Source: Cyanophora paradoxa CCMP329 (Eukaryota; Plantae; Glaucophyta). Taken from it: DNA of 64,000 nt. The notes beneath the pieces are model-generated. The model was given only the letters and a program-made list of their open reading frames with translations. It did not search any database and had not been told where the DNA came from. Numbering within the stretch: the first letter of the stretch is position 1; every line of letters begins with the position of its first letter. The stretch covers positions 1 through 64,000 of the forward strand of contig QPMI01000508.1 of NCBI GenBank assembly GCA_004431415.1, read 5' to 3'. Made by a program: the position numbers and the translations under genes. Of this stretch, positions 1 through 64,000 are shown in pieces.

Positions 1-3000
1 GCGTCTTTGATGTCGACGGAAAGTTAATATACAAATTCGCGGCGGAATCAATTAACAAAAACATCTTTCCCCGCAATATTCACTTTATGATTCACAACAA
101 GCACATCTATATATTCAACGATAACATCAAGTCGCTCGAAATGCGCATGGCAAAGATGGAGGTCGAAGAGCTCGATAATCATGTTCCTAAGTCGAACTCT
201 TCGTTAGCACTCTATAAAATTCCGACGTGTCTTACTCACGATATCTTCGCGCACACATCCAAGGATTTGTTAAAGATCACGCAACTTAAAACTATCGCCC
301 GACGAGCGCAGTTTCATCCGCATTCTGTATACTGGGCGCGAAGGTCTGGAAGGTCTTCTATTTACGTTCCTGAAAATGCGATATGAACCCGCTGTGAAGC
401 TAACACCATCGAAACAGATCGACAGCATCACATTCAAAGCTAATGGCTCGATGTTCTCTATCAAAGATCCACGCACAACAGACCACTTTATTGAGCAAGA
501 TTTCGAAACAGAGGAGTATTATAATAAGGTCTGTGAAATCGGGAAGGGATTCCGCGAGTCGCTTCTAAATGCGACGAATATCTCACATTACAGCCCGAAC
601 ATGCGCGAAATTCTCACGCACTACAAGCGATCCGCACTAAGTGGCTTTTCTATAAGCCGAACCCGAAAGCCACCTACACAGCTGTCGATATGGCGAAGTG
701 CTACCTTCGATACTGAAAGGCATGCAATATCTTCCGAATACAATGTGTTTGATGACTTCGTTCCCTTTAAAGCGGGAAGCGATATTCTCGAATACGCGAT
801 CTACTACGTGCGTGTCGTTGCGTTTGAGAGAGAGCAAGCGACTTTCGCCGACGATGAGGATGTAGATTATGATGCCGCCATGTCTCGCAAGATTGATGGA
901 ATCGAAATTATTCTGGATCGCGCATTTCCGTGAGTGGTCGCTGTTATAATTTCATGACAGGCTACACTCTCTCCATGCATTGGGCGGACGTAAAGGACAA
1001 GATAGAGATTATCGCGGTCGCGGAGCCTTCGCATTTGGTGCCCAATACGTCGATCGCTGAGATGCAAAAAGTGCTGTCAAGCGACATTCAAACCACAGAT
1101 AAGAAGCATATTTTAGTGAAGAGATCGGAATGCTCGGCAAATTCCAAGACTCGCAAACATCCACGAAAATGTTCTACAACCGTGCCGAGGCTGAGAGGTT
1201 CGCCAAGAATGCGGAGGAACATAGAGGTGTTTACTTTCAATCCTAAGATTCGAAACGTGTCAAAGCTCTTAGCGAATTCGAAGGTCACATCTATTTCGTT
1301 AAGATCAGCTCCCACCGCGAGCTCGTTAACGGATTCCTTCCTATCCACTTTCATATTTACGATCGTAACCGTGCTAATATGTTTGCGCAATACAAGCGCC
1401 TGACAGCGCGGGCACAAGGTTGCCGGGATCAGAACGGATTGCCTATATATCGAAGGTTCATGGACAAGTAAGAAAGAGTTTGACCGAAATGCGTTTGAGA
1501 ACATGGGCAAGTTCAGCTATATTCCCGGGAAAAGATGCCTGAGAATGCACTCCGCCCACCACGGGGTGTAACTCTCGAATTTCAGGATCCGAGACACTCA
1601 TTAACCGGTTCTCGCTGAGGGACGAATTTAATCCGGAGTGCTTTAATTGGGTTGCGAAGCTCCATAATCGTATGCTTGTCCTTGCTGACATGCCCGGAAG
1701 TGGAAAGTCGACACTCGGTATTAACTGTTTCGCATCTCAGAATTCGAATTGCTTAGTTATTTGCCCCTATAACAAACAGTGCGCAGAGCTAAGGGACTCC
1801 CTGAAAGTCCGCGGAATCGAGAATATTACCGTTCGTACTTTGTATAATGTTCTCGGGATCCGTGTCTCAAATGATCAGACCTACGAAGAGGCTATGAGCG
1901 AGAAAGACCAGAGGGCGTTCGTCTCCGAGTTCAGTCACATTATGTTCGACGAGATATTCGCGTATTCTGTAAAAGATCTCGCTAAGATTAAGTCGTTTAT
2001 CGATCGCTATCCCGATATCAAATATTTGGCTAATGGCGATACCTATCAGAACGAACCAATTAATGACGAGCTCTCGGTTTCTGATCGCAAGGGCTACTAT
2101 AAGCGCGCTGTGCAGAGCATGTTCCCTAATGTCCTGAGTCTACGCATTAACAAGCGGCACAAGAAGGAGACAGACCGTGAATTAATTCGGGCGATTAAAG
2201 AGGATCTCTTCGAAAACGGACTCGAAGCCTCACAGATTATCTCGAAATACGGGTTGCCGACAATTAATGATCTAAGCGCCATTCCCGACGGCTACTTTGC
2301 ATCGCTTACAGAAACGAAATGACCTTAGCCTATAACAAACTGATGCACGATAGACGAAAAGTAAATATTGCAACCGTAGAGGTCAACGGCATCAAATTCT
2401 ACAAGGGTTTGGAGGTCGTTTGTCGCAGGTATCTACGCATTTCGCGGTCTGAGGGTGAGTCTATTAACGCATACACAAATTACACCTATCGGATCACCAA
2501 AATCACCAAGCAAATGGTCACATTAACTGACGTCTTCGATGGCGTCACGTTCGAGGTTCCGTGCGCGATGTTAGAACATTTTTCTCTCCCTTATGCAGGA
2601 ACAGGTCATTCAACGCAAGGTCTCACACTTGATTCGGGCATTGTCATTTGTGAGGCTACGTTCCGCTATACCACTCGCGAATGGTTCTATACCGCGCTCA
2701 CTCGTAACCGCGATCTGTCTACGGTGCTGATTTATACACCTATTCACAAGTTCCAAGGAAAGAGCGACTACATCGAATATCTGAAAACGAAGATCCGCGG
2801 TTATAAATGCCAGGATCAGCGTGCCGGTCGCGATTTCAACGAGGCGGATTATATTACGCCGGAGTGGATATTAGAGCGCAAGAAGCAACAGAAGGGCGCC
2901 TGTGCGCTCTGTTCCCTTCCGATTCCGATTGAGCCGCAAGATCCGAATTACAGGCTCGTCGTGGATCGCATCAATAATAAGCGCCCACACCTTAAAGACA

Positions 3001-3044
3001 ATTGTCAACTCGCGCATCACGGGTGCAATTGCAGCAAACAATAG
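1..3044 (+). CDS. Divergent family B DNA polymerase - SF1 (Pif1/RecD-like) helicase - HNH-type nuclease fusion, 5'-incomplete and split by several frameshifts
   Basis: Stitching frames gives PolB motif A-like AVDMAKCY(P)SIL (~681-716), IGMLGK (~1124) and GIRTDCLY (~1426-1450). Helicase motifs follow: MPGSGKST, IMFDEIF, NGDTYQ, HSTQG, YTALTR. C-terminal CALC...VDRINNKRPH..DNC..AHHGCN. Confidence 0.8.
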
Positions 3045-3140
3045 TCGGAAAAATTGTCGGGAATTAATTGGGGAGAGGGCAAAAATTGAAAGGTTTGGTA
3101 ACTCCCTCGGTCAGTCAAACAAGCAAGTAAGTCAAGCGAA

Positions 3141-3611
3141 ATGGAACAATTCATTGATTATTTCAAGGCGAACAATGTCACCTACAAGGATGTCACACAC
3201 GTTTTCACTAAGGATTCTCTCAAAGGCTTCCATATGATTTGCGACCTGGCATTGAAAACCCCGAATATTGTTTACATTGGTCAATTGAAGAACACGCCAG
3301 CGTATCAATTGCAAGAGAACGGAATTGCAAAGGGCGAGATCATGATGATGAAAGGCGACAGATGGGCATCAGGCATGCATTTTATCGAAAACTTTGTTAA
3401 AAATTTCCTGAACGGAGCCCAATGCATTGTGTGCTTCGAAAAAGTAGAGCGGGGCTTGGGTTGCAGCAAATGCAACGCGGTAGTGTGTCTTGGTTGTTGG
3501 AAAAGCATTATGGACGCAACTATGATGAGTGCAGGCGGCTTCAAATGCCCCGGGTGCCGCAAACTATACCCTAATACACCCGTGCACATACTGACTAGTG
3601 TCTTGATTTGA
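3141..3611 (+). CDS. RING-finger protein (putative E3 ligase)
   Basis: CIVC-x9-CSKC-x4-CLGC...CPGC at the C-terminus of a 156-aa ORF. Confidence 0.7.
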   Translation: MEQFIDYFKANNVTYKDVTHVFTKDSLKGFHMICDLALKTPNIVYIGQLKNTPAYQLQENGIAKGEIMMMKGDRWASGMHFIENFVKNFLNGAQCIVCFEKVERGLGCSKCNAVVCLGCWKSIMDATMMSAGGFKCPGCRKLYPNTPVHILTSVLI

Positions 3612-3644
3612 AACCGGAAAATATAGATACCATTAATAAAAAGA

Positions 3645-5027
3645 ATGTCGCGGATCGTTAGAAGGGGAGGAGATGAGGAAACGGAGACGACCATGTTACC
3701 TATCGCGGTTCCCGATTACGAAAAAGTCCCCCAAAAAATCACAAAACGCCAAGCAAAATCAAATTTATTAGGAGATGTTCCTTTTAGCATTGCTAACCCG
3801 TCCTCTAAGATCGTGCGACGCATGTATGACCCGAAGACAGGTTTTAAGAACCCATCGGCATTGTACGAAGAGCTGAGAAAAGAGGACAAGAGCCTCACAT
3901 TGAAAGAAGTGCAAGATGTCGCAGCGAAACAAGAATTTATGCAGATCAACAAGAAGCCCCCCGCACCGACCCAAACCGCTTTTATTCCCATCACAGCCCC
4001 GCCGTGGTGCTACCAAGCAGATCTCATCTTTTATCTCTCATATGGCAATTATAATTCCGGCTACATTGCAGTCCTTACTCTCATCGAGATGACAAGCCGA
4101 AAAGCATATGCCAAGAAGTTAAAGAATAAGGAGGGCGCAAGTGTTGCCGCCGCTTTTGCGGAGATGCTCACAGAGCTCCCGGCTCCGATGATTCGATTGG
4201 AGACAGATAACGGTTCGGAATTCATCGCGAAGGAGTTTCAGGAGGTCGTAAAAAATAATGGAATAGAGCACCGCTTTAAACAGGTCGGAGATCACACTTC
4301 GCTGGGAATTATGAATCGCTTTCATTTGACCCTAAAAACGATGATAAACAATTACTGTGTCGCCTATAATACAGTGCGGTTTATGGATAAATTGGACGAC
4401 TTCGTTTTCAATTACAATAACACCATTCACAGAACCATAGGAATGAAACCCGCAGATGTTAGGCTTTCTGATATGGAGCGGATCCGAGCGGCTATTATTT
4501 CAAGGAAGAACACAATCGTAAAGGATATATTCAGCGACTTTAAGCCGGGTCTCCACGTCCGTGTATTATTGCCGAGATCAAAGTTTGATAAAGGAGCAAC
4601 ACAAAGGTATAGCCGAGAGGTCTACAAAATTGCGGGAAGGAGAGGAAACGCGATAGAGGTGCAAGATGCAGCGGGGAACGTAATGCCGAAGCTTTTTAAG
4701 CCGCACGAATTGCAGATCATTACAGAGGTCGAGGCTGTGGTGGAGCCATCAGGCAACGCAATCAAAGCAGCCGAAATAGAAGCCTCCTCTATCCGGCAGG
4801 TTCAAAAAGAAGGTATAGATGTCGCCACAAGTGTTCCGAAAGGGGCTTTATTGGAAGATCGCGCAGAAAAGACAAAGAGGGCGCTGAGGGAGCTCGCTAA
4901 ATTAACGATCGCGGGAACTGAGAAGCTCTCTGAGGTAAACAGTCAGCGGTGGTATAAATCATTCAAGAATCAGAGCGCAAGCTACACAGCCCCTACTACG
5001 CGCATTCTTCGGTCTTCTCGTTCATAA
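3645..5027 (+). CDS. Retroviral-type (RVE) integrase, Polinton-like (copy A)
   Basis: YQADL, LETDNGSEF, GIMNRFHLTLK, YNNTIHRTIGMKP, G.HVRV...FDKG motifs. Confidence 0.9.
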   Translation: MSRIVRRGGDEETETTMLPIAVPDYEKVPQKITKRQAKSNLLGDVPFSIANPSSKIVRRMYDPKTGFKNPSALYEELRKEDKSLTLKEVQDVAAKQEFMQINKKPPAPTQTAFIPITAPPWCYQADLIFYLSYGNYNSGYIAVLTLIEMTSRKAYAKKLKNKEGASVAAAFAEMLTELPAPMIRLETDNGSEFIAKEFQEVVKNNGIEHRFKQVGDHTSLGIMNRFHLTLKTMINNYCVAYNTVRFMDKLDDFVFNYNNTIHRTIGMKPADVRLSDMERIRAAIISRKNTIVKDIFSDFKPGLHVRVLLPRSKFDKGATQRYSREVYKIAGRRGNAIEVQDAAGNVMPKLFKPHELQIITEVEAVVEPSGNAIKAAEIEASSIRQVQKEGIDVATSVPKGALLEDRAEKTKRALRELAKLTIAGTEKLSEVNSQRWYKSFKNQSASYTAPTTRILRSSRS

Positions 5028-5066
5028 CAAACCCCGAAATTATTTTCTCCGGTAAATATAAAAGAG

Positions 5067-5381
5067 ATGGAGGGTGAAAAGCATTTCGTGGATATTCCGT
5101 TTGATAAAAAAGACGTTGCGAAATCCCTCGGTGGAAAGTGGGATCGTGAGAATTCATGCTGGTATGTCACGAAAAAAGATCACTCTCTATGCTCTCAGTT
5201 CAAGACTCTAAGCTATGAGCAAGTGTATCAAAGAAACTTGAAGGTTTACCTCGATATTCCTTATGAATTTAAGGATCAAGCGAAGGCTGAGAAAGCCCGC
5301 TGGGATCCCGTTATGCGATGCTGGTATGTCATGGGTCTCGATCACCCGCTAATGGGCAAGTTTCCGATCAAGGAGCATTAA
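5067..5381 (+). CDS. Tandem DUF5710-like domain protein
   Basis: Two copies of (F/Y)xDIP(F/Y)xxKDxAKxxxxxWDxxxxCWYV. Confidence 0.7.
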   Translation: MEGEKHFVDIPFDKKDVAKSLGGKWDRENSCWYVTKKDHSLCSQFKTLSYEQVYQRNLKVYLDIPYEFKDQAKAEKARWDPVMRCWYVMGLDHPLMGKFPIKEH

Positions 5382-5406
5382 ATATATCTGTCGTTTTTTT
5401 CATTTT

Positions 5407-5799
5407 TTATGAAATTGGGAACCTTTGCTCGACCTGTAAGTCCCACTTTCGCACTTTCAGCCTTTCCTGTATGAGATCGTTAATGTCCTGTGCTATACCC
5501 ATTGTCTTCGCTTCGGCATTTGAGCCGCATGTAAAGATATCGATCGCTAATAGCCCCTGGTCGCTATAAGAGTGAGCTGTGGCATGCGACTCATCTAATA
5601 GAAAGCCAATCGCGAAACCGGGAGGGGAATTAGAGCCATCGAAAATGCATGTGTGCTGGTGCACGATGCGCATATTGCGATCTGTGATATATTGCGATAG
5701 GTTCGCTGTGATCCACTCGGCGCATGCCTCCGGGGACTCGTTGAACGGGTCGGTTATATAGTCGAGCATAACGTGATAGCCGCGGTATTGGGAATCCAT
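5407..5799 (-). CDS. speD: S-adenosylmethionine decarboxylase-like pyruvoyl proenzyme (prokaryotic SpeD type), copy 1
   Basis: GYHVMLD, H..IFDG..SPPGF, LLDESH self-cleavage site, TAHSY, LAIDIFTCG. Confidence 0.85.
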   Translation of the reverse strand: MDSQYRGYHVMLDYITDPFNESPEACAEWITANLSQYITDRNMRIVHQHTCIFDGSNSPPGFAIGFLLDESHATAHSYSDQGLLAIDIFTCGSNAEAKTMGIAQDINDLIQERLKVRKWDLQVEQRFPIS

Positions 5800-6067
5800 T
5801 ATTATTTAAGTCGATATTTTTACCCTGTTCATTTTATCATTTTTCATAGATCATGCATGTTGTTCGCATGTATCTTGCATAGTGGGCGGGGCGCGAGTTT
5901 ATTTTAACGTGGTCTATCGTCGTACTTTGTCGTAAATATGCTAATCGTACATTTCGATTCGTACATTTCGATTGAAGTCGCAAGTTTGTGCAGGTGGGCA
6001 TTTTCGGCATGCTTGCTCATGCACAAACTTGCTTTAAAAAATATTAATCTCATTTTAAAATCATAAA

Positions 6068-6391
6068 TTAGCTCGTCCGAGTCTCACTATAACACTGTCG
6101 GCATTTATAGTAGAGACCATCCTTCGTACTTTGCTTTTTATTATACTCGCTTGCAGGCTTCTCAATCTTGCAATCCGGGCATATCTTCGATTGTACTTCG
6201 ATTTTCGGACGCGTTTTTAAGACATTGTGATAGTGATCATTTTGATAGTCACGGTGGCACTCTATGCATCTCCAATATAATGTTATATTTCCCGACTTGC
6301 ACTTGCGCAAAGGGAACCACGATGCAGGCTTGACCTCTTTGCACACATTGCACAGTTTACTTTTAGGTAAGGGGAGCTGATTACCCGGCAT
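6068..6391 (-). CDS. Small protein with two CxxC..CxxC zinc-binding repeats
   Basis: KLCNVCKEVKP...CIEC and KICPDCKIEKP...CRQC. The ATG at 6391 is preceded by the TAAAG motif seen at other element genes. Confidence 0.65.
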   Translation of the reverse strand: MPGNQLPLPKSKLCNVCKEVKPASWFPLRKCKSGNITLYWRCIECHRDYQNDHYHNVLKTRPKIEVQSKICPDCKIEKPASEYNKKQSTKDGLYYKCRQCYSETRTS

Positions 6392-6779
6392 CTTTATACT
6401 TGTATAGTGGGAAATCTTTAAGTGGGATATACGCACTATATAAGTTAATTTAACCTATCGGTGGGGCTCACCTTGATTTTTCAAATTGGACTACTGAAAA
6501 CAGTTCGACAAGGATCAGGAACATTACGCAAAAAATAGGGTCTTACTGTCCTTACTGAGAGATCGGGGGAAAGTTAAAGGGCTTACTGGGAATGGTAAGG
6601 AATTAGAAAAATGAAGAATGAAAGGGTTTCGTGATTGGTTTCAGTAAGGAAGGGTTAGATGTTTGAAAAATACAATGTGGCTCAGTGCGAATTTGTGATT
6701 TTGTGACTGAGATTCGTGATGCTGAAAATGTGCTTATTGAAAATGGTCGCGGGAAGGTCGCGTAATTGGTGGGGGCCAC

Positions 6780-8698
6780 CCCCATGCGAGCATTGGGCAA
6801 ACTGGAAAGCAACGAAATAGCAGAGTGAAAACCACCATTTTCCACAACAGAGACGATGCGATCGAGTTCCAGAAACAGAACGGAGGGGAGGTTAAAATTT
6901 ACCTCTTTGGTGAGACTCTTGCCACTTATGAGGAGACAGAGTTCGTTCTGTGTGAGGAAGAGATGACCGAACCCCATATCTACTATGTCAATCAGGTAGC
7001 AGAAAAGCAGCTCATTGATGGCTTCATGCCATTGTACACTACCCTCTTGTCAATTATGAGGATGTGTATGTATGAGAAGTGTGTCGAACTCGCTAAACAG
7101 CAGATCCGACCACTCGCTTTGAACACCGATTGTGTTTATGGGATCGCTTATGAACCCATTGCCCCAGTGTCATTCGATCGCAATGCCTTTGAGAATATTG
7201 GAAAATTCAGTGTGAAATGCTGCCCCAATTTTTCTAAAAAGTTTTCAGGTGAGAAGAAAGACCTCGAGGCAAAACGAATTCGTTACGGAAAGTTTGAGAG
7301 AGCGACTGACTTTGTGAAAATCGAGAACTACAGTTATACCAAACACTCTGTGGTTGATGAGTATGACACAACCGCGATTTGTGATTTGCTGGCTACACAA
7401 AAACGATGGGTTCTTCTCGGATCAGTTCCAGGAGTTGGAAAGACTCACATGACAGTTGAATATGGGAAGCGTTTCAAAAATCCCCTCTATATTGTTCCGA
7501 CCAACAAGCGAGTGAAGGAAATGAAAGAGCAAGGATTGAAAAATGTGAAGACAATCTATGATGCCCTTCATCTCAAAATCGATGAGTCGAACATGGATGA
7601 AATCGTAGGAGGGAATGCATCTGGTTTGGTAGAATTTGATTGCATTGTTATTGATGAGATCTGTCAGTTTAAGATTGGAGAACTGGCAGCCCTGGACCAC
7701 ATCATGAATGAGCAGTTCCCAGATAAGGTATACATTGCCACAGGTGACCCGTATCAGAACCCACCCATTCAGGATATGAGTGTTGATCAAGATGAGTATT
7801 ACCTTGATATCCTCCATCGCCTGTTCCCCAACGAATTGTTACTCCAAGTGAACAAGCGCCATGAGACTGAGGAAGATCGCAGAAAGGTTGAGCAAATTCG
7901 AATTGATTTATTCGAGAAAGGTTTGAGTGTAAGTGAGGTCCTAGCAAAGTACGGGTTCAAGGTTGTGGACGAATTGGCAAAGACAGATAAAGGCATTGTG
8001 TATACAAACCGCAAGGGTGCAGAGGTGAACCTAGCCTTCACAAAATGAACTACGGGGATAATGTTTCCATTTATGCTGGCGGGATCAAAGTTGTTGCAAA
8101 GACTCGTATTGCAAAGGGTGGGAAGATAGTTCATAATGGATTTGTCTACAAGATTGTCAAGCTCTCAAAGGACAGTTTCATTATTGCTGACATTGCCAAC
8201 AAGAAGGATGAGATTGTTCTCAGCAGGGATGCAGTCAAACATTTCGCCCTGGCTTACGCAAACACCTGCCATGTTGTTCAAGGTGATACGATTCGCTGCA
8301 AAGGGAACAGGGTAGTCGTGTTCGAAACTGGGGCGCCATTTGTTTCAAAGAAGTGGCTATATGTTGCTCTCACTCGAACCACAAGGCTGGATGATGTTGT
8401 TATTTACCATGATAATTTCGAAATGGCTCACTGGAAAGTGTGGAAAAGAGAGAATAACGAGAAGATTTCGACTTACAAGGATCAGGACCGAGCAGCAAAC
8501 AGACAATTCGATGAGCATGATTACATCACATGGGATTGGATCAAGCAGCGATATGGGAAGCAGTATGGGCATTGCCTGCGATGCTACAATGCCATGGACT
8601 TTGAAGATATTTCGGTAGATCGAATTAATAATGCTGTGGCTCACATTACCAAAAATTGTTTCCTCTCTCATATTAAGTGTAACTGTGCCGCCCAATAA
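6780..8698 (+). CDS. Second PolB(C-terminal part)-SF1 helicase-HNH fusion, 5'-truncated, frameshift near 8045
   Basis: ALNTDCVY and FDRNAFENIGKFS match copy 1 (GIRTDCLY, FDRNAFENMGKFS). Also VPGVGKT, VIDEIC, TGDPYQ, HVVQG, YVALTR and SVDRINNAVAH..NC..SHIKCN. Confidence 0.8.
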
Positions 8699-9757
8699 TG
8701 GATAGTGTATTATCATTCAAAAGTATAGGCAGAAACTGATTAATGAAAAAGTGAGTTTTGATGAAAAAGAGTTGAAAAAGAAGTTCAAAAACTCAGAACT
8801 CCAGCAAATTTACAAGAAACCAAGGAAACCCAAATCGTTTCTTCGCATAGTGGCAAAGCCTAGATCGTTTCAAATCGATATAACATATTTCAGAGGGTTC
8901 AGACTGCCAACAATGGCATTTTCAAAATGCTTAGTTTCGTAGACATACTTAGTCGCAAAGGATTTGTTTATCCTTTTAAAAACAGCAGTGAGATCCCGAG
9001 CATTTTAAATAGGTTCAAGCAAGAAGCAGGCAAAGTTAATGCTCTCTCTGGGGATAATGAGTTTTCCCAGGCAGTATACCGAAATTGGTGCAGTGAACAT
9101 GGTGTAATGCTATACACAGATGTGGCAAAGGATGACCACATCACAGTAGGAGATAAACTGGGGATAATTGATAGGTTCACTAGGACTTTCAAACAGTATC
9201 TCAGAAAATCGATGACAGCAAAGGGAACCACGAAATGGATCGATCTACTTAGTGATGTAATTGACTTGTATAATAGCAGTCCCCATTCTGCATTGAAAAA
9301 TGACTCTCCAAATGCAGTGTATACAAATGAAGATAAACAGTTATTTATTTACATGAGGGATACTGTTCACAACAATCGTGTAAAGGAGGCTGATACTAAT
9401 CAAGTGAAACCAGGAGACACAGTTCGAGTTTTGCAACCAAAGGGATTGTTTGAAAAAGAAGGTGCGCAATTCAGTCAGAAGGTCTACACTGTTGCAAAGG
9501 CTGATAGGAATCGTTTCAAAGTGCTTGAAGATAATGATGGTGAGGAAACAAAAGAAGTGAAGAGGAGATTTAAGAAACAAGAATTGCAAAAGGTGAATAA
9601 AGATGATATCATTAAGATACCATCACAAAAACGGATTCAGCAGGTTAATAAAACGAATAAAGTGAATCGATTGGTAGCAAAAGAAGGCATAAAACCCAAT
9701 CGGAGTAATGTAATTCGGAGGAGATACAATTTGAGAAGTGGTTTAACGAAACGCTAA
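8698..9757 (+). CDS. RVE integrase (copy B), frameshifted near 8900; start approximate
   Basis: FQIDIT, VDILSRK, LSGDNEF, LGIIDRFTRTFK, YNSSPHSAL, GDTVRV...FEKEG. Confidence 0.85.
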
Positions 9758-9762
9758 ATCAT

Positions 9763-10110
9763 GGGAGACACGGCGGATGAAAAGGATATAACTTCGATTA
9801 AATATAATTAATCGAGATTATGATATAACTTCGATAAATAAGATTTAAGATATAACTTCGATTAATTCGATTTTTGTTACTGAGGCTTACTGAGATTTAG
9901 TGAGATTTGGAATTGGGTTACTGTGAATGGTTTGTTTTTCTTGGGAATTGTTTTGGAGACACGTCGCATAAAAAAGATATAACTTCGATAAGATATAATT
10001 AATCGAGATTATGATATAACTTCGATTAATTCAATGTTTCTTACTGAGGCTTACTGAGATTTACTGATATTCAAGATTGGGTTACTGGGAATGGTTTGTT
10101 TTCTGATTTG
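9763..10110 (+). repeat. Two diverged ~190-bp units with iterated GATATAACTTCGAT and CTTACTG motifs
   Basis: GGAGACACG starts each unit (~9764, ~9955, again ~10139). Five GATATAACTTCGAT copies. Confidence 0.8.
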
Positions 10111-10170
10111 TTTTTGATTTTTTCGCGGGTATTTTTTTGGAGACACGCCTGTGACGCCTGTGACGCCTTT

Positions 10171-10291
10171 TTAATTGAGTGTGACGCCTGTGACGCCTGT
10201 GACGCCTACTTTCAAACTTTTTAAAATTTCAAAAATCTACAAACCTCTGAAAACAGGTGTCACAGGCGTCACAGGCGTCACACCCAATTAA
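10171..10291. repeat. ~120-bp hairpin unit with 37-bp inverted arms of (TGTGACGCC)n; copy 1 of 3
   Basis: 10171-10207 pairs with 10255-10291 with 2 mismatches. Homologues at 25552 and 25843. Confidence 0.9.
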
Positions 10292-10434
10292 CCACAGACT
10301 CCCCCCTGTGGGTCGATGACTTTTTCGATTCTTTATCGGACAATATAAAAACGTATCGTAAATCGGTGTGTTTTGACAAAAATTGACTGGCGATTTAAGG
10401 GATCATTGCGTTTTCCCTTTGACTTTGACAGAAC

Positions 10435-10626
10435 ATGGATTATTTCGACGAAATTCAGCGGCAGCTGGTCGAAAAGAATGATATTGCAGAGGTAGCGGAA
10501 TATATTGCAAAGATCAGAGCCAGTAATGGTAGACCATATCAAAAGAAGCGATTCCATGCAAGCAGACTTGACACAGTAAATGTATATGTCCCCAAAGGCA
10601 CGAATGTGCGAATCATTAGAACCTGA
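10435..10626 (+). CDS. Hypothetical small protein
   Basis: 63-aa ATG ORF just upstream of pPolB; no recognised motif. Confidence 0.4.
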   Translation: MDYFDEIQRQLVEKNDIAEVAEYIAKIRASNGRPYQKKRFHASRLDTVNVYVPKGTNVRIIRT

Positions 10627-10682
10627 AAAATGCGAAATGCGTTCAAATTGCCCAAAAATAATATGTTCCCTTAAAGTAAAAG

Positions 10683-13600
10683 ATGCCCCGCCAATCCAAT
10701 AGAATCATCAAAGAGAAGAAAAACGAAATACTCGGTCTTTTAGGAACCCTTTTAGTCACTGGTGATATTACAGAATTTGAATATGATCGCCAGGCAGCAA
10801 TCTTGGATAGGAGACCAAGATTATCTCAACTCACAGAAATGACAAATCGCCTCTATGATCGTTTTGAGAAAATGGAGGAATTCAGGGATGAAGGTTTAAG
10901 GTTGGGAACAATTGAACCCGAGATTGAGGATGGGGAAGCAATGAACAAAGCATATTCTTGGTTAACCTATCGAGCAAGAGGTGAGGTTATCCAAGATGGG
11001 ATTGAATTCTTGGAGAGAATTGCACCCAATCTACCACAGAGACTGAGACAGAAACTCCAAGACCTGAGAGCAATTAAAACTCGTCTCACATTCATCTGTA
11101 AATTCACCAAAGTGAGTGATCCAAGGGTGTGGATCACCAAATTCATTTACAGTGATTACTTTGTCATCACAAGATCACGAAATATTGATGTTGAACTGCG
11201 AAATGCCCTTCAATCTATGCAGGAGCAGATGATGCAGGTGGACAGTTACAGACTGGATCGCATTGAGATGCTGAGAGTGGTAATAATGTCTTATGCTCCT
11301 GTGGGTGGTTGCTTCTTCTCAACTCCTGAGTGGATTGGATCAAAGAGAGCAACTGTGAATGTCAAGAATATTGATGGTCAAGATTGCTTCAAGTATGCAA
11401 TCTTGGCTTACCTGCACCGAAATGATATTAATAAACACAAGAGCAATGAACCCAGCCAGTATAGAAGATGGTTAAACGAACTCAATTTCGAAGGCATCCA
11501 GTTTCCAGTTGCCTGTGATGCAGAGGTTATTGATCGATTTGAGGAGCAGAACCCTGAACTGAGTATCAACATTTATGGTGCAGATAATCAAGCACAGTGT
11601 TTCTATCCTCTCCATCAATCCAGCAACCCGAGGAGAAAGACCAAGATCAACCTTTTATTAATCGAAAACGAAGAGGATGATAGAGGGCATTATATCACCA
11701 TCATGTCTCTGAGTAGACTCCTGAAAACCACCTTTGATAAAGCCCATGATGGTCGCATTTATTACTGTGAGACCTGCCTGTCTCGTTTCAGAACTCAGGA
11801 GAAGCTGGACATTCACTTAGAAGCCAATCGCTGCATTGATTGGAGGGAGAGCAAAGGTAAATGCCCGAAATCTGGAAGTCAAATTGCATTTGGGCTTCAA
11901 CACCTTCGCAAAACTGTGTGGCTTCCCACTATCTGCTATGTAAAAATGGATAGTCACTCGGTTCCAATTGATGAGAACCGCAGTAAAAGAGAGGTAAAAT
12001 CGGTTTCTCTAACAGTTGTGATGGGGGATGAGGTGATCTCTCATCATTTCGAGGGATCAGATCCACTTGGTGCTCTGTTTACCACTCTCACAGAGATCAG
12101 ACCCCAAGTAATCCGCACTCTATTCACCAATATTCCAATGCACCCACTCACAGAAGAGCAGAAAGCACAATACAAGATCACTAAACACTGTTATATCTGT
12201 GCCGAACGATTTACCCATGAGAATTTCCCAGTGAGAGACCATTGTCATCAATCAGGAGCATTTATTGGGAAAGCATGCCGAAACTGCAACCTCCACAGAA
12301 GAATCTCAAAGCAAACCAAGGTAGCAATTGTGGTGGATCACATGGATGAATGTGGACACGAAATATTCCGCAAAATTGCACAGCAAGATGATAAACTTCG
12401 TGTTGAGATTCTGAGCAAGAATTTCGACCAATACCTCTCCCTGCAATGGGGCATGTGGAAATTCATTGATGCTTCGCATTTCATGGACTTCCAGGCAGTG
12501 GATGCAAGTGATCTAATGGGTAAATTCCAGACTTTCCGAGAATTGGCGTTTTCCCAATATGGATTAGATCCTGCCCATTATGTTTCGGCTCCTGGATTAT
12601 CCTGGATGCAATGCTAATTTATACCAGAGCAAAGATTGAGCAGATCAGTGATGTAGGGCAATACGAATTTATTGAGAGGGCAATTCGAGGTGGGTTTGCT
12701 ACAATGCCTACTCGATATGCAAAGGTGGAAAACCCAGATGACCATATAGTTCTCTTGGATGCAAATAATCTGTATGGTTATGCTCTCAGTCAAGAACTGC
12801 CCATTGGCGATTTTCGATGGGAAGATGTCTCAGAGGCACTTAAAGAGACCCCAGGACGAAGTGCCTTCATTGAAGTTGACCTGGAATACCCACAAACTCT
12901 CACAGATCATTACGATTTTCCACTTGTAGTGAATAAAGAGCATGTCACCACCGAAATGCTGGGTGGGTATCAAAGAAAGTTACTGGATATCACAGGTGAG
13001 AAGATAAGCAAAGACCCCAAACTCACAGCAACATTCTCACCCAAAAACAACTATGTGATTTCCCAACCTCTCTTGGTCTATCTTGTGAGCAAAGGTATTA
13101 TAATCACGAAGGTTCACAGGGTTCTCTCATTTGCAACCTCTGCATTTATGAATAGTTATATTGATCTAAATACGAAATTGAGGCGCCAATCTATGTCCAG
13201 ATTCGAGAGTGACTTCTTTAAATTAATGAACAATGCAATCTATGGTAAATGCCTCGAATCATGCAGGGGTCGCTCTGTGGTAAAGATTGCAAACAGTGAG
13301 AAACTCTGCAAGAAATATGCTGCAAGTCCACTCATCAAGGCAACCAATGTATTAAACGAAAATGCTGTTGCCTTTGAGATGTATTCCAAGCATGTTCACT
13401 TAGATAAACCTGTTGCAATTGGTGCTTTCGTGCTGGATTTTGCGAAACTCCATAATAGCAGGTTCTTTTTTGATGTGGTGAGGAGAACTTGGGAAACAGC
13501 AGAGCTACTATTCCATGATACAGATTCTTTCTGCCTACTGCTGCATACCAATGATCTAAATAATGAGATGAAGCGAATTTCTGAACACCTGGATTGCAGT

Positions 13601-13944
13601 AATTATGATCCCTCCCACCCTCTCTTTGATAGGAGCAATCGTTTGATTCCAGGTAAATATAAAAACGAGTTTCCCAATGCAAAGATTGTGGAGTATGTAG
13701 GTCTGAGATCGAAACTCTATGCTTTCAGAACTGAGACCTTTGATAAAATAAAGATGTCTTTCACTTTGATGATTTCAAAAGATGCCTGTTTGAAGGCATC
13801 ACCAAAACAGTAGCAGTAGTAAACAAGCGAAGGCAAGACCACAACCTATATGATTTGGAGAGCAGAAGGGTGGCTCTAAACCAACTCGATAGCAAAAGGA
13901 AGATATTAGACGATGGAATTCACAGCATTCCATTTGGGCTCTAA
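10683..13944 (+). CDS. Maverick/Polinton protein-primed family B DNA polymerase with C2H2 zinc finger and endonuclease VII-like insert; frameshifts near 12605 and 13750
   Basis: NVKNIDGQDCFKYAILA, CETC..H, CYIC..VRDHCHQSG...AC..CN, YGLDPAHYVSAPGLSW, RGG, DANNLYG, FKLMNNAIYGK, HDTDS, GLRSKLY. The C-terminal D.KRKILDDGIHSIPFG lies in the shifted frame and ends at 13944. Confidence 0.9.
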
Positions 13945-14127
13945 TCTACTTCATTGATCTTTCTTTTTCTTTGGTTTCGCTCTCCAAGAAGTAACAAACC
14001 GCGAATTAAATGCAGCAGCCATATACATCTTAATCCTGGATCATTGGGCTCAATTGCAAAGTAGTTTGGAATTGTGTTCTCCTTCCACACAGACTCTTGC
14101 ATTTATTATATGAGAGATAAGGTAAAG

Positions 14128-15527
14128 ATGCCTTCTACACAAATAGGATTGAGACAACCACCAAGAATTGTGAGAAAAGAGGCAATTGAAGATCGAGGGA
14201 ATATCCTGCCCATCACAGTTCCAGTGGAGGAGAAGAGCAGTCGAATATTAAAAAGATCAGAGATGGTCAAGCAATTAATCCAGAGACACTCCCAGCTGAG
14301 ACAGCACCAAAAGAGTCAAAGATTGCTAAGAAGTTCTATGATCCCAGGACAGGCTACAAGGGATTTACTGCAATGAGACAGGAACTACCAGAGGAGAACT
14401 ACAAGAAGATGAGAGAATGGTATGATAAGCAGGAGGTTGTCCAAATTAATGCACCCACCCTATCTCGAAAGAGAGATCCCATGATTCCAATTAGGCAACC
14501 CCTTGATACCTATGTGATTGATCTGCTCTTCTTTCCTGCATACAAAAAGCAGAATGATGGTTATGATACATTTATGAGTGCAATGGAGTCAACCCTGAGA
14601 ACAGGGTTCATTATTCCAATGAGAGACAAAAGTGCTCTTACTACACTTGCAGCATTCAAGCAACTTGAACAGAGAGTCCCCAGACCTATTGTTCGCATTC
14701 AGAGTGATAGTGGAAGCGAATTTACCAATGTGTTATTCACAGATTATTTGGGAACGAAATTCATTGAGCATCAACTAAGTGATGTTGCAGATCACAGAAC
14801 CCAAGGTCGAATTGAAGCCTTTAACAGACAGATCAAGAGATTGATCACAAACTACTGCATTGCAAATAATACTGCACGATTTTTTGATGTGTTGGGTGAT
14901 ATTGAGTTTAATTATAATAATACCATTCACTCTGCAACCAAGAGAAAACCAGCAGAGACCACAGAAGCCCACTACAAAGAGATAGTGAATATGGAGGATC
15001 AGAGATTCAAGAAATCGATTGAGTATCTTGATGCCCTGAAACCTGGAATGTTTGTGAGAGTGAAAGTTGAAAAGAACCCATTTGCAAAGCAGGGAGTTAA
15101 TTGGTCTCGAATTGTTTATAGTGTGGAGGGCAGAGAGGGCTTCAAGTTCAGAATCAGAAGTCCCAGTGGTGAGATAGTTGATGGTAGATTCGCTTTTCAT
15201 GAACTGCTGCCCATTAAAGGTGTTGAGTATCATGAAACTCCCACAGTGGATGCCCTTGAACAGGCAAAAGAGGAAGCCAGGGTTGATTCAGCAATCAGAA
15301 AGGAGGGCATTGAAAAAGCAAGTGAAGTTCCAAAAGAGCCCCTCACAGAAGCAAGAGCACAAAAGAAGGGCAGAGTAGAGAAAGAATTAAAGAAGTTGAC
15401 CATAGCAGGAACCCAGAAGTTATCAGAAGTTAACAGTCAGAGGTGGTATAATGACTTTTCAACCACCAAGGAAACATATACTGCACCCCAAACTCGATTT
15501 AATTTACGAAGTGGGCAGAAGAAATAG
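14128..15527 (+). CDS. RVE integrase (copy C), frameshift in the N-terminal part (~14240-14290)
   Basis: YVIDLLF, IQSDSGSEF, QGRIEAFNRQIK, YNNTIHSATKRKP. The shifted N-terminus FYDPRTGYK matches MYDPKTGFK of copy A. Confidence 0.9.
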
Positions 15528-15528
15528 A

Positions 15529-15771
15529 TTAACAACGCTTTCGGAATCTCTTAGACCTCTGGCGAATTTTCCTCATTTGTCTATCTTTTTCAATAATTTC
15601 CAAGAAGAAAGTTTCAAGGTTTGAAACCAGTTGGTAATTGTAAACAAAGAACAGTCTCACATGCTCTGGCTGTGACATGAAGAAATTGTAATAGAAAGCA
15701 GTCTTGAAATCATGTATCCAATCTGACTGGGAAGCATGGATGATAGCAGGGTCTTGGTAGATGGGATCCAT
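15529..15771 (-). CDS. Hypothetical protein with basic C-terminus
   Basis: 80-aa ATG ORF converging on integrase C. Confidence 0.4.
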   Translation of the reverse strand: MDPIYQDPAIIHASQSDWIHDFKTAFYYNFFMSQPEHVRLFFVYNYQLVSNLETFFLEIIEKDRQMRKIRQRSKRFRKRC

Positions 15772-15931
15772 AGCAGAAGTTGAGAGAATCCAGAAAATCC
15801 TTGTCAATTTTTTATTTTGTTAGTGCCCGATCTCACCGAAACCTGATAGCCGCTGGTGAGAGGATTTTTAATCTGTTTTTAGTATTAAAAACGGAGCAGT
15901 TGGTGATAAAATACATATATATGACCGATAT

Positions 15932-16032
15932 TGAAGTTTCGGTGAAGTTCGGTGAAGTTTCAATGAAGTTTCGGAGCGAAGTTTCAATGAAGTTTCGGTG
16001 AAGTTTCGGTGAAGTTTCGGTGAAGTTTCGGT
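15932..16032 (+). repeat. Tandem 11-bp repeat (GAAGTTTCGGT)n
   Basis: About 8-9 imperfect copies seen directly. Confidence 0.85.
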
Positions 16033-16059
16033 CAATAGGATAATTTGACGAAATAAATT

Positions 16060-16266
16060 AATTTGTCACCAGTGACAAATTATGTCACCGGTGACAAATT
16101 ATGTCATCGGTGACAAAATTATGTCGTCGATGACCGAATTCACCAAAGAAATTATGTCACCGGTGACAAATTAAGTCATTGTTGACCACATTCACATAAG
16201 AAATTATGTCACCGGTGACAAATTAAGTCACCGGTGACCACATTAATTATGTCACAGGTGACAAAT
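16060..16266. repeat. Array of about 9 palindromes, consensus TGTCACCGGTGACA
   Basis: Iterated AATTATGTCACCGGTGACAAATT with variant centres. Confidence 0.9.
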
Positions 16267-16687
16267 AAAACTATGATGCATATGAAAACATATATATTGC
16301 AGATATACACAAAACCTCCGCATGACCGGTTGACTCAGACGGAATTTCTGGTAAAAAAGTGTATATATATGCATATATATACTTGACGGTTCGCGTTACT
16401 ACTGTGGGCATCGCGTTGCTGCTGTGGCGATTTCGCCATCTTCAAACGCTTGTATCTCCTCACCAGATCATCCGCTCGCACCCGCTAAAATAGCGTTAGA
16501 AAGCGCTTGAAAAGATCTACACGACGATATAGGTATCAAGTATATATACGTATATATTACATACAGTAAAATAATGCGAAAATACAGTAGCTACTGTTAA
16601 AAATCTCTACAATGTATACGACGATACAGTAGCTACTGTAAAAAATCGCCATAATCTGGCGCACCATACATCAGAAGTCCTGAATTT

Positions 16688-18229
16688 CTATACACTTCGA
16701 ATAAATGCACCTGTAACATCCACTCTCATAGTTGGGGCATTTATATATACAATTGGATAAATACGAATATACCTTGTCCTCACAGGGTAGCCAACATAGA
16801 AAACGTCTCTAATAGAGGTGGGAAACCCAGAACTGTATGAGACATCACCACTGTTATGGGCATTATTAATAGTTTCACACATGAACACTCTGTTGACACC
16901 TTCATACTTGATAAATGACCAGGAAACACCATCTTGTGATGTTGCAACATTGAAGGTCTTAATAAAGGCATTGGTCACACCAGAACCATATGCAATTATA
17001 GATGCAACCTCAAATATATATGGGAAGGATAATTGGAGATACTCAGTGGGAACACTCCATATCCCATCAGGAGCAGATGCATTTGCCTCCCAACCAGTTA
17101 ATGAAGGTCTTGCTTTAAATGCCTCCCTTCCAATTTTTGATGATGAAGCAGTGAATGCACCATCTGATAGAAGATACCAGTTAGCATCAATGGGAGGTAT
17201 GTTATTCAGAGTGGATGATATATAGAACCTTGCAGGGTTCTTGATTTCATAATTTGCAACCAGTAAATCACAGAGTCTATCAATCATCACAGTGTTTGCT
17301 GCTATATACATTTCGGTTGCATCTATCATATCTGGTATCTTAGAGGTATCATCCAGAGAGTTTACTATGGTCTTTGGAAGTGGAACAGAGAGTCTATAAT
17401 ATCTTGCATATCCTTGGTCATCATTATATGGGAGAAACTCTTGCATCTTTTCCAGGGCTGAGAGTTCACTTGCAGCCATCAACATATTAATTAATGGACT
17501 CCCAGAGGTCGAAGCAATCCATGAGAGAATGCCCCAGCTGTTGACATCTTCATAGGAATATCCCACATTTGGGGCATCTGTTTCATTGACCTCACCACAG
17601 GATATACTGATCACAATTATATCATCATCATCATCATAGATCTTTTTAGCATGGCTGTAACCGCATACACTGGGATTGTTGTTACCTGATATTGCACCAT
17701 CAATTAGAGACATCCCATCATAGTTCACAGGTGAGAAGTAAGTAGGTGCAGCAGAGGTGGATCTTGCAGCAATCTTGCTGGGGATAGATTTGTAGGAGTT
17801 ATCATTGGTGATAAAGATGGGCTTCATACTCACAGTATCAAAACTTGTGATCACCACATCTTTTAGAGAGTCTTGGATGAGAGACTCACCAGTAACAGTG
17901 AGAATGGCTGTCTCCAATGGGGTCACATCATACTTGGTGTTGAAGAGGGCATTATCTATAATATTTCGGGGATTTGCAAAGATTAAAGGCAGTTGGTTGA
18001 GATAAGTGGAATGCAAATCGGTTGCAGTGAGTTTAGGTTCGTTTGGAAATTCGGGGTTTTTCACATTGAGACCAATCGCAATTATCCCACCAGTGGATGT
18101 TCCACTCACCAGGTCAACAAGATCTATTACTCTTTTTCCTGTTCGAGTTTCGATTTCTTTTAGCAATCTCGTAATAATTATACCACGAGCTCCCCCACCT
18201 GATAATGAGAGAATTACACGAAGGGGCAT
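16688..18229 (-). CDS. Patatin-like phospholipase fused to a C-terminal F5/8 type C (discoidin) domain
   Basis: SLSGGGARG, GTSTGG nucleophile elbow, STSAAPTYF, IDGA. C-terminal FTASS...EYLQL...VATSQDGVSW...TRYIRIYP...MRVDV. Confidence 0.9.
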   Translation of the reverse strand: MPLRVILSLSGGGARGIIITRLLKEIETRTGKRVIDLVDLVSGTSTGGIIAIGLNVKNPEFPNEPKLTATDLHSTYLNQLPLIFANPRNIIDNALFNTKYDVTPLETAILTVTGESLIQDSLKDVVITSFDTVSMKPIFITNDNSYKSIPSKIAARSTSAAPTYFSPVNYDGMSLIDGAISGNNNPSVCGYSHAKKIYDDDDDIIVISISCGEVNETDAPNVGYSYEDVNSWGILSWIASTSGSPLINMLMAASELSALEKMQEFLPYNDDQGYARYYRLSVPLPKTIVNSLDDTSKIPDMIDATEMYIAANTVMIDRLCDLLVANYEIKNPARFYISSTLNNIPPIDANWYLLSDGAFTASSSKIGREAFKARPSLTGWEANASAPDGIWSVPTEYLQLSFPYIFEVASIIAYGSGVTNAFIKTFNVATSQDGVSWSFIKYEGVNRVFMCETINNAHNSGDVSYSSGFPTSIRDVFYVGYPVRTRYIRIYPIVYINAPTMRVDVTGAFIRSV

Positions 18230-18278
18230 CTTTACTTAACTCAAATTTAATAAATCTCTATAAGTAGAGTAAATTGGG

Positions 18279-21200
18279 ATGAGTTTCAATTATCCAGCAA
18301 ACCTGCAAACCATTCCTTCATCAGGAAGAGGGAAGGCAGATAACAAACATGTAAATTTCGATAACTTGACAGCCAGAGGGTCAATCTCAATCGACCATAG
18401 TGCAGATGAACCCTCAAAGACTCACCCAAGAATGCATGCACTTTCAATAAACGAAATGGATCCTGAAAAAGAGGATGTGAGTGTTGCTTTCAGCATGGGG
18501 AATGTGAAATCGAATCAGGTAGCCCAGATTAAAGCAACCAGGAGCAGACCAAGAAAACTGAAAACCAGTGCAACCCATCCAGATATTCCAACTCGATTCG
18601 ATAGTGGAAGGTTGATATTCAATGTTCAAAATGAGAAGGGTGGGCATCAGAGTGGTTTAAGAATCTATAATGAAGGATCAAATGCAATTGCACAAATTCC
18701 CGAAATATTACAGATAGCACCCCATGCAGAAACCAACAAAATCGAGTTCACTAACAATGTTTATCCACGAGATATTGTGGCGAATTCGGCTTCTAATGCG
18801 CAATTCGGTTTCCAACTACCTGGTGATACAGCAAAGAATAAGGCGTCTATCACTGTCAACAGTAGCCCCACTCAACCAGTAACAATTCATTTACACCCAG
18901 ACCTTGTCGAAATGGACAGGCACCTTTTACCATTGGTAACCAACACCAAAGATCTTGGTATCAGAACCAGGCAATGGCGAAATATCCATGGAAGCAATGT
19001 GTATGCAAATGGTGAGAAACTTGTAAGTGAGAAGACCATCAGAGAGATCTTTGAGTATTATGGACCTGTCCCAGTTCCCTTCCCTCTTCCATGGGATCCA
19101 CCAGATTTAACACCAAAAAAGCAACCAGGAAGAGAATACACAGCAGATGAGACAGTTCCCTTTGGGCAACACATTGTGAGTTGGGAGCAAGTTCGAAATA
19201 AACCGATAATTGAACCAAGAAAGCAAATAGATGAGCAATATTTACCTCCTGAAATCGATATTTTGGAGCTTGATGAATACCAATTCGTCCCAGATGAGGA
19301 AGAATATTTACCAGATGGTTTCGACCCACAAGAGTATGAATATGATCAGTATGACCCCAATGAGGAAGAGTATCTACCAGATGGCTTAGATCCACAAGAG
19401 TATGAGTATGAGCAAAATTATGAACCCCATGAGGAATATTTAGCAGATGGTCACGAACCACCAGTTGTGGATTATGAGCAACCATATGAACCCCATGAAG
19501 AATTATTACCAGATGGATTTCGCCCAGAGATTTGGGAATTCTTCCCTGATTGGGAGCAGATCAACAATAAACCAGCCAGATATCCACCAGAGGATCACAA
19601 CCATGACTGGGATGAGATATTAGGTAAACCAGAGAAATTCCCACCAGAGGATCACAGGCATGATTGGGGTGATATTGATGGAAAACCAGAAGAGTTTCCA
19701 CCAGAAGATCATTTGCATATTTGGAGTGAAATACGAGAACAACCCACTTTTGCATCAGCAGGTAATGTATTATTAGGAGATATTAACAATGGTGTGAGTC
19801 TCTATCAAAATATAGACACACCAGCAAGATTACAATTAAATGATTACTATGTGAATCGAAAGGGAATAGATGCAGGCACCACAATGGAAGGCGAATTATA
19901 CATTAGACCCCCTACAAGAAATGGAATATTGGGACTTGGTGGTGGTATTGAAATTAAAGACACCAAACCAGGTATCTATCTTACCAGCTACTATGCAGAT
20001 GACATCCCAATGACAGGAGGATTGATCTCTCTACCATCTGATCCAGCAAACTATGATGATAAAAACGCAGCAATCCAAATTAATGTTACTGATGTGAGTG
20101 ATTTAGATTCATCAAGACCGAAATTAATATTCAGCAGAGAGAGATTGTTACCAGATGCACTTTTGGGGAACCGAGATGACTATAAACAATGCGAGGTTGC
20201 ATGGATTAAAACGAATTATAATGGTGGAGTTGGTGAGGGAGTTTTAGAAATTAATCAGAGGGCAGCAGCAAAGAATATTCACAATGAGACCATATCAAGA
20301 GTGGTAACAGAGGATTATCTGAGAGACAATGGAGCAACAATCATCGCAGGAATTGCTGTGGAGGGTGCTTACCTTCCTCTCACTGGTGGAACTGTCACAG
20401 GTGATGTTCATGCTCCGAATTTCCTTGTTGATACTCCAAATGCTCAGACATTTCCTGTTGTTCACCCAGGTGCTGAATATATATTAGATGCAAACACTCC
20501 AATTAGTAGAGTCGAATTACCAACGAATTTCACCTTTAATCTCGTGGATGAGTTCCCAAACAGCCATAATCTCATGTATTTCTCTTCTGAGAATTACCTT
20601 TCAGGTGCATTTTCGCCCATTGAACTCTCCATACCAAAGCAAAAGGTGAGCTACAAAGAACTCACAGATGTCCCGGCAGGATTTAGTGGTAAATGGACTG
20701 ATATTACGGAGAAGCCAACTTGGAGTAGTGTAGCATTCACAGGTGATTACTATGATTTATCAAGAATTCCCGATTTCACCACTTATATACCTCGTTGGAT
20801 TGATCAAAGTGTAATTATATCAGAATCTACACTCCCTTTCAATGGGACATGGGATAGACTATTTACTAAACCGAATTTGCATGCTGTGGCTACAAGTGGT
20901 GACTACAATGATTTAACTAACACCCCTACTGCACCGACCTTGCATGCTGTGGCTACAAGTGGAAACTATAATGATCTCGTTAATACACCAAACTTGCATG
21001 CTGTGGCTACAAGCGGGAACTATGACGATTTAATTAACACACCCACTTCGCCACCTACTCACAATCACAGCATAGAGTTGCTTACGAATTTCGGTAATTA
21101 TGTGAATGCAAATGCATATGTGCAACAGGGGACAGCAAATGTAGTCATTCCTGCCGGAGTCTATTACAAAGGGGATTTTACCACAGTATCGGGAACCGTT

Positions 21201-21473
21201 ACATTTTCTACCCCATATAATAGTGATCCAATAGTTAATGCTACTCTCGAAAATGATATTATCTTAACAAGTGTCAATTTTACAAACAGCATATATATCT
21301 CCGCTGAATTTGTGAGTGGGAACCGTGTTGGTTTCAAAAATAAATTCACTTGGATTGCTATATTTACTTGTTACTCGGACATCAATTATACGAATGTGCC
21401 CCAAAACGAAAGAACCCTTAAACTCCATTGGATTGCTGTCGGACCTCTCCAAAACAATAATATTCTCACGTAA
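18279..21473 (+). CDS. Large repetitive fibre/tail-fibre-like virion protein
   Basis: Phage-fibre-type motifs P..TNTKDLG...W.NI, YLPLTGGTVTG, (LHAVATSG.Y.DL.NTP)x3 and (PPEDH.H.W..I)x3, plus acidic YLPDG repeats. C-terminal VTFSTPY..DPIV...LHWIAVG resembles gp53/H-lectin domains. Confidence 0.7.
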   Translation: MSFNYPANLQTIPSSGRGKADNKHVNFDNLTARGSISIDHSADEPSKTHPRMHALSINEMDPEKEDVSVAFSMGNVKSNQVAQIKATRSRPRKLKTSATHPDIPTRFDSGRLIFNVQNEKGGHQSGLRIYNEGSNAIAQIPEILQIAPHAETNKIEFTNNVYPRDIVANSASNAQFGFQLPGDTAKNKASITVNSSPTQPVTIHLHPDLVEMDRHLLPLVTNTKDLGIRTRQWRNIHGSNVYANGEKLVSEKTIREIFEYYGPVPVPFPLPWDPPDLTPKKQPGREYTADETVPFGQHIVSWEQVRNKPIIEPRKQIDEQYLPPEIDILELDEYQFVPDEEEYLPDGFDPQEYEYDQYDPNEEEYLPDGLDPQEYEYEQNYEPHEEYLADGHEPPVVDYEQPYEPHEELLPDGFRPEIWEFFPDWEQINNKPARYPPEDHNHDWDEILGKPEKFPPEDHRHDWGDIDGKPEEFPPEDHLHIWSEIREQPTFASAGNVLLGDINNGVSLYQNIDTPARLQLNDYYVNRKGIDAGTTMEGELYIRPPTRNGILGLGGGIEIKDTKPGIYLTSYYADDIPMTGGLISLPSDPANYDDKNAAIQINVTDVSDLDSSRPKLIFSRERLLPDALLGNRDDYKQCEVAWIKTNYNGGVGEGVLEINQRAAAKNIHNETISRVVTEDYLRDNGATIIAGIAVEGAYLPLTGGTVTGDVHAPNFLVDTPNAQTFPVVHPGAEYILDANTPISRVELPTNFTFNLVDEFPNSHNLMYFSSENYLSGAFSPIELSIPKQKVSYKELTDVPAGFSGKWTDITEKPTWSSVAFTGDYYDLSRIPDFTTYIPRWIDQSVIISESTLPFNGTWDRLFTKPNLHAVATSGDYNDLTNTPTAPTLHAVATSGNYNDLVNTPNLHAVATSGNYDDLINTPTSPPTHNHSIELLTNFGNYVNANAYVQQGTANVVIPAGVYYKGDFTTVSGTVTFSTPYNSDPIVNATLENDIILTSVNFTNSIYISAEFVSGNRVGFKNKFTWIAIFTCYSDINYTNVPQNERTLKLHWIAVGPLQNNNILT

Positions 21474-21493
21474 TTATAAAGAGCAATTTAAAG

Positions 21494-30358: not shown

Positions 30359-31011
30359 TTGTCCTGCGCATGCGCATGTGCCGTGAGCGCATTATAAATT
30401 AGTATTCGATTCGAATTCGCGACATTCGCATGCGCAAATCTCACGGGCACAGCACGTGCACCTAGACATTAGCAAAATCGCGATGGCGCACCTGCGATTC
30501 GCAGATTTGCGGGCCCGGGGAGCGTTGCACGCAGTTCTAGAAGTTAATTAAGTCTATGAAGGGGGGAGATCTAGAGAAACTTTATAATTAGAGATCAACA
30601 TTAATATGGGAAGACACCGTGGCACTGGGGACATGTGGGCACAGGCCTAGCTCCCCGTCCGCCCCCGCCCGCCCCGCCCGCCCCCGCCCCCCGTCCCGCC
30701 CGATCATGAGAGCCACCCGATGATCTACACCGGTACCGCGCGTATGAGTGCCTACGTACCGCATTCTCCCATGTAAATCTACTTCACTGCCCAAAAGAAG
30801 AGGAATTCTCGAGAGAGGGGATTTACAGAGGAGAAGGAACTCATCATGAGCCTGAAACGTTGTGCAATTATATTACGTACACAGCTTCGAATTCGAATCT
30901 CTTCGCGTACGGTACGCCGGTACGGTACGCGCAGGCGGCATCCGCCTGCGCGCACTTGAATTGTTTTTGCAATTCAACTGGAATCACAACTTACGCGTCG
31001 GACCCCGCGGT

Positions 31012-32990
31012 ACAGGGAGAGACCGCCGCTTCGGATTGGCGGTGCGCGGCCCCGCGTGTGACGTCGATCGCATCTGCATGCGCGCCTTTAACATATCTGC
31101 GGTAGAGCTGCCGGCGCGACCGCCGGACAATTCGCCGCGCGCCGACGCGAGCTCGCGCTCCCATGGCTTTCGCACTCATCAACCGGCTTCTTTCCGACGT
31201 ACTCTCTATTGAGGCGCAGTGTGCCTTTGCGAACGCGGCGCCGGTCGCGAATCCCGCCTTCGCCCCCGCGATCGAATTCGGGCCCTTCGACCGCAGCGCC
31301 GAGCTCTGCCGTCCGCGCCTGCTCACGGCTGCAGCAGCCGGAAATTCCGGAATCAATCTCTTTCTGAGCAAAAAGCGATGCCTTCAGCTCGGTGATCAGC
31401 TTGAACAAGCTCTCAAAGATCTGGAGAATGCTGCAGTGGACGAGAATTGGATAATACCTGCGCCTCATCTTGCTCGAGAATTCCTTCCATCCATCAGGGC
31501 GGCATTGGCTGGGCCCGGGCCTACCTTCGACCCGGAGCAAATCATTGAAATTCTCGCTTACGCAAGGGCTTTCGATCGGATTGTGCGGTCATTGCTGGCC
31601 GGCATGGACGACCCCGTCGCCCCGCCGCCCACTACCCTTCACCGCGCGGCCCTTGCAGCTGTCAAGGACCGGTGCGTGGTAAGAGAATTAAATCAAACCG
31701 AATAAAAAGCGATAGCACGCTCCCTTAGGTGCCTTGCGGTATTTAACTAAGCTGGGCCGGCGCCGCTGCAACAGGTACAAGTCGCTAATTCACTGCACGA
31801 ATATTTATCGGAACGCCTTGAAGGCTGCGGCCGCTCTGGGAGTTGGGCCGGCCGCGGGGCATGGGGCTGCCGGGAGCACTGTCGCCGCCAGCGCGTACGG
31901 GCCCCTCGAAGTGCTCTGCGTGCGTGCTCGCCACTACTCTTCGCCACTGCTCTCTTATAATTATCTGCGGCTCTGCTTATCGTATCAGACATGGCCAATC
32001 GCAATAGAAATTCCTTAACGCTACCGAAGTTATTATATTAATAACCTGCGGCGTGGTTTACTCCTCATCATAACCGCGCCGCAGAAGGATCCTATGCAGC
32101 TCGAGTCGACCTACCGCCGAATGGGCGTCGGCGGTGTCGTTGGCGCGGGGCTCGCAATGGAGGTAGCTCGCCGGTCGAGCCGGCGCGCGCGCAAATCGGT
32201 TTCGAAGTGAGCTTTGCGTGCACGTGGAAGCACTTCGATCGCCGCAGAATGTAAGTAATTTTACTTCGAAATTCATTCTTTTGAATCGCAGTCTTCTGGC
32301 CTTCGGGGCTGCCGGGTTCTTTGTCGGCGGCTTCGTCGCGGGCCTTGGCATTAAGACTGCCCCTCCCAACTTCGGACTCGCTCGTCTCTATTATCCCGCC
32401 ACTCTACTTGAACGCGCGGTGCTCCGCTCCGAGTTATATATACATATGTATTCAATGACCAATGATTGGCATGATTGAACATTAACGTGTTTGGAAGGTG
32501 AATGGAGCTCTGGCCGGAAACGCTCGGCGGTGGGCGGTGGGGCTCTTAATTTCGTGCCTCGACTTCGACTGGAGCTTTCGTGCGTAGCTCAGCGCACACC
32601 TAAGCTCGAGCGATTCCGCATTGAGCTTTCGATGTCAGCCTCGGTCCCAACCTTCGCGCCGCCCATAGCGCCGGCCGCCCCCCCGGCGCCTGCCCCGGCT
32701 CCGCCGACCCCCGTGGTGTCTATGCCTCCGGCATGGAGCTCGAGCTCCGCGCCGGATCAGCCGCCCGCCGCATCGGACGCGAGCTCCGGATCCGACGTCG
32801 ACGCCACCATCCAGGACTTCGTCGATGTACATGTCCCGCAATCGGGCGCGGGGCTGCCGGCGGCGGGCTGACATCGATATTGCAGCTATATAGCAATCTT
32901 GCTGATAGATAAACACGGATCCGGATTTGGTCATGAGCTCGAGGACGAATTTTGATAAACATGCCATGCGATGATGGTTAAGCAGAGCCC
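31012..32990 (+). repeat. Host segmental duplication, copy 2
   Basis: Homologous to 26768-28875. Confidence 0.85.
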
Positions 32991-35042
32991 CGAGGCGGGG
33001 CTTACGATTATGCTGCCGTGGGGGAATTCGAAGGGGAAGGGGCCGGGTTCCTTCCCCTTTTAAAGCATGTCTGCGAGTTGGAAGGACCCGAATTTGCGCT
33101 CTTGCAATCGCTTGAACTTGCGCTCTTGCAATGTGCTAAAGACTTTCATATGATATGATATTCTTGGGGCTTCAAGGCGTGAGGGTGGCCGCTCTTTGTT
33201 TTTAAACGGGGCCCGCAACCGCGAGACTTTTTCTGGTACTCGAAGGTCGACTCGGCGAGATTCGAGGCTAGCGTCCGATCGAGTTCGAATTCGGAGGTAG
33301 TTTAAAAATCTATGAATCATTTGAATGTAATTCGCAGTAATTAGGCTTTGTCTAAATTGCTTATTTTAATTATCTTTCAACTAACGCATCAAGTAAACTT
33401 ATATCCCACATCGTGGCACGCAACGACCCTGTCTCATACAAATTTGCTGGACGGCCACGTGGCGCTCCGTTTATTTGGAAATTATCTCCTAGCGAATTCG
33501 AATGGGGTGCGGCCTCTTCAAATACATATGCGATCGAACCTGCTGGCGCCATCGCGGGGCGGCTTCTAACACCGAGCTTGAGTAAGAGGCAACGGCCGGC
33601 GCCGCTGCAGCCGCGCGCTATAGACCGGCAGCGAGCTCGAGGCAGGCGCACGGCGCGGCATGCGATCTATAGCCAGATCTAGACGCCCGCGCGCGGCCGG
33701 CGGCGGGGCCGCGGGGCGGGGCGGATCCCCCGGATGCGCGGTGGGCGGCGGCTCGGCTCGAAGGCTCGCCAGGCGGGACGGAGGCGCGTGCGGCGGCGGC
33801 ACGGCTCGCCAGGCGGGGCGGAGGCACGGCGGGCGGCAGCGCGGCTCTCTTGATTGCCCCGCCCGGCGAGCCGCGCCTCCGACCGCCGCGCCTTCTCTTG
33901 ATCTCCAGGCGGGGCGAAGGCGCGAATGTCGGCGGTCGGCTTCTCTTGGTCTTGTTCCATTCCAATTTCGCTGCCGCAAGCTATTGAAGTCTGGCCTGCT
34001 CATCATGGCATTCATACGCCTCGATAGCGCTAGCTGCAGTCTGTGGATACTGTTTTTGTTAATTTAGACCGTACCTTGCACATCGATACCCTGAGACGAG
34101 CAGGGGGCGAGGGCGAGTCGAAGACCTTGTGCAACAATGCGAGGTCCGTTTTTGCAGAAATAAAAGAGGTCCGAGCTTATCGGCGACCGCGGCGTCGAGA
34201 TGCGCAGGACAGGGCGGACCGGCGGACCCGCGTATTCGATCTGCCCCGTCGCCTACCGATCCCGGGGCGATATATATAGCTATATATAGCACGCAGCCGT
34301 CCGCTGCGCGCCAGTTGAACAGTGCGTACGCGTATACGTATACGTAGCTATAGCAGCTGGCGTTCCGAAGTTCCGGCGTAGCTAGAAACAGCCGGGCCGG
34401 GCCCGGCCGGGCGGTTCCGGTTCGCGCCACCTGCAGCTGACCGCAGGCCTGCCAGCATTGCAATTTTATTAAATATATACACATATATATAATCCCAGCC
34501 TGAAGTCAACAACAGTGTTAGAGCCGGCTATAGGGAGTATTAGGGACTGGCCATTGCAAGTCTGGCCGGGCCCGGAGGGTCCGGCGCCGATATCGATCTG
34601 CAGCGCTGGCTGGGCCCAGGCTTGCCCTGGATCGCGATCGTTTAACAAGTCAACAGTGGCCTCGAGCTCAGCGTCAGAGCCGGCTATAGGGACTAGCTTC
34701 TGTATATGTATGCCTAACTCATGATCAGGCTACAGCTACGCCGACGCCGCCGCTGGCGCACGCGCACGCAAGACTGCCGAGCGGCCGCGCGGTCGTGGGG
34801 GCCTTTCAAAGTTTTAACGTCCGTGACGTTGACGACTTGAGCGCCGTCAATCTGCGGCTTCGAATTCGAATCGTTTTTTCTGCAATTGTTTTTCGCGCAA
34901 CTCGGTACCCGGTCGATAACCGCTGCTGGTCCGCCGGAGAGCTTCTGGCATCCGCAAGCCAGCGGCAAGCTCGCTCGGACACTCTACGATAGGTTTCCAG
35001 TTGTTCAGGCGGCGGCGGCAGCGGGCGCGGGAAGCAAAGGAC

Positions 35043-36773
35043 ATGGCGGCACAGGCGGCCCGCACACCCGCCCAGATCCTGTCGCCCGTCGGCGGCGCTG
35101 GGATCGCTTACCCGGTGCGCCCAGCCGCCTCTACGGTGCTGGCCCAGTGGCCCAGTGCACGTGGCTGTGCAGATGGCCGGCCAGGCCGGACGCTGTTGGC
35201 CATGGGCACTGCAGCGAGCACGCAGAAGCTCACGCGGGGCCGCGAACAGACGTGGCCGGCCGCTGCGGTGCCGGGGGCGGGCCAGGCGTCGGCCACGGGG
35301 TCGTCGGGTGGCGGGGACGTGCAGTCGCTGGCGGTGGCGCTCCGGAGCTTCCTGGCGACGAAGTACGGCCGCGCAGCGCTCGACCTCTTCCTCTTCTTCC
35401 TCCTCTGCCTCGTCCTGGCGAGCCCAAGAGCCCGCCGCCGCCCCGCCCCGCCCCCGGCGTCCCGTCCCGGCGCGCCGGGCTTACCGCCGAGGGGCGCGCA
35501 GCAAATCGCGAACTTCATGCAGGACTACATCCTGAGCCGCAATCTCGGCATCATCCCGCGCGAGGCCCGCCGCCCCGCCCCGCCCCGCCCCGCCCCGCGC
35601 CGGGGCGGCGGGGGGCGGGGCTGAGGGCGGGCAGGCGGGGGGCCTGGTGGGGATCGTCTTCTGCCACGTCCTCCACTGGGGCTGGAAGCACCTCACCGCG
35701 TCCGCCCCGGCCCCGCCCCGCCCCCCGCCCCCCTCACCCGCCCCGCCAGCAACATGGGCGCCTTCGCGTGGTGTACGCCGCCCCCGCCCGAGGCGGCGCC
35801 GGCGGGGCGCGGGGGCGACGGGGGCGCCGGCAGGCGGGGCGGTGGTCTACATCGACATCGGCTTCAACCGGAAGGAGTTCGTCGTCCTCTCCGCCTTCAT
35901 CGGTACCCCCGGCCCTCCCGCCCCCTCGTCTTCTTCCCACCGACCGGGCGCTCGGCAGCGCTCGTGACGGGGGTCCTCACGTGGATCATCAGCCGCACCA
36001 ACTCCTGCACCGTCGGTACCCCCCCTTTCCCCCATCCCCCCCCAATTCCCCCCCTCCCCCTCCCCCCCCCCTTCTCCCTGCAAACGGGGGCAGGGACGAG
36101 CGGGCTGATCTTCGGGTACATGCTGTGGTGAGGGCGGGGGCCGGGGGCGCGGGGCGCGGGGACGGGCTGAGGCGGGGCAGGATCGTGTCGACGGTCTTCT
36201 TCCACTTCGAGTGGCGGCGGCTGATCCTGGCGGGGGCGACGCTCTTCTTCTGGGGCTCCGCCCTCCTCGGCATCCTCCCCTCCGACGACCCCCGCATCTC
36301 CTGGCAGGCCCGCCCCCCGCCCCCCGCCCCGCCCCGCCCCGCCCCCGCCGAGGCCGGGGCGGCAGGGCCACCTCTCGGGGGCGATCGCCGGCGTCCTCGC
36401 CGCGTGGATGCCGATCTACGGTGCCCAGCCCCGCCCCCTCCCCCCGGCGTGGGGCCGACGGGGGCGCAGCGCACCGGCACTGCCCGGGGGCCCTCCGCTA
36501 CCTCGACCTCCCCGTCAAGGACCCCCGCGAGCCCCAGGCCCCCGGTCCCGCCCCGCCCCGCCCGCCCCGCCCCGCCCCGCCGCCGCGCCCCGCTGAGCGC
36601 GAGCCGCAGACTCGCTCTTCGCGCCGGCGGCGTGGGCGCAGGCGGTCGCCGCCTTCCCCGTCCCCTCCGCCCCGCCCCTCCCCGCCCCGGCCCCCGCCCA
36701 GGAGCGCCCCCGCTTCTCCCTCAAGCGCCTCTTCGGCGGCAAGAAGGGCCCCGACCAGCAGACCGCCCTCTGA
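35043..36773 (+). CDS. Rhomboid-family intramembrane serine protease (multi-exon; start approximate)
   Basis: Spliced peptide has GIIPRE|AGGLVGI, HWGWKHLTAN, GTSGLIFG (catalytic Ser) and ISWQ|GHLSGAIAG (catalytic His). Confidence 0.85.
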
Positions 36774-36885
36774 TCATGTTCGACCCCTGAATGGGGCGCC
36801 ACGCTTGCATGCGCTCCTGGATCTCTATTCTTTCAAGCAGATCTAGAACTGCTTCTGCGCCCTAGAGCATGTGGGTTGGAGGCGT

Positions 36886-39800
36886 TCAGCGCCTGGGGCT
36901 GCGGTCCAGCTGCAGGGAGCCGGGAGCGGGCCCGGCGTGCACCGAGGCGGAGCCCTCGAGGGCGCGCACCTGAGCGAGCTGCGCCAACCGCAGCGTCACG
37001 CGAGAGGGGCGCGGTCAGGGGCGGGTCCGCGCCTGGCCGAGGGCGGGCTGCAGGCCGAAGGCGTCCAGGGCGGCCCGCGCGATGCTCGCCACTTCGACCG
37101 TCTTCCACAGGCGGCCCTCAGGACGAGGACAGGAGGGCGGGGTGCGGCCTTGGGGTGAGGCACCTGGCGGATGGCGGCCGCGGCAGAGGAGAGGGGCCGG
37201 CCCGCTGATATGGACACCAAGTCCCCTTCCTCCTCGCGATCGTCCTCCAACAAATCCTGCGGCGGGAGTCTTGACAGGCGCCTCGCGTTCCGGGCCATGG
37301 CGGGCTGTGGTACCTTGATGGCACGGGCGAGGCTCCAGCGCGCTCCTGGCCCCAGCTCCCGCACCACCACCTGGGCGAGCAGTCGGCGGGGCGAGCTCGA
37401 CAGGGCAGGCGCTGGGGTACCGCGGTATCGGAGGGGATGCCAGCGGCAGCCTTGGCGGCGCGAACGGCAGCGCGCAGGCCGCCCGCCTCGTCGACGAGCC
37501 CAAGCTGCGGGGTATGGATGTCACGTCTCGTCGGCGGCGGGGTTAAGAGAGCAGGAGGTCGCGGGGGGGGGGGGGGGGGGGGGGGGCGACGGGGGAGGGG
37601 GGGGCAGATGGGGGATGGGGGGAAGGGGAGGGGAGGGGGTAGTGGGGGAGAGAGGCGAAGGGGGGGGGGAGGTGTGGAGGGGGGGGGCAGAGAGAGGCGG
37701 CCGCGGGGGGGGAAGAAGGGAAACAATGGGGAAGGGGGGGGGGGAAGGGGGGGGGGGGCAGGCTGAAGGAAAAGGGCACCCGAAGAGCGTCCGCTCCGGT
37801 CCAGGCGCGGCCCTTTGCCAGCTCAAGGGCCCTGCGGGGCGGGTCAAGGGCGGGGACGTCGACTGGGCAGACTTGGCGTGCTGATATCGAGGAGGGGGCG
37901 CGCCGCAGAAATGGCATCTTGCGGCCGTCGGCAACGCGTTGCACGAAGTCCCTGTAGATGCTGCGGCGGCCGTTCCTGAGCTCGCGGAGAAGAGCGGGAC
38001 GGGCCGGCGCCTGCACCGGTCGAGGGAGGCGGCGAGGCGCTCGCGCCCGTGGGCGTCGTAGTCCCACAGGGAGCTCCCAAACTTCGCGCTGCTGTCCCCG
38101 CCCACCGTAACCGTGTCGAAGGCCACCCCCAGTTTTTCCCACGCGTCCCTCAACTGCCGGCGGCTCGTTATCGCTCCCGACGAAAGGGCGGCAAAGGAAC
38201 AAAATGCGCACCACAACCTTGCCGCCGAAAACACCAATGCTGCCTGCTGGGAGCGTCGGGCGGGCCACGCAGTGCGTCTTCCGCGCGTCGCGCGCACCCG
38301 TGATGGTGCCGGGCCACGCAACGATGCTGAACGAATTCGAATTGAAAGAGCGTTCACGCTGGCGTAAACGCGGGAATAAGGTTCTGGTAAGGGCGGGGCG
38401 CACCGGTCGGCATTGGCGGAGATGAAGTATCCGCCGGACGCGGCATAGTTCCCTGCCGCCCTGTCAGGAGCTCGAGGCCGGGAGTACATGCCCAGAAGAG
38501 AGCGCGCGTCGCGCACCCATGGAAATGACGAGAGGCTTGCCGGCGTCGCGGACGAGCTCGGCCGCCCGCGCAATCGAATCGCTCGCCACCACACTGCCCC
38601 CGGGGCTGCGGCGGGCCGGGCCTCGTTCCAACAGCGCTGCGCGGGGCGGCGGGCGGCGCGCCTGTCGACTCTCATAACGACGGCCTCGATGTCTTCATCC
38701 TCTGTCGCCTTCCGAAGGGCGGAGGTCACCTCCTGCGGAGCGTGGGCGGATGCACACCGAGCGGGGCGGGAGAATGGCTCGCGCACGTCTGACCAGCAGC
38801 TCTTGTCGGCGCCGAAGGTGTACTCGGTGTTGCTGCCGAGCTGGATGTCTCCAATCTGCAACGCTATGAGGCTCAGAGTACGGCTAGGCCATCGCGAGCC
38901 ATAGATGTAGAGGCGGGGATTCCCCCGGAATGACTGACCGCGTAAACGATGCCGATCGTCGGGGCGCCCGCCTGCGGCACAGACCGCGATCACGAGGAAG
39001 GCCCCCCGGGGAAAAGTTCTAGTCTAGTCGTGCACAGGCACGCCTTCTCAAGGGCCTCCTGGGCCTGTTCGACGACGGCCTTGTGGTACTGATCCACAGG
39101 CAACAGTCTCACACTCTGTGCGGCTTGTGAGATCGGAAACAGGAAGAGGGAGCAGGGGCCGGCGCGCCGGTGGAGGGACTCCGGATCCGTCGCCGGCGGT
39201 GAGCGCGAGGTCCTTGGCGTGGGCCACTGCCTAGGCGGACTGATTTGAGCTTGCGGTCGCGAAAGGCGCCGGTCGGAATCGGGGGCAGCAGGCCCTATTA
39301 GCTAGGAGAGGCGGCGGGCACCTGGTCGCGGTAGCTTGCCGAGTCGATGAGGGACCGCTGGAGTGCCTCGGGGACGCTGAAAGGGCCCTGCGCATGCGCC
39401 GGCGTCAGCTGCACGCTCGCCGAGCGCTAGCGAAGCGCGCGGGGCGGGGCGCGGCGGGGCGGGGCGGAGTGGAGCGGGGCCGGGGGTGCGCCTCACGGAA
39501 CGCGGCGGCGGCAGCCGCGGTGGTGATACGGCGCCCCTCGGCCACCATAGACAACATCTGCTGGCAAAGTCAGGGCCGGAGAGGGCCGGGAGTCTCTGCC
39601 CGGGCTCCCGCGCCGCGCCTGCGAGTGGGTGCGCTTGAGGAGGTGCTCGGTTGCCTCACGGTGGTGCGGCGTGAAGGCCATCTCGGTCAACGAGTTCGGC
39701 GCGTTCTGCGCATGCGCCGGAATAAATACAAGAGGCCGCCAACGCCGGCGCGGGGGCCGGGCCGAGATAGCCGGGCGGCGCGCCTTGTACTCCCCGCGGG

Positions 39801-40599
39801 CCTCGATGCGCGCCGCGACGCCAATGCGGTCCAGCAGGCGCTTGAGGAACGGCTCGTCGCTGCTCCGGCCCGTGCCGGCCGCGGCCGCGGGAGATCAGCT
39901 GCAACGGTCGGGCCAAGACCGGGGCGCGGGGTGCGATCGGGCCGGGAGAACCTGATAAGCCCGCCAAGGGCCACGTCCCCGGACGGCTGCACGTATATTT
40001 CATCGCAGGCCGTCGCAAGCACGTACGCCTGCGATCGCAAGTCATGAACGACGGCCGCGGGGGCCGCGGCCGCGGGCGCGCACGCGCACCTCGTTCCCGT
40101 TCTGCAGCTCGCCGAAGGTCTCGGCGAAGGCAAGAGAGAACTTCTTGGCGGGTGCGCGCGAGAAGGCGCGGACGGCGTCGTGGAGTTCCTGCGTGACGGC
40201 GAAGCCGACGCCGGGCCCGCCGACGCGGAGCACGAGGCCTCTCACGCGAGGATCCCGCTCCGCGTGCTCCAGGGCGTCCAGGACTTCGCGCAGCACGAGC
40301 GGGTCCCCATCGGACGACAGCAATGCGTCGAACGGGCCCCGCGGCTTGGTCTCAACCAGGCTCCTCCTCATGTCTGGGCCGCGCGCGCGCCGCGCAAGAA
40401 AGTAAGCCGCACGAATGCATTTAGTACGAGCCGGGACTGCACCCAATGTAAGCACACTGCCATCCTCGATGCGCTGGCGATGCGTTTCTAAAGCTGCTGC
40501 CGCGGCACAGCCAAACATGACGGAGGCGCCGAACACGGCGAAACCGCCGATAGCAAAGCGCCGGGCGCGCTGGAATAGTGGCTGTATCGCCTTGAACAT
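36886..40599 (-). CDS. sppA: Signal peptide peptidase SppA (protease IV, S49, 67K type), multi-exon
   Basis: DALEHAERDPRVRGLVL, YVLATACDEIYVQPSG, AVVMRVD, AASGGYFIS, GSIGV, KGRAWTG and LGLVDEAGGL exons. Confidence 0.9.
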
Positions 40600-42661
40600 T
40601 GCTGAAGCTGTCGCCCAATTGCAAGCTTGACCTCAGGAATTTTCGAAGGAGACGACTACTGCTTCGACGCGCTTCGAAGCTCGAACTCGAGCTCTGCATG
40701 TGGCCGCCCACTGGCCGGAGCAGTGCATGCGCGCCGGTTCGCTGCGCCCGTACCGTTTTGCTGCTTCGGTCATCGCTGCAGCGACGCTGCTTTGTCAGTG
40801 GGTATGCTGTTTAACCGTTATGGAAAAAAAGGCGATGAAAGCTAACCGTCGCCGCCGAACCGGCGGCGGGTCCGGCGCCGGGCGCGCGCAGCTCGCGGCG
40901 CCTGAGGGCTGGCGCGCCGTGCATGCAGCTTGCGCATGCTGAGTCATTGCTGACAGGGGTCACATCAGCAGCTGCCCGAGGAGCAGTGAACTGGCGCGCA
41001 ACCTGGCAGCGGTCTCTCCTAGGACTCTCTCTCAGCTCTCTCCCGCGCCGGAGCGCGCGCATAACTGCAGTGTCTTACTCTCGCCTTTCAGATCTAGACT
41101 CGCGGATCGAGATCTGAGATGTTGCACGCGATTGCAAGCCCGATGTTCAGCGCCTCTAGCTACACCCTAGGCGCCGGCCTAGCTCTAGATCTAGGCGGCA
41201 TGGCGAGCTCCCGACTTCTTCAGCTTTCATCTGCATGCGCTGCAGCTGCCTCCCCCCAAATCGCAACTCGAGCTCAGAGCTCGAGCGCATGCGCAGCTTT
41301 GCAGCTGGCGCCGTTAACTATGACTGGCCTCGCCGATCGCGAACGAGGTCGCATAGTGGGCGCTGCCGGCCGCGGCCAAGCTATAGCTGGCCATGGCCTG
41401 TCATGCTCCAGTCGGCAATCACGTGCACCTGCATATGTACGAGAAGCGACACATGATTGTTTCGCGAATACGCGGGCGCAGGTGCGCATGCATACGCAAA
41501 CGCAGCGCACGCGCGGGCGTGTACAGCAGCCTTCGAATTCTATATTTAATGCCGACGACAAATATGCAACGGTTAACGTTATAATTAACAGCTCGAGCGG
41601 CCGCAGGCCGGTATGCGAATTAAAATATTATATATGCATATGTGTGTGTACATGTGTGTGCACGTGTACATGTACGTATACGTGTGTACATGTAATTTAG
41701 CTATAGTACTAGTACTAGTGAGCTGAAGACAAAGCCTTGAAGACCTGTATTAAAGCCGCACTACGTCTGCAGGTCAACGTCAACGCCCTAGCAATGGTCA
41801 GCCTGCGAATGAGCCGCGGACGCATGTTCACGAGCTCGGCGTCGCGCTCTGCGAGCCTCAAGTCTCCGCATCCGTTCGTCTCCTTTGGGCTTGAACGCAG
41901 ACTATTTAATTTTATCTAACAGTTATATGTACGCGCCATGAGAGGATGGGGGGGTACGGAAAATTTGCGGTAGCGCGACGATTACGGCGGCGCAGCGGGC
42001 CAGGTTTCCCACCCGTGGGTTCCTGATAACGCTGCGTGTCAAGCTGCTCGGAAAGTCGCGCGCCAGCTCCACCCGACCCCCGTAGCCAGAACGCGCTAGA
42101 TAGACCAGCCGGGCGTGCACGGACAGCCGACACGAGCACATCATCACCAAGCGCAACCGCCGAAGTCGATAGCCCGCCCCCGGAGCGCCAGGCAGCCCCG
42201 CCAACCTCGCCGCGTCATCTTTTTTGAATTCCACGGACCCCCGGACCCCACCTGCGCCCTGCGCGGAGCGCAAAGCAATCGCCCTGCCTCTCCCGATAGG
42301 AGATAAGAGCTCTTAAGCAACTGAACTGCCGCCCAGTCCCCGCGCATTGCGCCCCGATGCGGACACTCACTCGCAGCTTGTCACACCGCAGACATGAGCC
42401 GATCATCCACGGACGACACACCGGATGTCGCCGCCATGCCCGGCGAACGACGTAGACCGTGCTTGCGCGACGCTCGCCGGCGCCCAGGCCCCGCGGGCCC
42501 ACGCCCCCGCCCCCTTTCCCCCGGACTGGGCCCAAAGGGCGCCCACCTGGACTCCTCCCCCCCGAGGCCGGTACAGAAGCGTGTACGCCCGAGCTCGGAC
42601 CCCCGGCCCCCCCGTCCGCAGTCCGAGCCAGACGAGGCCCGCCCGGACCCGGCCTTCAAGC

Positions 42662-43475
42662 CGGCCCCCGCCCTCCCGCCCCAGCGCCCCGCCCTCGCCC
42701 TCCGGCTCCAGCGCCCCGCCCCCGCCCTCCGGCTCCCGCGCCTCGCCCACGCCCTCCGGCCCCAGCGCCCCGCCCCCACCCATCGGCTTCCGCGCCCCGT
42801 CCCCGCCCTCCGGCTCCAGCGCTCCGCCCCCGCCCTCCGGCTCCAGCGCCCCGCCCCCGCCCTCCGGCTCCCGCGCCCCGCCCCCGGCCTTTGGCTCCCG
42901 CGCCCCGCCCCGCCCCCCAGCCCCAGCGCCCCGCCCCCACCCCGCCCCTGCCCTTCGGCTCCCGCGCCCCGCCCCCGCCCCCAGCTCCAGCGCCCCGCCC
43001 CCGCCCTCCCGCCCCAGCGCCCCGCCCCCGCCCCCAGCTCCAGCGCCCCGCCCCCGCCCTCCGGCTCCAGCGCCCCGGCCCGCCCTCCGGCTCCAGCATC
43101 CTGCCCCCGCCCTCCAGCTCTAGCGCCCCGCCCCCACCCTCCGGCTCCAGCGCCCCGCCCCCGCCCTCCGGCGCCAGCGCCCCGCCCCGCCCTCCGGCTC
43201 CAGCGCCCAGCCCTCGCCCTCCGGCTCCAGCCCCCGCCCCGCCCTCCGGCTCCAGCGCCCAGCCCTCGCCCTCCGGCTCCCGCGCCTCGCCCCCGCCCCC
43301 AGCTCCAACGCCCCGCCCCGCCCTTCGGCTCCGCGCCCCGCCCCCGCCCCCAGCTCCCGCGCCCCGCCCCGCCCTCCGGCTCCAGCGCCCCGCCCCCGCC
43401 CCCGGCTCCAGCGCCCCGCCCCCACCCTCCGGCTCCAGCGCCCCGCCCCGCCCTCCTGCTCCAGCGCCTTGCCCC
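42662..43475 (+). repeat. GC-rich minisatellite, ~27-bp unit CCCTCCGGCTCCAGCGCCCCGCCCCCG
   Basis: Many degenerate tandem copies, which explain the Pro-rich ORFs in all frames. Confidence 0.85.
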
Positions 43476-43745
43476 GCTCCCGGCCCGTCACCCTTCCCGC
43501 CCGCCCCCCAGCTTCCCGATTCCAGTGCCTCACTCCCGCCACCCTCCAGCGCTCCGTGTACCCCACTCCCTGCCCTTCTCCCCCTCCCTACGCCTCGCCC
43601 CCTGCCGACCTCCTGCACCCCGTGCGCCTCGCCTTTCCCCTCCCCTCCTTTTCCACAGGACCAAGGACACCAACGCATCAGGCCCTCCTAAAGCCGCAGA
43701 TCGATAGCTCACAGCTAGGATAAGATAGCAGGATGTCCTCCCTCT

Positions 43746-46250
43746 ATGCCGCAGAGCCTCAGAGCTAGCCTAGGCGCCCCCCCAGTCGATGATAGCGACG
43801 GGGCGGCGGTTGTTGTCCTTAATACGACCATTGCCCGGTTGGGCTTTTGCAAAAAAAAATGTACGCGCCATGATAGGCCATCCACCTACGCCGCCAAGAA
43901 GAGGCAAGCGAGAACCAAGCTGCTGAAACTCGGTATGACAGAAGATGGAGTGAAGCAGGTGCTTCGACTATTTGCCAGGCTGTAAATCAATATTAATTCG
44001 AAATTTCAATGCTATTAATATATTTGTATGTCATGATCTTGTTCTTATCTGCTATCAGGTCATCGCATCTACTGTGCATTTGAAATGCTACGAAACTACA
44101 GCGACCGACGAGCACATAAACCGATCTCTTTCAGGGGAGCAGGAAGGCACGGCATGGGTCTACAGCCTGGAGCGTGGCCTCATCGTCACTTGCCATCACT
44201 GCGTCTATGACGAACGCAATAAAAAGTTTCTTCGAGTGAGCTGCTGGTGTTAATCATGAGCTTGAGCCTGTCAATCCTATAGCGACGACATTAAATTAAA
44301 TACTCTGCAGCCGTTTCTGGACCTGGACGGAGACCTGATTGAGGCCCGTGTGCTGGGGCCGGGGCTCGACTCTCCGGTGGACATCGCAGTTCTCCAAGTG
44401 CCCCCCGAGTCGCTCTCCAATAAGAATCTGGTGTGTAATATTATTCTGTGAATAATAATGCGCGTGCTCATAATCATCGTATACGTAGCTATCGCTGGAG
44501 AACGCCGCACTTCTCCGATCTCAGGATTCGGTCGAACTGGCCTTTTCATTTTTCCGGGAATCTTTGACCACTGTCTCGAAAAAGGACATCCATGCGGCTT
44601 CTCGTCGGCGTCTTGCAGTCTTCACAGTCGGATTTCCAGCGGGAGTCGAGGGATACAATGTTGCTAACGGGCATCTGCTTGCATCCATTTCTTGCGTGCG
44701 TCATTTCTACAGCTATATATATTTAGCTAAATTTTTTTTTGAGAGACTACGGTGGGGCGAACCCCCCGTAGGTAGTGATATTAAAGACAACAAAGCAATC
44801 ACAAATCAAAGATACAGTAAACTAGCACAAAATATATACAGAATCAAGAGGGATCACGAGAAAGGACACGATCAGAAGAACGCAAAAGATAAGGAGAACG
44901 AGCACGAGGAGAAGGAGTAGAAGAGCTCAAGGGCGTCGATGCAGAAGTACTAGTCACACTAGAACGACGAGGAGCACGGGGACGCAGCAAATAAGGAGAA
45001 CGAGCACGAGGAACTACAGTCGAAGACGAAGATCTAGACGAAGACGACAAGACAGAGCTAACAGCAGAACTAGAAGACGTAGTCGCAGGAGGCAAAGGCG
45101 GTAGAACAGTAGGAGAGGCGAAACGTAGGACACCACTAGAGGGGAAAGTCGAAGCTGGCGGAGTGTCTAAACGGAATCGAGATTGTAGAGTTGGTAAAAC
45201 AATGGACGGCTGAAGACTAATCTGAGGAACTGGGGACGACACGAGGAAAGGGGCAGAGCTCGGGTGCAGACTCGGAATCGGCAGTATAAGAGGAGGGGCG
45301 AAACGCAAGCCAGTAGTGACAGGGAAGGCAGACGATGGGGCTGAACCAGGCGGGAGAGGCAAATATAGCGAAGTAGAAGAGAGAGAAGGGTACACACGAG
45401 GAACGTCACCATACACAAAATACTCGCTGCCAAAAACTATACGGTCTGACGGTCGCTGAAGATAAAGAGGCGGAACTGCCTGAGGGCTAACAGTGAGAGA
45501 TGGAGGAGGAAGAGGCAGAGCTAACGACAAAGGGAACGGAATCAAAGGTACAGGGAAGGCATGGAATACACGAGGAACTGGAAGGTGGAGGGGGCCAGTG
45601 CTCCTAACTAACATCGATGAAGCATCTGATGGAGGTGACGGCAAAACAACTGAGGGTAAACTAAGTTGAGGTGAAGCGAAGATTGATACAAGACTATCAT
45701 GAATCAAAGGGGGCCATGCAGGAACCGGCGGGCGAGGTGGATCTGGCGGGACAGCCAGAGGGGAAGCCGAAGGTACAGGAGAGGAAAGCCGCAGGCGCCG
45801 AGACACATGGACAGGGGACGGATCGGCATCGGGAGGCAAGGTTGAATTCGACGGAGACCGGGGGCGGCGGATTGCAAGGTTGAATATATTTAGCTAAAGC
45901 TCCTTGCGGATCGGAATTTTCTGAAATGTGGTCCTATATATAGCGACAGCTAATTCTCCTTGCATTTCAGATTGATCGAGACTACAAGAATAACTGTATG
46001 CGATTTGTGACGGATGCTCACACTTTCCCGGGGTTTTCTGGAGGGCCTGTGGTATTGAAGGATGGATCTATGATTGGCATGCATTTGAGCGCAATCAATC
46101 AAAGGAGTGTTACCAAAATGGGAAAGGTGAAAATCATTTTTTTTCCATATCACGATAGGGCAGACAAGTAAGACATCATGGGCAGAACTGGCAGTACGAC
46201 AAGCGCATCGATCACTTTGCATTCGCTCTTTCTGCCCACGACGTGCGTGC
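43746..46250 (+). CDS. Trypsin-like (Trypsin_2/HtrA-type) serine protease, multi-exon, with a retroelement inside
   Basis: Catalytic triad pieces LIVTCHHCV (~44180), DIAVL (~44380) and TDAHTFPGFSGGPV (~46010-46050); also VFTVGFP. Confidence 0.7.
44732..45883 (-). mobile_element. 5'-truncated poly(A)-tailed (non-LTR-type) retroelement with 15-bp TSD
   Basis: TSD ATATATTTAGCTAAA at 44717-44731 and 45884-45898. T9 run at the left end. The 3' end sequence recurs at 48227. Confidence 0.85.
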
Positions 46251-47771
46251 GCATGCGCGTGCCCGCGCGTCTCGTTGACGTCTCTAGAGTGACTCACAAC
46301 CGTGCAACGGCCAGCTAAGACGCCTCGTCGAATTCATTGTCCGGGGATTCGATGTGTTTGAGGACCCCGGCGTCGAAGACTGCCACCCGGACCGAAAGCT
46401 TCGCCGCCTTCAAAGGGAGGAGCTCGAGAGAAATACGCGTACCCTTCGCCTCGCGATCGTCGCGGCAGTTTCCGCCACCGGATGCTTTGCCGTTTATTTC
46501 TTCACAGCTTGTTCATGATGTCGATGTCGCTCAACGACGTCGACCGTTCGCGATATATATCCTTATTCTCAATGCTAGATCTCGATCAGAATTTCCTTGT
46601 CTAGATCTAATTATCGAAATTATACAATCGCGGTCTTGCAATTGATCATAATCTGTTATATATACGTGTCATCTGATGTAAATGAATTTAGTCCAACTTG
46701 CACAGAGTCTCGATCGCTGCGGGGTCCGGGCGGGTTCAAGCTTTCGTAGGGAGGGTTGCAGAATTATAGATCGCGATCGAGATAAATGGTCGGCGTTCGG
46801 TGAGGGAATATGGCCATGGAGGGAAGTCGAAAGGGTGGCTCATGAGCATGATCATATATATATGCACCCGTGCACGTGCATATGCGAAGTACACTTTAAA
46901 GAAACTTGAATCATTCCCTTACTTCATTCCCATTGCAATTTGAAGGATCCGTGGCCGACACTTCCCTGTCGGCGTCATGATCAGGGTTCCGGAGAATCTG
47001 ATTGTCGTTCGCGATTGCACATAATAAATATATCTATTGTCATGTACAGCTCGAGCTCGAGAGTTGTTTCCGTGACGTGACGGTTCCCTGCCGCTACCGT
47101 GGTTCGCCGCACCAGTTTGCAGCTTCTTGCCGCCGCGTATACATATGCATGTTTGCACGGACCTGTTCTCGGCTGCCGTGCCACGCTCTCGCGAAGTTGC
47201 AATCGCCGAGCCAGTACTAGTACTAGTGCAGCCCCGCACGCGGCAAGCGCTTATAATTAGCGACCATGTTAGCGCTTAAAATTCGAGGGTTTGCAGCTGC
47301 TATGCGGGCGATGACAGTTGCGGAAGCATGCCGGGGACAGAGGCTAAGAATATGCACTGCGCATGCAGCTGGCAAGTTGAAGTCTGCGACTGACCATGTG
47401 CATGATAATATTAATGAGCAGCTGCAGCTGAAATCCTGGATCCGAAACAAGGCGCAAATGCGAAGCGCATGCGCAGATTGGCAAGCTGACCGTACGCGTG
47501 GCCATATGCATTGGACGGCTACAGCTGCATCATCTGGTCATGTGCATGGGGCGAAATCATGGCGACATCGATATCGATCCGATGGCCAACCGTTCCTGAT
47601 CGGCGCGTGGTCTAGCTCAACATCAACATCACGAGCTCGAGCACGCGAGGTTTTGGATTCGCATCTGCAGCTTCAAGTGAAGGTCTGCTCGAAGAGTTCT
47701 CCCGATCGCGAGTCCCAAACCCTATCATGGCATGCATATGACTACTCATGATACAAACGCAGGATACCGAG

Positions 47772-48170
47772 ATGAAACTCGCTGTCATTCTGGCTAGGGG
47801 TATCTGCGAACAAAACTGGGAGTGCGCACATTATCTATTTTAAAATTTAAAGCGCCCAATATCAATTCACGATCCCATATGCATGCACAATGTCGGGTTT
47901 CTTCTGTTGCTCTAAAACTTGCAATTGAATGCATACATTGCAGCGTTCTGGATACCAGATGGCGTCTCGCGCAACTTTACTTTCGAAGCTATCGGCTCGA
48001 TGACGCCCGCGCCACGCTTGAGGTGCTTCTAATGTGCAAAGTTAATCTCCATCCCGGAATTGATCGGAAGCTTTGCCTCACATCTTCGGTACCACCTCGA
48101 GCAGCGCGTGGCAACTCATCGAGAGTGCATGGACGACGAGACCGTCGGCAGAGTGTTCCCCGACGTGCGC
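47772..48170 (+). CDS. Exons of an unknown host gene, paralogous to ~62130-62350
   Basis: RWRLAQLY..LEV / MDDETVGRVFPD versus RWRLASLY..CEV / MDDEALLKAFPD, with the same following donor GTGCGCCGC. Confidence 0.45.
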
Positions 48171-48219
48171 CGCGCTTAAAGCCCTGCAAAAATTGCTAGC
48201 CATATTTTGTATATATATG

Positions 48220-48360
48220 TTTTTTTCGAGAGACTACGGTGGGGCGAACCGCCCGGAATCACAATCACAGAGATCATAGACAATTGCAAGACACATAATC
48301 AAGAGGATAAGGAGAACGAGCACAAAGAGAAGTCGTAGAAAGCTCAAGGACGCAGCAGTC
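48220..48360 (-). mobile_element. Short 3' fragment of a related poly(A) retroelement
   Basis: T-run plus GAGAGACTACGGTGGGGCGAACC identical to 44741-44763; also ATAAGGAGAACGAGCAC. Confidence 0.75.
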
Positions 48361-49228
48361 ATATCTAAATAAATTAAACCTGTGCGTGCTCATGCGAAAT
48401 CAGAATAAACTGTTTAATAACTATTCGAGATCTATATTAATATTTGATAGAAACCAGCTGCGCATGCGTTTGCTACACGAAGACAGATGTACAGTTGCCG
48501 GCGCCGTGGCAATTAAATTAATCTGTTGAGCAGGCGGTAGACCTCTTTCGAACCTTGGGCGAGCTCCGGATTCGCGCGGGTGAGCGCGACAGCGAGGGAG
48601 CTCGTTCCGCGTTCGAGGTGCGCAACTCGTGCCTGGCTCGTACAGCACCGTCCGCAGCCCGATATGCTCGCCCCGGCAGCGTGCGGTACAGATGCACCAG
48701 AAAAACGTCCAAGAGGCGAATCGGCGCTTGTCGGATCATCGATATCCGAAATCGGGGCGGGCATCCGCAATCACGAAATCGAAAACATTCCTCCCGAAAC
48801 TTATATCAAAAGCAATTTCGAGACGTTTGGTCCAAACACTGCAATACCTGTTCAGTAAGCTGGTGTTAGCAGGCTTGAAACTGTTGCTCAGCAAGCTCAA
48901 GCTGGCACCGGTCCGGTGGGCTTGAAATTGTTGTTTTCTTGGCTGGCAGCATTCGTCGGCGTGGTCATCAAAATGATCTTTTAACCATAGACTCTTTTTA
49001 GCTTCGTATCGATATCCCCTGCCCCTGCGCATGCAGCATGCGCATCCAGGTTTCTTCGAGCTCGATTCTCCCTTGCGCTCCTGTACCGCATCGACCGTAT
49101 CTTGTACTAAACGGTAGTTCTCCGTCACAAAATTATAATATGCGTGCGATATCTCCGTCACAAAATTATAATATACGTGCGACATCGATTTTGATATGAA
49201 TTTGAAATAACGGAGGCCTGGGCGGGGT

Positions 49229-52200
49229 CTAGCCCTCGTAGTGCGGGGTGTACTCCTCGACCTTCTGGCCTGCGCCGCCGCGCGACTCCGGGCGCCACTG
49301 CTCGACGCCGACAACCCCCCGCCGGCTCGAGCCCGAGCGCGGCAGCGCGCGCCTCGCCGCGCGCCCCGACGAGCCGGCCGAGGCCGAGGCCGGCGCGGGG
49401 GCCGCCTCCGGGCGGCGGCGGCGGCGCGCTCGCTGTGCGGGGGCGCCTCCTCCGCGGGCCCACCAGCGGGGCGGCCCCGCGCAGCGCCGCCGCCGCCCGC
49501 TCCGGGGCGGCGATCGGCGGGAGGCGCGCGGGGAGTGGCGACCGCGAACGCGCCTCGGGCGGGGGTACACGGGCACCGAGGAGAAAACCGAGCCCGAGGG
49601 GCGCGGCCCCGCCGGCGGCGGCGGCCGCGCCGCCGACACCCGCGCCGGGGATCCCCGGAGGGCGGCCGGGGCGGGGCGGGGCCCGAGGGGGCCCCGGCGC
49701 CGTCTCCGGTGTCGCTGCCGGCGTCTGCGGGGCCGGCGCGGGGGCGGGGGCCTCGGGGAGGCCCACGGGGCGCGGGGGCCGCCTCCTCGGGGTCGCTGAC
49801 GCGCAGCGACGGGGCGGCGGGGGCCGGCGGGGCCCCCGCGCGGCGCGGGGCGGCGGAGGCGGCGCGGGAGGGAGGGGCGGGGGACGGCGGCGGGGCGGGG
49901 CGCGTGGGGCTGGGGGGCGGGGCGGGGCGCGGGGCGGGGCGCGCTCGCGGGCGGACTCGGCGAGGGCGGCGAGGGCCATGGCGCGGGCGGCGGAGGCGGA
50001 GGAGGGCGGGGCGGGGCGCGCGGGGGCCACCCCCGCCGCCCCGGCGTCGTCGAACGACTCCCGCGCCAGCGCCCCCTCCCCGCGCCGCACCCGCTGCCCC
50101 GCCCGCACCGCCCCGGACCCGGGCCCGCCGCCTCCTCCGGCGCCGGGCGCGGGCGGCGGGCGGGGCGGGCGGGTGCGGCTCGGGGGCGGGGCGGTCGTCG
50201 TCGGGGGCGGGGGCGGGCGGCGGCGGGTGGCGGAGCGGGGGCGCTCAGGGCTGAAGACGTCGGAGAGGCCGGCGCGGCGGCGCTCGCGGGCGCGCAGGAC
50301 GAGGGCGAGCCCCACGGCGCCCGCCACCAGCGCCGCGCCCCGACCGCCCCCGCCACCGCCCCCGCCACCGCCCCCGCGCTCAGGCCGCCGCCGGCGTCAA
50401 GGGCCGGGGCGGGGGCGTCGGGGCGAGGGCGGCGGGGCGGGCGAGGGAGGGGAAGGGGCTGGAGGCGGGGAGGCCGGCCTCGGGGTCGGGCGCCTGCAGC
50501 GCCGCCGCGAAGGCCGCCCGCTGCGCCTCGTACGCCCTGCCCCCGTCGGCCCCCGCCCCGCCGGCCCGCGGGGGCGGGCGGGCGGGCGCACCGGCGTCGA
50601 CGGGGGCCGAGACGTCGAGGACGGCGAACTCCGGGGGCAGGCCGCGGGCGGCGGCGGCGGCGGCGGGTCGGGGGCGGCGGGGGCGAGGAGGCGGGGGACG
50701 AGGGCGCGGAGGTCGGCGGCGGAGGCGGCGGGGCCGGGGAGCAGGGCGAGGTCGGCGAGCACGCTGCCCCGCGCAGCCGCCGTCACCGCCGCCCCTCCCC
50801 GGGGAGCTCCAGCAGCCGCGCCACGGCTGCCGCGAAGCGCGCCGCCGCCGACTGCCGGGGGCGTCGCCTGGAGGCGAGGGCCCCCGGGGGCGGGCGGGGT
50901 GTGGCGGGGCGGGGCGGGCCTGGTTGAAGGCGTCGAAGGCGGCCTCGAGGCGGACAGTGAAGACGAGCGCCCCGCCGCCGCCGGCACTGGCCTCGCCTCA
51001 GCGGCCCGGGGCGCGGGGCGCGTGGCGCGGGGCGCGGGGCGGGGCGGGCACGGGGCGAGACGAGGAAGGCGGCGTCGCGGCGGGCCGTCCCCCGCGCCCC
51101 CGACTCCACCTGCGCCCCGCCTCAGCGGCGCTGCGCCGGCGCGGCGCGGGGCGGGGCGGGGCTGCCTCGACGGCGTGGAGGCCGGCGCCGACGGGGCAGG
51201 CCGGGGGCGGCCCGACGGGGACGACGAGGGCGCCGGCGGGGGTGAGGGTGACGGCGGCCGGCGGGCAGGCGTAGGGCCCGAAGCGGAGGCCGACCAGGTC
51301 GCCCCGCCCGCCCCGCAGCAGGCCCTCCCCCGCGATCTGCCCCGCCCCGCTCGCCCCCGCGGGGCTGGCGATGCGCCGGCGGGGCGCACGGTGACGGCGA
51401 CGGCGGAGTCGTGGAGGGAGGGGATGGTCGCCGGCGAGACGCCCCGGATGAGCCCCGCTGCCGGCCCGTCGGGGGCGCCCCGGGCCGGGGCGGCGGCGGG
51501 GCGGACCGCGGACGGTGACGGGGGCGGAGGCGGCGGCGGTGGCGGGGTCGGCGGCGAAGGCGACTCGGACGAGGTAGGGGCCGGAGGGGAGGCCGGGGGG
51601 AGCGCGAAGGAGGCCGCCCCCGCCGCCGCCGCCGTCGCGTTCGCCAGGACCACCCCGGGCCCCTCCTGCCCCCCTCGTCGCGCCGGCTCGGGCCGGGGCG
51701 GGGGCGGGCGGGGGACAGACGGGGTCGGCGGCGGGCCGGAGCTCGACGCGGAGGGCGAGGGGGTTCCCCACGACGCTCCACGAGACCGCCGCCGTGTCGC
51801 CCCGCAGCCACGCGCCCCCGCCCCCGCCCCCGGCGTCACCCGCACCCCGCTCACCGCCCCTGCGGGGCGTAAGAGGCGCGGGACGGGGCGGGGCGGGGCG
51901 GGGCGGGCGGACCGGGGCGGACGTCGAGGCGGGTTGCGTCGCGGCGGGCGACGGTCGGGTCGTGCGCGTTGCGGATCTCGAGCTGGCATTCCCCGAGGGG
52001 CAGCCCCGGCGGCACCGTGTAGACCAGCCGCCCGCCCGTGCGCGAGGTCGCCGCGGCGGGGACGGAGGCGGCGGTGAAGAGGACGCGCTCGAGGCTGTCC
52101 ACGGGGCGGAAGAGCAGGTCCAGCGTGTCCACCTCTGCCCCCGGCTCAGCCCGCGCGCGGCGGGCTGCGGGCGGGGCGGGGCGGGGCGGACGGCCGGCGG

Positions 52201-54988
52201 AGGACCAGTCGAGGGCGAGCTGCCCGCCGCGGTACACGACGAAGTTCTCCAGCGTGAAGCGGTCGATGAGCGCTGCCCGCCCCGCCCCGTCGGCCCGGCG
52301 AGGCCGGGGGCGCGGGGGCGGGCGGGGGGCACCGGGGGTGACGGTGAAGGGCTCGCTGACGACGGTGATGACGCTCGGGTTCGCCGCCGTCCCTGCCCCC
52401 CCGCCTCAGCGGGGCGGGCGGGCGGGGGGGCGGGGCGGGCCGGCGACGATGCGGAGGCGGTAGCCGCCGGCGATGGCATCGGAGGGGACGCGCCAGGCGA
52501 GCCGGCGCGTGTTCGGCGCCCGCGCCGCCACCAGCGCCGCCCCCGAGCCCGGCAGCTGCTCCCCGCTCGCCGACACCGCCAGCAGCTCGATGCGCAGCTC
52601 GGGGAAAGGCCCCAGGCCGTACCTGCGGGGGTCAGGGCGGGGCGGGGCGGGGCGGGGCGGGGCGGGGACCAGGCGATGTCGTAGAGGGCGCCGCGGGTGA
52701 GGTCGGCGTTGGGGGCGGGGGCGGAGAAGCCGTTGCGGTCGGAGTAGAGGGCGAAGTCGGCGGTGCGGCAGAGGACGAGCGGGTCCTCCGAGGAGACGAC
52801 CTCGACGAAGTACGTCCCCTCGTCCACCCCCTCCCGCGGCATCACCAGCGAGGCCGCCGCGGGGGAGGCCGGGAGGCCGCGGGCGAGCTCGTGGGGGGCG
52901 ACCCCGAAGGAGGCGCGCGGGTCGCGGTTGAGGAGGCGGAAGGTGAGGCGCGAGACCGCCCCCGCCACGCCCCACGTCACCCGCACCCCCGACCCAAACG
53001 TCGCCGTCGCCGCCACGCTCCCGCACGTCACCCGCCCTGCCCCGCCCCGCCCCGCCCCGCTCGCCCCGCGCCGGGCCGGGCGGGGCGGGGACGGGGGCAC
53101 CGTCGGCGACGAGGAACTCGGGGGAGTCGGCGGCGACCTCCTCGTTCGCCTCGAAGCGCACCGAGAAGCTGTACACCCCTGCGCCCCGTCGCCCCGGGGC
53201 CCCACCCGGGGGGGGGGGGGGGGGGGGGGGGGGGCCTGGGCCCACCCGACGGGATGTCGGCGCCCGCCATCCACGTATAGGACTCTGCCGGCCGCGTGGG
53301 CCGGGGGGGCAGGACGGGGCGGGACGGGGCGGGACGGGGCGGGGCGGGGCGGGCGGACGGGCGTTGGAGACGGAGGCGAGGCGGGTCGGCGACGCGTCGG
53401 GCCCGATGACGTACACGACGACGCTCCACACGTCCCCCGTCCTGCCGCCCGCCTCGCCCCGCGCCCGGGCGCAGGGCGGGCCGGAGCAAGGGCGGGGCGC
53501 ACGTGAGCCAGCGGAGGTCGATGGGGGCGCCCTTGAGGAAGGCGTCGGCGGGCGTCGGGGCGGTGACCTCGATGGTGCCCAGCAGCTGCGTCGGCGCGAG
53601 CTCCACCCGGATCCCCGGGTCCGTCGAGGAGACAACCTGCCGCCCCCCGCCCCCCGCCCGCCTCGGCACTATGGCACTCGGCTCTCAGGGCGGGCGGGGC
53701 GGGACCTGGAGGCGGTAGTAGCCGGTCTCGACGCCGAGGGCGGGGATCTCCCACTCGTACCGCTGCTGCCCCGAAAGGGCCCTGCGCGGCGGTGAGGGCG
53801 GGGGGGGGGGGGGGCGGGGGGGGGGAGGGGGGAAGGGGAGGGGGGCGAGGGGAAAGGGCGGGGGCGGGGCGCACTGGCCGACGGCGCCGGTGGCGGCGTA
53901 CGTGAGCTCGAGGTCGTCCACGATGGCGAGCGCCTCCCCGCCCTCCTCGAAGCCCTCCGCCCCCTCCGGCCCCACCCCCACCGCCCGCACCGGCTGCGCC
54001 CCGATGTTCACCGCCGACCTGCGCCCCGCTCGCCACCGCTCGCCACCGCGCTGCGCGGCGGGGCGGCCGGCGGGCGGGGCGGCGGGCGCACACGCCGGAG
54101 GAGACGAAGGAGATGACGTAGGTGAGGCCGCGCGTCCACACCGAGCTCAGCGTCGCCCCCGTGTCGGCCTTGGGCGCGATCGCCAGCCTCGAGAGGACCC
54201 CTGCCGGCCCTCAGCGCGGGGCGCGGCGCCGGCGGCGGGGCGGGGCACCGAGGCGGATGGCCATGTCGAAGGTGGCGGTCTCGGAGGCCGTCACCGCCCG
54301 CACCTGGTACTTCGCCTGCTCCAGCCTGCCCGCCCGCTCGCCCCGCCCCCGCCCCGCGCCCCACCGGCGGCGCGCGCACGTGAGGGGGACGCTGCGGGCC
54401 GGCGTGAGAGGGAGGGCGGGGCGGGGCGGGGGCGGGGCGGGAAGGGCCCCGAGGCGCACGTCCACTCGTTGAAGGAGTCGGCCGTGTTGGAGACGATGGT
54501 CGTGTGCAGCGCGAAGCCCGTCGCCGTCTCCCGCCAGAGCGTCACCGTCTGCGCCCAGCGACCCCGCCTCGCCCCGCGCGCCGCCGCCCCAGGACGGCAC
54601 GCGTGGCGGGACGCACAGCGGCCTCCTCCAGGTTGTTCAGCAGGATCACCAGCGAGGCGCCCCGGTAGTACAGGTTCCCGTTCGTGCGGGGGATGATCTG
54701 GATGCTGACCCGCGCTGCGCAACCCCCGGCTGCTCAGCGCCGCCATACGAGCCCCTGCCGCCCCGGGCGCTTCGTTTCTATGCGGCCCTCGCCGGCGCTT
54801 CGTTCGACGTCGATAGCAAGCTAGCCGCAGCTAGCGCTTCGCGCCTCGGCCGCTGAGCCGCGTCCGGGCGCGCGGGACCCGTTTGAATGCGGGGCGGGCC
54901 TAAAGGCCGCAGACGCACCCTTGACGCTAGATATGCATAAAAGAATCAAAATAGCGGCCGCCAGCGGCCACGGCGGCGCGCTTCGCAT
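49229..54988 (-). CDS. Large type I membrane protein with repeated Ig-like beta-sandwich modules (multi-exon; 3' end approximate)
   Basis: Signal peptide MRSAPPWPLAAAILILLCISS. Repeated 'I.W...L.IEL...W.VP....G.Y.L.I' exons. TM segment ALVAGAVGLALVL followed by RARERRR. Confidence 0.6.
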
Positions 54989-55502
54989 TTCGCCGATGCG
55001 AACGAAGGGGTGCGCGTAGCCTAGACCCCGGAACCCGAACCGGGTACACATTTCTAGAACCGCCTTGCTTCGAATTTGGTGAGCAGCGCCCGCCCCCGAA
55101 CGTTGTAGAGTGAAGCAGACACGCAAATAGCTTTCCCCGACCGCCAGCCGTGCCCGCCTTCACGCTTCGGTTTTGCGCGGGATAGCTCCAGAGCGGAACG
55201 CGGCGGCCCGGCGATCTGCGTCCTTTTTGCACAGCGATAGCGAACGCAGTAGCTCAGTTTCGGGGACCTGGACGCATAGCTTAGTTTCCGGGCCCCTCGA
55301 GCTTTCGCGTGCTCATTCCGAATCCGGGCCTAGCCACCGCCGTTTTCGTGCATCGAGAATCGACGAAGCAAAACTGACTCGCTGAGCAGCCCGCGTACGT
55401 GCCGGGCGCAGTTGCAGAAAGCAGGCGGGAGGCAAGGTTCTTTTGTTTCTTTGCGCTTCGTTTCGCTTGAGCTCTGTTAGCCGATCTCTTTCTTCTTCGT
55501 AG

Positions 55503-58500
55503 ATGGCTTCCTCCGCCGTGCTCGTCGGCCCCCACATCCTTTACTACAACGGAGCGATGTCCGCCGGCGGCAACATCATGGCGTTCAACACAGGTACGGC
55601 AGCCTTCCCGCCATCTTCTACGTACCGCGTGCGAAAGCGCATCTTCCGTAGAGACGGGGCGCTCCGTGTCTGTCAAGATCGATGTCTCGAGCCTGGCGGA
55701 GAAGCCGGTGCCAGCGGCCCGCCTGGATTACGGGATCTGCGCGGTCGGTGTGAACAAGATTTGTCTCTTTGGTGGCAAAGAGGTCATCACAGAGTCTGCC
55801 GATTGCCCGCCACGGGCCTCACGGCGCCGCAGGTCGGCGGAGCCGAGCGCCTGCTAAACGACATCTGGTTCCTCGAGCTGCGCTCCGCGGAGGATGGGGA
55901 AGGTGAATGGCCGCACTGCTTCCCCGGCTGCGTTCGGCCCTAATGTGGCGCGGCAGTGCACGGCTCGTGGTCGGAGGTGGGGAAGGAGAGCACGCGGGCG
56001 CACTGGCCGGCGACGCGCAGGCGGCACGCCATGGCGGCGCGCTTTGCGGAGCTCTTCGTGATCGGCGGCGAAACCAGCGAGGGCCCCGCTGACGGCCTCG
56101 ACTGCTGGAAGTTCGACCTCTGTGCGCGGCGCGCTGGGCGCGGGCCTCGCGGGGCCTGACGGGGCGGCAGCGACGAGCTCGTGGCAGCCGCTGTTCGCGG
56201 GGAAGGCGGCGAAGGGCCCGCTGGGGCGGCACTCGTTCTTCGCGGGCGTCGTGGGCGAGAACCTCTGGTGCATGGGGGGCCTCCCCACCGCCCCCGCCGA
56301 CGCCCCCGCCGCCCCCCCCGCCGCCCGATGCGATTCCCTCCTCTGCTTCAACCTCGGTCCGCCCCCGCCCCGCCCGGCCCTGCGGCGACCCGCCGACCGG
56401 GCGGGGGGGCGCAGTGCGGCGGGAGTGGACGGAGGTGCGGTGCTTCGGGGAGGGGGACAGGCTGCGGGAGGCGAGCGTGTGGGGCGTGTGCGAGCAGCAC
56501 ATCTGGGCGGTAGCGCCCGGGGCGGGGCCCGAGGCGTTCGCGGTGGATGCGGCCGGCGTGCTGGCGAGCGCGGAGCGGGAGGCGGAGCAGGCGGCTGCGA
56601 CGGTGCCCGACAAGGAGGACGACCCCGCCCTCCGCGGCCTCCGCCGCCGCAAGAAGGGCCCCGCCGACAAGGAGGAGCCGGCTCCCGACGAGGCCGCCGC
56701 CAAGCGCCGCCGCCGCACCCTCGACGAGGGCCACCTGGCCGTCAGAGGTCCGCCCCCGCCCCCGCCCCCGCCCCCGCCCCCGCGCGCGCGTGCGCAGCCG
56801 GCGGCGCGGGCTGACGGGGGCGGCAGCGGCGGTGGCGTGGTCGACGGTGCGGTGCTCGACGCACGCGGCGCTGCCGCCGCTGGTGCGGCTGCGGGCGGTC
56901 GCCTGCACGCCCGGCTGCGGCGTCGTCGCGGCGGCCGCCTCCTCCGAGGCCGGCCCCGAGGTCCACGTCCTCCCCAACTCGCCCCGTGCGCCCCCCGCCC
57001 CCGCTGCCCGCCCGCCGCGCCGGCGGCGGCCAACGGGGGCGGGGCGCAGTGCCGGGCGGGGCGGTGAACCCGTTCTCGGACGCGGACGCGCTGGCGGAGT
57101 ACCTGGGGAAGCAGGCGGAGGAGCTGCGGCCGCGCGGCGAGGGCGAGGACGGGGCAGGGCCGCTCGCGAGCGCCGGCTCGCACGACGCGGACGAGGCGCG
57201 CTCCGAGTTCTCGCTGGCGGTGACGAACTGGCCCAACTGCGGCTCCGAGTCGGGCCGCGTGACGCCCACGGACCTCGAGGAGGCCGACGGCCCCGCGGCC
57301 GCCCGCGGGAGCGCCGGCAGCTCGGGCGGGGGCGCCGGCGAGGTCCCCCGCGGCAGCCACGCGTCGGCGCCCGACGACGTCGCGATGTTCGACGTCCTGC
57401 AGCCCGAGGGGCCCGGGCGGCGCCAGCGGGGGCCGACGGGCCCGGCGCGCCGCTCGCGACGCCCGTGGCGCGGGCGAAGGCGGAGGCGGGGGAGGCGTCG
57501 CCGGGGCCGGCGGGGGCGGCGCTGGTGCCGGTGACGAGCCCCGAGGACTACCGGAAGGCGACGCAGTTCGCGTCGGCGCTGGCGGAGCACATCGCGGCGC
57601 TGCAGTCGATGCAGCCCGAGTTCGAGGGGGTCGGGGCGCGCATCGAGGGGGCGATGGCGGCCTTCGCCGCCCACCGCGACGCCCTGCAGGCGATCCAGCG
57701 CCGCATCGGCGAGCTCCAGTCGGGGGCGCTGGCGAGCCGGGCGGCGCTCGGGGGCATGCGGCTGGAGCTGCTCAAGGCCGAGGGGGCGGTCGAGACGGCC
57801 GTGCAGCGCGTGCTGCAGACGGAGGAGGCGGCGCTGCTGCCCGCCCTCGAGGAGGCCGTCGAGCACCGCCGCCGCCTCTACGACCAGGAGCTCGCCACCC
57901 TCGAGGAGCAGATGCGCCTCGCCCGCGACGAGGCCGACCAGTGGGGCGAGTACGCCGCCCTCTCCCACACCTACGCCGCCGGCGTCGGCCTCTCCCCCGC
58001 CGAGGTCGCCGCCGTCGAGTCCGACGCCGCCGCCGCCCCCCCGCCGGCGCCCCTCAAGCGGAGCGGGAGCGAGGGGAGCCTGGCCGGCGGGGCGGCGGAG
58101 GGCGGGGCCTCGATGGCGCTGGTGACGGCGTCGCCGGGGCCGTTCCGGGGCCTGGCGGGGGACGCGGAGCGCCTGGACGGGGAGATCGCGGGGCGCTCGC
58201 GGCGGTACGGGGCGCTCCAGGAGGACTTCCGCGCCACCTTTTCCTCGCTCTTCTCCGCGCTGCACTCGCGGGAGGGCCTCGCCGGGGGCGTCGCCGCCTG
58301 CTCCCGCGACCTCGAGGCGGCCCGCGGCGAGGAGGAGGCCGCCAAGGCCCTCCTCCAGGACTGGGCCCGCAAGCACCTCGCCCTCGCCTCCCGCGGCCGC
58401 GCCGACGCCCTCAAGTCCCAGGCAGACCTCGCCGCCTCCTGCCGTGCGCCCGCCCGCCCGCCCGCCGCCCGCCCCGCCACGCCCGGCCGGCGCCCCCGCC

Positions 58501-59347
58501 GACGGGTGGCGCGCAGAGAAGCTGCAGAAGCGGTCGGAGCACATGCGGGAGGTGGAGGGGCGGCGGGGCGACCCCGCCCTCCGCGAGTCCGACTGGGCCG
58601 TCCACGCCGCCGCCCACTCCCTCAACTGCCTCCGCTCCAAGAGTCCGCGCCCCCCGCGCCGCGCCGCGCCGCGCCGCCAGCCCCGCCGACCCGGCCCGCC
58701 TCCGCAGTCCACGAGCTGGAGCAGCAGCGGCGCGCCTCGCCGGTGCCCCTTCCCGCCCCGCCCCCCCCCCCCCCCCTCCCCCCTCCCTTTCCCCCGGCGG
58801 GGCTGACGGGGCGGGCCGGGGCAGGCGTACCGGCTTTTTCGCGACGTGCAGGAGCAGATTGAGGAGTGCCAGCGGCCCTCGAGGCCGCCCGCGCCCGGCG
58901 GGACGAGCTGCACGCGCCCCTCTCAAAGGTCCCCCCGCCCCGCCCCGCCCGCCCGCCCGCCCCGCGCCGGCCTCACGCGCCGCGGCAGCTCTGCGACCTC
59001 TTCCCCGAGGCCAAGCTGCCCCTCCACCGCTTCTACCGCCACATGCCCCCCGCCGACAGCTCCGCGTAGCCCCTCGACGCCGCCCTCGCCCGCCTCGTAC
59101 CCCCCTCGCCGCCGCCGCCGCCGCCGCCCGACGCCTCCTCGAGCGCAGCGGCCTCGCTGGGCGCCTCCCAGCGGTGCGCCGCGCACTGGCGGCGTGGCCC
59201 GGCGACGCGGCCGGGCAGGCCACCCTCGCCCTCGCCGCCATCGCCGCCCTCTTACTCCTCCTCCTCGCCGCTGTTGGCACAATCGTCCTCGCCACGGCCC
59301 TCCACCCTGAGGGCCACGCCGGCGCCACCCCGCCCCGCGATCTCTAG
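55503..59347 (+). CDS. Kelch-repeat plus coiled-coil protein with C-terminal transmembrane anchor (multi-exon)
   Basis: ICLFGG, LNDIWFL, LFVIGG and LWCMGG kelch motifs. Long Ala/Glu-rich helical exon. ATLALAAIAALLLLLLAAVGTIVL tail. GT-AG introns. Confidence 0.8.
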
Positions 59348-59549
59348 GCCGAGTGCATGCGCTCATATTCACAATTGCAAGCGTCTTCCCGCGCGGAATG
59401 TGAACAAGCGAGTTCCTGCAGAAGAATTGAGGTCCGGTCGCACTGACCGCTCTGTGGTTTCAAACGGGGTCCCGCGTCCCATAATCGCGCGCGGTTGCCG
59501 TAGTACCAAGGGGAGAGTGGGGGGGGAGAGTGGGGGGGGGGGGGGGAAG

Positions 59550-60884
59550 GGACCGGAGCACCTCGATATCAGTATTCGATGGCCCGACGCTGCGTGATAT
59601 CTATATCGATTTATCGATATCGCCCCCTCCACGCCCTGAGCGCGGCCGGCAGCTGGCGCCGGTGCCCGGCGGCCCGGAGGGGAGGAGCTCGTCTCGGACC
59701 TGTTCTCCCTCCCCCGCCTCCGGGTACGCGATCCCCCGCCGTCCCCGCCGCCCGTACCCCCCGAAACGACCCCAGGACCTCTCGCTGCGGATCTTCCCCG
59801 GGGTCTCCCTGTTGCGGGCTGTTGCGGGCGGTGGTGGCGCGAGGGTACAGCGCGCCGCGGCCCTCAAGGCGCTGGACGTCTCCTTCGCTAAGGCGCGGTA
59901 CCCCTCCCCGGGGGCCCGGGGCGCCGCGCTCATCCCCGCCCGCAGACGCCCCGCGACGCCGACGGCGGCGCCGCCGCAGCCGCGCTCGTCCGCGCCGCCC
60001 GCGGGTACCTCCGCAGCTGGCGCGGCCGCACCCTTTAATTTCATGATCACTACCCCTCCCGCCGGGCTCACGTACCCGGCATGCGCAGGTCGTGCAGCGT
60101 GCAGGCCTAGCTATAGGGGTACTGCGTGAGGGCGGAGGAGCTGGCGGCGCTCGCGGAGAGGGGCCTCCAGCTGCGGCGCGTGGAGGTGGCCCCGCGGCCC
60201 CCGCCCCCCCGACCTCGAGCCCCTCGAGCTCGCGATCGGCGTCCTCGCTCGATATATATAGTACCTTAGTACTAGTGCTAGTACCGATCGCGAATTCGAA
60301 TCGATATATATCTTTTCCGATCAAAGGAACGGCGAAAAGTCAGCATGCGCAGCGCTAGCTGCACAGCCTGAGTCAGCGCTCACTCGATCAGCAGCCTGGC
60401 CCAGGTATGTGAGCCCCAGGGGGGGGGGGGGGGGGGGGGGAGGGAGGGGTGCGGCCGCGCCAGCTGCGGAGGTACCCGCGGGCGGCGCGGACGAGCGCGG
60501 CTGCGGCGGCGCCCCCGGCCCCCGGGGAGGGGTACCGCGCCTTAGCGAAGGAGACGTCCAGCGCCTTGAGGGCCGCGGCGCGCTGTAACCCCGCGCCACC
60601 ACCGCCCGGCCCGCAACAGGGAGCTCGAGACCCCGGGGAAGATCCGCAGCGAGAGGGCCTGGGGTCGTTTCGGGGGGTACGGGCGGCGGGGACGGCGGGG
60701 GATCGCGTACCCGGAGGCGGGGGAGGGAGAACAGGTCCGAGACGAGCTCCTCCCCTCCGGGCCGCCGGGCACCGGCGCCAGCTGCCGGCCGCGCTCAGGG
60801 CGTGGAGGGGGCGATATCGATAAATCGATATAGATATCACGCAGCGTCGGGCCATCGAATACTGATATCGACGTGCTCCGGTCC
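59550..60884. repeat. Foldback-like long inverted repeat (~440-480-bp arms)
   Basis: 59550-60034 is near-identical to the reverse complement of 60446-60884, apart from a few indels. Confidence 0.9.
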
Positions 60885-61097
60885 GCTGCGCATGCATGCG
60901 CAGTGCTAGCTATAGTGCCCCTAGCCTATAGCCTGCGCATGCATGCGCAGCCTGCAGATTCAAGCTTCGATTCGCGAAACGGCGCGAATTCGAAGCCATC
61001 GAGCTCATGATCAGGCTATCGATATTTCATATGCACATGCACATGCATGCAGCCGCCCTCTGAATTTTACCATGTACCTGTACCCGGCCCTTCACTT

Positions 61098-61251
61098 TTT
61101 GACGTGTCGGTTCGCGGCTCCTGTTTGACGTGTCGGTTCGCGGCTCCTGTTTGACGTGTCGGTTCGCGGCTCCTGTTTGACGTGTCGGTTCGCGGCTCCT
61201 GTTTGACGTGTCGGTTCGCGGCTCCTGTTTGACGTGTCGGTTCGCGGCTCC
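61098..61251 (+). repeat. Perfect 26-bp tandem repeat x6 (TTTGACGTGTCGGTTCGCGGCTCCTG)
   Basis: Five full copies and one truncated copy, with no spacers. Confidence 0.95.
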
Positions 61252-61838
61252 GGTTCGCGGCGCGCGCGCGCGCCGCGCGCAGAGCAAGTCGGCTCAGACT
61301 CGGCTGGCGGAGTGTTTCGCAGAAGCCTCGGAAGCGCGCAGTGGCAGTACTTCCGCCGGCAGTTAGCCATGCATACGCTTCTCGTCCATCGGGCGCCAGC
61401 GACGCTAGCGGCGCCCGCTCGCCGGCGCCTAGGCCTAGGTCTAGGTCTAGGCCTAGGCCTAGGCCTGCGCATGCAATTGCAAGCGCAGCTGCATGCGCAG
61501 CTGCATCAGCAGCTGGAGCCGTCACATCGTACACGTGGTCTTGCAATTGCGATTGCGCATGCTCCGCGTACGCGTGCACAGCTCATCTCGTTCATGGATT
61601 CGTCGAACGGCGGCCGCGGCCGCGGGAATTCGAACATTCACATCCACTCGCCCCACATGCAAAGTGAAAGCCTAGCGATCGATTTCTGCAGCTGCGGTGC
61701 CGCGGCCGGCCGATCGTTGACGTGTACTACACGTCCGTACTCGACGTCGAGCGCAAACGTCGGCGATAGTGGCAACATCTCGGAACTCGAGGCAAGTACT
61801 ACTGCTATATACAGCTGCAGTCAGGATCGATATATATC

Positions 61839-62350
61839 ATGACCGTTCGATTTTTGGTCGTTCTGGGGCCGGGACTCGTTCAGCTTGCAGTTGACGCCCT
61901 ATCTAGATCTAGGCCTTGGCCTCCTGTTCGAGCTTGCCCCACGTTCATTCGAACGATCAAAATTAATGTAACATTTACAATTGCGATTCATGCAAGTTGC
62001 GCATGCGCAGAAAGCCGAGAAGAGACTTGCGGCGGCCGTCGACGGCAATGCTGACACGTACAACAAAGAGTGCGCCGGCCGGCTGTCCCTTGAGCTTGAC
62101 AAGTTGGGATCTCACGTTCTGCTAGCCTTCTGAAAGTCCGCTGGCGTCTCGCGAGTCTCTACCTTTGGAACAACCGCGAGAACGACTTCCACGCTGTCTG
62201 CGAGGTACTCAACATTCGATTTAATTGCCCCTTATCATCAAGTTGCCCCTTACGTTAAAGCATATGCGTGGCATTGCGTGCGCAGCGCATGGCGCCGCAC
62301 CTTGACCACATGGATGACGAGGCTCTTCTCAAGGCCTTTCCCGACGTGCG
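61839..62350 (+). CDS. Exons of an unknown host gene, paralogue of 47772-48170
   Basis: Shared peptide motifs and intron positions with the 47.8-48.2 kb region. Confidence 0.4.
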
Positions 62351-64000
62351 CCGCTTTAAATTTCATTTGGTTTAACATTTTGCAATTGAATGGTTTAACA
62401 TTTTTGCATGATCATGATCGTGATATTGCAGGGAGATCAAGTCTCGCCGTCGACGTCTAAGCCGGCCAGTTCGCAAGTGAGCATTTAATATTCTTATAAA
62501 CGTACGCGAGTACGTCACGTGCAATTGACGTCGACGATGCCATATGCATGCAGCGGCGGTCTATGCACGCAGCCGACCTCTTCCGCAACCTGAGCAAGCG
62601 CCGCTTGTGGGCGGAGGACCTCGAGGGGGCCCGCGCTGCGCTCGAGGTGCGCATTTCTTAAAGCTCAAGCCCTCGCGATCGATCGTGATTCGTGATCTAG
62701 AATATTTATATACTATGATAGCCCTCATGCAAGCTTCCTATGATTAATTCGAATTCGTGTGCGAATTTACAGCGCGGTGTTGTCCTTGAGCTCAAGCTTC
62801 GAAAGAAAATTCGCGAAAACGCGCGCGTGCAAGTCACGATTGAATTCGAAACAGAACCCTATATTCTTCGGCATCGACCTCTTTCGGACTTTGTCGGCAA
62901 TTGCAAGATCGTGCGCTGGAGGGTGCATGTGGAGACGCCTGAAGGAAACGTACTTCATAATGAGGTGGACCTCTCTATGAATTATTCTGTTGTCTTGCGC
63001 AAGCACGAACACTCTTCTAACATTGGAAATTTGAATGAACTGCATTTAACAGACCGGGTGGTATGCAAGAACACACTCGGCGCTGAAGCTGGAGTTGAAG
63101 GGAACTAATCACTCGAACGGCCACATCACTATCTGGGACCTGCAGCTGGCCATGCATGATATGGTCAGGATCCGTAACCCCCCCGGCCCGCGCGTGCCAC
63201 GAGTGCGATATGCGCAGGGCGCGTTGGCGCTGGTACCGCTCGCTGCGATCGGCCTGGCGCTTCTGGCCCCCTTAGTGCTCCTCTCCGGCGGCCTCGCGGG
63301 TGCATCCGCCTCGATCGCGAGCTCCGGCCGCGGCTCGAGCTCTCCTCCGCGCCGTGCCACAGTGCGCCTTTCTGAACTGCTTCGCTGCAGCCACGGTCAT
63401 CTTATTCGCCATCGGCCTCGGTCCGGATCCGCCCCGTAGGCCTACACGCCTGCCGCTTGAACTTCCCTCGACTCTTCCCGCGCCCTCCGCGCCCTCAACA
63501 GCCGTACCGCAGCAAGCTGGGCGCTGGTCTTCGGAGGGGGGCTCGCGATCTTGCTCCCTGTCACGGCCTGCGGCGTCCTCGCTGCCGGCGAGTCCATCGA
63601 TATCAGCGCCCCCCTTCGAAATTTAAATCTTCTCGCCGCACCCGCGCTGTGAACGTCATATTAATCGGACTGCGGGCTCGCAGGGGGCCTGGCAATGATC
63701 TTCGGAGGGGCGGCGCTGACGACGGCAGCGGGACTCGCGATCCCCGTCGCGGTATGCGGCGTTCTCGCTGCTCTAGTCAAGGTCCGCCCTCCCTCTCGCC
63801 CCGCGCAGCACGCGGGGCCAGCTGTTCATGCAGCACGACCGACCGCGTGCGGACGCAGGGCTTGTACCGCACGCGGCTGCAGAGCGTGATCCGCCGCTTT
63901 CGCACCAAGTACTAGTTTTCAAGTTTCAGACGATCGCGACGCCTAACGCCAGCGTTGAGCTGGTCGCGTCGAGCTGCAGCTGACGTCTGGCTCATGATCA

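Follow-up and report, generated by a model that had tools for sequence, protein, structure and literature searches.

The pPolB-S1H fusions, or 'Tlr1-like helicases', are a described protein family of Polinton-like viruses (PLVs; PMC5499653, PMC11161782, PMC13215967). Such viruses likely replicate their own DNA and insert it into genomes of microbial eukaryotes. Fusions of pPolB with an SF1 helicase and a C-terminal HNH domain have been reported in PLVs, and an RVE integrase in Tlr1 (PMC5499653). The single Asp in motif C of these proteins was initially taken as a sign of inactivation (PMC5499653), a view later reversed since this Asp is also missing from active polymerases (PMC11161782), and in both studies the HNH tail was taken as an appended homing endonuclease. 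Tlr1 of Tetrahymena thermophila combines the fusion with an RVE gene and is multicopy, with ~30 copies per genome (PMC5499653), but has a GIY-YIG tail instead of HNH and encodes MCP, mCP and ATPase. The transpovirons of mimiviruses possess a pPolB-S1H replicase and a divergent zinc-ribbon gene and have no capsid; however, they are ~7 kb episomes without such a nuclease tail (PMC5499653), and the word 'integrase' is absent from PMC7031253. In OmPLV (PMC12721341), polymerase and SF1 helicase also form one protein that is fragmented in assemblies, but there the helicase comes first, the exonuclease is full, the recombinase is a tyrosine recombinase, and the protein belongs to another family.

The window analysed here, a 64,000-nt stretch of the Cyanophora paradoxa CCMP329 assembly, contains two genes of this type (copies 1 and 2; Table 1). 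With good confidence, we assign both to pPolB-S1H with an HNH tail and consider it likely that they are the replication-integration arms of two Polinton-like elements (elements 1 and 2), endogenous and multicopy, in the genome of a microbial eukaryote. The domain order, the motifs, the family membership, the adjoining RVE genes and the presence of many copies in short-read contigs are direct observations. The polymerase-helicase-nuclease fusion is real but ordinary, being a member of an already described family: the architecture, the HNH tail and the pairing with RVE were known before, and the novelty lies in two divergent endogenous members. Accordingly, an earlier note's proposal of a new kind of element has to be abandoned, given the pPolB-SF1-HNH proteins of PLVs and the pairing of the fusion with RVE in Tlr1.

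Table 1. Features of the window discussed in the text, with their positions, strand and supporting evidence.
Feature	Position	Strand	Evidence and remarks
Copy 1, pPolB-S1H-HNH fusion	1..3044	+	N-terminus cut by window edge; at least 8 frame changes; profile positions 328-1283
Putative C-terminal part of vOTU protease domain	3..281	+	Invariant His ~102-104; position as in PMC11161782; assignment inferred
PolB palm, copy 1	660..1540	+	Motif A DMAKCY, 687-704; motif B region KKHILV / IGMLGK, ~1100-1141, interrupted by a frame break; motif C (xTD) RTDCLY, 1431-1448; fold of relative P0008
SF1B (Pif1/RecD2/Dda-like) helicase, copy 1	1597..2720	+	Pfam AAA_30, AAA_19, UvrD_C_2; motifs Walker A PGSGKS, FDEIF, GDTYQ, GHSTQG, ALTR; folds
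C-terminal zinc-binding HNH / endonuclease VII-type domain, copy 1	2800..3044	+	PHROGs endonuclease VII, E 5e-11; HNH
RING-finger gene	3141..3611	+	Pfam zf-RING_4, E 1e-4; between copy 1 and integrase 1
RVE integrase 1	3645..5027	+	Pfam rve, E 1.7e-13; Asn at third catalytic position
DUF5710 two-repeat protein	5067..5381	+	Pfam, E 4.7e-24
S-adenosylmethionine decarboxylase	5407..5800	-	Pfam AdoMet_dc, E 1.3e-11; paralogue of 25058-25459
Double zinc-ribbon protein	6068..6388	-	PHROGs zinc-ribbon-type, E ~1e-11; divergent from copy 2
Copy 2, pPolB-S1H-HNH	6792..8698	+	5'-truncated, starts in motif B; profile positions 665-1282; frame change near 8030-8070
RVE integrase 2	8744..9757	+	Frame change near 8860-8940; Asp at third catalytic position; Pfam rve_3, weak, E 0.005
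Element 3 (separate): canonical pPolB with endonuclease VII insert, and RVE integrase 3	10683..15527	+	HDTDS motif

A search for relatives yielded 522 clusters at E<=0.001; among the best 150, most are single proteins of 1200-1450 aa. From 100 intact full-length homologues (1150-1530 aa) we derived a family profile of 1302 positions. The pieces of copy 1, which lie in frames 3, 1, 3, 2, 3, 1 and 3, match this profile in order, bearing out the proposal that 1-3044 reads as one polypeptide across frame shifts; stitched with X at the breaks, they match it at E 2.8e-215, and the first ~330 profile positions fall before base 1. All 100 relatives keep the Asp of motif A (D583), the Lys of motif B (K696) and the Asp of motif C (D828), and T827 is found in 94 of them, so that the one-Asp motif C of copy 1, previously called atypical, is the norm of the family; it is discussed in PMC11161782. 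Also invariant or nearly so are a Cys/His pair, the motif B pattern KxxxNxxxG, the xTD, the helicase motifs and the HNH cysteines; the HNH signature is present in 79 of the 100 relatives. One named homologue, PolB-S1H of Capsaspora MELD virus 1 (DAC81521.1; 27% identity over 448 columns, pairwise E 1e-36), has the same motifs and the HNH tail but is no close neighbour in the tree and belongs to a virus with adintovirus-like virion genes (PMC8502044). In the family tree (108 sequences with this one named member, without Tlr1, transpoviron and PLV-SAF/Bnat sequences), both copies nest inside the family as sisters with support of 0.895. Viral-contig scans with the C-terminal ORF of copy 1, with another relative (P0011) and with the integrase alignment gave no match, a word-indexed search with one alignment (A3) returned its own first sequence alone, and no match was found among phage records.

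The model of an intact relative (P0008; pLDDT 81.7) predicts a palm fold, in agreement with the earlier assignment of PolB: residues 106-577 resemble the polymerase of phi29, a protein-primed enzyme and the best polymerase match (Z 14.4, rmsd 4.6, 350 aligned), residues 215-580 match DNA_pol_B_2 clusters at 0.93-0.96, and residues 600-955 resemble Pif1/Dda/RecD2 helicases (Z 24-26). The palm assignment is taken from this relative; the single-sequence model of copy 2 had a pLDDT of 32 and was not used. Foldseek returned helicases throughout, with no polymerase among the matches listed, and phi29 appeared only in the wide VIA search. Alignment of the family with the canonical pPolB of the window by hhalign recovered motif B alone and was not significant. 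Upstream of the palm, a putative vOTU pair comprises a Cys in 101 and a His in 102 of 103 relatives; copy 1 has the His, the Cys position falls before base 1, and no OTU fold is among the fold matches listed for P0008. The Tlr1-like helicases of PLVs share the N-terminal extension, the Cys/His pair, the one-Asp palm, the C-terminal SF1B helicase, the HNH domain and a length of 1000-1400 aa (PMC5499653, PMC11161782). However, whereas PMC11161782 has vOTU adjoining the palm, here the palm is separated from the putative vOTU His by ~150 aa, which align to the N-terminal part of the phi29 enzyme. No Asp or Glu is invariant between this His and motif A, the best column being mixed D/E in 83 of 103 sequences; judging from these alignments, an active proofreading exonuclease looks lost in the family, and the model makes a remnant of an exonuclease-like fold possible.

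Copy 2 had been described as a diverged paralogue with the same domain order. The order and the shared FDRNAFEN.GKFS stretch hold, the HNH motifs align in both copies, and motif C is NTDCVY, but the gene is 5'-truncated: it begins at profile position 665 (base ~6790), lacks motif A and keeps half of motif B. Upstream of 6792, contigs from three sequencing runs continue for 1.2-1.8 kb with different sequence. Across the helicase and HNH parts, the two copies are 32-33% identical. The family of copy 2 is nearly uniform. One short-read contig (X1 record 8) aligns to 8004-9761 with 0 substitutions and 3 gaps. We regard copy 2 as a truncated representative of another family (~32% identity), placed against the end of element 1. 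A recent duplication of one cassette was rejected on account of this identity and of the integrases, which are not sisters.

The view that an RVE integrase follows both copies stands for the genes themselves, integrase 1 matching rve and integrase 2 weakly rve_3, but after copy 1 the RING gene intervenes. The latter is a variable insert whose depth is close to that of a single copy (18.5, against ~600 on the replicase in X1 contigs), and some contigs skip 3216-3635. At the third catalytic position, the 55 aligned integrases have Glu in 50 cases, Asp in four and Asn in one, integrase 1. The paralogy of the AdoMet decarboxylase is seen in an 80-nt stretch that is 73% complementary to 25220-25299; eight flank ORFs gave one weak match in a Pfam scan. 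As proposed, the fusions are distinct from the gene at 10683: both copies are helicase fusions with xTD, whereas the latter has HDTDS. A canonical Polinton/Maverick combines a stand-alone pPolB, an exonuclease, DTDS and RVE, which copies 1 and 2 do not; neither do they resemble a transpoviron (~7 kb, linear, no integrase or nuclease tail), as both end in HNH and are followed by RVE.

Element 3 (~10.2-25.9 kb) is flanked by copies of a palindromic 134-nt repeat; it carries fibre-like genes and no recognisable capsid. We considered the repeats (10158, 25539, 25830) as TIRs of copies 1 and 2 and rejected this, as they are self-palindromic, in direct orientation and belong to element 3; repeat comparison within the window gave no TIR pair for elements 1 and 2, whose left ends are absent from it. 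Integrases 1 and 3 share 38% identity and form sister lineages (support 0.997). This placement of integrase 1 with its counterpart from a canonical pPolB element suggests a replicase swap between neighbouring elements; such swapping is reported to be common (bioRxiv 10.64898/2026.06.19.733378).

Short-read contigs from three DNA runs have small indels at the frame breaks of copy 1, 11 being listed inside 1-3044 relative to the window, so that the breaks probably reflect mistakes in assembling a repeated region. Homopolymer slippage was rejected as a demonstrated cause, there being no enrichment (9 of 11 fall in runs of at least 2, against a background of 0.76). Nevertheless, copy 1 may be truly decayed, because 9 substitutions in 553 nt separate it from the deepest contigs and the third catalytic residue of integrase 1 is Asn. 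Two presumed RNA runs (X16, X21) contain scattered pieces only, which have no bearing on expression.

Among 33 fetched loci, 14 encode the fusion; the others (17 unrelated stand-alone helicases, one fragment and one without a match) were left out of the neighbour counts. Palm and helicase share one ORF in 12 of the 14, and in intact relatives PolB palm, SF1 helicase and HNH domain form one polypeptide adjoining an RVE integrase, as had been proposed; RVE lies downstream in five of the eight judgeable loci. In one viral contig (L005), an A32 ATPase and a capsid-like gene precede the fusion, which is followed by RVE.

Capsid genes, a feature of PLVs, were not seen in the window, where both elements are cut upstream. 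The same protein family could thus serve capsid-less, integrase-bearing self-synthesizing transposons or satellites that borrow a capsid in trans or move within the genome only, which we consider unlikely. Scanning of 1-26.7 kb in all frames, where all gaps are below 1.3 kb, revealed no MCP-like gene, A32 ATPase gene or canonical P-loop, although the MCP profile consists of two sequences and is blind to other capsid families. Neighbouring element 3 likewise combines fibre-like genes with no recognisable capsid. A zinc-ribbon gene divergent from copy 2 recalls transpovirons and PLV-Bnat (PMC5499653), but it abuts the truncation junction and may have come to lie there by accident. Among BFVD matches over the whole length, the best is H6WBE3 (999 aa), presumably a transpoviron helicase. 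Against all this, an ATPase match occurs in 6 of the 14 fusion loci, and elements 1 and 2 are both cut on the side where L005 and another locus (L003) carry capsid-like and ATPase genes; as in L005, capsid and packaging genes would likely lie upstream in intact copies. A broader version, which we hold to be improbable, is a capsid-less RVE satellite community (two pPolB-S1H-HNH elements and one with canonical pPolB and fibre genes) that shares an integrase lineage, AdoMet decarboxylase and terminal motifs, has swapped replicases and obtains its capsid in trans, the inactivated exonuclease-fold domain marking an intermediate between pPolB and Tlr1-like helicases.

That the palm is an inactive remnant, the protein being a helicase scaffold that recruits another polymerase, such as the canonical pPolB of element 3 or a host enzyme, also appears improbable. 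The one-Asp motif C, first read in this way, and the apparent loss of proofreading, with no invariant acidic residue between the vOTU His and motif A, would fit; however, all 100 relatives retain the Asp of motif A, the Lys of motif B and the Asp of motif C, and the inactivation view has been reversed. Very improbable is the earlier proposal of a new kind of element whose polymerase, helicase and nickase work as a single enzyme; nick-initiated rolling replication would be one such mode. The HNH tail is more frequent in full-length relatives than a passing parasite might be expected to be, but architecture, tail and RVE pairing are each in print and all occur together in L005. Furthermore, the tail is exchangeable, because Tlr1 has GIY-YIG in its place and two relatives (L001, L004) end without an in-frame HNH. 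In line with the published reading, the HNH domain is in all likelihood an add-on of the homing-endonuclease type rather than a required nickase.

Following the family literature, we envisage replication of the Polinton-like elements in which the vOTU domain would cleave off an N-terminal priming protein and the palm would carry out protein-primed DNA synthesis, starting at the ends of a linear genome. Unwinding ahead of the palm would fall to the fused SF1B helicase (5'-3' in its class), taking the place of a working proofreading domain, and integration of the linear DNA into host chromosomes would fall to RVE. With this locus, a family described in 2016 and revisited in 2024-2026 gains two divergent endogenous members, and the occurrence of sister integrases next to different polymerases makes a tidy example of replicase swap. 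The family of copy 2 could yield an intact pPolB-S1H for asking whether such palms polymerize, and the meaning would be larger if full-length copies proved to be capsid-less.

The fusion of polymerase, helicase and HNH domains is real in both copies. A first search with the copy 2 ORF retrieved 6 long homologues, and a follow-up search of an unindexed library yielded 522 clusters (cut-off E<=0.001); from the 154 homologues collected, 100 proteins of 1150-1530 aa were used to build a profile of 1302 positions. Copy 1 is collinear with this profile over positions 328-1283, and copy 2 over 665-1282; thus, the fusion is genuine, the start of copy 1 lies outside the window, ahead of base 1, and in copy 2 the N-terminal half of the protein, including motif A, is missing. 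The copies are 32-33% identical to each other. Invariant among the 100 relatives are the motif A Asp, the motif B Lys and Gly and the motif C Asp, along with one Cys and one His that precede the palm. All motifs read in the earlier note were recovered in place, as was an RVE integrase after each copy (by Pfam, integrase 1 matches rve and integrase 2 has a weak rve_3 match).

The same note took the fusion for the mark of a new element; the fusion, however, falls inside an already described group of Polinton-like viruses (PLVs), and copies 1 and 2 are new members of the known pPolB-S1H family. The relevant parts of PMC5499653 describe Tlr1-like helicases as pDNAP-SF1 fusions of 1000-1400 aa, with a C-terminal HNH domain in PLVs and an RVE encoded by Tlr1. 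Those of PMC11161782 give the domain order TP-vOTU-palm-S1H, with HNH or GIY-YIG tails, and a motif C one Asp short for which activity is nevertheless predicted. According to sections of PMC8502044, MELD viruses of Capsaspora, Trichoplax, Physarum and Powellomyces use S1H replicases; PMC12220804 and bioRxiv 10.64898/2026.06.19.733378 report that fusions with S1H occur widely and that replicases are often swapped. The excerpted account of PMC12721341 concerns a fusion with a domain order opposite to that of copies 1 and 2, and that of PMC7031253 treats transpoviron genes. Among 20 deposited names looked up, one relative is 'PolB-S1H [Capsaspora MELD virus 1]'.

An AlphaFold2 model (pLDDT 81.7) of the intact relative P0008, which is among the two closest neighbours in the tree, was compared with 48,161 PDB chains. 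Residues 600-955 resemble SF1B helicases (Pif1, Z 25.6; Dda, 25.2; RecD2, 24.2), and residues 106-577 resemble phi29 DNA polymerase (Z 14.4, rmsd 4.6, 350 aligned); DNA_pol_B_2 clusters, in which 11-25% of members carry this family, match residues 215-580 at 0.93-0.96. The top viral structural match, whole-length, is H6WBE3 (999 aa, E 7.6e-35), presumably a transpoviron protein. The stretch that separates the putative vOTU from the palm (window 304-660; P0008 residues 106-220) holds an alpha/beta domain, which falls within the structural alignment to phi29 polymerase that starts at phi29 residue 6. This domain is possibly what remains of an exonuclease that has lost its activity; the consulted parts of published family descriptions do not mention it.

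By analogy with the family, the priming protein would be freed by proteolysis, the palm would carry out protein-primed DNA synthesis, the fused helicase would unwind, and the RVE would integrate the element DNA. Members of the family can differ in their tail, and the HNH is most plausibly a homing-type nuclease that was appended; since 79 of the 100 relatives keep an HNH-like signature at the C-terminus, it may still have a role.

The three replicase-integrase cassettes lie within an island of 38-47% GC that spans roughly the first 26.6 kb; past its end, GC is higher, at 55-85% across most of the remainder, with short C/G-rich repeats. The host is probably a microbial eukaryote with a GC-rich genome. 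In short-read run X1, single-contig depth is about 590-880 for copy 1, 426-446 for copy 2 and 560-670 for element 3, whereas a contig in the flank, at 28170, has 17.9; this suggests, as a rough figure, a few tens of copies of each. On the host side, a perfect inverted repeat of 29 nt (26647-26733) adjoins a repeat pair (26852-28213 and 31096-32341, 93-94% identical, with short ORFs without assigned function); farther on are a near-perfect inverted repeat (59550-60884; 258-nt arms, 99%) and a tandem array of at least 7 units of 26 nt (61069-61302).

Elements discussed in the text (window positions, except for the database locus L005)
Feature	Position	Content	Remarks
Element 3, multicopy	10158-25963	canonical pPolB, RVE, patatin-F5/8 protein, four fibre-like genes (one with C1q), AdoMet decarboxylase	flanked by 134-nt palindromic repeats
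S-adenosylmethionine decarboxylase paralogues	5407-5800 (-) and 25058-25459 (+)		each close to an element end
L005 PLV arm, apparently intact	1641-12795	A32 ATPase, lipase-like gene, capsid-like genes, 1294 aa pPolB-S1H-HNH, RVE

Contigs from three DNA runs (X1, X2 and X10) span the stretch and bear on whether its frame breaks reflect assembly error or decay. Within 1-3044, at least 11 small indels relative to the contigs, mostly from the deepest one, lie near frame changes, and a single X1 contig matches 8004-9761, where both element 2 frame changes fall, with 0 substitutions and 3 gaps; these observations favour assembly error in a repeated region. Copy 1, however, also differs from the contigs by substitutions (9 in 553 nt), base runs are not over-represented at its breaks, and the residue in integrase 1 is Asn at a position where the aligned integrases have Glu (50/55) or Asp (4/55), so the copy 1 element may be partly decayed, with assembly error still the favoured source of the breaks. 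The truncation of copy 2 is specific to this locus: in all three runs the contig match begins exactly at 6792, with 1.2-1.8 kb of other sequence upstream, and hence longer copies of this second family exist.

In a midpoint-rooted FastTree phylogeny of 55 integrases, integrases 1 and 3 and one database protein form a clade (support 0.997), with integrase 2 elsewhere. In the tree of the fusion proteins, copies 1 and 2 are weak sisters (0.895). Integrases 1 (3645-5027) and 3 (14110-15527) are 38% identical and have a C-terminal tail in common, the replicases beside them differ, and elements 1 and 3 share the AdoMet decarboxylase gene. The simplest reading is a replicase swap. In 1-26.7 kb, all 13 copies of CTTACTG, on either strand, fall in the non-coding junctions 6390-6800, 9757-10680 and 25460-26640, as do 16 of the 17 copies of GTGACGCC in the latter two; both motifs may be terminal or origin signals that the elements have in common. 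A further cluster, of GTCAC palindromic repeats, is at 16050-16290. A RING gene (3119-3662), at near single-copy depth within a multicopy element and skipped by some contigs, marks the space between replicase and integrase as a slot for variable cargo.

Bounded by its palindromic repeats, element 3 looks complete and has no recognisable MCP or A32 ATPase; PMC8502044 describes contigs of other protists with adintovirus-like PolB and integrase and unrecognisable virion genes. Three fibre-like genes (21494-24571) have an N-terminal LRADKxxGVVK-like motif in common, and contig depth there is very high and uneven, with many joints, suggesting a fibre array that varies between copies. Across 1-26.7 kb, where gaps are under 1.3 kb, there was no canonical P-loop, ATPase or MCP match, the MCP profile comprising two sequences only. 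Among four papers retrieved for capsid-less elements of this type, none appeared to describe precisely this case.

The RVE paired with the fusion is not special to the window copies; it also occurs at five database loci. The fusion is encoded in 14 of 33 loci fetched, 12 of them with palm and helicase in a single ORF. An RVE lies directly downstream in L005, L016, L017 and L018 and 2 kb off in L002; three loci, each with at least 0.9 kb of downstream sequence, have none, and six end too early to judge. The rve profile contained the L002 and L005 proteins, both independently confirmed by Pfam. Six of the 14 have an ATPase match (three confirmed by Pfam Pox_A32). In L005, ATPase, capsid-like gene, fusion and RVE follow in this order on one strand, and a 474 aa protein matches viral clusters at 0.97-0.98, in some of which 10-29% of members carry double jelly-roll capsid families. 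Elements 1 and 2 are cut on the side that carries the ATPase and capsid-like genes in L005, and this locus is a good reference for the ATPase-capsid-fusion-RVE gene order.
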